Source of the DNA: Selaginella moellendorffii
Lineage: Eukaryota > Plantae > Lycopodiophyta
Assembly: GCF_000143415.4 (NCBI RefSeq)
Contig: NW_003314373.1
Location: 390,876 to 454,875 of the forward strand
Direction: 5' to 3'
DNA length: 64,000 nt
The translations under genes and the position numbers were made by a program. The notes beneath the pieces were generated by a model, which worked only from the letters and a program-made list of their open reading frames with translations, did not search any database and was not told the origin of the DNA. Shown piece by piece: positions 1 through 64,000 of the stretch; the first letter of the stretch is position 1; each line of letters opens with the position of its first letter.

Positions 1-819
1 TCCACAATGCGCGGTGCCGAGGAGGAGAAGAATCGATAAAAACTCTGCCCTGATTCATCGCGGTGATTGATCGAGCAATCGATCGCGCCGGCCACAGCGC
101 GAAACTCTTTTTCTCCCATTCTAGCCCTAAAATAAATCATTAAAAATCAATACATGGATAAAATCTTGGAGTGTTACTATATCCATCTTCTGTGGGATGT
201 GATTATGAAATTGCTCTTATTTTTAAAATTGTATTACTATTTGAAATTAATATGAGTGTGATAAGTTATTTCTTAAATTCAAAGGATCAAGTTTGTGAGA
301 AGATGATGTCTGAGCTCAATTTAATTAATGAGTTCAATAACATTAGAAACAATTTAATGATTTCCTAGGATAATTAATATCACTCCTTAATTTTGTCTTT
401 TGATTCTTTTTTCTCTACTTAATTTTTTCCACTTGTTCTCCTTTCATGATTTTTAATATTTATCTTTAAATCTATAGTCTTTTCTTCTCATATTTTTTTC
501 TAGTGTATGTGTTGATTCACAGTTTAAAGGTTTTGATTTAAATATGTCATCACTAGTAATGAGTAATCAAGTAAACTGTTGCGAATCAAAATAGAGAATG
601 AAGAGGATTTTAAGTATAACTTAGATTTAGAGAAATTAAATATGCATTTAAGTGAATTCTCTCTAAATTTATTTAATTTATAAGTTATTTTTCTTACTCA
701 CAATTAAAATATAAATAAGTTATTATTCTACCAATTGAATAGACTCTTTGGCACACAACCAAGAATGTGGTGGACATGGAGATGATGAAGCCATAGTACC
801 AACATGACTTATTAAACAC

Positions 820-1010
820 TTATTTATTAGACCCATGTTGCATTTACAAAGGGAATTGGGATGAGATGTTAAATATCCACAAGGTGATGACAAAAACTAG
901 ATTGAGAAAAAATTTAAGAGGAGTTTAATTATGGTGAAGAATAAATTACATGAGTTCATGGTAAGCAATTGTAATAATTTATGGTGGGACTTAAATGGCT
1001 AAAAATGCTT
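820..1010 (+). mobile_element. possible heavily decayed hAT transposase remnant
   Basis: Short translated motifs YLLDP and LWWDLNG resemble the hAT C-terminal region; interrupted by stops and frameshifts, no TIRs found. Confidence 0.2.
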
Positions 1011-2572
1011 GTCCAGCCTTAGTGATAGAGGATATAGGGAATGGTGACCCATAATTTGGGCAAGAAGAATTTCGTATGTTGTAATAACAAGAAGTTTATA
1101 ATGGCATTTGGATGTTGAGCACACTATCCAAAAACTTTGCTATGCACAAGGAAAGAATTGCCTAAGCTTCAACAAGTGTCTAACTATATTATTCATGTTC
1201 GAGAGGATACTATCAATCTTGGTAATGAAATCTTTAGCTTTTCTAGGGTGTGTGATGACAAAATAGTAGTGCTTAGGTGTTTTAAACATCATATAATAGC
1301 AATAAAATTATAATAACATCTTCTTTAAAACAATTGGAACATGTATACTATATATCTTGCCAGAACTTATTCAAACCATCATGTCAATGGTTAAGTAATA
1401 AAAATTATATATAACCCTAAAGTAATAAAAAAAATTATATAACATTTATGTGATATAGCTAGTTTATTAAGACAAGAAAAAAAATTCATGACTTATAAGT
1501 ATAAAACCCATCAATAAAGCAAAAATGATAAGAAATAAAGGCATGGCTTGAATCATAAAAGAAAATTGGTTATAAATGAATAATAAAGATCAATGCAATT
1601 AATAATAAAAATAAATATTTTTTAAAAAACTTATAGTATAATAAAATTGTGGATGAAAAGAACCATCAAGGAAATAACTCTAGAAAAAATTTATAGTGTT
1701 CACACTTTATGAGAAATGCACTAATTTAAATGAGTTATAGGGCAGTCTCTCTGTCTAATATAAATATGCTACAACTTAGACACCTTCCAACTGTCAATAA
1801 CAAGGAAATAATGAATGGAATCAACCACCTTTATTACTTTATACACTCAGATTTTTATTTTCATTTTTGCATATACAATAAGATTAGTTGCCCAACTTTT
1901 CTCCAAAAGCATGTCTACCAACCCTGGTTTGGATTTGAGATTGGGGGTAATAATATGGCCATAAAAACTATTCAGTAAAAGTTAAATAAAAGTGAGTTAT
2001 ATATAAAATTATACAAATACAATATTAGCATTTCCCACAACACAAATCAATTGCTTCAGTATTATGGTAAATTTCAAAAGTCTATATTTTTCTAGACTGG
2101 AAACAACACCAATTGCCTGATGAGCTCCTTTAAGAAAGAGAAAAGGATTGATTGATCCAGCCATAGGGTTAAAACTAAAATTGAGGGCAAGTTTTAAGAG
2201 TTTGAATGTGGTTATTATACTAAACAGATATTACTATTATTCGTATAATTCTTATATAAATTTATTTTAAAATTATTATATATAAAATTTTATTATTGAT
2301 AAAAGTACAAATAGAAAAAAAAATTCACAAAAACATATTTAGTTTTTAATGTATATCTTTATATATCTTTTGGTCTCATTCAGTATTGGATGTTTTCTAG
2401 AATTTCCTAATATTCTTAGCTATGATTTTATCAAACTTGAATACAAGTTTTAGCTGTTTCAAATTGTCTATACCATTGTTTTTTAAAACTTTAAAATGTT
2501 TTATTCATAACATTCCTACAACATTTTCATTAATAAAATAAATCTCATATAATGCTTATATTAGCTTCTTAT

Positions 2573-2978
2573 CTATTGAAATATTACTTCATCATGACTA
2601 TCATGTGAATAATGACCACCAAATGCCCAGTTTTGCCATCCATACCAACCTTTAGTTTTAAAATGACCATTACCAATAAATGATACACCATCAAATTGTA
2701 CATTATTTATTATTTTAGAGCACGTTTCTGCTGCTAGGGTATCATAATCAAAATAAACAAATTGGTTACCTTTTCTCCATAAAATAACATTTGCTTGATA
2801 AACATTACAATTTGAAAGAGCAACTTTCATATCTGGAGCCCAATTAAATTTATATTTTCCTTCAATGATTTTTGCTGTATAAAGATAGCCATGAATTAAG
2901 GATTAAGTTCAAACTATTATACTTACACTGATATAGATCAAATAACAATAAAAGATAGAACCAGGTATTAAAACCCAT
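2573..2978 (-). CDS. small secreted protein (~117 aa, 2 exons), unknown function
   Basis: Exon 1 2978-2927 (MGFNTWFYLLLLFDLYQ, signal-peptide-like), 52-nt GTAAGT..TACAG phase-1 intron 2926-2875, exon 2 2874-2573 in frame with ORF 2573..2830 ending ...GHFKTKGWYGWQNWAFGGHYSHDSHDEVIFQ. Confidence 0.7.
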
Positions 2979-4627
2979 GAATAATAAATATAGTAACAAT
3001 ATATAACTAGCTTAGTAATCTCAATATAATTAATGTAATGTTAAGTACAATTCTATCTTTAAATACTATAAATCTGACAATAATTACTAATACTTCCAAA
3101 AAGAATTATTTTGCCCAATAATTATAGATTTCCTCTATACTTGACATGTCAATTTTGTAGTTTGTCACTCTAAAACAAGAGGAGGCATACTGCATATCTA
3201 AAATTGTTACATTCGTAATAAGTTAGCAAAATACAAATGAATGATATAATTTATAAAGAATAACAAGTTTTTATAGTTTATTACAATTCTTAGCTTAATT
3301 ATTTTAAGCAGTCTCAATAGTTAGTTTAGTATAAAATTATAGCTTCAACTGGATTATCTGTGACAAATAATATGTTACTCTTGGTGAATTTAAATTCACT
3401 CAAATATATGTTTACTAATAGCTCCCGCTCCCAAAATTAAAGTAATACATGATTTCCATACTATGAGGTTTTCTAGAGTCATATGGATATACCATAGTAT
3501 ATCCTCCCACTTAAGACTAAATAAATCTCAATTATAAATGAAGGTATGAAGAGTTGAGAGCAAGTTCAAAAGTTTTGTGTTTGATTGGTGATGTTGGAAG
3601 TTTAGCCAAAGGAATACTTCACTATTACAGTGTTAGGAACTAAGATGTTTATGCTCATGTAGTAAATAGCTAAAGTATTAAATGCAGTTATATATTAAAG
3701 AGCTAAAATATTAAAGTGTATTGATGCAGTAGAAAAGTGGACTTGGTAAATGGGACTTACTAAATGCTAAGAATAAGAAAATAAATATGCTTATAAGTTT
3801 AAAATAAATTTTTTGATACATATACTCAAAAAAATTATATAATAGGTAACCTGTAGTGAGAGCCTTTTACTGTTAATAACATGGGCAAGCCATGTTATTG
3901 ACAGTCAATGAGCACATATAGGCCCAAATGTGGTTATGACACGTGGCAACATTTTAGAAGTGTATAGCAACTGTATATGTTCTCAGAACAAGCAAGGGGC
4001 AGCAACGTTTATTATACCTTCATAGAATGGTTTTCCAATGATAAATTATTTGAACAATAGTATCTATTATTTATAATATTTATTATTTGTATTTATTTCA
4101 TCTGGATCGCTCCCCTTACTTTGTCTATGCCAGCTATGATTCCCACCTCAGATCTAGATCTGATATGTAGATCTGATCTCTCTGCCATGACATTATATTG
4201 TGAGGGAATCATTGAAAAGGAACCAGAAGTGTCAATGACTCAATAAATGGTTTCATAGCAAGGACATGGGCAAGATTGGATTATGGTGTTGAAATGATGA
4301 TAATGACATTTTCTGTACATTTCACCAAGCTGCCTGATTTGGTTTGAACCAACATATAAAATGTTGTTATACAGTAATTAATATGTTTTTTAATGTTTTA
4401 ATTATCAGGATCCACATGTTATAATATTATTCTATTATACTACTGATAAACTTTGTATCAGTAACACAGTGTTAATAAATTTATTTTTCAAAATAAATAA
4501 GAACTTTTTTCTTATACTACTTATATCACCAATCTTGTCCAATACTGTGCCTTTGAGAACATCTCCAACCTGTCCAAATGATAAGAAGTTTAATAAAATG
4601 TCTGAATTACCTTTTATACCTAAGCAT

Positions 4628-5227
4628 GACAGTAATCTGTTTAGCTTCACGCAACTCCACAAGGAAAGCTCCAGTATCTAGCAGCAAGCAGCGATGGAGC
4701 TTTGTCCATGATCAGCAAGCCTCAACATGGCTCCAAAGAAGCTCCTCTCGCAATTCAGACTTAAGTTACTACCATCTCTGAAGACGATAGAGAAGTTTCA
4801 AGTCAAGGATGTTACAAGCTTGCTGCTTGATCGGGAGGTATCTCTCGAGCTCTTGAATCGGCCGGGGAGGTTTGTCACTCATTTTGGGATTGAAGAGGGT
4901 GTCAGGCTTACTAACGGCAAGAGCTCGGGTTTCTCCTCGAGTTCTTTGGTGTTTAAGCTACGTTCGGCACTCACTGGTCATCCAGGAGAAATTTCTTTCG
5001 AGGCCAGCGGCATCCAAGGTTGCTTCTTGGTTGCTCGAGGAAGGGATATCACTCTTGAGTGTGAAGAATTCAACAAGATGGCAGCCAGTTTTGGTGTGAC
5101 CGTGGGAAGAGCCTCGTATCATCCCATGAGTTTTGAGGCTTATGGTGGCAACGACACTTATCTGATGTTTCCACTCTCTTCCTATAGTGATGAAAAATAT
5201 GCTGTGTACTTCGAAGTAAAACCTTAA
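4628..5227 (+). pseudogene. C-terminal (AbfB/CBM42-like) fragment of plant GH127/DUF1680 beta-L-arabinofuranosidase-like gene
   Basis: DSNLFSFTQL..YLAASSDGALSM..FRLKLLPS..SYHPMSF..PLSSYSDEKYAVYF matches the plant DUF1680 C-terminus; two frameshifts (~4660, ~4752); no upstream exons. Confidence 0.8.
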
Positions 5228-5413
5228 AAGAGTCACTTGGTAACAATCATTAACTATAGCTTCTAAATAATAAATTATGCCATTGATTATTAATAGTTTT
5301 AGCTTGAACAAACTAACTTTTTAAACAACATTTAGGGTTTAGATAGCCAAGAGGATTAACACCAAAACGTTTAGGTTTTTTCACTCTTAAGTAAATAAAG
5401 TACAATAGTATTG

Positions 5414-5749
5414 TCACTCTAAGCTCTCTATAAACCTTTTCACTGTGTCTATCAATGCTATGCCATCTTTAGCTAAACAAAGGGACATTTGTGGAAGGTA
5501 GCCTGCATCATGGTTAAATTTGTCAGGGTCAAAATCTTCTATGAACCTATCATTCCGTGTGATCATTAAATTATGTAACATGCAACAAGTCATGATGTTA
5601 TTTGCAAGGATGCCTGGATGACCTTTGAATCCTTTCTGAGCTAGCAATTTCCATTGCCTCTTTAAAATTCCAAAAGATTTCCTTTGCATTATATCATTGT
5701 GGACGGTAATAAATGATGGAATTCTGTACTTATGAGCTATTGCTTGCAT
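5414..5749 (-). mobile_element. PIF/Harbinger DDE transposase remnant
   Basis: SFGILKRQWKLL...IMTCCMLHNLMI matches the C-terminal signature of Harbinger (DDE_Tnp_4) nucleases. Confidence 0.7.
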
Positions 5750-6424
5750 TTCATTGTGTCACAATGAAATATGATTTGTGCTACTATTGTGAGGTTCAAG
5801 TGTATAACTACAATGTTGTATATTAATATTAATGTGAATTTTGATAGCCATTAAATTGGTTTCAATCTAGACTACTCGCTCTATATATAAGCTAGGGTTT
5901 TTGGGCTAATTGATATGCATACTCACATTGATAGAGATGAGGCATAACTTTAATTGCCTTTGAGGAGTGCTTGAATTTGAGATTTTTGTTTATATTTACT
6001 CCTTTTTTTTATAAATTTTTCAATTTCTTCTCTTTTCCATTTCCTTTATTCTTGGGATGATATTTAGTGTTTACGTGAGTTTTTCACATGTCTCCAAAGA
6101 ATGAGACTACAATGGTACAATGGTTTGAGTGCAACCACTTGTGAGGATTGAAACATTCTCTCGAATGTTTTCAAATGCACATTTGGACATGCTAACAATT
6201 GTGATGATGCCTTCTAAACATTGCATTTATCTCATTTAAGGCCATTTGAGTCCATAAAGCAGCTTGGCATTCATTTCCGATGCCTTTTGTTTCATGTGAA
6301 GCCAAATATATTGAAGTGGCATCAAGTTGGGAATTGTAATGCATACGGGTAGCCTGCCACGTCGTTTTGCAGTGAGTGCAGCTGACGCTGTCGTCTTAAT
6401 GAAAAACTTTGCCGGGCTCCCTTT

Positions 6425-6524
6425 NNNNNNNNNNNNNNNNNNNNNNNNNNNNNNNNNNNNNNNNNNNNNNNNNNNNNNNNNNNNNNNNNNNNNNNNNNNN
6501 NNNNNNNNNNNNNNNNNNNNNNNN
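6425..6524. other. assembly gap (100 N)
   Basis: Run of exactly 100 N, typical of a gap of unknown size. Confidence 0.99.
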
Positions 6525-6593
6525 GTGGCAGAATATTATGAGAGGTATTCTCTTGCGCTGTTCATTGCACGTCCATCAGCTCCACTTTCTGTG

Positions 6594-6845
6594 GGAGATA
6601 ATCTTATTCTAATCAAGGTTGATATTATTACTACTTGAGTTCAAGGATAAGGGTGAAGATATGGTCGTGACCATGATGTCCCCTACCAAGCATGTGATGA
6701 ATTTGGTCACACTTATCATATAACAGTCATACTGCTAAGTGATGATGACTTAGCAGGGGACATCACGGTCACGACCATATCTTCACCCTTGTCCTTGAAC
6801 TCAAGCAGTAATAACATCAACCTCTATTAGAATAAGATTATCTCC
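6594..6845. repeat. inverted repeat with ~97-bp arms
   Basis: 6594-6690 is the reverse complement of 6749-6845 with few mismatches. Confidence 0.9.
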
Positions 6846-8213
6846 GACCATTTTCTGCATTTACATGGTTGACTCCATCACTCCAGTAATAACTCATGGA
6901 GTCGACCTCCATGAAAACGACAAGTTGCATAAGTAGCGGAGAGTCCTTGCACGAATAAGTCAATGACCCCTCTATCTTTCTTTCAGGAGTATCATCAAGG
7001 AGTTCACTTAATACTACTTCATCCAATATTTACTTTTTAAACTCGTTTTTATAACAAAAAGTCTCATATTTTTCTCTTCGTGTTGGTTGATACAGACTTG
7101 AGTTTATCTTCTATTGCTCAGCCTATTGCCACATGTTGCCATTTATATTTGCATCATGTAATAAAGCCATTTTTCATTCTTTATGGTAATGGCTATACAC
7201 ACACATATGCACGGGATAAGGTGGACCTAGTTGTGCATATGGGTGATTTTGAACTTAAGATGTAGTCATTGCAAGTAGTGTGGAGTTAAGTTTTTGACCT
7301 TATCCTTTGTATGGATTGGTTGCAGCATAATCATGCCAAGTATGACTTTGATGCTTTTCCCCCTTGTCTCATACTTCTTTATATTTTTTCCATTCTTATC
7401 ACTTCTATTCTTCTTCGTCCCTTTATTTCTACTTCTACTTCCATCACTTTTGTTTCCCTATTATTTCCCTTTATATTTCTGTTTAGTTTCTCTATTCCCT
7501 CTTTTGACCCCTTCAATAGTCTTTGTGTTGTAGTGGTTGACCAGCTCATTAACGAGGATGTCAATCTCTTTGAATTTGACTTATCATCTGGGGTTAAGAT
7601 TGCAACACGTTATCCTATTCCAACTGAGGATGCTCATCCAATTAAAGTTTCTGTTCACTTTGTTTGTTGTTGGTCATCAAAAGAGATCAAAATTTTATGT
7701 GCAAACATCAAAAAGATGTTAGAAAATGGTGTTATTTGAAGTTGCGAAGTCCTTAGACGTGTGAACTTCATCTTGTGATGAAGGTTAAGGGGAATATTCA
7801 TTTCTACATCAACTATCATCTATTAAATGAAGTGATGATCCCGGATGTGTACCCTCTTCCTCACACTGCTGATCTTTTTTATCGTCTGGGGAGAAGTTGT
7901 TGGTTCACCAAGTTAGATCTTGCTTTTGGGTATTAGCAAGTGCTGATGGCTCAGGAAAATATTCCTAAGACTATTTTTCGTACACCGTTTAGTTTGTACA
8001 AGTTCTTGATGATGCTGTTTGGTTTGAACAATGCTCCAACAACTTTCCAGTAGATGATGGAAGAGGTTCTTCATGATATGTCGGAAGTGACTATTGACTT
8101 CATCAATGATGTCTTGATCCACTCGGAAGGGATGTGGGAGGAACATATCCATGATATTTGTAAGGTGTTGGATTGGCTATGGGAAGTTGGTATAAAGTTG
8201 AAGAAGTCAGAGT

Positions 8214-9309
8214 TATAAGGAACCGACTCCCCGAGGTGTTGAAGGCTAAAGGATCCCCAAAGGCACGACCAAAATGATAAAAAGTTCATTGGATGAAATC
8301 GAGTCCGAGACCGACTCTAAGACCGAGTTTGAGACCGAGTCTGAGATAGAATCCGAGACTGACTCCGAGACCGAGTTCAAGATCCGATATCGGGTCTGAG
8401 ACTGAGTTCGAGATCAAGTTCGAGATAGAGTCCGAGGTCGGGTCCGAGATTGAGTCTGAGACCAAGTCCGAAGTCAAGTCCGAAGTCGAGTCCGAAATCA
8501 AGTCCGAGACCGAGTCTAATTACTAATACAGGTCAAGGGGTGAAAGCCCAAAGTGTGTGTCTCCTGGGGGGGGGGGGCTGCAAGAGGTTCCAAAAGTATA
8601 ATAGGGATAATGAGGTTTAAGAACCAATCTTGAAGAAACTCTCCAGTGGTGCTTCCAAACTGACTTGAGGTTGAGACTGGGGCTAAGGGGCCTTGGGTGG
8701 GAGTGAGCATTGACTCGGGTGGTGCCGGAGGGGCCACCCAAGGAAGTGATCAAGAGTAGCTCCCACTCCTGAAAGGGAAACTGCAGTGCTCCTGACTCAT
8801 GTAAAGTGGTGCCCCATTTGAGTACCTTGCGGCTCATTAGTCCTCACCCTACTTAGGGGCTTGGGCCTTCCCTTTGGGATGGAAGTGGGGGGGTAGAGGT
8901 ACCCATACCGGGCCGTTAGGCCACGGTGTTTCGCCCCGGTATCCCGAAGTAAGTGTTGCACTCAAAGCTTGGGATTTAAAGGGTCCCATGATCAAATTTT
9001 GTTGTACCAAGGGATGTTAAGAACCTGGAGGCTTGGTGTGCTTGGCTGCTTGTGCTTGCAGGGAGTGTAGCCGAACCTTAAGTCCAATCTAACCCAGGGA
9101 GGGGGATTGGGAGAGATTTGGGAATCCGTGAATGGGTGGCTAACGCTCCATTGCTCGTGCAGTGAGTAGCTGAAACCAAGTAAGACCAAGTAGGAACTGG
9201 TACAATAGGCAAGAAACCTTGGTGAGGGAACTTAACTAAAGCCAAGGCAGTGTTGGTCGGATAGACGAGATAAGCTGGTAAATTGGAAAGGAAAAATTTG
9301 TAGCTTACA
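8214..9309 (+). repeat. LTR A1 (5' LTR) with GAGTCC/GAGACC hexamer array
   Basis: T(A)TAAGGAACC...GCTTACA followed by tRNA-iMet-type PBS; close to LTR A4. Confidence 0.9.
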
Positions 9310-9368
9310 ATTTGGTATTGGAGCCTTTTCCTTAGTTCTAGCAAAGGATAAAGGCGGATTACTGGGAG

Positions 9369-12300
9369 ATGGCAAAGGCAGAGCATAAACGAACCAAGGC
9401 AAAGACAGAACCTCCTTTAGAGTTGGAGCCTTCTGTCGAACAAGAGGCCATGGATGAAGAATCTTTGCATGAGGAGGATTCTAGTGAGGAAACTTCCAAA
9501 TAGGAGTCTAGTTGTGAGGTTTGGTCGTTCAAAGCTTGATTGGACGTTCTAGAAGGACAATTGGCACAGATCAGTGCCCTACTGGAGACTCTCATATGCA
9601 AGCTAAAACGTGACGAGAAGCGGAGGAAAAGGCGAAAGACTGCAGATGCTGGCAGTGCAGAAGGTGCGGACCCTTCGGCAGGGACTGAGGCAAAACCAAA
9701 CAAGGTCGAATAGACTGAAGTGGAATTAGTCCCTAAGGAAGTTCCCAAGTACAAACCAAAGCCCCCACCAGTGAATGACTATAAGGTGGTGGAGGATTGG
9801 TTTTACGATATAGAGGATTACTTCCGAGTGTTGCGATTACCAAGCTCGGAGAAGGTCCCATGTGCAAAACCATACTTGGCAGATAATGCTAAGTCTTGGT
9901 GGAGAACGACAAAGGCTAACAAAGGACTGGTGGCCACTTGGGAAATGATGAAGGCGAGGATCCGTGCAACTTACGTTCTTCCAAATGCTACTCTGCACCT
10001 AAGGGATGAATTGAGTAGGTTGAAGCAGACTGGAACCATTCAAGAGTATGTGAATTTTTTATGGCAAAGAGGATACTTGTCACGGATATGGGTGATATGG
10101 ATGCATTCCATGTCTTCATATCAGGCTTGCAAACCTAGGCTCGTGGTGGGGTGATGCGTTGGAACCCGACCAACTACAGGAAGCGTTGGATGTGCCTATC
10201 AATGTGCATTTCAATGATAACCTGCGAAAGGGGAACACGACAGGGTTGGGGTCCATGTTTAGCAAAGGGGCCAAACCAAGGGGAACATACAGCAAAGGGA
10301 AATTTAAGAAGAGTTTCTTTAAGAATGAGTCCTTGGGGTTCCGAAAAGGCAGATCCGGTGGCCAGCGAGCAAGTATTTAGGGGAGTCAACCAAAAAGAGA
10401 CAAACCCATGGATAAAAAGTTCAAGTCTACTAGCAGCATGAGAAACAACGTATGCTACAACTGCGGCGAAGCAGGACACTTCTCGAGAGAATGTCCCTAC
10501 CCGAAGAAGGCCAGAGCCAATATGGCCATTAAGTCGGGTAAAATCCAAACTGAGGTACGTGATCCAGTCCCTAACTCAAAGTTACTCATTACACGAGCAG
10601 CTTTGGTAGAGAGTCGTTCGCGACATCTATTAGCCCTTCGAGGGAAGTTTGGAGGTAGCTTTGTTAAGATCCTTATTAACACGGGTGCTTCGGACAATTT
10701 TGTGGCTGCAGACATAGTCCGGCAAGCCGGACTAACGGTGCAGCGGCTGGGCGAACCAAGGACTATAGAGTTTGTTCAAGGCAGCCAAAGCACCGATGAG
10801 GTACTTCGACAAACAAGAGTCGAAGTAGGGACATGGAAAGTAGACATGGATTTCACCATGTTGGACATGGTGGGATTTTACGTAATCTTCGAGATGGATT
10901 GGTTCAATCGGTTCGTGGTAGCCTTGCATAGACAAGGTAGGAATCTTGTGGTGCTAGCGAATGCCCAAGGAAGAAGATCCAGGGTGGAGGCCTAGGATCT
11001 AAAGATAAGGCAATGCAAGGCCAAAGATTCTTGCCTAAACCTGGTGTCCACGAGAGGACAACTCACTAAAGGAACCAAGGTAGCATTTTTGTGATAAAAG
11101 TGACAAAAAGATGGGAATGAAAGAAGTACCTTTAGTGATCCAATGGGTGTTGGACCAATTCCAGGATACCATGCCAGAGGAGCTACCGACGGGGTTGCCC
11201 CCCGCGCAACCGATAGAACATAAGATTGAGCTGGTCGAGGGTGCTGAGGCGGTGGTTCGTCCCCCCTATCGTTTGAATGAAAAGGAACTCGAGGAGCTCA
11301 AGCACCAACTAGAGGAGTTCGTGGATAAAGGGTATGTTAGGTTGAGCAAGTCGCCATATGGGGCGCCGGTGTTATTTGTGAAAAAGAAAGATGGATCTAT
11401 ACGCATGTGCATAGACTACCGGTTGCTCAACAAGTATACAAAGAAGAACAAATACCCTTTGCCAAGGATTGAGGATCTGTTTGATAGGTTGGGAAAGGCA
11501 AAATACTTCTCAAGGATTGACCTAAGGTCAGAATACTACCAGATCAGGGTAGCAGAGGAAGATGTCGAGAAGACAACCTGTCAAACAAGGTCTGGGAGCT
11601 TTGAGTTTCTGGTGATGCTCTTTGGGCTATGCAATGCACCGGTAACGTTTTTAGCATTGATGAACCACATCTTTGTACCCTATTTGGATCACTTTGTGGT
11701 CGTCTATATTGACGACATCCTGATCTATAGCGAAACACTAAAGGAATATGTCGAACACATGACGAAGGTGTTTGAGAAACTAAGGGAACATCAGTTGTAT
11801 GCTAAAGAGAGCAAATGTGACTTTGCTCAACAAGAGGTAAAGTTTCTCGGGCATGTGGTGGGCAAAGATGGGCTCAAAGTGGACCCTGAGAAGGTCCAAG
11901 CAATCCAGGATTGGGAGTGACCATCGAATGTACACGAGTTAAGGGCATTCTTGGGGCTATGCAACTACTACCGAAAGTTTATCAGACACTATTCGAGAGT
12001 AGCCTTGCCCTTAACAGACCAAACGGGAAAAGGGAAGATGATATGGACAGCGGAATGTGAGGTGGCATTTGTCCACCACAAAGGGAAGTTGAGGAAGGCT
12101 CCCGTATTAGCGTTACCAGACTTTGGTAAGGACTTTGAGGTAGAAACGGATGCTTCAGACTTTGCGTTGGGCGCAGTTTTGAAGCAAGACAACCATCCAA
12201 TAGCGTTCTTCTCGAAAAAGTTGGACAAGGCTCAACGGAAGTAGCTTGCTCACGAGAAGGAATTATTTGTGGTGGTCAAGGCGCTCAAGGAGTGGCGACA

Positions 12301-14080
12301 CTACCTTGGGAGACACTTCAAGGTTTACACGGACAATGTGGCAACGAAACACTTCTTGTCACAGCCCGACCTAAGGGGGAAACAAGGTCAGTGGGCCAAT
12401 GCTTTAGCCAAGTTTGATTGCAAGATTCTGTACAAGCCTGGGAAGAGCAATATCATGGCGGATGCACTAAGTCGAAAAGCGAGCTTGAAGTTGGCGATAT
12501 CCAGCACAACAGCAACATTTTGGGATGATGTGCGGACAGCATATGAGAACAATGGTCTAGCAAAAGAAGTGTTGCTGTGGAATCTGGAGGCATGGGAAGC
12601 TCACCAAAGAGGTGAGCTACCAACGGAAGAGAAAACAGGCTATGCGGAACGCAATGGACTCATCTATTACAAGCAAACGAGGGTGTATGTCCCAGAAGGG
12701 GAACTAAGAAAGGTAGTCTTAGAGGAGTGTCATAATGGACTTCTTCCGGGACACGGCAAAGTGCCCAAGAAGATGGGTTTACTCAAGAGGAAGTATCACT
12801 GGCCAAATATGGCTAAGGACGTCCAAGACTATGTAAAGACATGTCCAACATGTCAGCAAGTCAAAGCCGTGACTAAGGCTAGTGGGGGCTTGTTGCAAAG
12901 CATCCCAATTCCAGATCGTCTGTGGAAATGTCTTACGATGGACTTTATCACGGGACTCCCCCCAAGCAAGGGGTTCGATGCGATATTCGTGGTGGTGGAC
13001 TGATTTTCAAAGATGGCACATTTCATACCCAACACAACGGGTGGATGCGGAAGGTGTGGCGAAGTTGTTCTTCGAACAAGTGGTTCGAGTGCGGGGAAGG
13101 CCAGAAGAGATTATCTCAGATCGAGATAAGATCTTCACCAATAGGTTCTGGAGAACTCTCCTAAAACAGTATTGCACCAAGTTGAAATTCAGCATATCCT
13201 ATCACCCACAGACAGGTATGGGGTATTAAGTCAAGTTTGATGGCACTAACACTTCTTGATAGACGGACAAACGGAAAGGGTGAATAGGCAGTTGGACGAT
13301 TATTTGCAATACTATGTCTTGGGAGACCAAACCGATTGGGTAAGTCATTTGGGACTTGCGGAAATGTGTTATAACAACTCACCACATTCGAGTATCGAGG
13401 TGAGTCCATAGGAAGTCATCAATGGGCGAGTTATTGAAGGCCCTGTGGAGCTCGGCGTGGCCGAGTGTCATGGAGAGTTACTCGTAGTAGAGGCATTCAC
13501 GGCAGAAAAACTCAACATTTGGAATCTAGTGACGGATTCCTTGGAACGGGCTCAACAAAGGCAAACCAAGTATGCAAACTAGAAGCGTCGGGATGTAGAG
13601 TTCCAAGTTGGGGAGAAGGTGTGTCTGAACACCAAGAACCTAAGGCTACCAAGTGGGATCAGCCAGAAGTTGACCCAAAGGTAAAATGCATGTATTCATG
13701 TAAAATGAATTGATCTTGAGTTCCTTAAGCAGGTTCGCGGGGCCTTACGAGATTGAGGCACGAATCGGTAAAGTGGCTTACCGTCTTTGACTTCCTCGAG
13801 AGATGGGGAAGATGCACCCAGTGTTCCACGTGAACTTACTCAAGCCGTACTTTAAGGATCCGCTTCGCAAGGACCAAGTAAGACCCTTACCTGAGGTTAT
13901 CCAAAGGGAAGAGGAATACGAAGTCGAGGCCATCCTCAATGCGCGCAAGAGCAAGCGACAAGGACGCGAGGTGAGAGAGTTCCATGTGAAGTGGAAAGGA
14001 TTTCCACACTGCGAAGCAACATAGGAATCGGAGGAGAACCTAGGTAATGCGCAAAATCTAGTGGAGGAATTTCTACATAG
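9369..14080 (+). pseudogene. degenerate gag-pol: gag, CCHC zinc knuckle, protease, RT, RNase H, integrase, chromodomain
   Basis: CYNCGEAGHFSREC; LINTGASDNF; YIDDILIYS; ETDASDFALGAVL; H..H..C..C integrase zinc finger, MDFITGLP; EYEVEAIL..VKWKGF; multiple stops and frameshifts. Confidence 0.92.
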
Positions 14081-14287
14081 CAGAACTTTATATACTTATG
14101 CAAAGTTCAATTAAAGTATCAATTTGTGAAGTTGAGCAATGGCATATGTTGGGACGCAAAGGCACGCCGAAGGTAAGCTAATTAGCATGGGTTAGCTAGG
14201 TCGACCAGACGTAGGGAACTACACCCGACTCCCCGTGGGGATGTAAAATCCGTAGACGTATTCTACGAAGGTTGGGTTCGAGTCCCA

Positions 14288-14876
14288 TGACTTGAGAGAC
14301 AATCCATGGGGTTCAAATATAGAGGGAAAGGGCCCATGAACAAGAGTGCACCCCTTTTTCCAATCGATTAAGGGTCTTGGGATAGTTGGAGTTAAGCGTC
14401 CTTGGGTTTGAATAGTACTAGGCTAGGTGACCTCCCGGGAAGTCCAAATTCAGGAGCTTACATTTGGTATCAGAGGGGTCTTGGGTCCGACTCTGTTGGT
14501 TGGCTAGGGGAATCGCACCACATGTTGATTGACATCTGGCTGATTGACATCTAGCTGGTCCAGTTTGCTCCTGCTGGGCTCGACCCGAGGGGTAGGGTGT
14601 CAAGAGAGCGAGGCTCTCGAGAGAGCTGTGGCTCTCAGCTTCCGTTCACGAGGGCGTGAACTTGCAAGGAAGCGTGGTGGATTGTAAGCAACCAAAGAGA
14701 ACGACTTGAGAGACGATCCATGGGGTTCAAATATAGAGGGAAAGGGCCCATGAACAAGAGTGCACCCCCTTTTCCAATCGGTTAAGGCTCTTGGGATAAT
14801 TGGAGTTAAGCGTCATTAAGTTTAAATAGTACTGGGCTGGGTGACCTCCCAGGAAGTCCAAATTTAGGAGCTTACA
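14288..14876 (+). mobile_element. TRIM (terminal-repeat retrotransposon in miniature)
   Basis: Direct repeats 14288-14462 (5'-truncated) and 14683-14876 (TGTAAG..CTTACA); PBS TGGTATCAGAG; purine-rich tract before 14683; ~220-bp non-coding interior; absent from the paralogous site at ~20340. Confidence 0.9.
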
Positions 14877-15137
14877 CCAACCCCCTAGTAAAGCAAGGTT
14901 GGGTTCAAGTCCCAACCCCATACTAAGGCGTGGTGGGGTGAGGAGTATAGAGACACCTATATTCTGTTGTCATGGGCTCTTGGCCGGGGAGGCTAACTTA
15001 GGCACACCGTGGCCGGGGAGGCTAACTTAGGCACATCGCTAAGTGGGGAGATGCCCCCGGAGACATGGTCAACAAGTCGTAGGATAAAAAAGAGACGTTC
15101 AATGTGGGCATCAAACTTCTTCTATGGGTGGTGGAGT

Positions 15138-16156
15138 TGTAAGGAACCATAAGGAGTATAGGGGCACCTATATTCTATGTCATGGGCTCTTGGCCGGGGA
15201 GGCTAACTTAGGCACACCGCTAAGTGGGGGGATGCCCCCGGAGACATGGTCAACAAGTCGTAGGATAAAAAAGAGACATTCGAGGTCAACAAGTCAAACC
15301 AACGAGACCGAATCCGAAGTCGGGTCTGAGATCGAGTCCAAGATCGAGCCCGAGACTGAGTCCGAGTACTAATCAGGTCAAGGGGTGAAAGCCCAAAGCG
15401 TGTGTCTCCCGAGGGGGGGGGCTGCAGGGGGTTCCAAAAGTATAGTAGGGATAGTGAGGTCCAGGAACTAGTTTTGAAGGAACTCTCCAGTGGGGCTTCC
15501 AAACTGACTTGAGGTTGGGATTGGGACCGAGGGGCCTTGGGTGGGAGTGAGCATGGACTTGGTTGGTGCCAGAGGGGCCATCCAAGGAAGTGCTCAAAAG
15601 CAACTCCCACTCCCGAAAGGGAAACCGATTGCGGTGCTCCCGGTTCATGTGGAGTGGTGCCCCACTTGAGTACCTTGTGGCTCATTGGTCCTCGCCCTTC
15701 CTAGGGGCTTGGGCCTTCCCTTTGGGATGGAAGTGGGGGGGCAGAGGTACCCATACCAGGCCATTAGGCCACGGTGTTTCGCCCTAGTGTCCCGAAGCAA
15801 GTGTTGCACCCAAGACTTGGGATTTAAATAGTCCCATGATCAAGTCTTGTGGTACCAAGGGATGTTAAGAACTTGGAAGATTGGTGTGCTTGGCTGCTTG
15901 TGTTTGCGGGGAGTGTAGCCGAACCTTAAGTCCAGTCTAACCCGGGGAGGGGGATTGGGAGAGATTTGGGAATCTATGGATGGATGGCTAATACTCCGTT
16001 GCTCGTGTAGTGAGTAGCTGAAACCAAGTAGGACCAAGTAGGAGCTAGTACCATAGGCAGGAACCTTGGTGAGGGAACTTAACAAAAGCCAAGGCAGTGT
16101 TGGACGAATAGACGAGGTAAGCTGGCAAATTGGAAAAGAAAAATTTGTGGCTTACA
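15138..16156 (+). repeat. LTR A2 (3' LTR of the inner copy; 5' part replaced by a duplicated 3'-UTR segment)
   Basis: TGTAAGGAACC at 15138, then a copy of the 14940-15100 UTR block, LTR body from ~15300, ends CTTACA followed by AAGGT. Confidence 0.85.
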
Positions 16157-18800
16157 AAGGTCTCACTTGGTCCTTGTGAAGCTGATCCTCAAAGTACGGC
16201 TTGAGTAAGTTCACATGGAACACTGGGTGCATCTTCCCCATCTCTCGAGGAAGTCAAAGATGGTAAGCCACTTTACCGATTCGTGCCTCAATCTCATAAG
16301 GCCCCGCGAACTTGCTCAAAGAACTCAAGATAAGTTCATTTCCAGAAATACATGCATTTTACCTTTGGGTCAACTTCCGATTGATCCCACTTGGTAGCCT
16401 TAGGTTCTTGGTGTTCAACCACACCTTCTCCCCATGTTGGAACTCTATGTCCTAGTGCCTCTGGTTCACATACTTGGTTTGTCTTTATTGAGCCCGTTTT
16501 AAGGAATCCCTCACTAGATTCCAAATATTGGGTCTTTCTGCTGTGAATGCCTCCACTGCGGGTAACTCTCTATGATACTCGGCCATGTCGAGTTCCACAT
16601 GACCTTCAATAGCTCACCCATTGATGACTTCCCATAGACTCACCCCGATACTTGAGTGTGGTGAGTTGTTATAGCACATTTCCCCAAGTCCCAAATGACT
16701 TATCCAATCAGTCTAGTCTTCGGAGATATAACATCGTAAATAATCCTCTAGCTGCCTATTCACCCTTTCCATTTGTCCATCTGTCAAGAAGTGTTAGTGC
16801 CATCCAACTTGACTTAATACCTAATACCTATCTGTGGGTGATAGGCTGTGTTGAATTTCAACTTGGTGCGATACTATTTCAGGAGAGTTCTTCAGAACCT
16901 ATTGGTGAAGATCTTATCTCAATCTGAGATGATCTCCTCTGGTCTTCCCCACACTCGAACCACTTGTTCGAAGAACAGTTTCGCTACACCTTCCGCATCC
17001 ACTTCCATTGTGGTGGGTATGAAATGTGCCATCTTAAAAAATTGGTCCACCACCACGAATATCGCATCAAACCCCTCACTTGGGGGAAGTCCCGTGATGA
17101 AGTCCATCGTAAGGCATTTCCACGGACGATCTGGAATTGGGATGCTTTATAACAAGCCCCCACTAACCTTAGTCACGACTTTGACCTACTGACATGTTGG
17201 ACATGTCTTACATAGTCTTGGACGTCCTTAGCTATATCTGGCCAGTGATACTTCCTCTTAAGTAGGCCCATATGTCAAATCCCACCATGTCCAACACAGT
17301 AAAACCATGTCTACTTTCCATGTCCCTACTTCGACTCTTGCTTGTCGAAGTATCTCATTGGTGCTTTGACTACCTTGAACAAATTCTATCGTCCTTGGTT
17401 CACCCAACTGCTGCACCGTTAGTCCAGCTTGCCAAACTATGTCTGCAGCCACAAAATTATCCGAAGCACCCATGTTAATAAGGATCTTAACAAAGCTACC
17501 TCCGAACTTCCTTTGGAGGGTTAGTAGATGTTGCGAATGATTCTCTACCAAAGTTACTCGTGTAATGAGTAACTTTGAGTTAGGGACTGGATCACGTACC
17601 TTAGTTTAGATTTCACCCGACTTAATGGCCATATTGGCTCTGGCCTTCTTCGGGTAGGGACATTCTCTCGAGAAGTGTCCCGCTTTGCCGCAGTTGTAGC
17701 ATACGTTGTTTCTCATGCTGCTAGTAGACTTGAACTTTTATCCATGGGTTTATCTCTTTTTGGTTGACTCCCCCAAATACTTGCTCGCTGGCCACCAAAT
17801 CTGCCTTTTCGGAACCCCAAGGACTCATTCTTAAAGAAACTCTTCTTAAATTTCCCTTTGTTGTATGTTCCCCTTGGTTTGGCCCCTTTGCTAAACATGG
17901 ACCCCGACCCCGTCATGTTCCCCTTTCACAGGTTATCATTGAAATGCACATTGATAGGCACATCCAACGCTTCCTTGTAATTGGTCGGGTTCAAATGCAT
18001 CACCCCGCCACGAGCCCAGGTTTGCAAGCCTGATACGAAGACATAGAATACATCCATATCACCCATATCCGTGACAAGTATCCCCTTTGCCATAAACAAA
18101 TTCACATACTCTTGAATGGTTCCAGTCTGCAGCCTACTCAGTTCATCCCTTAGGTGCAGAGTAGCATTTGGAGGAACGTAAGTTGCACGGATTCTCGCCT
18201 TCATCATTTCCCAAGTGGCCACCGGTCCTTTGTTAGCCTTTGTCATTCTCCACCAAGACTTGGCATTATCTGCCAAGTATGGTTTTGCACATGGGACCTT
18301 CTCCGAGCTCGGTAACCGCAACGCTCGGAAGTAGTCCTCCATATTGTAAAACCAATCCTCCACCACCTTATAGATGTTCACTCCCTTGAATATCGGTGGG
18401 GGCTTTGGTTTGTACTTGGGAACAGCCTGAGGGACTGATTCCACTTCGGTCTGTTCGACCTTGTTTGGTTCTGCCTCAGTCCCTACCGAAGGGTCTGCAC
18501 CTTCTGCGCTGCCAGCATCCGCAGTCTTTCGCTTTTTCTTCCGCTTCTCGTCACGCTTTAGTTTGCGTACGAGAGTCTCCAGCAGGGCATTGGTCTATGC
18601 CAACTGTCCTTCTAGAACATCCAATCAAGCATTGGACGACCGAACCTCGCCACCGGACTCTTGTTTAGAAGTTTCTTCACTAGAGTCCTCCTCATGCAAG
18701 GATTCCTCATCCATAGCATCTTGTTCGACCGGAGGCTCCAGCTCTAGAGGAGGTTCCATCTCCGCCTTGGTTCGTTTCTGCCCTGCCTTTGCCATCTCCC
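16157..18800 (-). pseudogene. second gag-protease/integrase copy with RT and RNase H deleted
   Basis: Minus-strand paralogue of 9369-10880 joined at ~17270 directly to the paralogue of 12773-13885. Confidence 0.88.
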
Positions 18801-18854
18801 AGCAATCCGCCTCTATCCTTCGCTAGAACTAAGGAAAAGGCTCCAATACCAAAT

Positions 18855-19935
18855 TGTAAGCTACAAATTTTTCCTTTCCAATTTGCCAACTTACCTCGTC
18901 TATCCGTCTAACACTGCCTTGGCTTTTGCTAAGTTCCCTCGCCGAGGTTCCCGCCTATGGTACCAATTCCTACTTGGTCCTACTTGGTTTCAGCTACTCA
19001 CTGCACGAGCAACGAAGTGTTAACCATCCATCCACGGATTCCCAAATCTCTCCCAATCCCCCTCCCCGGGTTAGACTGGACTTAAGGTTTAGCTACACTC
19101 CCCGCAAGCACAAGCAGCCAAACACACCAATCTTCCAGGTTCCTAACATCCTTTAGTACCACAAAACTTGATCATGGGACCCTCTAAATCCCAAGTCTTG
19201 GGTGCAACACTTGCTTCGGGATGCTGGGGCGAAACATCATGGCCTAACGGCTTGGTATAGGTACCTTTACCCCCCCACATCCATCCCGAAGGGAAGACCC
19301 AAGCCCCTAGGAAGGGCGAAGACCAATGAGCCACAAGGTACTCAAGTGAGGCACCATTTCACATGAGCCGGGAACACCGCAATCGGTTTCCCTTTCGGGA
19401 GTGGGAGCTGCTCTTGAGCACTTCCTTGGATGGCCCCTCCGGCACCAACCAAATCGATGCTCACTCCCACCCAAGGCCCCTCAGTCCCAGTCCCAACCTC
19501 AAGTCAATTTGGAAGCCCTACTGAAGAGTTCCTTCAAAATTGGTTCCTGGACCTCACTATCCCTACTATACTTTTGGAACCCCCTGCAGCCCCCCCCCCC
19601 CCCCCGGGAGACGCACGCTTTGGGCTGTCACCCCTTGACCCGTATTAGTACTTGGACTCAGTCTTGGGCTCGATCTTGGACTTGATCTCAGACCCGACTT
19701 CAGATTCGGTCTTGGACTCGACTTCGGACTTGACTTTGGACTCGATCTCGGACCCGATTCTCGGATCTCGGACTTTGTCTCGAACTCGGTCTTCGAGTCA
19801 GCCTCGGACTCTATTCTTAGAGTCGATCTTGGACTCGGTCTCAGACTTGGTCCCATCCGATGAACTCTTTGTCATTTTGGTCATGCTTTCGGGGATCCTT
19901 TAGCTTACAACACCTCGAGGAGTTGGTTCCTTACA
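18855..19935 (-). repeat. LTR A3 (5' LTR of the inner copy, antisense)
   Basis: Reverse complement of the family A LTR; PBS on its left; flanked by ACCTT at 19936-19940. Confidence 0.9.
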
Positions 19936-20570
19936 ACCTTTACCTGAGGTTATCCAAAGGGAAGAGGAATACAAAGTTGAGGCCACCCTCAATGTGTGCA
20001 AGAGCAAGTGACAAGGACACGAGGTGAGAGAGTTCCATATGAAGTGGAAAGGATTTCCACATTGTGAAGCAACATGGGAACCGGAGGAGAATCTAGCGAA
20101 TGCGTGAGATCTAATGGAGGAATTTCTGCAAGGCAGAACACTATATATTTATGCAAAGTTCAATTAAAAGTATCAATTTGTGAAGTTGAGCAATTGCATA
20201 TGTTGGGACCCGAAGGCACGCCGAAGGTAAGCTAATTAGCATGGGTTAGCTAGGTTGACCAGGCATAGAAAACTACCCCTAACTCCCCGTGGGGATGTCA
20301 AATCCATAAACATATTCTATGGAGGTTGGGTTCAAGTCCCAACCCTCTAGTAAAACAAGGTTGGGTTCAAGTCTCAACCCCATACTAAAGCATGGTGAGG
20401 GAAGGGGTGTAGGGACACCTATACTCTGTTGTCATGGGCTCTTGGCCGGGGAGGTTAACTTATGCACACTGCTAAGTGGGGGGATGCCCTCGGAGACATG
20501 GTCAACAAGTCGTAGGATTAAAAAGAGGTGTTTGATATGGGTATTGAACTTCTTTTATAGGGGGTGGAGT

Positions 20571-21678
20571 TGTAAAAAACCGACTCCCCGAGGTGTTGAA
20601 GGCTAAAGGATCCCCGAAGGCACGATAAAAATGATAAAGAGTTCATCGAATGAGACTGAGTCCGAGACCGACTCTAAGACCGAGTTTGAGACTAAGTTCG
20701 AGATCAAGTCCGCGACCGACTCCGAGACCGAGTGCGAGATTGAGTCCGAGACCGAGTTTGAGACCGAGTCCGAGATCCGATATTGGGTCTGAGACTGAGT
20801 CCGAGATCGAGTCCGAGACTGAGTCCGAGACCAAGTCCAAAGTCAAGTCCAAAGTCGAGTCCGAAATCGAGTCCGAGACCGAGTCTGATTACTAATACAG
20901 GTCATGGGGTGAAAGCCCAAAGCGTGTGTCTCCCAGGGGGGGGGGGCTGCAGGGGGTTCCAAAAGTATAGTAGGGATAATGAGGTTTAGGAACCAATCTT
21001 GAAGAAACTCTCCAGTGGTGCTTCCAAACTGACTTGAGGTTGAGACTGGGGCTAAGGGGCCTTGGGTGGGAGTGAGTATGGACTCGGGTGGTGCTGGAGG
21101 GGCCACCCAAGGAAGTGCTCAAGAGCAGCTCCCACTCTCGGAAGGGAAACTACGGTGCTCCCGGCTCATGTAAAGTGGTGCCCCATTTGAGTACCTTGCA
21201 GCTCATTGGTCTTCACCCTACCTAAGGGCTTGGGCCTTCCCTTTGGGATGGAAGTGGGGGGGTAGAGGTACCCATACCGGGCCGTTAGGCCACGGTGTTT
21301 CGCCCCAGTATCCCGAAGTAAGTGTTGCACTCAAGGCTTGGGATTTAAAGGGTCCCATGATCAAATTTTGTTGTACCAAGGGATGTTAAGAACCTGGAGG
21401 CTTGGTGTGCTTGGCTGCTTGTGCTTGCAGGGAGTGTAGCCGAACCTTAAGTCCAGTCTAACCCAGGGAGGGGGATTGGGAGAGATTTGGGAATCCGTGA
21501 ATGGGTGGCTAACACTCCATTGCTCGTGCAGTGAGTAGCTGAAACCAAGTAAGACCAAGTAGGAGCTGGTACAATAGGTGAGGAACATTTGCAAGGGAAC
21601 TTAGCTAAAGCCAAGGCAGTGTTGGTCGGATAGACGAGGTAAGCTGGCAAATTGAAAAGGAAAAATTTGTGACTTATA
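20571..21678 (+). repeat. LTR A4 (3' LTR of the outer family A copy)
   Basis: Preceded by a chromodomain remnant (19941-20130), the 3' UTR and PPT GGGGTGGAGT. Confidence 0.9.
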
Positions 21679-23419
21679 GAAATGTGTGTTTAGATCCAAG
21701 GATACAATGTATCTTGGGTACCATATTTCTCATAAAGGTTTGCAAGTTAATCCTGACAAACTTGAGCTCTTCCTTCTTTACTCTTTTCTCATGTTTTTGA
21801 AGAGTTTGTCATTCCAGCATCTATAGATTTTTTGGATGAGGATTCCATACTGTTGGTGATTGTTGTACTTAATGTTCAATGTCAACAAAGTGTGAAGCAA
21901 GATTTACCTTTTCTTGACGAGGTTCGTGAAGCTCAAAAGATTGAGCCATGGATTCGAAGGATTCGTGATGGGTTTGAGAATCCTACATCATTTGCAAATG
22001 ACTTGCCATTTCAACATTTACATTCTCAATATCACCTTGAGAGCAGTCTTCTTTATTTTATGAAAACGGATCCTAATGATCATTTATGGCTGGTGGTGCC
22101 TTTGATCTTTATTCCATACTTTCTCCACTCCTACCATGATTCTCCTATTCTAGGCAGGTATATGGGACATTGTCATATGACTAAGAAGCTGCGTAGGTCT
22201 TTCTATTGGATAGGATGTGATGTTATCTAGTATGTGCGTAGCTATGTTTGGTGCCAAGCTTGTAATACTCCCTCTCGTATTGTGGAAGGACAGTTAAAGT
22301 CAATTGTAATTCCCATTCATTTGAGTTGATAGCATTTGATCTAATAGGGCCTTTTTCACGATCGACTATTGATAATAAGTATGTCATTATTGCTTTTGAC
22401 TACTTAACTCATTAGGTGGAAGTCGGTGCTCTTGCTAGTGCATTTGCAATTGCTATTGGATACTTCCTCCTTAATCAAGTGGTGTTTCAGCATTTCTTTC
22501 TAGAACGAATTCTTTTGGATAATGATCCTACATTTACGGCTGAGGCATTTCACATTTTGATGTTTTGGTTAGGGATATGCCACACTTTCACAAGTGCTTA
22601 TCATACACAATTAAATGGTTTGGTGGAATAGCTCGAACCTTCAAAGGGATGGTTGCAAAGTATATGAACTTTCAATATTTAGATTAAAATGATTATTTAC
22701 TGTTTCTTTAGTATGCATATGTCATAGGGGTGTAGAGTTTTATTGGTGCTTCACCATATAAACTTTTATATGGTCATGATCTAATACTACCAATGGAGTT
22801 GAGTTTACCTTTGCGATTGCCACGAGCTATTAATGCTAAATATTAGGATTAGTATTTGACGAGCATTCTCCCACTTGTCTGAGCAAAGTCTACCAAACAC
22901 TTGGGCTATGTACAAGTGGGACAACAACAGCGCTACAACTCCCATCATCATCCACTTGCCAAATACAAAGTGGATGATTTAGTGTTACTCCGTTTTCCTA
23001 ATCTTACAGTATATGGTTTGTCTAAGGGGCTGTTTGCTCAGTGGAAGGGAATGTATCAAGTGTTATGGCAAGTTAGACTGCAAGCTTATGAGGTTCAACA
23101 TAATGTCCAATAGGCTGATCCTCCAAAAATTATACATATACAACAGCTGAAACACTTCATACAAAGAGATCAAGAAAACTAGTGCCACCTATAAATCCAT
23201 CAATGCTTTCTCCTGATGCTCCTCTAGATCTTGGTTTGTCCATTGTCTTTTATTATTCTGAGAGGAGGGGATGATGTGAGGTTCAAGTGTACAATACCGT
23301 ATATTAATATTAGTGTAGTGGGATTTTGATAGTCATCAGATTGGTTTCAATCCAAACCACTCGTTTTTACATATAAGCTAGGGTTTTTGGGCTAATTTAT
23401 ATGCATATTTATATATTAT

Positions 23420-24850
23420 CTTCCCATATTCCATAAACTCACATTATATTATTTCAAGTTCATTGCTCATGTACATGGTTTTAAAGAAATTATCTCTCTC
23501 TCTTTTGTTTCTCCGATTTTGAAAGAAAAACTTGATTTTGAACTCTCTTTTTTGTGTTGCTCAAATGAAACAATGATGGTCTGGAAAAACAATCATAGAT
23601 ATGTTTGCCGACGTATTTAGGCAAAAGCTGTATGAGTACTATGTGAGTTTTTCCTTGGAAAGAAAAGATCAAACTAGCCATTTTTCTTGTAGGTTGATGC
23701 TGTTTGATCAGGCTGGATTTTGGTAGAGGATAGAAAATGTGATAGCGAATATAGAGATCAAATGATACAAAAACTAATCCACTTCATTCACAAGTGCTTC
23801 ACATCACTTCTAAAGTCCTTTCATTGATCTCTAGTCTTTTTGATAGCCAAACATGAGCCACTGGTTCTAGCTGAGGGTATTGTAAATCTCCACAAGAGAC
23901 ACGAAGTTCTCACAATATCCAAGGCAGCATCTATACTAGTGAGTGCCAAAAACTTCTATTGCTTGCAAGGAAGAAAACTTGGAGCAATTGTACTTTAGGT
24001 CCATACTTAACCAGTATTGCAAGAACACTGTGCTTGGCATTTATTCTATAAGTTAGCTCTTTTAATGCATTTTTTCTTTTAACTCTTTTATCTTCTATCA
24101 GCAGTTCAAGCTTTCCTTGCTATTTAAATTTTGCTGTCTCTGTGTGATGCTTGAAGATCAAGAATGGTAGAGTTTTCAAAGTATATATTGTTAAAGTTAT
24201 TGGCATGTTTCCAGAAGAAGAGGTTAAAAACCACTCTTGATCACTCTCTTGTCTCTCTTTACTCCCATGATAGTAGGAGGTTGGTAATACTAGTTATTTT
24301 TGTTTGTCTTTGCCTAAGTTTGTTAAGAAACTGGTTAGCACGTGTGCATTTAAACCGGAAAGGCATTAAGGAAGGAAATCCTAAATTGTCATTAAATCAA
24401 ATATACTTGACATAGTGATTAGAAACTCATTTTGTTAATTTACACATAAGATTTTTCTTAAGTGAATGCTACATTTCATTATGATGCATGGGAAGGGAGC
24501 AGCATTATAAAGGTAAACATCATGTTTGTAGGGAGTTTTTTATTGCAGCTCTCAAGTTTTCCAAGTTTACAAAGAACAGGATAGCAAAGGAAAAGAAGCT
24601 TGTACAAGGTTTATGCATCTGGAGTGTCCAGCATCATTGAATACAAACCTCTAACAGGAAGAACTCACCAGGCAAGCAAAGTAAGGCTTACTATCAGTGA
24701 ACTCGAGGTTGACCAATATAAAACAATTGTCACTGACAAAAACTGTGCTTGGAAACCAAGATCAAGATTGCATTTGTAAAGTATGAGTAGCTTTATTTTA
24801 TGAAAGCATGGAGCTGGCTCTTAGGGTATGTCAATCCATATTTCTTTTTA
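23420..24850 (+). pseudogene. decayed RluA-family RNA pseudouridine synthase (plant pseudouridine synthase 7 / RPUSD2-like)
   Basis: Collinear exon remnants: WSGKTIIDMFADVF, HEPLV, VLTISKAASI, KNTVLGI, YIVKVIGMFPEEE, HYDAWEGSS, GKEACTRF, KPLTGRTHQ; stops and frameshifts. Confidence 0.75.
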
Positions 24851-25289
24851 TCATTGCCACAAGAAAATGTTAGAATTGAAAGAGACTAGCTCATGATCCA
24901 GTCACTTATTTGGTTTAATTAAATATAAATGAAAAATGAAAACCTAGCTGTTAATTAAAACTAAAACTAAAATATACAACATATGGTAAAATCAAACCAT
25001 ATTAAAATACTACATCAGTGCACCTCTTGGTCCATATACCAAGAGGTGCATATAATACCATTGACTGAGCTAATTTATTTGTTAAAATAAATTCCTTCAT
25101 CTATTTAAGATCTTATTTAAGCATAGATAGGCAAGTGTTGAAGTGGACTTCAAACACAATAAATTTAAATTCTAATGATATTGTTGTGATTGAGCTAAAT
25201 GCACATTGGGAACTTATCCTGATCACCAACTCCTAGCATGTAGAAGATCTCTCTTGATTGAGGTGTTACTAGACAGATTGGATAACTTG

Positions 25290-25499
25290 ATGTACGTTGC
25301 CTGAGTCATTAACTTCCTTGGGCAACCTAAATCTAATGATAAGCAACTTTACTGTGTTAGTTGCATTTTCCTGCTTCAAGGGTAATGCCTCAACCTCAAC
25401 CCACTTTGTGACATAATCAGTAGCAATTATGGTATACTTGTTCTCTTTGCTACTAGGAACAAATCTAACTTTTGCCACTTTTCTGGCACTTTTATATAG
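25290..25499 (-). mobile_element. Ty3/gypsy integrase fragment
   Basis: NKYTIIATDYVTKWVEVEALP...IIRFRLPKE, an rve-type motif. Confidence 0.7.
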
Positions 25500-27048
25500 T
25501 TTTATCCATCTCGAAGGAGTCGATACGTTGACGGATCCAAGTTTATAATTGCCATCGCTCATCCCAGTCAGGAGGTAAGGACCGTAGTATATTGCGTAGA
25601 GCGATGAGTACTTTGAGCGCTCATCTAGATCATGATAGGACTTCGCTTTGGAGCTTCCAGGGGCGAGAGGAAGCATGTAGATCATAACTCCAGGCTCTTT
25701 TCCTCGTTGAATTGTGAGAACTCCATTGATTAACGCTCTCTCGTAGAAATCAGCGTAATGCATTTGCTTTGTCCAGCGGAAGAGATTTCGTGCCACCTAA
25801 AGCAGCAAACAGCATGTAAGGATAAAAGTAAAAAAGAGAAAAGACTTCCTATAGAAACCTTGAGCATGTTGTCAGTTGTACAAGATTCCTCGTTTTCGGT
25901 TCCCAGAGTATCTCCAAGTCTATTTGGATCGGACCTGAATTATAACCAGGCCCAGATCTCAGATTGAGCTTACTTGATAAATCCTTACCAGAATTCGCCG
26001 GAAGACGTCCCCCCCGTAGCATATGTATGGGACAGAAAAAAAGAAGGCAAGAAACGATTCTTTCCTCGATGATCTTAAGTTTCCACCTGCAGGGCATTAT
26101 CTCAGTGCGAGTGCAATGACTTGGGCCTCCACTCACAACCTCACCATCTACGAAAACATGAACGCTGTCGTAGCGGCTTTGGCCGAGTGCCAGGCAAAGA
26201 TTGGAACTGGATACTTGTCTGCTTTTCCAACCAGCTTGTTTGATCGTTTCGAAGCTCTGGAGTCTGTTTGGGCACCATACTACACAATTCACAAGGTATA
26301 GAGCTTTCTTGTGTTTTTTTTTTCTTGAACTTCCAACGTAGTCCTGTTTTTTTCTTTCCCTTGAAAGATTATGGCAGGACTTTTGGATCAGTATACGTAT
26401 GCCGCGAACAGTTTTGCATTCGAGATGCTGTTAGGCATGACTGATTACTTTGGGAGCCGCGTTGAGAGGGTCATTGAGAAGTATAGCATCGAGAGACACT
26501 GGCAATCACTAAACGAGGAGACTGGCGGGATGAACGATGTCTTGTATCGTGTCTATCAAATTACGGTAAGCTCTTCACAGCTTGGCTTGGTTGATCCTGA
26601 CGAAAAAACCATTCTCAGGGAGATGCGAAACACTTAAAGTTGACACTTGTTTGATAAACCATGTTTCCTAGGATTGTTGGCTGTTCGGGTAATTCTTCTG
26701 TTTTCTTCTGTTTTCTTTCTTACATTTTAAGTAGTCGAGATTGGTTTGCTGCGCAATTGCCTGCCACGAATCCGGCAAAAGCCTCACGTCGTGCAGTGAA
26801 ACAGCCCCAAGCAAGGAATTGTTTCGCTGCTGCTGGAGGACTCTCCTCCTGGAGAATTCTAGCGAACCTGTGGCGGTGGTGGTGTTCCAGCTGCTGGCGG
26901 TGGACGTGAGCTCCAGGCCGGAATCGAATGCGGCGAGGAGCTGAGCCCGCAAGGTGTGTGAAACCCCAGTGTTGGTGCACATCTTTCCATGGCCAAGCGG
27001 GCAGAGGAGTGGCAGCAAAGTGAGTACCAGGAGCGAGAAAGGGATCAT
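25500..27048 (-). pseudogene. scrambled GH127/DUF1680 glycoside hydrolase gene (N-terminal and central pieces)
   Basis: Minus: exon 1 27048-26728 (signal peptide, KMCTN, SLHDVRL, QQTNLDYL). Plus: exons 26093-26295 (GHYLSASA..WAPYYTIHK), 26368-26565 (LNEETGGMND), 26619-26688 (FDKPCFLG). Minus: 26032-25500 (HTYATGGTS, NEESCTT, YERALING, YGPYLL). Confidence 0.88.
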
Positions 27049-27345
27049 CGTTCGCCTTCTAGACTTCCTGGAAAAGAAACAAGAAGATCATGGAAAGATC
27101 AAGCTTAAGAACAAGCAAGGATGTAAATAAAAGATTCTAAAAAGAGAAAAATAAGGAGAGAAACCCCTTGTCTGGTTTCGATGATGCTGCATTATCCTCT
27201 AGCGCAATGATACTCCATTCCTTGGAATGCAAGGAAAGCTACCATCACAAACCATCTCCACTCTTGATGCAATCTTAAACTTTGCTGCTTTAGAAAGCTT
27301 CTCAAGAAATTGCATGATCATTCGAGCCCAAGACCTCCTTTTTGC

Positions 27346-29109
27346 ATGGATGATTGCCTCAGGCTTATCGATTCTTGCAAGACACTTTCTTTTGCTCGGC
27401 AGATTCGAGCTCGTCTTGACTGTGCCGGCACTGTGTTTATCTCCAACAAGCTCATTGAGATGTTTGGCAGGTGTGGTGGAGTGCAAGATGCCGAGAGCGT
27501 CTTCTATGCGATGGACAAGAGGGACCCCTTCTCGTGGGATGCAATGCTCCTGGCGTATACGAAAAACTCTTGCCTCACCCAAGCAAGGGTTTTCTTTTTT
27601 GATCTAATGCCGGAACAGAGCCTCATTGCCTGGACTGCAATACTCGTGGCACATACCCAAAAAGGGCATCTTGTTGAAGCAAAATGGCTGTTTGAAAGTA
27701 TGCCTTTTAAAGACATAGTAGCATGGAATGCCATGATAAGTGGGCTTGCTCAACACGGACACTTAAGCAGCGCTGAGATACTCTTTGGCCAAATGCCGCA
27801 AGTTAATCTGGTCACATGGAATGCCATGCTTACGGCATATGCCGCAAACGGGCATCTTGAAAACGCATACCACCTTTTTAATCAAATGCCGGAAAAAAAT
27901 TTGGTGACTTGGAATGCTTTGCTTTCGGCTTTGGCACAAGCTCGACACATTACTGGCCTGCAAATTGTGTTCAATCAAATGCCACTGTGGAATCTAGTGT
28001 CTTGGACTTCGGTGCTGACCGCATATTCAATTGACCGGCATTTTGAAAAGGCTGAGCTGACTTTTAAGGCCATGCCCGTATGGGATTTGGTTGCCTTCAA
28101 TGCCCGGCTGACAGCCTCTTCTCAAAACGACTCTTATGGGAAAACAAAGAGAATGTTTGAGAAGATGCCAGAGCGTAACTTTGTCTCTTGGAATGCAATG
28201 CTTTCAACGGCTATTGCAAGCCGCAATCTTGATTCCGTAAATTCATTGTATAATAACATGCCTCAGCATAGCTTTTATACTTGGAATATTGTTTTGGCTG
28301 CATACACACACTATGGCCTTATGGAAAAAGCAAAGGATATGTTTGAGACGATGCCGGAGGAGGATCTTATTTCTTGCAACACTATGCTTTCTGGATATGC
28401 CCAAAACCGGAATCTAGAGCTTGCCAAATTCATGTTTGATAGAATGCCACAAAGGGACCTATTTTCCTGGACTGCTCTTCTCTCTGGTTTCTCACAAAAT
28501 GGCTTTATTCAGGAGGCTACTAGTGTGTTCTACCAAATGCCAAAGAAGGACTTTGTTGCATGGAGCGCCTTTCTTTCAGCACATGCCCAAAACGGGCACC
28601 TTTTATACTGTAAGTTGCTATTTGAGAGAGCCCCAGAGCAAGATTTAGTGTGGAGTGCAATGCTGTCTGCATATGCCCATAATGGTCACTCTAAAGAGGC
28701 CATTGATCTTTTTGATGCCATGAAACTCATGTCTATACCCAATGACATATGTTTTTTATCTGCTCTTCTCGCTTGTAGCCATGTTGGAAAAACCCACACA
28801 GGTCACCACTGGTTTTTGTCGATGCAAGCTGACTTTAACGTCAAACCCAACCAGCGGCACTTTTGTTGTATGGTTGATCTTTTGGGACGTGCTAGCTATT
28901 TGGTTGATGCAGAGGATTTAATTACTAATATGCCCTTCGAGCCGGATATTTTAGAGTGGACGTGTTTTCTTGGAGCTTGCAAGAGTCACAGCCATGTTAC
29001 ATTTGGAACTAATGCAGCAAAGAATGTGTTCGACCTTTGTCCTAGGGGTGAAGCTCCTCAAGCTTATCCTTTGCTTGCAAATTTAATTGGTCAAAATCTG
29101 GATTTTTAG
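27346..29109 (+). CDS. PLS-class PPR protein with a long run of ~31-aa S-type repeats and an E-like tail, no DYW
   Basis: Intronless ORF; repeated F..MP....SWNAML.AY...G; ends HFCCMVDLLGRA...MPFEPD..W..FLGAC. Confidence 0.92.
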   Translation: MDDCLRLIDSCKTLSFARQIRARLDCAGTVFISNKLIEMFGRCGGVQDAESVFYAMDKRDPFSWDAMLLAYTKNSCLTQARVFFFDLMPEQSLIAWTAILVAHTQKGHLVEAKWLFESMPFKDIVAWNAMISGLAQHGHLSSAEILFGQMPQVNLVTWNAMLTAYAANGHLENAYHLFNQMPEKNLVTWNALLSALAQARHITGLQIVFNQMPLWNLVSWTSVLTAYSIDRHFEKAELTFKAMPVWDLVAFNARLTASSQNDSYGKTKRMFEKMPERNFVSWNAMLSTAIASRNLDSVNSLYNNMPQHSFYTWNIVLAAYTHYGLMEKAKDMFETMPEEDLISCNTMLSGYAQNRNLELAKFMFDRMPQRDLFSWTALLSGFSQNGFIQEATSVFYQMPKKDFVAWSAFLSAHAQNGHLLYCKLLFERAPEQDLVWSAMLSAYAHNGHSKEAIDLFDAMKLMSIPNDICFLSALLACSHVGKTHTGHHWFLSMQADFNVKPNQRHFCCMVDLLGRASYLVDAEDLITNMPFEPDILEWTCFLGACKSHSHVTFGTNAAKNVFDLCPRGEAPQAYPLLANLIGQNLDF

Positions 29110-29159
29110 TAACTCTTTTGTTTTAAAGAGATGTTATATGATAATTTATTTTAGACATG

Positions 29160-29984
29160 TCAATGAGAACATAACTTGTCACTACCTAATGCCCACCAAA
29201 CATTGTTAGGACGTTTTTCAGAGTATATAACTACATTACAATCATTTTGAATAGTAAAAAATAAAGTGCAACCAAGGAATTTACAAAATTGATTAATTTC
29301 CCATACTGTTTTCTCTATTAGATTTAAAATAAGATTACCATTGTTTTGAAATTTCAACATACAATTATAACCATATTGTGTTGTACTTGATTCCCAAATT
29401 TTATTTCTTTCAAAGTACAAAACAAGGTTGCAATGTGATTCAAGAATAAAAACAACTTTACCATTTGGAGAAATTAAAAATTGATCTGTATAAAGTGTTG
29501 AAGGATTACTTATAGAATTGACTTCTAAATAACAATTAGAATTATAATAAAATTTTCTTTTTAATAGAGATATACTTTCGTTTTTAGATATATGTAAATC
29601 TGTAATTTGAACCGTAATTGCAAGACTTCCATCATATAATATGACATAGCCAACTTTGTTTTTCCTTTTTATAAAACAGTTACTGAAAATAAATTTTAGA
29701 GCTTGCTCAAAATCATGTTGTTTTTCTTCAAAGCTTACAATTTTTAAGCTTAATGTAAGTGTAAAATTTATGTTATTATAGGAAAATTTATATATTTTAT
29801 TTTCTATATTATTTCTTAAAAGTATATAGCTATAGGTAATGTTTAAGAAGTTAGAGTAGTCTTGAGGTGAAGGCATATTATGATGAGTAGAATTAATAAC
29901 ACATTGTTGAATAGATCTATTAGATACATATGCTTGGCATTCATAAAAACTTAGAAAAATAACAAATAATATCAATATTGCCAT
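29160..29984 (-). CDS. secreted protein: unknown N-terminal domain plus bulb-type (GNA) lectin domain
   Basis: Signal peptide MAILILFVIFLSFYECQA; LISPNG, CNLVLY..IWES, QNNGNL, QNDCNVVIY B-lectin repeats; intact 274-aa ORF in very AT-rich DNA. Confidence 0.8.
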   Translation of the reverse strand: MAILILFVIFLSFYECQAYVSNRSIQQCVINSTHHNMPSPQDYSNFLNITYSYILLRNNIENKIYKFSYNNINFTLTLSLKIVSFEEKQHDFEQALKFIFSNCFIKRKNKVGYVILYDGSLAITVQITDLHISKNESISLLKRKFYYNSNCYLEVNSISNPSTLYTDQFLISPNGKVVFILESHCNLVLYFERNKIWESSTTQYGYNCMLKFQNNGNLILNLIEKTVWEINQFCKFLGCTLFFTIQNDCNVVIYSEKRPNNVWWALGSDKLCSH

Positions 29985-30217
29985 TTTTATCTCTATAATA
30001 TAAATATAATTGTATTATATATAAAAGTATATCCATTTTAAAAGTAATATTACACTTTTGGTTTAATGCACCAAACAAAATTTTATTGTCTCCAATATAA
30101 TATGTACAATTGCACATATCCTAAGAATATACTCATCTGACTGATGTAGAGAAAAATGTTCACTCCCACTCTTCTGGGAAATTGTATGGATACAAACATT
30201 GATTATATAATTATATA

Positions 30218-30236
30218 AGAGAGAGAGAGAGAGAGA
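30218..30236. repeat. (GA)n microsatellite
   Basis: About 9 GA units between the divergent lectin and PPR genes. Confidence 0.8.
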
Positions 30237-30351
30237 TTGTATTAGGTTAATTGGGTTATATAGTCTTGTTTCAATAGTATATAAATGAATGAATGGACAT
30301 TAGATTTTGGAGCATTAATACATATATTTTGTTGCATGGACAAGTATAAAT

Positions 30352-32358
30352 ATGGATAGAAATGAATGCCTTCGTGTAATTGGCAACACTGCAAATTTAT
30401 CTAGAGGAAGGAGAATTCATGCTCAAATCCAACAACTTATCTACCCCACAGATACATATATACTAAATAAGCTGGTTGAAATGTATGGAAAATGTGGGAG
30501 CCTAAAGCATGCTAGACAAGTATTTGATAACATTTGTGTGAAAGACTCATTCTCATGGGATTTCATGCTCATTGCCTACACAAGAAATGGGGATATTGCA
30601 AACGCCAAAAAATTCATTGACCAGGAAATGCCTTATAGGACGAAAGTTTCTTCTACGGCAATGCTAGACAGATATGCCCAAATGGGTGAAATACACCACG
30701 CGAAGTTGATCTTTGATACTATGCCAGAACCTGACATGATCTCATATTCTACAATGTTAGTAGGTTACGTACAGGCTGGATATTTTAAGCAGTCTAGGGA
30801 AATGTTTCAAGAGATGCCATTGTGGAACCTTATAGCTTGCACGGCAATGGTGACAGCATATACCCAATGTGGGCATCTAGCAGGATCAGTACAAGTATTT
30901 GAGAACATGCCAGAGTGGGACTTAGTTGCTTGGAACGCAATGCTGGGAGCATACTCAAGCCACTCACTCATCGTAGATGCAAAGAAGTTCTTTTCATTAA
31001 TGGGCGAGCATGACTTAGTATCCTGGAACACGATGCTAGCCGCATATTCCAGAACCGGGAATCTCGAAGATGCTAAGCTCACGTTTGATAAGATGCCGGA
31101 GCACAACCTCGTCACCTGGAACACTATGCTAACTGGATATGCCCACCACGGGCATATCGAGCAAGCGAGAAACCTGTTCAGGGAAATGCCTGCGCGGGAT
31201 TTAATGTCCTGGAATGCGTTTCTAGCTTCGTGCTGCAAGGCGGAGCGCTTAAAAGAGGTGGAGCTTCTATTTCGTGAGATGCCAGAGCGCGATCTCGTGT
31301 CGTACAACATACTTCTCACATTGTATTGTCGCAGTAAGAACTATGGTGCTGCAAAAGAACTGTTTTCCCAGATCGCTGTGGTCAACGTAATATCATGCAA
31401 TGTTTTCCTTGCTTACCTTGCTCAGGATCCAGACGTTGAACCGATCAGAGATTTTTTTGCCAAGATGCCACAGAAAGATCTTGTGTCGTGGACTGCACTG
31501 CTGGCTGCCTATGCCCAATCCGGGCATGTAGATTTCGCACGATATATCTTTGATACGATGCCAGAGAGGGATACCACGTCGTGGAACGCGATGGTGGCGT
31601 CGTACACGCGTGGCGGTCATCTGGAAGCCGCAAGGGCACTGTTTCTCGAAACTCCGCTCAAAGATCTGATCACCTGGAACACAATCCTGTCAGCCTATGC
31701 CCAAGCTGGTCATGTCACAGAAGCGATGCGTACCTTCAATGAAATGCCAGAGCGAGACGTAGTCTCTTGGAACACCATCATGTCTGCCTATTTCCAAAGC
31801 GGTCGTGTCCTTCTTGCAAGACGAACGTTTGACGCCATGCCCAGCAAGGATTCGATTTCCTGGAGCACCATGCTGGCTGGGTACTCCCACGCTGGGCATG
31901 CCAAAGACGCGCAGGACCTCTTCATGGGCATGAGCGCTCTGGACGCGGCCAGTGACGTCTGCTTTGTGCTGCTTCTCATCTCGTGTTGTCATGACGGGGA
32001 GCTGGAGACTGGCAAGTCGTGTTTCATCTCCATGGTGATGGACTTTGGAATTCGACCAACGAAGCAGCACTACTGTTGCATGGTCCGGCTGTTTGGACGT
32101 GCCGGCTACGTGAAGGAGGCAGAGGAGCTTGTCGCGGCCATGCCTTACGTGCCAGACGTGGTGGAGTGGGCGTCACTGCTCAGCACCTGCAATTCAAACG
32201 ATCAGCACGTTGGAAGCACCGCGGCAATGCGTGTCATGGAGATTGACTCCAGTGTTGCAATTACTTACGTATTGCTTGCCAACGCTTGTGCTGCTCCTCT
32301 GTCGCAGAGAGTACAGCCGAAGCAAGAAAATGATTCCTCCCGGTTGACTGTGACGTGA
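30352..32358 (+). CDS. PLS-class PPR protein (S-repeat rich, E-like tail, no DYW)
   Basis: 668-aa intronless ORF; LVEMYGKCGSL, tandem 31-aa repeats, HYCCMVRLFGRAG. Confidence 0.92.
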   Translation: MDRNECLRVIGNTANLSRGRRIHAQIQQLIYPTDTYILNKLVEMYGKCGSLKHARQVFDNICVKDSFSWDFMLIAYTRNGDIANAKKFIDQEMPYRTKVSSTAMLDRYAQMGEIHHAKLIFDTMPEPDMISYSTMLVGYVQAGYFKQSREMFQEMPLWNLIACTAMVTAYTQCGHLAGSVQVFENMPEWDLVAWNAMLGAYSSHSLIVDAKKFFSLMGEHDLVSWNTMLAAYSRTGNLEDAKLTFDKMPEHNLVTWNTMLTGYAHHGHIEQARNLFREMPARDLMSWNAFLASCCKAERLKEVELLFREMPERDLVSYNILLTLYCRSKNYGAAKELFSQIAVVNVISCNVFLAYLAQDPDVEPIRDFFAKMPQKDLVSWTALLAAYAQSGHVDFARYIFDTMPERDTTSWNAMVASYTRGGHLEAARALFLETPLKDLITWNTILSAYAQAGHVTEAMRTFNEMPERDVVSWNTIMSAYFQSGRVLLARRTFDAMPSKDSISWSTMLAGYSHAGHAKDAQDLFMGMSALDAASDVCFVLLLISCCHDGELETGKSCFISMVMDFGIRPTKQHYCCMVRLFGRAGYVKEAEELVAAMPYVPDVVEWASLLSTCNSNDQHVGSTAAMRVMEIDSSVAITYVLLANACAAPLSQRVQPKQENDSSRLTVT

Positions 32359-34070
32359 AAGATCCTCCGGTGAGTACTTTCATTTTAACAACGGCTGCTT
32401 AGCTCTTACCTGGGCCAGGTTCCGCACGAACTCGACTTTACTTGGCTGCTGATACAATATACTTGTTTACTGTAGAAAAAAGGGGGACGTCCGGCGAGTC
32501 CTTTTCCTAATGCTTTGTTTCGAAGAGATTGGTTCAGGCTCTGGCTGGCTGGCTGGCTGCATGAATGCGCGTATCAGAAAGTCCAATCAGAAAATAACAA
32601 CAGTTCCCATGCCTTTGTTCAGACGCAAGATAAAGATTAGAAATAAAAGAAGAAGAGAACAACTCATACTCACAGTCGAATGAATTCCCGTCTCGCCTGG
32701 GCTTCTTCGCTGTCTTTGGCTGCCCACCTAACAACAGTCACAGTCGGATCAGTAAAGCGTTTAGAGAAAGAAGCGGCCGTGAATGCGAAGGACTCGTGAA
32801 ACACCGTAGATGTAAATGCAAAGAAAACTTGGCAGAAGCAAGTAAAGCCAGTCAGTGCCACGCCAAAGTCTGCCTGCCTTGTATGGTAGATAGATAGAAC
32901 GACAGATGAGTAGATAAGACGCCAGGGAGCATCGCCAGAGCCTTTCAGTGCGCAGCTGCACAAGGAGCAGGAGAGCCCCTCTTCAACTCATCATCACCAT
33001 CATGTCCACAGGAATAAAGAAAGACTGCCGCAAGGATATGCTGGAAGCAAAAGAGAAAAGAAAACACATTAAAACAAAACCAGAGAAGGAAAGCCAAAGC
33101 AGCAAAGAATACCTCTCTCTGCTGCAGCGAGCACGTTGGCTGATTGATTGAAGCAAGAAGAGAGAATGCCGTTCCAAACACAAAGCCATGATGCCTCCAG
33201 TGGCATCGCTGCTCAGTACAGGCATGGGCTTGGCGTATAGTGGCAGCCAGCCAGGATTCAGGAAGACGAGGCTCCTTGTGAAATATAAAAATTGCGAAAA
33301 GCAACAAGAACACACGAGTGAGTGGTGATTTAGCAAGAAAAAGATGCAGCACCAGAGAGCACGGACTTGTTGAGTGACGACTGCGAACATTTAATCGCCT
33401 CCAAAGTGAAAGAGATTGTGAGTTGAGAGGTACCTCTCCAACTCGGCCCGGATTGAAAACTAACATGTCTTGTATTTCATTAAAACCAATGACTGCTGCA
33501 AGTCACAGAGGAGCGAGTCTTTATCCTGCAACGAAGGAATGTAAGTGAGTAAATGGAGCTTGCCTTTCCGAAATTATTAAGTATAGAGCCCAGACCTGAG
33601 AACACTTGGAAGATACTCAAGTTATCCACAAAACAATTCCCCAAAAGTTCTTCCTGGATCATCAGCAACTCATCAAATAATCAGTAACGTCTGCAAAAGC
33701 AACTGCCTCGAACCTGTGCTTCCAATACCAAGCAAGCATCCAGGCTTGCTTACTCAAATGCCTTCTACCGGGAAAGCGAAGAGACAGGTAAAGAAACGAA
33801 AAAACCAGCTGCTTCCGTATACAAAAGAGTTCGAGCACTTACTACAGATAAAGCAAAGCTTTCAGGTCGCAGCAGCCAGCCCACCATGCTCTCCGTCTCT
33901 AACACCCTTTCTTTTTACACTTGGGCTGCCTGCGCTTGTAATGTAGCTCTCTAAGTCACCAGGCAAACTTCTCGAGCCAAGAAGTTATTTCATTTGCCTG
34001 CAAAAAAATTGTTTCTCGCCTGCTACTGGTGCTTCCTCCTTATTCCCTCCACTAAGTCATGCACCTCGGG

Positions 34071-37000
34071 CTATAAAATATAGTGCTGCACCGCATCTTC
34101 GAGCTTTTGTTGGCTAGGACCCAGCATCTCGGTTACTTTAAGCCCGTTCTTGTACAGCTTGAAAGTTGGGACGGTACCTACACCCTCAGTCTTGGCCAGA
34201 AATGGGTGGTCCTCGATATCAACCTGCAGCGAATTAGATGCTAAGAAAAGCAAACCAAAAAAAAAAGAGGAGCGACTACCTTGACAAAGTTGACAGAAGG
34301 ATATCTTTTTGACAATAAATTGATAAACGGCGTGATCTGCTTGCACCGCTCGCTCCATCTGGTTATGAAATGAACGACAGCTAGACCTGAAAGCACAGCA
34401 CAAGCTTAGAGTGGGTTTCTCACCGCCATGCAGCACTTGGCTGTGTAATACCTGGAGATGTGATGGCTTCCTTGAATTGGTCGGGGCTATAGACCTCCTC
34501 GACTCCGCCTCCTCCAAAACTGACTTTGTAAACTTCTTCTCCTCTTGCTTTCTTCTGAGCGATCTGCACTTCGAACAGTGCCCTGGCAACTTCCACGTCC
34601 CCAGGAAGCTTACTTTTCAGAACCATGTAGTCTTCGAGTGCACTGTCCCATCGCTCAAGCTGCATCATATTAAACGACAGGCCTATCAATCAGCAAGTAA
34701 TAGAGATTGAAGTACCTGGGTGTAACACTGTGCACGTCGGAGAAGAGCCTTTGTGTAACTGGGCTGTACGTTGAGGGCAGCGTTACAGTCCTCAATAGCC
34801 TTCTCCCAAAGCCGGAGCTTCGACCTGCATGCTGCTCTGTTGCAGTATAGGATGGCATTTTCTGGATCGAGCTCCAATCCCTCGCCGTAAGCGGTTGAAG
34901 CTTCGAGGAATTTGCCAGCCTTGAAAAGGTCATTGCCGGTTGCTCTTGCCTTCACTAACCTACGGACTTTCTTGTCGAATCCAGAAACTTCCGCATTGAA
35001 CGGTTCGTTCGCGCTAGCTTTCTCTGCTGCTTGAAGCGCTTCTTCAAACCTGTAACTTGAATCAGATATTGAAAATAAGCATTTGAAACATTACCGTCCT
35101 TGAGCCAGGTCTATCTTCGCTTGAGCGATGAAGTACACGCGTTCGTCCACTACATGCTTTTGTTTCAAATTCCGCTGGGCGCACAAAATGGCCCTATCAG
35201 CTTCGTTCACCTTACAAAGGTTTAGTAGAGCTTCTGCCTTGAGAGCGTATGCCTGCATTTGAAGAAAAACCTTGAGTATATACCTACACCGGGAACTACG
35301 TACCTGGACCGAGGAATCCGCACCCGCAACGACAGCCGCATCACTCTCTCTTATAACCATTTGCCAATCTCTCAGCCTTCTCGCGTCGTGACACTTGGCT
35401 AGATGAAGAGCAACACTTTCCAATCGCTGCAAGTCCCCGCCTTCATTTCCTTGCAAATGTCTTTTCGCCTCGTCTGTCCATCCTAGTCTGGAACAAGACA
35501 CCAACCATAAGATGATGCAGCAAGAAGTTGGAAAACTGGACTGTACCTGAGAAACAGTGTTCCTAGCCGCAAGTGTGCACGAGAATAGCTTGGATCAAGG
35601 ACGATGGCTTGTTGGCATTCCTGTACAGCCTCAACCAAGCGTCCCAGTGCTGCCAAAACGGCTGCTCTGTTGCTGTGGTAAGGCGCTTGACCAGGTGACA
35701 AAGATATCGCTCGATCGTACAGAGACAAGGCCTCCAGGAAGTGGCCTTTCTTATACTGGTCGTTTCCGATGTTCTTAACTTCTTCTGCGTCCTTGCTGGT
35801 GAGAGCCTTCTTCAGCAACATACTTTCGCCCATGAGGAACACATTTCCAGTTCCATAAGACTCAGCCGTGACCTTTTTACCGTTTGGTTTTTGAGGATCA
35901 TTGCTACTAGCGGGTGCACCACCTTTACTTACGCTGCCGTAAGACGGTGCCGTCGACTCCTGCGCCACGGAGGTCTTCTCACCGCCAGGGACACCGCCTC
36001 TGGCAAAGCTACCGCCAGAAACAAACCCGCAATTCATCCCTTCACTTTGAACTTTTGCTGCTGCTCCGGTTGGCTTGATCGATGGAGGCGTAGCTTTCTC
36101 AGCAGCAGGAACCTGAGGCTTAGAGGCTGAAAGGTTTGAGCGGAAAAGGTTGCCTCCCCTCGCGCCACTGTTGAACACTCCCCAGTTTCCATCACTCACG
36201 TTTCTGGAATGTCGAATGGATGGAACCTCCTTGTTCAACGTTCGAGGAGGACTCCCGGTATAACTCCTTGCCTTGCCGCCACCTTCCGTCAACTCTCCTC
36301 GTTTTGGAGTTACTCTCACAACTCCATCCTGCTTCCTGTCAGGAAACGAAGAGTTCGTCGCGAAGCCGGCCTTGCTGTCTTGAACGTCAGACACTTTGGT
36401 TGGTTCCTTCGATCTCGCTCTCGTTGGACTGGTGAAATATAATCTGCTGTGTCCCTCCTCCGGGAAGATCATACTAAAGCTTCCTTCGCTGAGATTACGA
36501 GTCCTTGGAGCCGGTCGAAAGTTAGCTGGGCTGCTAGGCCAGCTTTGGTGAGACGATGCTGCGGCTTTAGAAATCCTCGTCCTCGTACCACCAAGAGTTC
36601 CTCCACTGCCATTGGCCACCACACCGCCAATTAGCTTCGAAGGTTGGCTTGTCGATGGAGCCTCTCCCACTTCCGAAGTGATTTCTCCCGAGCTGTGTCT
36701 ACTGGATGGCTTGGGAGCTGCGGCCGCACCGTCTACATCGGATCTGTAACTCCCGATCTCGGTCTTGGAATCGGCCTTCTTGGTGGGCGCTGTAAGCTCC
36801 CCAGACAGTTTCCTCATCACAGGTGGCTTTGGAATCTCGTCGCTCGGCAATCCCAGCTTGACAGTGGCATCTGCGATGCGATCGGCCTCTGGAGGATTCG
36901 CCGCCTCCAGAGTGGTGCTCGTGGAAACGGTCTCAAGCGATGCTCGGCTGGTTTGATTGTGCTTCTGCTGCTTGAAAAACATTGGCACGATCATCTCCGC

Positions 37001-37144
37001 GCTGTTAGCCGCCGATGCCGCCGCGTACTTGGAGTAGCTTCTAAATGGCTTGAGATGGTCGCCACCATAGCCAGAGCAATACAGCCTCCCGCCATGCATG
37101 TCGAAAGTGCCGATGGGCTTGCTTTCCGCATAGCACTGCGCCAT
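34071..37144 (-). CDS. TTL: TPR repeat-containing thioredoxin-like protein (TTL family), ~7 exons
   Basis: Long disordered N-terminus, TPRs (EEVKNIGNDQYKKG, GNDLFKAGKF..NRAAC), C-terminal thioredoxin-like KVDIE..VPTFKLYKNG; GT-AG introns. Confidence 0.9.
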
Positions 37145-39855
37145 ATCCACGACTCAGTGGATGGTTGATAGAAATTTACCTCGAAATTTCAGACGATCTT
37201 CTGCGTTGCTTCCCAAACCAATGCTGGAAAGAAAATCGCAATGCTGCGAATCAGGGGATTGCGATCAAGCCCGGCTTCACTGGAAATGTGTCAGATCTAC
37301 GCACATCTGGTACCATAAACGAGCGAGAGAATGCAGGGGATGTGCCGCCGCCTGCATTCACGAAGGACGCCTCCTCGTCCTCCAGCGCTGCTAGGGTAGT
37401 GAAGCAATGCCTCACAGTCATCCCCCGCTGGAGCTGGAGTGGCCGTCAAGCGAGCTTGAGCGCCCGAAATATCGATTAGCCGGGTCGATCTAGCACAGCG
37501 AGCGCGACCTAGGCGATTCCTAGCGCCAATGCAGATCCACACGCCGCGGATCAAAGAATTTCGAGCAGCGCGGCACCGGCGCCTCCGTAAATCGATCGAT
37601 CGATCGAAGCCTCCAATGCTGCTATATCTACCGCTACTAGAATGCGCCAGTGCGCCAATGCAAGAACTCTAAGCTACCTACACACGCACAAATAGGCCAT
37701 CGCTAAAAGCCGCCCCAAAGAGCCCTCGGCAACGCCAGCCGTCGGATCCGCCGCGAGGCCCCGGATCCGTAATGCCGCGCCGTGGTGGCGAGACATGGGC
37801 CGTCGGATCCGCGACTCGCACCACGTGGCCGTTGCACTAACCGCTAGATATGCGCAGCCGTGTGAAAGCGCCACCACGTGCTCCGCCCTCCGATTCCACC
37901 ATCCGACGGCCACCAAGAGGGCAGCTGGCCATGTTTGCCAGCGCTGCGTGAGCTGCCTCTACGGGCAGTAGGCTTTGCTTGATCAATCAATGGTACGGGA
38001 TTATGGGCGATGGGAATATCCCCTCCCTCCAAAACAATTGCGTGTGCGAAAGATCCAGCTATGTGTTAGGTATCCACGAGCCACGTCATTCGCATGCAAT
38101 CTCCCGTCGATTCCACAGAATATGCCCCGTGAAAGGGCAAAAGAAAAATTTCCCGCTACCACGAGATCAATGTGGTGGAGGTCAGGGCTTTTGTTTTCAT
38201 GGACTTCTTGCGAGGCGTTTTCGCTTTTCCATCGTCTTGTTCATATTTTCCATGTTTTCAAAGACTGGGTTTTAGGTCTTGGAAAGGCTGGCAAGACATG
38301 GCGTATAACCGGCGCGCCCGCCCGCCGCCGCGAAAGCAGGGAAATTAAAAAAAGGAGGGAGGTCGAAGAAATCTATCAATCAATCAATCACTAGTAAAGC
38401 CCTTGGCAGTGCGAGAAGTGGACATCACATGCCAAATGCAAGTCTGGACTTACAACAACAACAACACATAGACACACCCACACAATGTCATAGTTGTAGA
38501 AACAATATAGTATTTCTACACCCGCAACTACATACCCTGTATATGGAGTGTGATGAGGAAACGCCAGGCAATCTTTTCGTCCCAGGGCCAGCCGTGAATT
38601 ATCAAACAGCCAGCCGAGCTTCTTCTAGAAAGCCGAAAGATTTGGATGCAAATCTTGGCCGCCAAGCTAAACCTTGTTGATTTTGCAATGTATCGAAGCC
38701 TCCTCAGGGGATTTGTTTACGAAAGCCGAAAGAGTGGGCGGAGATTGTGATTGATCGCGAGCTCTTGTTAACGTTGATCGTGGATCACTTCCAAGGACGA
38801 CAAAATCTACGAATGATAAGACTTGGTATAAGCTTCTCGTCCAATGATTGGAGGGGTGTGTATGGAATATGCTGTCCAAGATCCTTGGCCACCATTAAAG
38901 TATAACGCATTCAATCTCTTGTGCTGGTTGCTCCAACCAAATTGCTTTGGCTTGGCGTGCTCGCGATTAAATCGCGCCCATGAGCGACAATGTTTCCATA
39001 TCGCGCCATTCAATTCCCACAAAGGCTGTGGAAGAATTGTCCAGACCTAGCATCTCCCCGCAAGAAAGTTGGTGGAACAACGAAAGGGAGCTCGCAAATT
39101 TGGTGGTGGCACTCACTCACATTGATTCGACAACGAAAAAAACGTACTATAGACGTGGCGTGGCTTGAATGTGAGAAAAAACGTGCGGACGTGGGCACGA
39201 CGTGTCATTCGTGCCGCCACGTCACTGTGACACGTGTTAGGGCGGCATCTTCTCTTTCCTTTTGCCTGGCAAGTGTTTGCTGGAAGAAATGCAAGCTTTT
39301 GGATGGCTGGCATGTGAGGGTTTGCTGGCCTTGGAAGTGACAGAAAGGGTTTTAAGTTCGTTAACGTGGTCTTGTTGAAGGGATCTCTCTGCCCTGGAAT
39401 ACTTTTAATTCGCCCCATGTTGTAAAGCTCTCCCTCGCGTGATTGATTTGATCGCATCTATCCGACCAGTGAATTTGGACAGTCAACTCGAGCCAAGTGT
39501 TGGGATCGAGAGGGAAATGAAACATCAATCAAGTCGGGCTCGAGACGATCGAGCACGTCTTCCTGGATCGATATCCCCCTACTTAATTAGTGATTTGCGA
39601 TCACATGGAGTGGATGGAGAACGATTGATCGATCAATCAATCAATCGCTGGAGATCTTGACTAATGCAGCCTTTGTGATAGTGATCTTATAGAAGATCAT
39701 GCAAGGGTCCGGGGGTGTAACAAAATCGCTACAGAGTTTCAAATTAGAGATGCCCGACTCGAAACTAAACTCCAAATCTTTCAACAGTGCCACCTTGTCT
39801 CGTGACAATAAACTTCTGGACGACCATTTCCAAGAACTCCGTTTTTTACTTGGCT

Positions 39856-41399
39856 ATGGAGGGCTTGCTTCAAATCGGGACGGCAGCAATTTTTCTATCA
39901 TGGATTGCCTGGAGTTTGTTCTTCGCGCCAAGAACAAGGATCTACCGAGGTAATTTGCCTCCCTCGCCAGGATTTGCTCTCCCGATAATCGGCCACCTTC
40001 ACTTACTTGGCAAATTGCCACACGTCTCCTTCATCGAACTGGCCGAGCGCTATGGCCCGTGTCTAATGCTCAAGCTTGGATCATATCCATGCCTGCTTAT
40101 CTCGTCGCCCGAGTTTGCTCGAGAGGCTCTCAAGGTGAACGACATCGCCTTCTCATCGCGGCCCAGCTTGGCGGCCTCCAGGATCCTGGGAGACAACGCG
40201 GCGGGGATTCTATGGGCTCCCTACGGCCAGCAGTGGAGAAACTTGCGCAAGCTTTGCTCGCTGGAGCTCCTGACCTCGAGACGAATCGAGGAATCGCGGC
40301 CGGTGCGAGCGGCCGAGGTTGCGGCAGCGATGGCGAGAGCAAAGGAGATTTCCAAGGCGGGGATTTGCGTGAACTTGACGAGCTTGCTCGCGGATCTCAC
40401 TTTCGATATCATGCGAGTGTGTGTCACGGGATCGTCGGAGAGCTCCCGATCCTCGGCCGGGGTTTACAAGCGAGCGATGAAAGAATCCTTCGTTGCTGGC
40501 GGGGAAGTTCACGTCGGGGACTACGTACCCTGGCTCTGGTGGCTGGATCTCGCAAAGGTGGCGCGCATGAAAAGAGTTCACGGCGAGATAGACGATATCA
40601 TCCAGAAAGAGATCGACGAACACCGCGGCAATAGCAGTGGCAGTGACGATTTCATCACTGCCACCCTTCGAAACGACGAGATTTGCCGCACGGATCGCGA
40701 TCGCAAGGGACTCATCAGTGTAAGAATCTCTTGATCCCTTTGTTGTTGTTTCGATCGATCGTCCACTTGAACCAGGATGTGATAGGAGGCGGCACTGACA
40801 CCAGCGCTTTGACGGTGGAGTGGGCGATGGCGGAGCTCATCAACAATCCTCGATCGCTGGAGCGAGCACAAGACGAGCTCCTCCAAACTTTCGGCAAAAA
40901 TTCGCTCGTGGAGGAAGATCGACTGGAGGAGCTCGAGTTTCTAACCGCGGTGGTGAAGGAAACACTGCGCTTGCATCCACCGGCGCCCATCCTCATCTAC
41001 GAGACAACGCACGAGTGCCAACTCGAGCGCTACACCATTCCTCCAAAAACTCGCGTCTTCATCAACATCTATGGGATCGCCAGGAGCGAGGCGTCGTGGA
41101 GCGATCCCCTGGCTTTCAAACCCGAGAGATTCCTGGGCAGCGGCGCGATCGATGTCCGCGGCCGCGACTTTGAGGTGCTCCCGTTTGGATCCGGCCGGCG
41201 TGGATGCCCCGGGATTCAGCTGGGATTCACGATGGTGATGCTCGTCCTCGCGAACATGCTGCACGGATTCCACTGGAGCTTACCGCCAGGGCTATCGCGG
41301 CTGGATATGAGCGAGGAGAGCGGCCTCACGATTCCTCGCGCGATCCCTCTCGAGCTCCTGGCAGTGCCGCGCTTGGATGCGCGCTCCTATCCTGTTTGA
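39856..41399 (+). CDS. cytochrome P450, CYP71 clan (A-type), 2 exons
   Basis: Membrane anchor, PPSP hinge, GGTDTS, ETLR, PERF, FGSGRRGCPG; phase-0 intron 40720-40775. Confidence 0.95.
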
Positions 41400-41441
41400 A
41401 ATATAACAGAGAAAATATTTCTAGGGCTCTAGAGATGAGCG

Positions 41442-43211
41442 ATGGAGGTGAGGAGATTTGGCGATGGCGCCATCGCTCGGCAGCTATTCTCGATCAAGGC
41501 AAGTGTCGCGGCATTGAAATCTTGCACCGGCGCCAGGGATTTGGAGAGAGGGAGGAGGATCCACGCCGATGCGATCCACACAGGGTACGATTCCAATCCT
41601 CGTGTGGCGAGTAGCTTGATCAACATGTATGGAAAATGCGGCAGCGCGATGGAGGCTCGACGGGTTTTCGATCGAATCCAGGACAGGGAGAGGGATGTAG
41701 TGGTCTGGACAGCCATGATTATTTGCTATGCTGAGAATGGGGAGGGGTTTCTTGCCTTGGATCTCTTCTCCAAGATGATCCGCGATGGGTTCTCGCCGAA
41801 TTCATGGACTCTGGTAGCTCTTCTCAAGGCCTGCTCGAGCCTGGCAGCGAAAGAACGAGGTGTCCAGGTCGGGGAAAAAATCTTGAAGGCGGATTCTTTG
41901 GAGAAAGGAATGGGGATTCACTCTAGAGTGCTGGGTGATGAGCTGAGCAACACTTTCGTAGCAAACTCGCTCGTCAACTTTTATGCCAAGTGTGGGAGCA
42001 TGGTGGATGCGGCCAGAGTTTTCGACAGCATGAAGGAGCGCGACGTGGTGTCCTGGAACTCCTTGGTTCTCGGGCACGTAGAGAATGGAGAGCTCGAGCA
42101 GGCTCTAGAGGCGATCACCCGATGGATTGAAGACGGCCAAGGTTTTGGAAGTTTCAACCATCTCAGTTTCGTGGCTGTTTGCAAGGCTTGCATTGGCTTG
42201 GCCGAGAGAGAAGATGGTCAGCTCCAAGATAACGGTAAGCTTGTCAAGGTGAAGGCTTTAGAGAAAGGCATGGCCTTCCACTCGCAAGCTTGCTTGTCCG
42301 GCTGCTCTTCGGAAGCTCTTCTGGCAGGCACGATGGTGGACATGTATGCCAAGTGTGGAAGCATGGAAGACGCTCAGCGAGTTTTCAATGAGATAGTTTG
42401 CGGCCGCGGCGGGGGCAGAAACTCTGCCATCGATCTAGTGGTGCCTTGGACTTCACTTGAGATGGGACTCGTAGAGAATGGCGAAGCAGGCGTAGCTCTG
42501 GAGCTTTTCTATCAGATGGTCAACCATGGACTTACTCCAAACTGCCGAACTTACGTTGCTGCGCTCAAAGCAGGCTGTGGCTGCCTGGAAGCGGTGAAGA
42601 GACTCCACGCTGGGATCTTAAGATCGGGAATGCTTGAGAGAGATTTGCTTCTGGGAAACTGCCTGGTCGACGTTTATGGCAAATGCGGCAGCACAGTCGA
42701 TGCTCAGCTCGTCTTTGATGCGGTTCCAACGAGAGATTCGGTGACTTGGACATCACTGCTCGCTGGCTACAGCCTCCATGGCGACGCTCGCCTCGTGTTT
42801 GAGTTTCTCCAGGCCATGCAGGACGATTCTTGTCGACCAAATGCGGTGGCTCTCCTCTGCGTTCTAGCTGCGTGTAGTCGCTCGGGCCTGGTTGACGAAG
42901 GGAAGCAGTGTTTGGAGGCAGCTGTAGCAAAGGGTGGTATTGAGCCAGGGATTCAACATTACAGTTGCATGGCAGACTTGTTGGGACGTGCTGGTGGAGT
43001 GGAAGCTATGGTGGAAGCGATGCCTCGCTCGTGGGAGGGGAACTCTGTGGCATGGACGATGCTACTGGATGCCTGCCGAAAGTGGGGGAACGTTGCGGTG
43101 GGAAAGGTGGCGTTTGAGAAATTGACGAGGCTGGATTGCGAGAGAACATCTTCAGGAGCACCAACAGCAGCCTACGATTTGATGGCAAGTCTCTTCGTAG
43201 CTTCGAACTAG
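41442..43211 (+). CDS. PLS-class PPR protein with extended L-type motifs and E-like tail
   Basis: 589-aa ORF with repeated MYxKCGS..A..VF triplets, HYSCMADLLGRAG; no DYW. Confidence 0.88.
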   Translation: MEVRRFGDGAIARQLFSIKASVAALKSCTGARDLERGRRIHADAIHTGYDSNPRVASSLINMYGKCGSAMEARRVFDRIQDRERDVVVWTAMIICYAENGEGFLALDLFSKMIRDGFSPNSWTLVALLKACSSLAAKERGVQVGEKILKADSLEKGMGIHSRVLGDELSNTFVANSLVNFYAKCGSMVDAARVFDSMKERDVVSWNSLVLGHVENGELEQALEAITRWIEDGQGFGSFNHLSFVAVCKACIGLAEREDGQLQDNGKLVKVKALEKGMAFHSQACLSGCSSEALLAGTMVDMYAKCGSMEDAQRVFNEIVCGRGGGRNSAIDLVVPWTSLEMGLVENGEAGVALELFYQMVNHGLTPNCRTYVAALKAGCGCLEAVKRLHAGILRSGMLERDLLLGNCLVDVYGKCGSTVDAQLVFDAVPTRDSVTWTSLLAGYSLHGDARLVFEFLQAMQDDSCRPNAVALLCVLAACSRSGLVDEGKQCLEAAVAKGGIEPGIQHYSCMADLLGRAGGVEAMVEAMPRSWEGNSVAWTMLLDACRKWGNVAVGKVAFEKLTRLDCERTSSGAPTAAYDLMASLFVASN

Positions 43212-44762
43212 TTGCTGAGACTCGTCAAGCCAGACGTTTTTGTTTTTCCTCCGGAAAGGCGTTGGAGTTGCACGGCACGGCCAACGAAGAGATGTTTTTG
43301 ATTTTCCTCCGGAATGCGTTTGAGTTGCACGGCATGACATTTACATTACATCACGGCAAGGCCAAGCTCTCCAGGTGAAAACTTCTTGTTTTTGTCATTG
43401 TCTCCTGACATTTTTATTTACAGGAACTTGAAAGTCTTGCAACTGGAGTTTTTCCCGCATCCTCTTCGTGCTTAAAAGGTTCGTACTTTAATTGGTCGAG
43501 ACTTTTTCTGTTGTTCTTGATTTCTTTTCTATATGCAGACAACTTGCTGCGCAGAGAAAAAAAAAACTTTTCTTTTGCCCCGAAACAACGCACGAAGGAA
43601 CAGAGCTGTTGTTCATCTCTAAAGGCTCGTTTGTTCGTTTGTATGTGAAGCTTGAGTTTGTCTAACATTTTGTTCTTCTTCAGCTTTCAGAGTCGGCGTG
43701 CTTTGATTATTTTCCCCTTTTTTCCTGGTCTTGGCTACATCCGCTTCTGGTAGGCACACTCTGATTTGTTTAATCCGCTGTTGTTTTACTTTCTGCCGCT
43801 TCGTGCATATCCTCAAGTCCGCTCCAGCTAAGTGGCGCATGCAAATGCGTTAGCACCGCCATTGTCAACGAGCCACAAAGTCCCACCCGCTTATCTTCGT
43901 CACGATCGATACTTCTTTTCGGTATTCAACGCGTATACTATTCTCGCGGCGCAGCTTCGTTGGTGGAGAAAGATTGGATTGGACGCGAGCCGCGAGAAAA
44001 GTGGGGTATGTTCGTTCATTCCTCCACCATCAAGTCTGATTTTATGTTCCGGAATTCCAGGAAGAACGTAGGCTGCCGACACTCCGCTGTTTCACGTAGA
44101 ACCACTGCCAGAGTCGTCTCCAGGAACCTCGCCCCAGAAGTTTCGTGAGCGGAGAGCTCAATTCAAAGACTACTACAGGTATACAGTCCCGCGACTGTAG
44201 ATAAAAGCGCTGCTTCAGCTGGCCTTTGGAATGGATCCAAGGGTCAACCACGTTTCGTTTTCAGGGGCCAGGGGGCGTATGAACAACGAAGAAAACGCGT
44301 CCGGCATAACACCAGTGGTGTTGCTTGGGCGGAGAGAATTTTCTAATGGCGGCGTGGTTTCCCAGCTCCAGTTGGATTTGCTTCGTGGCGAGCGGCGGTG
44401 GGACAACACGACACGGTCCTCTTCGTCGTTGAAAAGGGAAGGAAGCTGCCATTAAACGAGGAGAAAGAAAGAAGAGAAGCAAAGAACTTGTGGTCCGCGC
44501 GTTGAAAGTTTGCGAATGGTGGACGAGACGACTGAGACTGGCGACTTGAGAGACAATTCACGAAGATATAAAAATTTAAAATAAAAAGAAACAACTAAAA
44601 GAGGAAGAAACGCGCATTTTTTGGTGTTTTTGTCGATTTGTCGCGTGGTGTTGAAGTCATTGGTGAATAGATGGATGCGCTTAAACATGACTGACTCTCC
44701 TCGCGACTTAGTAAAAAGGGTTGCTGCTTCGTTCCACTCTGCTTGGTCACTACCTCGCTCCC

Positions 44763-44769
44763 TATAAAT
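44763..44769 (+). promoter_or_regulatory. TATA box of the VQ gene
   Basis: CTATAAAT about 50 bp upstream of the ATG at 44815. Confidence 0.55.
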
Positions 44770-44814
44770 TCTTCCAGCGCTCAATTCTTCCATCGAAGTT
44801 CTAATCGCGAAAGA

Positions 44815-45540
44815 ATGGAGAGACCCACACCCGCTCCCAATTCGCGCGAGAATTTGGAGCTAGACGACTGCGGGAGCTCGTCGTGGGAGATGGGCAGCAG
44901 CACCAGCAACGGTCACGAGGAGAGTAAGGTGAGGAGGACGAAGAGGGGGAATTCCAAGCAGGCGATCGCGATTGACGATCACACCACCAGCAAGAGGTCG
45001 AGGAAGGCGAATTCTCCTTCTTCTTCGTCCGGCAAGAACAGGGGAGCCGAGAATTCCGCGCCCACTGCAGTGGCGTCGAGTGATTTCCATTGCACCGCCA
45101 CCACTTTCGTCCAGGCCGATGCCTCCAGCTTCCGGGATCTCGTCCAGCGGCTGACTGGCGCGAGCGATGATTCGATCAAGATGCCCATCACCAAGGCCTC
45201 GGGCCAGGGCCGCCCAAACCTCTCCTCCAAGCGCTCGCAAGCCGCCATGAAATTCTTCCAGCAGGGCCAGCTCCAGCATCCGCCCAAGCATATGGTGATC
45301 AAGGCTCTTCCTTCCAAGAAGAATCTCTTCCTCAAGAATGCCATGACCGATCTCCTCAGTCCCAAATCGCCGCTCTCTCTGGCGCTAAATTCCTCTCCCA
45401 GTAGCAGTGCCTCTTCTTCCTCCAGCTCCTCGCGGCATCAGCGCGAGCTCCCGGCGGCCATGAATCGGATGTTTTTGCAGCTGGAATCGCCGCGGCCCAG
45501 CAGCAAATTGGAGCTCCTGCCGCTCTTTCCCATGCGCTAG
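44815..45540 (+). CDS. VQ motif-containing protein
   Basis: TTFVQADASSFRDLVQRLTG (FxxxVQxLTG); SP sites and C-terminal LLPLFP typical of the MAPK-targeted subgroup; intronless. Confidence 0.92.
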   Translation: MERPTPAPNSRENLELDDCGSSSWEMGSSTSNGHEESKVRRTKRGNSKQAIAIDDHTTSKRSRKANSPSSSSGKNRGAENSAPTAVASSDFHCTATTFVQADASSFRDLVQRLTGASDDSIKMPITKASGQGRPNLSSKRSQAAMKFFQQGQLQHPPKHMVIKALPSKKNLFLKNAMTDLLSPKSPLSLALNSSPSSSASSSSSSSRHQRELPAAMNRMFLQLESPRPSSKLELLPLFPMR

Positions 45541-45778
45541 CCCAGGCGTGGCCACCACCATTTTCAACTTCTCTTTCTTCATAGATCGTTTAGTTTACGT
45601 CCAAAGTTCCATTCGCGGAAGAACAGTTCGTGTAAAATCTATTAAGTAAACAGCAAAGTTCTAAACTTCATCACTTGGACGATTCCTTCTTGCCAAACTA
45701 AAAGTCAAATAACGTGCAAAATAGAATAATTTTTGACAAGTTTATCTAAGACAAGTTTGACAAGATGGACATCAAGAA

Positions 45779-45850
45779 GTCGTTGTAGTATAGTGGTAAG
45801 TATTTCCGCCTGTCACGCGGACGACCCGGGTTCGATCCCCGGCAACGGCG
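45779..45850 (+). tRNA. trnD-GUC: tRNA-Asp(GTC)
   Basis: 72-nt cloverleaf GTCGTTG..CAACGGCG, anticodon stem TCCGC/GCGGA around CTGTCAC, GGTTCGATCC T-arm, T-run terminator just downstream. Confidence 0.97.
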
Positions 45851-45897
45851 ATCTGATTTTTAGTTTTCCGATAATTTTTTTCTTTGTTTTTTCTTGA

Positions 45898-47772
45898 TCA
45901 TCCAGCCTCGAGATTGGACTTGTAGATATTCGAGAGCAAAACGTACGAGGTGGAGTCTGTAAGATCCGGCAGCCACTTTGAATGGTGGCCAGATTTCTCC
46001 GCAAGAGCAAGAGTTTGTTGCTGGATCTTGCAAGCCGCGAGCAAGGCTCGGCGAGTTTCCGGCTGTGGAAAAAATGGCATGGTTTCAATCAGCTCCTCGG
46101 CTTGTTTGAGCAGTCCCACGCGGCTGTAAATGTCAACCATGGCCGAGTAGTGCCCCACCAGGGGCCTCACCTGATGCTCCACGCTCACAAGCACGAAGTA
46201 TTTCGTCCCACTCTTGAGCAGGCCTCCGTGGCTGCAGGCTGCCAAGACGCTCGAAAATGTGATCTCGTCCGGAACAAAGCCCTCCACCGCCATCTCCAGA
46301 AACAAATCAATCGCGCTCTTGCCGTGCCCAGCCTTTGCAAAGCCAGAGATCATTGAATTCCACGTACCAACATCAGCTTTCGGAAGAATTTCAAACAGGA
46401 CTCTAGCCTCCTGCATATGCCCATTCAAGGCATACGCTGCAATCAGAGTGTTCCAGGACAAAGTTGTCCGCACAGGCATCGTGTTCAGCACAGTCTTTGC
46501 TTCGGAAAGGTGCATGTGTTGCGCGTAGGCTGCCATGATCGCGTGCAAAGTTTCCAAGTTCTTTGCAGGCATGGAGAAGAATATCCCTTCGGCATCTGAG
46601 AGATACCCGTTCTGGGCATATCCCACCAAGAGAGCATTATATGCTATCAAGTCGTGCTCGGGCATGGAATCAAAGACGAGCTTCGCCTCCTCCACACGAC
46701 CTTTACCGGAATACGCTGTGATCATGGTTGTGAACGAAACCACATTCCACTCGGGCATCTTGTCAAAGAGTTTCCGAGCGCCGTCTAAGTTTCCATCTTG
46801 AGAGTAGGCTGCAAGAGCGGAGCTCCACGAAATAAGATCCTTTTGTTCCATGGAGTCGAAGAAGTCAATGGCTTTGCACGTCTCCCCATTCAGCCCGAAA
46901 GCGCTCATGAGCCCGTTCATCGACACCAGATTCCTCTGTGGCATCTTGTCAAACACAAGCTTGGCATTGTCTGGACGTCCGTTTTGAGCATAAGCTGAAA
47001 CCATTGCGTTCCAAGTGATAAGATCCCTCTCCGGCATCTCGTCGAATGTTTTCTTTGCTCGATCCAAGCGACCATTCTGCGAATATGCCATGATCATTGT
47101 GTTGTAAGTCACCACATTGGGATTCGGCATGCTTGCAAACAAAGCATCGGCTTCTTCAATATGCCCAACCTGGGCATAAGCCGACACCATACTAGACCAC
47201 GAGACGACATCCTTGCAAGGAATGATATTAAAGATCTTTCTCGCCAGATCCAATTTCCCCGCTTGCACGTACGCGTTCATGATTCCGTTCCACGAAGCAG
47301 TGTTCTTTTGAGGCGTTCGATCGAACAGCAACTTGGAGCTCTCCAGATGCCCATTCTGGGCATATGCCACAACCATGGTGTTGTACGCCACCACGTCCGG
47401 TCGGGGGATGTGATCGAAGATGGTCTTGGTTTGCAGCAAAGTTCCGCTGCTGGCATAGATTCCAAGGATGATGTTCCACGAGAAACTGTTGGGAGTGTGG
47501 ATGGAATCAAAGACTTGCTGGGCTTCCACCAGGCTGCCGCAGCGTCCATACATGAGAACGAGGAGATTGGCGAGAAATGTGTTGGTGGCTGCGTGAGGAG
47601 TTTGCGAGATCTGCGCGTGAATCCGCCGCCCCTGCGAGAGATTGGTGGCATCCGTGCACGATCGCAGCAGCGCCGCGTAATGGTTTTGCTCGCGAATCTC
47701 GTCGTCGGAGTAGAGCGACTGCTGAGGAGATTGGATGGGAGACGCTGGTGCTCCGATTAGCTTGAGCTCCAT
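45898..47772 (-). CDS. PLS-class PPR protein (S-repeat rich, E-like tail)
   Basis: 624-aa intronless ORF, LLVLMYGRCGSL, tandem 31-aa repeats. Confidence 0.92.
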   Translation of the reverse strand: MELKLIGAPASPIQSPQQSLYSDDEIREQNHYAALLRSCTDATNLSQGRRIHAQISQTPHAATNTFLANLLVLMYGRCGSLVEAQQVFDSIHTPNSFSWNIILGIYASSGTLLQTKTIFDHIPRPDVVAYNTMVVAYAQNGHLESSKLLFDRTPQKNTASWNGIMNAYVQAGKLDLARKIFNIIPCKDVVSWSSMVSAYAQVGHIEEADALFASMPNPNVVTYNTMIMAYSQNGRLDRAKKTFDEMPERDLITWNAMVSAYAQNGRPDNAKLVFDKMPQRNLVSMNGLMSAFGLNGETCKAIDFFDSMEQKDLISWSSALAAYSQDGNLDGARKLFDKMPEWNVVSFTTMITAYSGKGRVEEAKLVFDSMPEHDLIAYNALLVGYAQNGYLSDAEGIFFSMPAKNLETLHAIMAAYAQHMHLSEAKTVLNTMPVRTTLSWNTLIAAYALNGHMQEARVLFEILPKADVGTWNSMISGFAKAGHGKSAIDLFLEMAVEGFVPDEITFSSVLAACSHGGLLKSGTKYFVLVSVEHQVRPLVGHYSAMVDIYSRVGLLKQAEELIETMPFFPQPETRRALLAACKIQQQTLALAEKSGHHSKWLPDLTDSTSYVLLSNIYKSNLEAG

Positions 47773-47809
47773 TACGTAGGAAGAATGCTCAGTGATCCAT
47801 GGTCATGGA

Positions 47810-49372
47810 ATGGGCGACGTCACTTACTTTGCCCATCTTCTCCACTCTTGCAATGATCTCCATCTGGGCAGGCAAATCCACGCTCGTATACATGAAATCC
47901 CGTCGCTAGGCTCTCATCTATACCTCTCAAATCTCCTCGTTCTCATGTATGGAAGGTGTGGAAGCGTGAAAAATGCCCAGGAAGTCTTCGACTCCATCTC
48001 TTATCCCAATGATTTCTCGTGGAACATCATGCTTGGAGTCTACTCCCAGAACGGGCATCTCCAGGAAGCCAAGAACACCTTCGATCGAATGCCAAATCCA
48101 AACGCGGTGTCCTACAATTCCATGGCCGCGGCATATGCTCAAAACGGGAACCTCGATCGAGCAAAAGAGATCTTCGATCAAACTCCGAGAAAGGATGTTG
48201 GGTCGTGGAATGGAATCATTCAAGCGCTTTCTCAAGCTGGATATGTCGAGGCTGCAAAGGAAGTTTTCGAGGCCATGCCACAGAGAGACATTGTATCGTG
48301 GTCTACTCTTACCGCAGCATATGCCCAATTGGGGCATTTTGAGGAAGCCGAGAGTTTGTTCTTGAGAATACCAGAACCAAACGTTGTGACATGGAACACG
48401 ATGATTTCCGCTTATGCCGAGGTCGGGCGTACGAAAAATGCCATGTTCGCGTACGACGCCATGCCGCAGAGAAATATGGTGTCAATGAATGGATTACTGC
48501 GTGCCTTTGGGCTTGCTGGGGAGACGAAGAGCGCAGCCATCTTGTTTTACAAGTTGCCCGAATGGGATGTGGTCTCATTTACAACAATGATCATGGTGTA
48601 TTCTAGGAGAGGTTGTGTGGAGGAAGCAAAGCTTGTGTTTGATTCCATGCCCGAGCACGACATGGTAGCGTACAATGCCATGCTTGTGGGATATGCCGAG
48701 AATGGGTATCTTCTGGAAGGGGAAAGGTTATTCTTTTCTATGCCCGGGAATAACTTGGAAACACTGCATGCGCTCATGGCATCTTACGCACAGCATATGC
48801 ATTTTGCGAAAGCTATGAACGTTTTAGACGCAATGCCTGTACGCACAACCCTGTCATGGAACACAATGGTGGCGGCATATGCCCAAAATGGGTATATACA
48901 GAAGGCAAGATCCATGTTTGCGCTGCTTCCAAGAGCAAATGTTGATACTTATAACTCGATGATCAACGGTTTTGCAAAGGCTGGATATGGAAATGATGCT
49001 ATCATTCTGTTTTATGAGATGATTTTGATAGGAGTCTTTCCAGACTCATTCACATTTTCAAGCGTATTAGCAGCTTGCAGCCATGGAGGTCTGCTCAAGA
49101 ATGGGACTAAACTCTTTGTGCTGCTAAGCGGAGAACATCAAGTGACACCTCACGTGGAACACTATTCTTCCATGGTTGATATTTACAGCCGGGTGGGGCT
49201 TGTTACAGAAGCACAAGAACTTATTGATATGATGCCATTTTTTCCACAGCCTGAAACACTCCGTGCTTTATTGAATGCATGCAGGATTCAGAAACAGTTG
49301 TTCAGAGCATCAGCAGAATGGTTGGATCTGGATTCCAACTCATGTGTTTCGTTATCAAATATTTACAAGTAA
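47810..49372 (+). CDS. PLS-class PPR protein, inverted paralogue of 45898-47772
   Basis: Shares diagnostic segments (NLETLHA, MPVRTTLSWNT, MPFFPQPET); first ATG at 47810 (ORF open from 47792). Confidence 0.9.
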   Translation: MGDVTYFAHLLHSCNDLHLGRQIHARIHEIPSLGSHLYLSNLLVLMYGRCGSVKNAQEVFDSISYPNDFSWNIMLGVYSQNGHLQEAKNTFDRMPNPNAVSYNSMAAAYAQNGNLDRAKEIFDQTPRKDVGSWNGIIQALSQAGYVEAAKEVFEAMPQRDIVSWSTLTAAYAQLGHFEEAESLFLRIPEPNVVTWNTMISAYAEVGRTKNAMFAYDAMPQRNMVSMNGLLRAFGLAGETKSAAILFYKLPEWDVVSFTTMIMVYSRRGCVEEAKLVFDSMPEHDMVAYNAMLVGYAENGYLLEGERLFFSMPGNNLETLHALMASYAQHMHFAKAMNVLDAMPVRTTLSWNTMVAAYAQNGYIQKARSMFALLPRANVDTYNSMINGFAKAGYGNDAIILFYEMILIGVFPDSFTFSSVLAACSHGGLLKNGTKLFVLLSGEHQVTPHVEHYSSMVDIYSRVGLVTEAQELIDMMPFFPQPETLRALLNACRIQKQLFRASAEWLDLDSNSCVSLSNIYK

Positions 49373-49393
49373 TATACCCGATGGGTAATCGCG

Positions 49394-50210
49394 ATGAAGC
49401 GGCCCAGGCTAGATGATGATCTCGTTGCATGCGCTGGACGAGTTAGGGAGCTCATCATGAGCAAGTACGCAACCCTTGGGATAGACGATCTCAGCAGCTC
49501 GGAGCCTAGACTACATCTTTGTCTACTGCATTTGGACACACTTTTGAAATGGAAGCAAAGCTGCAGTCAACGGAGGCAGGAGAGACGAAGCGGCAAAGGA
49601 TCCTATATCTCAAAGGAGACTCGGATGTCGTCGATCCTTGTCAGGCGTTCGTGGAAGAAATAGTCGTCTCATACTACGACCTGGTGAAGGATGAAGATCC
49701 AGCCATTATGGATCTTCTGCACAATCCGACGCTCACGGATATAGGATTTTCCATACAAAACGGTTTACATCCTTATTGATGATGGAAATGCGATGGATCC
49801 AAGTAAGAACGAAGACAATCTATCCTCACAAGCAAGCAAGAATCCAAAGGAGAAAAAGGATGCTGCTTGCTGACAACTACGTTAGCCGAATCCTGCCTTG
49901 TACCATGAGAGAACCTTTTTTGTAATAGTCTCTAAAGGATACTGAAAAATGTACATATACGTTGCATCGACCCAAGTTTCTCAATTCCTGCCGCACAATG
50001 CAGGACAAGCTCTAGGAGGACGAAGACTCGTATTTGTTCGCCAAGCCAGTTCCAACCCTGTGGCAAGTCCCGAACTACGCTGAGCACATCCAAAAGCCTA
50101 TGGACCTTGGTATGGTGCAAAGAAAGCTGGACAGTGGTTTGTATGGAGAGATTCCGGAGTTTATCCAAGATGTCAAACTCACATTTTGCAATGCGAATAC
50201 AACGTTATTG
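49394..50210 (+). pseudogene. bromodomain-containing (GTE/BET-like) gene fragment
   Basis: FAKPVPTLWQVPNYAEHIQKPMDLGMVQRKL..Y....FIQDVKLTFCNA at 50034-50200; upstream ORFs are frame-disrupted. Confidence 0.65.
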
Positions 50211-52069
50211 GCTCTGATGCACATAATGCCGCCAAGCGCCCTGCAGCTGTTTTTTCTGACTCTTGTTTTAAACAGGGGTGCTTGATTTGCGGCTTCAAAG
50301 AATGAGGTAGCTAAAGTTTTAAGATTTGAACACCTTAAAAGCATAAATATACTTGGTCTGCAATTTTTTGGGTATACAATGTACATTGAAAAGCAAGATT
50401 CACCACACCATGAAAAAAAGTGATGGACACAATTTGACCATTGTGATGCACTTATCCAGGGATCGAATTGCAAGACATAAACTCGCGTGACTGGAGTAGT
50501 GTATACGTTGTGATGCTTCTGTGCATTAGCTCGCGAAACTGGATTCCAGAGGGACTCTTTTCGGATAGCTTCACCAGTCTCAAGAGCCGCATCGAGCAAT
50601 GGTTTCGAGACATACAGTGACGCGATGGAAAGCTCGTTCCACGGACACTGCGCGCCCTGGATTGCGTCGCCTTGTGGCTACAAAGTTGGAACGTTTGATT
50701 TTACAATTGAGCAAATACAGAGGTATATATATAAAAGTTAGGCAAAAATGGAAAATTTTAAGTGTTAGTGTCTTTTGGGGGTTTAATTTTGTTTATTTCG
50801 TGTAGCTGTTATCGGAAAATTTCTCTAAAATAATAGATAGTTAAAAATTTGAAAGTGTACCATTTGATTTGCATGATATTTGTAATATTTCAATAAAGAC
50901 AATGCTTATTTTAATAAAAAACTTGTCATGATGTTCTTTCTAAATAGAAAACTGGAACCTCATGCCAAGTCAGAGTGAAAAGAGTGAAGCTAGGATAACA
51001 TAATGTGTCATGTACATAAGTCACAGGGTTATAGTTCTTGATTTTTTAACTGTTTTAGATAAATAATTTGTAGAGTCAGTAATTATTTTAAAAGTTATTA
51101 AAGTAGCTATAATAATGGAAAAATCTGGAATTTTAAATATAAACATGTTCAGCTATAAATTAATAGTGAATTATATTTCATAAATTCTCAGAGTTTTTAA
51201 GTATTTATTTTATTACTGTGATCTAGATCAAGACTGTAAATTCATAGTCTATATCTGTTAAAAGATCAAATGTATCATGTTACTATGAATCTTAGGTCAT
51301 GGCACAAGGACACAAGTATTAAGTTATGACAAATAGAGAAATATAGATTCTAACATCTGAAAAAAATAATCATGAACAAAACTATGAGAAGAACTTGCTT
51401 CTATGCCTCCATTTTTTTTCCTACTAATGAAAAGATAAAAAAAATTAAAATAATAATATACCAAAAAAAATAATTCTTTATTTTCTTGCATTATCACTTT
51501 TTAAATGAGTATCAAACTATAGAAATTAGTATACCAATTTGTTTTTTAGATAAACTTTTTCCAAGAATAATTAAGAGGGGCATGAGTTCAAATTATTTAA
51601 ATCCTGAAATTAACATTTATAACAAATATACAATATACATAAAATTTTATGGCTTGATAATGTATAAAATTTCTATGAAATTTTATAATTTGAACCCATA
51701 ATAATATCAATTGCCTTTAGTAAATGATTAATTCCAATTCAAATAAATTCTTCAGCAAGGTTGATCCCTTGCTCTACTCTGCTCCACAGCAATGCTCACT
51801 AATTGGGCAGCACATAGCAAAATAGTGGGCCTAATCAGATTGTGAGACACAAAATCCCTAGGCCCCAGAGTGGAGCCGAAAGGGTGCCACGTGGTAGTGG
51901 CCGAAGCAAAAGCCAAACGAGCGTAACACATTTGGACTAAAAGGCTTTGACTTGAGAGGTTGAGAGCGGGAGTGGAACTCCCAACGGAGTGCTCAAAGAA
52001 TGAGCATGAAGCGAGCAATAAGCAAGGCTCCAAAAAAGGACCCAAAAAGGACTAACACATGACACGTGG

Positions 52070-52622
52070 GAGGAGTCCGAGGTGGACCGAGACGGAGTCC
52101 GAGATGGAGTCCGAGGTGGACCGAGACGGAGTCCGAGATGGAGTCCGAGATGGAGTCCGAGGTGGACCGAGATGGAGTCCGAGATGGAGTCCAAGGTGCA
52201 CCGAGACGGAGTCCGAGATGGAGTCCGAGATGGACCGAGACGGAGTCCGAGATGGAGTCTGAGATGGACCGAGACGGAGTCCGAGATGGAGTCCGAGATG
52301 GACCGAGATGGAGTCCGAGATGGACCGAGACGGAGTCCGAGATGGAGTCCGAGATGGAGTCCGAGATGGACCAAGACAGAGTCCGAGATGGAGTCCGAGA
52401 TAGACCGAGACGGAGTTTGAGATGGAGTCCGAGATGGAGTCCGAGATGGACCCGAGATGGAATCCGAGATGGAGTCCGAGAAGGACCTGAGATGGAGTCC
52501 GAGGTCAAGACTGAGACCGAGACCGAGACTGAGACTGAGATCAGGACCGAGACCAAGACCGAGGCCGAGTTTGGGTCCGAGTCCGAGTCCGAGTCTGAGT
52601 CCGAGTCTGAGTTCGAGTCTGA
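52070..52622. repeat. GAGTCCGAGATG/GACCGAGACG-type minisatellite in the 5' LTR B
   Basis: Hexamer-derived tandem array; shorter copy at 57910-58330. Confidence 0.9.
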
Positions 52623-55600
52623 GAGGGTGAAAGCCCAAAGCGTTCATCTCCCAGACCCTGGGGGGTTTGGTGAGCTCCAAAAGTATAGTAGGGGGAGGAC
52701 TGCAGTGGAGCCAGTTTGGCCAGGAAAGGCTAGTTTGGCCCAAGAAGGCCAGACCCAGTGTTGGGTGATGAACTAACCATTGGGAAGTCCAAAACTAGAG
52801 TGAATACGGACTGACAAGCGGGGTAGCTTGGTGAAGTGTTCAAGAGCCGGCTTTAGTTCCCCCGAGAGATCGTCTGGTCGATGCTCCCAGTCCAAGTGTG
52901 GGTGGCACTACCTACTTGGATACCTGGTGTGGCTCAATGGAACCTCGCTCTAAGCCCATGGCTAGAGCACCTAAAGGCGAAAGGCAGGGAGAGTACCCAC
53001 GAGGCCCGCATAGAGCCACGGTGTTCCGAAATGTCGTCCCAAAGTCCCAGACTGTGGAAAGGAAGAGGAGTAGCCCTTGGGTGTGGTGACCAAGGACACA
53101 GTCACACAGGGAGGAAGTCCTAGAGGACAGTGGGACTTAGTGGTCGGGCCCGTGGGCCTTGATCCAGTGGCAGTGTCGGCGAACACGGCCAAGGACGGAA
53201 AGGGACTTAATGGGGACTGGAATGGAGATGTTGGGGAAGGCTAATCCCCATGTCTGCGGGCATCCTAAGGATGCTAAGGAGTGGATCTGGGATGATCACT
53301 AGTGGATGGATGGCCCAGTCTTTGAGTGACGGGACTAGGATGTAGGTGGTGTCAGACCATCGGTGTGACCAAGGTAAAGGGGCATGGCCTTAGCGTAACG
53401 GGCTGATATATTGGTGGTACCTTGGGGTGTTAGTCATGGGATTGGACACGTGGAGCACTTGGACCAAGTGCATAGGTTGAGTGGCGGGGATGCCATTCTC
53501 GGGGCTAGTAAGCCCAAGTCCAAAATAGGACTTACGGAGGTTGTGAGTGAGACTCCTCTAAGTGGTCGAAGGTGCGGTTAAGTGACTAAAGTAAAATGGA
53601 AAAATTAGTCGCTTATAACTTGGTATCGGAGCTGTTCCTTAGTCCGACTCTTATTGGTTGCCAAGCATATCACCACTTGTATTGGAGTTGAAAGGTCCTA
53701 GATATGGACCTATCCTCGAGGAGTAGCATGTCGAAAGAACATGGCTCTCCACTCAAGTTCATGCGTGAACTTGTACACGATATGGTGTATGAAAGAGGGC
53801 CAATAAGGGAACGACTTTGGGATCTTGGGAACAGTATAAGGGTTTCCTCAGAGAGCTGAGGATGTGATCCAGATGAGCTTTTGACGCAGCAAACGAGCTA
53901 ATGTAGTTGTAGTAAACAACTATAGTTGGGATCACGGGAAAGATGCGAATTCCAAAACAATAAAGGAGTCACAAGATTACCCTTATATGGTTGAGGCTGG
54001 TACTCATAAATTTGAGACCAGAATTGTTGACCGTGGGAGGTCAAATACAGAAGAGGACACCAGTCCTTGAAATGGTAGCCGGGGCTACCTCTAATAAATG
54101 CTGGAACAACCCAAAGAGTTGGGGGTGTACTTAAAGATGAGTTGCTATTCTCATCACATGGACAAGTAGTCTTAAGGGGCAAAGGTTAGCCCAAGAAAAT
54201 CATCAAGTGTCAGAGTAACACTTGCAAAGATTGTCCTTGTGAATAGGACATGAATACAAGAAGTTGTATTCCAGTGAGTTGGCACCTCTAAGACTGAGAC
54301 CTCATAAGTTGTTGGATTAGCAAAGTCCAAATGCTGGATGACTCAAGCGGAGTCAGGGAATGGTCCTAAGGGATTGGTTGGAGCATTTGGACCGAGGTGT
54401 ATGGTGCCCCATGAGGTATGGGGAGGATCATAAGATCCAAGTATGAGAACAGTAGGTATCTCATTGATGGCAGAATGTGCCATATTAAAGTTGTGGGAAA
54501 GATGTTCCCAGAAGAAACCAACTTTGGCCCAGAGTTGGGTGCAAACACTATAGTGCGGTGCTAACGGATAGTTAGTATGAGGAACAACTATATTGGTCTT
54601 GGCAAAGACCTAAACACTAATAAGTAGTGTCATAAGGGTAAGCTCGTAGGGCCGATGGTGTGGAGACACCAAATGTACCAAGGTATGATACCTGGAGGTT
54701 ATGATGGTGGGTTCATAAGAACCCCTTGCTAAGGGAATCCTAATGGAAGTGGGAATGACATGGCCTAAGCTGGAAGGCATGCGGTTGGAGTGTGGTGACC
54801 CAGATAATGATGGAGGTGTGGAAGCACCAAGCAATGAGTTGTAGGACTTGACAACTATAAGGTAACTAAGCAAGAGGTGCAAGAAAATTGGTTAAATGGA
54901 TAGAAGGTAGCTACCCAAGACTTCTTAATGGCATAAGGAAGTTAGATATACCCTTACGGGGGGATAAATTGCTTATGTTGCGATATAGTAAATCAATGTC
55001 GTAAACGGGAATGCTCATTGTCATGAAGCCATCATTGGGACACCCAAACACTCTAGAACACCAAGAGGTGGTGTTTCGTGTCGCAAGAGCAATAGATAAG
55101 GCCCAAGGGACTAAGTCCCTAGCGAATGATGAATAGTAGGTGCTATTTAAATGTCCAAGGTTGTGGAGACAGGAGAAGACTGTCTACCCGAATTGGACAA
55201 AGCCAAAAATGGAATTTTGGCAAGGCTAGTGATGGGCATGTAAAGGCCCATAAGCAGCAACGTTAATCCCGATGTGTGGGATTATAAGGTGAGCATGCCC
55301 AAGATTGAGGAACCACTCCTTAGGCTATCGGGTAGGTTCATCCCTAAGAATACTTACTAAAGCATAGTAAAATGTGCAAAGCTATCCTCCTAGTCTGGAG
55401 GAGAATAACCAAAGGAAACATATGGGGCCAAAAGGCAAGTAGTATTGGGATGGAACTGAACCATAGAAATCGAAGGGCATATCCAACGGTGGTTATGCAA
55501 GTTGGGAGTGGAGAATCAAGAGGGTGCTCGAGGATGTTGTTGCTAGCAACCATGATGCCATGGAGAGTCTAAAATATGGAATTGTCCATGTTAGACTATA

Positions 55601-56139
55601 TGGCAACTATAAAGTTTGCGAAAAAGGAGGCCTTAGCAAGCTAAGGGACAGAGTTCCTTCAAGGTTCCCAAAGACGATTCTAGGTAGCTTAGTACCTAGA
55701 AAGGCCAAATGTAAATGGTTCATGAAATGCGTGAAATCAGAGTGGCACAGTAGAAGCGTGGTCTTGAAGCTTGCCATGAGGCAAAGCTATCAAGGTTGGG
55801 GAAGTAGTTCCCGAGTGTTCAAAGAGAGGGCTTTGAACGAAAGTCGATGGCCAAGAACTTTCACGCTTATGCAAGAACCATGTTACAGTGGTCGGAGGAC
55901 TTGCCAAGCGAGATTGGCAAGTCGGGGGAACAAATGCCCTAGTTGAAGGTGATAATTTCAAAAGGGTGGGCCATGGGGCTGAGCATGGAGGAGTCCATGC
56001 ATGATCACAGACTTGTCAAGCGAGAAGACTTGGCAGTAAGGAGGGACTAGGTTCCTAAGCTGTGATCTGTAGCGCGCTTTAAATATAAGTTGGTGCACCG
56101 GCGTGGGGAGTCACGCCAGGCATCCAGTGTGATGCCGTC

Positions 56140-56510
56140 CGTAGATGCATATACGGAGGTTGGGTTCGAGTCCCGACCCTCTAGTGCTTGGGTTCGAGTC
56201 CTAGATCACTAGGGCATGGTGATGGTTTGGAATATGAGGACACTCATATTTCGGTGGTCATGGACTCTCAGTGAGGAGATTGGTTTGGGAACACCGCCAA
56301 GCAAGGGATGCCTCGGAGTCGTGATGCACGGTTAGATTGCTTAGAGTGAGAGCTCGACATATCTAACTTGAACACTTTGGTGCAAAAGGCACCAAGGACG
56401 TGGTGAATGAGATGGGGACACCCAGTCTCATTTGCTATAGATCCTTGGCTGGAAGGGCTGGCTTGGGCGCACCGCCAAGTGTGGGGGATGCCCCCGGGGT
56501 CATAGTCAAC
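56140..56510 (+). ncRNA. candidate structured cis-acting RNA module (T-loop hairpins plus two four-way-junction units)
   Basis: Homologous, with compensatory changes, to 14250-15254 and 20300-20506. Confidence 0.55.
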
Positions 56511-57909
56511 AATATAGAGGGGTCTGGAAGACCTAGTTCCTATTGGTAGACCTATTAAGGGGTCAAGATGAGATCACCAGGTGATCTTGTGGCTAAACAA
56601 GGACAAGGTCTTTGTTTGGGTTAAGGAATATGATTCCTAGTTCAAAGTGTTGATTTGAACTATTGATAATGGTGTGGCTTGGTTAAGGTGACAAAGTGGG
56701 AAGAACACCTAAAGGGAAATGAGCTATGTCAATGCTGTGGCATAGTAAGTCCGAGGAATGTAGTCTCTATAAGGGATCCAAGAAAGGGTCTCAAAAGTTG
56801 GGCCGTGGATAGAGCCCACAGTAGAAAATGTTAAAGAGATGTACTAGGGGTGAACACCCTCTGGATTTGGCAAAGCAAAGTGTTTGCTATGGAACTGAAA
56901 GGAAACCTCGAAAATGGAGGTAGCGATCCTATGTTGCTGGGTGCAACAATCAAGGATAGGAGCAAAAGATTAGTGGCTAAGAAAAGAGCCATGGGAATCC
57001 TAGGAAAGAATCCAAATGGCAAAGTTAGGCCAAGAACACTAATGTGTTGGGTGCTAACGGATTGTGGGAAAGGCAAAGTTTCCCTAAGGGTGGATTCCCA
57101 ACTGCTCCGATTTGGCGAAGTGGATGCTCCAAAAGGGGGAGCGGTAAGGTAGCCAAATAATAGGGCCGTGGGCAGCCTTAGCACCAATTATGATAACTAA
57201 AACTTAGTGTCAAAGGTGGCACGATATTGGAGAGAGGATGATGGTATCCTCAAGTAAAGAACTTCCTAGGATAGGGAAGTGGAGTTGCACCATGTGCAAT
57301 GTAAGGTGTCGGAGACACCTAGGAAATTGACTCTGAGAAGTCAAAACTAAAAGTTCCAAAGTGCAAGATTATGTCAATGGAATTTAAGACTACTCAAGAA
57401 TGAGTAGTGGAATTGAGTTAAAGAAGGAGTCTCTAATGGGTTTAGCAAGAACTAAATCAATAAAAGGGAGCAAACCACCCCAGGTGGTCGAATGAGTCTC
57501 TATATTTGAGAGACGATGCTCGTTAGAGGATGGACAAGGCATGGTGTGCCTTTGGTGTCAAACCATAGACAAATGTTGGCTGGGTGCCAAGGATGGAACT
57601 AGTAATACATGTGGGGGTTACTTTATAAGAGGGTTTACTATTCAATGAGGACATCGAACTTCGTCTATGGGTGGTAGAGTTGTGAGACACAAAATCCCTA
57701 GGCCCCAGAGTGGAGCCGAAAGGGTGCCACGTGGTAGTGGCCGAAGCAAAAGCCAAATGAGCATAACACGTTTGGACTAAAAGGCTCCGACTTGAGAGGT
57801 TGAGAGCGGGAGTGGAACTCCCAACGGAGTGCTCAAGGAATGAGCATGAAGCGAGCAATAAGCAAGGCTCCAAAAAGGGACCCAAAAAGGACCAACACAT
57901 GACATGTGG

Positions 57910-58330
57910 GAGGAGTCCGAGGTGGACCGAGACGGAGTCCGAGATGGAGTCCGAGGTGGACCGAGACGGAGTCCGAGATGGAGTCCGAGGTGGACCGAGA
58001 CGGAGTCCGAGATGGAGTCTGAGGTGGACCGAGACAGAGTCCGAGATGGAGTCCGAGATGGACCGAGACGGAGTCCGAGATGGAGTCCGAGATGGAGTCC
58101 AAGATGGACCGAGACGGAGTCCGAGATGGACCGAGACGGAGTTCGAGATAGAGTCCGAGATGGAGTCTGAGATGGACCCGAGATGGAATCCGAGATGGAG
58201 TCCGAGAAGGACCCGAGATGGAGTCCGAGGTCGAGACCGAGACCGAGACTGAGACCGAGACTGAGATCGGGACCGAGACCAAGACCGAGGCCGAGTCTGG
58301 GTCCGAGTCCGAGTTCGAGTTCGAGTCTGA
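57910..58330. repeat. same minisatellite in the 3' LTR B
   Basis: Accounts for the ~130-bp length difference between the two LTRs. Confidence 0.9.
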
Positions 58331-60369
58331 GAGGGTGAAAGCCCAAAGCGTTCGTCTCCTAGACCCTGGGGGGTTTGGTGAGCTCCAAAAGTATAGTAGG
58401 GGGAGGACTGCAGTGGAGCCAGTTTGGCCAGGAAAGGCCAAGTTGGCCCAGGAAAGCCAAACCCAGTGTTGGGTGATGAACTGACCACTGGGAAGTCCAA
58501 GACTAGAGTGAATACGGACTGACAAGCGGGGTAGCTTGGTGAAGTGCTCAAGAGCCGGCTTTAGTTCCCCCGGGAGATCGTCTGGCCGATGCTCCCAGTC
58601 CAAGTGTGGGTGGCACTACCTACTTGGATATCTGGTGTGGCTCAATGGAACCTTGCTCTAAGCCCATGGCTAGAGCACCTAAAGGCGAAAGGCAGGGAGA
58701 GTACCCACGAGGCCCACGTAGAGCCACGGTGTTCCGAAATGTCGTCCCAAAGTCCCAGACTGTGGAAAGGAAGAGGAGTAGCCCTCAGGTGTGGTGACCA
58801 AGGACACAATCACACAAGGAGGAAGTCCTAGAGGATAGTGGGACTTAGTGGTCGGGCCTGTGGGCCTTGATCCAGTGGCAGTGTCGGCGAACACGGCCAA
58901 GGACGGAAAGGGACTTGGTGGGGACTGGAACGGAGATGTTGGGGAAGGCTAATCCCCATGTCTGCGGGCATCCTAAGGATGCTAAGGAGTGGATCTGGGT
59001 TGATCACTCATGGATGGATGGCCCAGTCTTTGAGTGACGGGACTAGGATGTAGGTGGTGTCAGACCATCGGTGTGACCAAGGTAAAGGGGCATGGCCTTA
59101 GCATAACGGGCTGATATATTGGTGGTACCTTGGGGTGTCGGTCATGGGATCAAACACGTGAAGCACTTGGACCAAGTGCATAGGTTGAGTGGCAAGGATG
59201 CTATTTTCGGGGCTAGTAAGCCCAAGTCCAAAATAAGACTTATGGAGATTGTGAGTGAGACTCTTCCAAGTGGTCGAAGGTGCGGTTAAGTGACTAAAGT
59301 AAAATGGAAAAATTAGTCACTTACACAGATAACACTCAACAACACTAATTGATGCTCTGCTGGACAAACTAATCATGCTCCCATCTTGACACATATGATT
59401 TTAAAATACTTAGATTTAATCTTTTATTCAGTATAAAAGTTTAAAAAATCTTATTCAGTATTTAAATTTTTAAATAATTACTTTGTATTTATCAAAATTA
59501 ATAAAACGTAATTAGAAAATAATTCCCTGTGCATTGCACTTGGTTTGCTTAACAGTAGTTCTTTTTACTTACTAATCAAATTCATCAATGTTTATAATTT
59601 TAAAACACAAGATTAAAGAATATACTAGAATATACTAGAAAGTTTTTACAAAAATTTATAAATTATAAGCATATTTATATTTTTAAAATATAAGAATAAT
59701 TTAAATTAATAACAGCAGTTAGATAGTAGAATATTCTCAAATATTCAAATATATTTTAAGTATATCCACTAGTTTGCTTAAACAAACCAAAAAGTCTATG
59801 ATACAGAGATATTAAGGTTGCATACATAAGAATAACAGTACAAATATTGATAATTCATTTTATCCTCACACTTGGTAAATTCTGAACTAATTTAAATTCC
59901 TTGTTCATAGCTAGTTGTTGCTCAAGTCCTGAAAATCAATGAGGACAATATTGTTTTAAATATAAGCATGCTATTATTAGAATGCTGGTCTGGTAATTGG
60001 AATGAGTACAATCTAAGTCTGCTATTTTCATACATGGAAATGACTGTATTCATTTTTCTCTAAATGATAATGAAATAAAAATATTGATATCATTATGTCT
60101 TGCAATTTGTTTCAAAATTATGATTATGTTTGAGGTAGGACAACCGAGTCTAATTGGTACAAAATTTTACTCATTCCCACTGCTGTCATGCTTGCTCAAC
60201 TTTACTGGTGGTTAAATTTCTAATCCATACAGAAGAAAACATTTGAACTTTCAGAGTTGACCGTTTGACCCTCCGAACTGTAGCTCCGCGTGCTTGGAGC
60301 ATCCTGGATAAGAGAAGACCTTTTCTCAACTAAAGCTACAACCGCATTTAGCAACACATTCCTAGGAAA

Positions 60370-60844
60370 ATGGAGGCAAACAAGGGGCAAGTTCTTCTCA
60401 TACTTTTGTTCGCAATTCTTACCTTCTTAGGTTGTTTGTCACAAGCGAAAGCATCATGGCTTAAGATTTTGTGTCCTTGTGGCTATGTGTTTTTAGCTGT
60501 GGCATTGGACGAGAGAACTTGGTGTATTGCCAAGCCTGACTCTCCGGACGAGGCTCTTCAAAAGGCCTTGGACTACGCATGTGGTCAGCCCATGGTCAAC
60601 TGCCTCCAAATCCAGCCGGGCAATGGCTGCTACTCGCCAGTCAATCTCCACTCTCACTCATCCTTTGCGATGAACCTGTACTACCAGGGATATGGCAAGA
60701 ACTCGTGGAACTGTAATTTCTCCGGGATTGGAATCCTCACCACCGCAGATCCAAGTAAGTGAGGGGAAACGAGATTCTATTAAAACCGATTGGGAAAACT
60801 TTGTATTTTCAGGTTTCGGGAATTGTACGTATCCGTCCCCTTGA
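60370..60844 (+). CDS. secreted X8 (CBM43) domain protein, 3 exons
   Basis: Signal-peptide exon; WCIAKP..LQKALDYACG..C..IQPG..CY..HSSFAMNLYYQ..CNFSG..DPS|FGNCTYP. Confidence 0.92.
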
Positions 60845-61763
60845 TATAAAAGGGATAAAAGTTGTCCGGCGTTGATCCGGTCAACGAGCTTGACTCTCCT
60901 GGAACTCTCTCTTGGAACTAAAACGATTTGACTCCTCCCGCGAATGGTAGCATATTCTCCTTCCCCATGCTTTCCATGCTCGCAATTAAATATCTGTCCA
61001 CTTTGCGGGCATATTCCCCCGCGGGGCCAAAGAAATATCACGGGAAAAGGTCCATCTCACATACGTGGACGCATCTGCGAGATAGACATGTGTTAAGAGA
61101 ACGCATCCAAAACCCATGGAATAAGGATATTGTTTACAAACCCTTGCCAAAACTATCACCCTCTCGATTTGTACAGTGGCATAACAATGTGAAATTTCAC
61201 CTAAGGTTTCAAGCCCAATATAGTCAGTCCAATAAAAAAAATTTCACTACAGTGGCCAATCTACCCACCATTGCATTATTTTCGTCCATCACTCAGTGAG
61301 CAAGAGAGTGACAAATAAGGAGAGTAATATTCCCCTCCATCCTTGCGAGGCTATGGCCGAGAGAAGAGCTTCTAACAACCCGTGAATGCATGCTACACAC
61401 AGTAACTTAAAGGTAAATGCTTAGCTCGTGGTAGAAACAAGGGGAAAAAGATTTTTTTTTATTTTGCCTGTGGAGAAAGGGTTGCATTAGGTTATGCCAG
61501 TTTTCTCTGTCCAGTGGATTGATTCATGAGAGGCGGAGGAGCGCTCGGCGCCTTGGCGGCGTGTGCGAGGACGTAGAAATTCCGATTCCCCGGAGGATTG
61601 TCTCGAGGTAATGCGCGATGGCACTGGCGCTTGTCTTGTTCTTGGATGGATTGTTTCTCCCTTGGAATGGTTGTTGCTGGGATGCATTGGAATTGCATGG
61701 CTCGAATCTGACCCCGGATTGTTCTTGGTTTCTCGATCCAGGCCGAAATCTCGACACTCCGCA

Positions 61764-63987
61764 ATGCTGGCCAGCAGTGGCATGGCGGCGACATCGGCGC
61801 CATGGGGCGGCTCTGCGCTGGATTGCTCCAAGAACAAGGTCGCTCCATCGAAATCCGCCACAGTCCGGTGTTCTTTCAACCCGGCCGGGGCAGCAATCTC
61901 GTCGTCGTCGAGCGGCAAATCTTTGCTCCACAGCACGTTCGTAGCAGAAAGGCTCGCTCCCATCGAGAAATCTGTAGTCCGGAGGAGGATTCGTCCGGTC
62001 GTGCGTGCCGAGGCGGCATCGGTGGGCGTTTCTTCGCCTCTCGGCGACGGAATTCCAGCCAAGAAGAAGTTCTTTGGGGTCGACACTGTGACGCTCAAGA
62101 AGGTGATACCTCTGGGTCTCATGTTCTTCTGTATTCTCTTCAACTACACGATCCTGCGAGACACCAAGGACGTTTTGGTGGTGACGGCCAAAGGAAGCAG
62201 TGCTGAGATTATTCCTTTCCTCAAGACTTGGGTGAATCTCCCCATGGCTATCGGCTTCATGGTCATCTACACCAAGCTTTCCAACGTACTGTCCAGGGAG
62301 GCTCTCTTCTACGCTTGCATTCTCCCCTTCATTGGGTTTTTCGGGAGTTTTGCGTTCTTGCTATATCCTTTGCGTGACATCCTCCACCCGACTGCTCTAG
62401 CGGACCATCTTCTCTCGGTTCTCGGCCCCCGGTTCCTGGGCCCGATTGCCATCTTTCGCAACTGGACGTTTGTGCTGTTCTACGTCATGGCCGAGTTATG
62501 GGGGAGTGTCGTCGTATCGGTTCTCTTCTGGGGATTTGCGAACCAGGTACTTACTTGCTTACGTTGTGTTGTTTGTTCTTAAACTTGTGTCTTCTCTTTC
62601 AGATCACCACTGTGGATGAAGCAAAGCAGTTCTATCCCTTGTTTGGCTTGGGAGCCAACGTAGCGCTTGTTTTCTCGGGACGAACTGTTAAGTACTTCTC
62701 CGAATTAAGAGGACGGCTGGGACCTGGCGTTGATGGCTGGGGAATGTCTCTGAAAGGAATGATGAGCATTGTTGTAATGCTTGGTTTTGCCATCTGTGGC
62801 ATATATTGGTGGGTTAATGCTTTTGTTGTCAACGATCCCAACCTTCCCAAGATTGAGAAGAAGAAAAAGGTCAGTCATCTTTTAAGTTTTTCTTAAAACC
62901 ATTTACTAACTCTTTTGAGCATCTCCAGAAGAGCAAGCCTAAGATGAGCATGGGCGAAAGTGCGAAGTTCTTGTTGAACTCGAGATACATCCGGGACCTT
63001 GCAACCCTGGTGGTTGCTTATGGAATCAGTATTAACCTCGTCGAAGTTACATGGAAGTCGAAGCTCAAAGCTCAGGTAACGATAGTCTTCTTTCGGTGAT
63101 ACTGGCTGCAACAACGCCTGTGTTTGTTAACGCAGTTTCCAAGTCCCAACGACTACTCGTCGTTCATGGGAGACTTTTCGACGTGGACCGGAGTTGTCAC
63201 ATTCAGTATGATGTTGCTGAGCAGGGTAATTTTCCGTAAATATGGATGGGGAGTTGCAGCTGCCATTACACCAAGTGTTCTTCTTGTAACTGGAGTGGCA
63301 TTCTTCTCGCTGGTTCTCTTCAGCGATCCACTAACTCCATTCCTCGGAGGTATTGGGTTGACTCCACTGATGGCAGCTGTTTACGTTGGAGCTTTGCAAA
63401 ACATATTCAGTAAAAGTGCCAAGTACAGCTTGTTCGACCCGTGCAAGGAAATGGCTTACATTCCCTTGGACGAAGATACAAAGGTAAATCTATGAATGTA
63501 TGCTGCTCTGTCGTTTATTTTTGTTTGTTGTACTTCAGGTGAAAGGAAAGGCCGCTATTGACGTTGTATGCAATCCGTTAGGAAAATCAGGAGGTGCTCT
63601 CATTCAGCAGGTTCTGATCTTGTCGTTCGGGTCCCTTGCCAGTTCAACTCCGTACCTTGGCGCCATCCTCTTGGTTATTGTGTTAGCCTGGCTGGGTGCT
63701 GCTCGATCACTCGACAAGCAATTCACTCCAATGGTCCAAGAGGATTTGAAGGGCAAGCTACTGGAAGGAAAACTCTCGGCTATGACTGCGGCTTTATCTG
63801 AAACTTCCAAGGTTGGCACTCGCGAGGTAAGCCTTCTTCCGAGCTACATGCAACGTAACTTAAAACCAAGTCTTAAAACGAGCGGTAAAAGAGTTGCATG
63901 AGAGTTCACGGCTGCATTTTTCGGTTTTAGAGTGGACAGGATGAACAAGTCACGTCATCGTCGTCCAAGAGTCTTAAGACAAGTTAG
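61764..63987 (+). CDS. NTT: plastid ATP/ADP transporter (TLC family), 6 exons
   Basis: Transit-peptide-like N-terminus; LMFFCILFNYTILRDTKD, ELWGSVVVSVLFWGFANQ, KSAKYSLFDPCKEMAYIPLD, GKSGGALIQQ; last exon 63931-63987. Confidence 0.96.
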
Positions 63988-64000
63988 CAAGAGTTTTCCA

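Follow-up and report, generated by a model that had tools for sequence, protein, structure and literature searches.

Retroelements of the window

In the window, that is, the whole 64-kb stretch of DNA analyzed here, a complete LARD was found, as well as a chromovirus block with a Cassandra-like TRIM nested in it. The region 27310-49372 contains a cluster of five intronless PPR genes, an ORF for a TPR protein, a P450 fragment, and a tRNA-Asp(GTC) gene (45779-45850), and an exon of a plastidic ATP/ADP transporter was found at 61563-62582; a homology search with the transporter ORF pointed to a plant source. The retroelement features are the following:

51841-59325, + strand: complete LARD, with LTRs at 51841-53617 and 57681-59325, a TSD, a PBS, and a non-coding internal domain
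57667-57680, + strand: true polypurine tract (PPT) of the LARD (ATGGGTGGTAGAGT), directly before the 3' LTR
9312-15137, + strand: internal region of chromovirus copy 1, with Pfam domains, broken by stops, with the 3' UTR starting at ~14100
14288-14876: Cassandra-like TRIM, 589 bp, nested in the chromovirus 3' UTR, with two ~175-bp LTRs containing 5S-rRNA-like sequence

The LTRs of the LARD have a length of 1.65-1.78 kb, are 88% identical to each other, and run from TGTGAG to CTTACA. The element is flanked on both sides by a clean 5-bp target duplication, CAGAT, and its PBS (53620-53632) is of the initiator-tRNA type. No Pfam domain was found in the internal ORFs of 80 aa or more. By the features that define the class (long LTRs, PBS, PPT, TSD, and a non-coding internal domain), this element is a LARD.

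The Pfam domains of the coding element are found in the order zf-CCHC, RVP_2, RVT_1, RT_RNaseH, Integrase_H2C2, rve, and Chromo; the Chromo domain has a score of 30.7 bits, and rve scores below its cut-off. This element is a chromovirus, i.e., a Ty3/gypsy element with a chromodomain, broken by stops. The chromovirus block contains three LTRs (~8214-9311, 15138-16159, and 20571-21688) and interrupts the RT-coding region of another retroelement (8040-8213 and 21689-21760). The stretch from 16160 to ~19900 is an inverted chromovirus fragment; thus, the block is composite, with both nesting and rearrangement.

The nested TRIM has its PBS (TGGTATCAGAGG) at 14465-14476, and its LTRs match the Rfam 5S model with 23-26 bits, short of the 38-bit cut-off. 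At ~20339-20341, the TRIM site is empty in the second chromovirus copy, and the target duplication of the TRIM is not clean. The 5S-like stretches near the first copy of the unit described below (unit A) were considered as a part of the chromovirus 3' UTR; they are the LTRs of this TRIM and are missing from the second chromovirus copy. The stretch 14673-14695 of the TRIM is a copy of the chromovirus PPT and LTR start.

The LARD and the chromovirus were taken for two different retroelement families in the initial annotation of this DNA. Their LTRs are ~70% identical, and both elements agree in PBS type and in LTR termini, which makes them related partners instead. A sensitive BLAST comparison of the LARD with the chromovirus block demonstrated homology in four places only:

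both LTRs: ~70% identity
53587-53643: LTR end and PBS
~40 nt before the 3' LTR
56138-56512: cassette with the unit

Thus, the LARD belongs with this chromovirus lineage as a non-autonomous relative, which either descended from it or parasitises it. The LTR ends at 9300-9311, 14452-14462, 53607-53617, and 59315-59325, belonging to the chromovirus, the nested TRIM, and the LARD, have nearly the same bases; the shared end is GCTTACA, with ACTTACA or GCTTATA in the LARD. The PBSs of all three elements are of the initiator-tRNA type. These near-identical ends and the common PBS type, together with the copy of the chromovirus PPT and LTR start in the TRIM, fit one chromovirus lineage mobilising both non-autonomous elements, the TRIM and the LARD. 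Additionally, variable arrays of 12-, 22-, and 34-bp tandem repeats, similar between the families, were found in U3 of the chromovirus and LARD LTRs (8290-8520, 20650-20912, 52016-52553, and 57844-58279).

Copies and fold of the unit

A unit of ~102 nt is present in the 64-kb window in five copies, herein referred to as units A-E, all on the + strand and all located where the initial annotation had placed them:

14942-15073, + strand: unit A, in the 3' UTR of chromovirus copy 1, damaged by an internal duplication of 29-30 nt
15153-15254, + strand: unit B, located 15 nt inside the rearranged LTR2 of chromovirus copy 1
20404-20506, + strand: unit C, single copy in the second chromovirus 3' UTR, ending 53 nt upstream of the PPT
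56229-56329, + strand: unit D, first of the tandem pair in the LARD
56406-56510, + strand: unit E, second of the tandem pair in the LARD

A covariance model built on the structure proposed in that annotation and run with filters off gave 77-111 bits for units A-E, and the next best score in the 64 kb was 12.6 bits; the model therefore picks only these five copies in the window. All of the stems and loops quoted earlier can be read in the sequence. Three copies had been assigned to the chromovirus 3' UTR; this location holds for units A and C, but unit B lies inside the rearranged LTR.

Units A, B, and C are mutually 90-96% identical, whereas units D and E show 30-44% stem divergence from units A-C and from each other. 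Thus, the five copies represent only three independent lineages. Unit E resembles the chromovirus units more closely than it resembles its neighbor D; by position, unit D corresponds to the chromovirus unit. In unit A, the tandem duplication of 29-30 nt (14983-15040) comprises hairpin 1 and half of hairpin 2 and alters the junction; this unit is probably non-functional.

Each unit consists of a hairpin of 9-12 bp (H1) with a G[A/G]CA loop and, after a gap of 0-2 nt, a fully paired four-way junction. The junction has a closing stem of 13 bp with one small internal loop, zero unpaired junction bases, and three hairpins. The loops of these hairpins are a purine-only loop of 5-6 nt (GGGGA, GGAAG, or GAGGAG), an 8-nt loop G[C/A][A/G]CACCG, and GAUG, respectively. 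When the copies were folded singly, each unit reached the hairpin and the four-way junction or came near to this shape, with an MFE from -38 to -53 kcal/mol and, relative to dinucleotide shuffles, z from -2.5 to -3.4 for the + strand. In the LARD, the parts of the tandem pair are the following:

56229-56252, + strand: hairpin H1 of unit D, 10 bp, GACA loop (fold, covariance-model alignment, and pair counts)
56254-56329, + strand: four-way junction of unit D, closing stem and three hairpins with the loops GAGGAG, GAACACCG, and GAUG
56330-56398, + strand: spacer between units D and E, weakly similar in alignment to the chromovirus stretch from the unit to the LTR start
56406-56432, + strand: hairpin H1 of unit E, 12 bp with one bulge, ACAC/GACA loop (fold)
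56433-56510, + strand: four-way junction of unit E, with the loops GGAAG, GCGCACCG, and GAUG (fold and covariance-model alignment)

The inner hairpins 1 and 3 of unit D are weak in the single-sequence fold.

Covariation was analyzed in an alignment that was fitted to the structure and includes the three independent lineages. In this alignment, 93% of the cells pair, and 10 of the 38 pairs are changed on both sides, such pairs being present in all five helices. None of 500 shuffles matched the observed pairing, and controls with slid partners were 35-50% paired. Between the lineages, at 30-44% stem divergence, 70-80% of the changed pairs are still paired, with 5-7 double changes per comparison. 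Simulated random substitutions reached the observed pairing in only 6, 35, and 26 of 20000 trials (p from ~3e-4 to 2e-3). G-U combinations occupy 28 cells vs. 6 cells for A-C, and the loop sequences stay constant while the stem sequences turn over. The reverse complement folds poorly (z from -0.6 to -1.2 vs. the values given above for the plus strand), which indicates that the constraint acted on the sense RNA and not on the DNA or the antisense strand. The view that pairing is kept despite sequence divergence is thus confirmed by the compensatory changes in all helices and by the strand-specific fold. The RNA fold of the unit is real, covarying, and strand-specific.

The unit forms the 3' part of a structured cassette of ~400-550 nt near the 3' end of the internal region. 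Upstream of the unit, the cassette contains the following features:

55960-56214, + strand: upstream part of the LARD cassette, with two GGAG-tetraloop hairpins, further hairpins, and two T-arm-like hairpins (MFE z -4.4)
55983-56003 and 56100-56117: GGAG-tetraloop hairpins of the LARD cassette, 7 bp each, upstream of the T-arm-like hairpins
56116-56208; 14250-14287 with 14877-14925; 20300-20385: T-arm-like hairpins

By alignment, the part 55960-56214 of the LARD is colinear with 20262-20403 of the chromovirus, and the order of the cassette is the same in both elements: hairpins, two T-arm-like hairpins, a C[AG]TGGTG motif, and the unit. The upstream part gave a weak match to the Rfam model Tymo_tRNA-like (18 bits, E 0.26). 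The two consecutive hairpins located just upstream of the unit in the LARD and in the chromovirus have a tRNA T-arm, or B-box, consensus (GGTTCGAGTCC-like); neither ARAGORN nor the Rfam tRNA model calls them. An anticodon-arm-like hairpin beside this pair shows a compensatory change, TCCATA...TATGGA vs. TCCGTA...TACGGA.

Flanking motifs, tandem duplications, and searches for relatives

The LTR starts (TGTGAG, TGTAAGG, and TGTAAAA) were placed by the target duplication of the LARD and by LTR alignments, and these starts define the true PPTs. The latter are G-rich stretches of the GGGTGGTGGAGT type at 15125-15137, 20556-20570, and 57667-57680. The motif C[AG]TGGTG, reported to precede four of the five units, was indeed found before units A, C, D, and E and is absent at this place in unit B. 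In the LARD, it has two occurrences before units:

56215-56221, + strand: CATGGTG before unit D, PPT-like
56399-56405, + strand: CGTGGTG before unit E, abutting hairpin H1 with zero linker

In the window, the motif occurs 29 times vs. 11 times expected; its presence before the units reflects homology. In alignment, it shows a short similarity to the true PPTs and to a PPT-like stretch in the internal region of the TRIM (14673-14685). A putative resemblance of the motif to a part of the initiator tRNA was set aside.

The unit is flanked by two PPT-like direct repeats located ~175-185 nt apart. The tandem periods are 177-178 nt from unit D to unit E and, with the internal duplication of unit A discounted, 181 nt from unit A to unit B. 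Since the spacing of the PPT-like repeats equals the period of both tandem duplications, selection for two copies is not needed: unequal template switching or recombination between these repeats would explain both duplications. The unit had been expected to have a cis function because of its retention and duplication in an element without coding capacity; the retention still speaks for such a function, but the duplication need not reflect selection.

For comparison with known RNA families, Rfam 15 (4227 models) was used at the gathering level and permissively (E up to 10). At the gathering level, the sole match in the window is the tRNA at 45779-45850, with none at the units. With E up to 10, in the two regions searched, the units are overlapped solely by a noise match, sR44 (11.7 bits). 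Retroviral elements of Rfam showed no sequence or structure match to the units. No ribozymes (hammerhead of retrozymes, twister-sister, hairpin, hatchet, or pistol) were found in the same two regions with E up to 10. At the units, no matches to xrRNA and 3' CITE families were found, and the topology, a four-way junction after a hairpin, is unlike that of xrRNA. In the window, ARAGORN and Rfam call only the tRNA-Asp gene. Interpretation of the four-way junction as a tRNA cloverleaf was rejected, given its 13-bp closing stem, zero junction nucleotides, and loops of 5, 8, and 4 nt. The comparison with Rfam thus agrees with the earlier statement that the unit belongs to no recognized RNA family; the accompanying suggestions of a ribozyme, an Xrn1-resistant element, or a translation enhancer received no support from it.

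Relatives of the unit were also searched for beyond the window. A DNA pattern matching units B, D, and E had 0 viral matches. In metagenomes, the same pattern had 60 matches, approximately the number estimated for chance, and none of these was confirmed by the model (best score 17.8 bits, E 0.15). In a search with the integrase protein among 5.8 billion proteins and 1.84 billion representatives, the best matches were 35-49% identical, and no close relative of this chromovirus was found in those collections. Two integrase-related loci were examined, and both are without the unit. In three RNA-seq runs of the same organism, 0, 4, and 2 reads fell on 55200-57600, none of them on the units; such counts are uninformative on expression, RNA ends, and strand and do not indicate silence. 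No description of this specific ~100-nt motif was found in the literature searched.

Possible roles of the unit

The unit lies on the sense genomic RNA, being on the same strand as the ORFs and in the same direction as the LTRs. Its fold is retained by a putatively trans-mobilised non-autonomous LARD, a bona fide insertion with a TSD and zero coding capacity. Apart from the LTRs and the PBS leader, the cassette is the only sequence that the LARD shares with the chromovirus, which makes a cis-acting signal the most likely explanation. Furthermore, selection on a transposable element concerns transposition alone, and a sense-strand fold maintained by compensatory changes in both the chromovirus and its non-coding relative therefore argues for a cis role in the replication cycle. 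We propose, with moderate confidence, that the unit is a cis-acting signal of the genomic RNA that is retained for mobilisation in trans; packaging or dimerisation is the favored role, and export or stability is the second choice.

In this view, the unit is a structured part of the sense genomic RNA in a single chromovirus lineage, with H1 stacked beside the fully paired four-way junction and with three arms that carry the conserved G-rich purine, CACC, and GAUG loops. Proteins of the chromovirus or host factors would have to recognize this module on every RNA destined for reverse transcription and integration. In the favored version, the Gag zinc-knuckle protein would encapsidate or dimerise RNA selectively through the unit. 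Zinc knuckles of Gag classically bind exposed G-rich loops. The exposed G- and purine-rich loops of the unit and the GGAG tetraloops of two upstream hairpins, together with the CCHC knuckle found by Pfam in the Gag region of the chromovirus, favor packaging or dimerisation. Several observations count against a cis-acting signal. The position of the unit is not conserved, the LARD units being located ~1.15 kb upstream of the LARD PPT vs. 53 nt for chromovirus unit C. Only three independent lineages are available, and a single 64-kb window supplied them all; identities of 88-91% within the LTR pairs show that every copy is old, and units A and D are partly degraded. No homologues of the unit outside the window were found in the viral, metagenome, and integrase-relative searches. 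Against packaging in particular, retroviral packaging signals are usually located in the 5' leader and not in the 3' UTR.

Possible but unlikely is an alternative in which the unit serves the export or stability of unspliced genomic RNA, similarly to a CTE, and recruits host export factors directly. The MPMV CTE, the IAP RTE, and the direct repeats of avian retroviruses lie in the 3' region, and tandem copies are known. The chromovirus unit also occupies the 3' UTR, a short distance before the PPT, and this position suits an export or stability element equally well; the RNA of the non-coding LARD would need an export signal as much as that of the autonomous element does. No retroviral element of Rfam matches the unit, however, and nothing in these data separates export from packaging; moreover, we know of no plant equivalent of the CTE. 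An improbable alternative is a relic without present function, such as an old LTR boundary or a captured small RNA or SINE, which the elements would share by descent and the stems of which would have survived by chance and by recent gene conversion or template switching between co-packaged RNAs. The T-arm-like hairpins adjoining the unit and the PPT-like tract before each unit, as at an LTR start, are consistent with such an origin, as are the age and partial decay of all copies; the closeness of unit E to the chromovirus units hints at exchange. This alternative is opposed by the double compensatory changes in every helix, the excess of G-U over A-C, the small simulated p-values, the loops kept while the stems turn over, and the fact that the cassette is the only internal LARD segment alignable besides the PBS leader.

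The remaining alternatives depend on the pairing of the loops with the upstream motif. A double pseudoknot between them was predicted in the initial annotation, and the complementarity is present: C[AG]UGGUG is exactly complementary to CACC and AUG of two neighboring loops (GGUG to CACC, and CAU or CGU to AUG) in the right order. One stacked form of the four-way junction would also put both arms side by side. In contrast to the stems, the pseudoknot partners are invariant or show only transitions that keep G-U pairs; thus, there is no covariation behind the double pseudoknot. In unit E, the strand abuts H1 without a linker, and H1 is located at the outer end of the 13-bp stem, far from the loops, which makes pairing in cis sterically doubtful; pairing in trans or with the adjacent unit may still occur. 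Unit B lacks the motif at this position, and the PPT-like nature of the strand offers an alternative reason for its conservation. The predicted double pseudoknot is therefore not supported by these data. Pairing of the PBS leader with hairpin 2 was also considered and rejected, since the LARD shows no matching change. Given these observations and the lack of Rfam ribozyme, xrRNA, or 3' CITE matches at the unit, it is very improbable that the unit is a doubly pseudoknotted compact fold that resists exonucleases, functions as a ribozyme, or enhances translation. Also quite improbable is an accessory role in reverse transcription, in which the CACC loops would pair with GGUG tracts at plus-strand priming and shape the use of the PPT or provide a second priming site. 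The alignment of the pre-unit motif with the true PPTs and the TRIM stretch is consistent with this role, as are the short distance between unit C and its PPT and the location of units B and E directly after PPT or PPT-like tracts. It is opposed by the large distance between the LARD units and the functional PPT, by the length of the complementarity (just 3-4 bp, invariant), and by the short similarity to PPTs. A broader version may be suggested as a speculative and rather improbable model. Here, the unit would represent a new class of plant retroelement RNA signals with a tertiary fold, whose conserved CACC and GAUG loops would pair with the flanking PPT-like GGUG in cis or between co-packaged RNAs, coupling dimerisation or packaging to plus-strand priming and tagging the RNA of the chromovirus and the LARD.

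The unit may be compared with known systems. The GGAG/GGNG loops of HIV-1 SL1-SL4 and the GACG hairpins of MoMuLV are packaging and dimerisation signals that are recognized by CCHC Gag proteins and kept by trans-mobilised defective elements. Like these signals, the unit combines several sense-strand hairpins with exposed G-rich loops, in an element whose Gag has a CCHC knuckle. Unlike them, it is located in the 3' UTR and not in the 5' leader or gag, and it has no sequence similarity to them. Among SINE/LINE partners, the non-autonomous element retains the same structured 3' RNA module as the autonomous one, whose machinery recognizes it thereby. Sharing of the unit resembles the sharing of such tails, but the reverse transcriptases of non-LTR elements prime at the 3' end, whereas LTR elements are primed from a tRNA at the PBS, and recognition therefore follows a different logic. 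The xrRNAs of flaviviruses and plant viruses resemble the unit in having a compact junction and a proposed pairing between an upstream strand and a loop. They are three-way junctions or single hairpins with a ring-forming pseudoknot, however, and the geometry of the unit disfavors a pseudoknot in cis. The CTE and RTE of simple retroviruses and IAP are also discrete, transferable, cis-acting RNA structures (PMC10746203, PMC1363727); they are animal-retroviral, and the unit has no Rfam or sequence match to them. Cassandra, Helenus, and Ajax are TRIMs with LTRs derived from small RNAs, 5S- or tRNA-like (PMC10886601). In contrast, none of the tests performed here indicates a 5S or tRNA origin of the four-way-junction unit, which lies in the internal region and not in the LTR.

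To our knowledge, the signals by which the proteins of plant LTR retrotransposons choose their RNAs, and by which LARDs and TRIMs hijack these proteins, are essentially unmapped. Internal domains with conserved RNA structure are a recognized general feature of LARDs and TRIMs (PMC7215508). The LARDs and TRIMs described by Kalendar and co-workers are likewise non-coding, with long LTRs, a PBS, a PPT, a structure-conserved interior, and presumed mobilisation in trans (PMC7215508). Different from that description, a specific ~100-nt motif is defined here, and it is common to the LARD and its candidate autonomous partner, a chromovirus. Structured LARD and TRIM RNA being already known (PMC7215508), the novelty of the present analysis is this defined motif and its sharing with the candidate helper. 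If the unit is only a relic, it would belong to routine repeat anatomy. Otherwise, the unit is a short, defined, and mutable candidate for the RNA-selection signal of the chromovirus and its LARD, and, as a sequence tag, it may help to match the non-autonomous families of this genome to their helpers.
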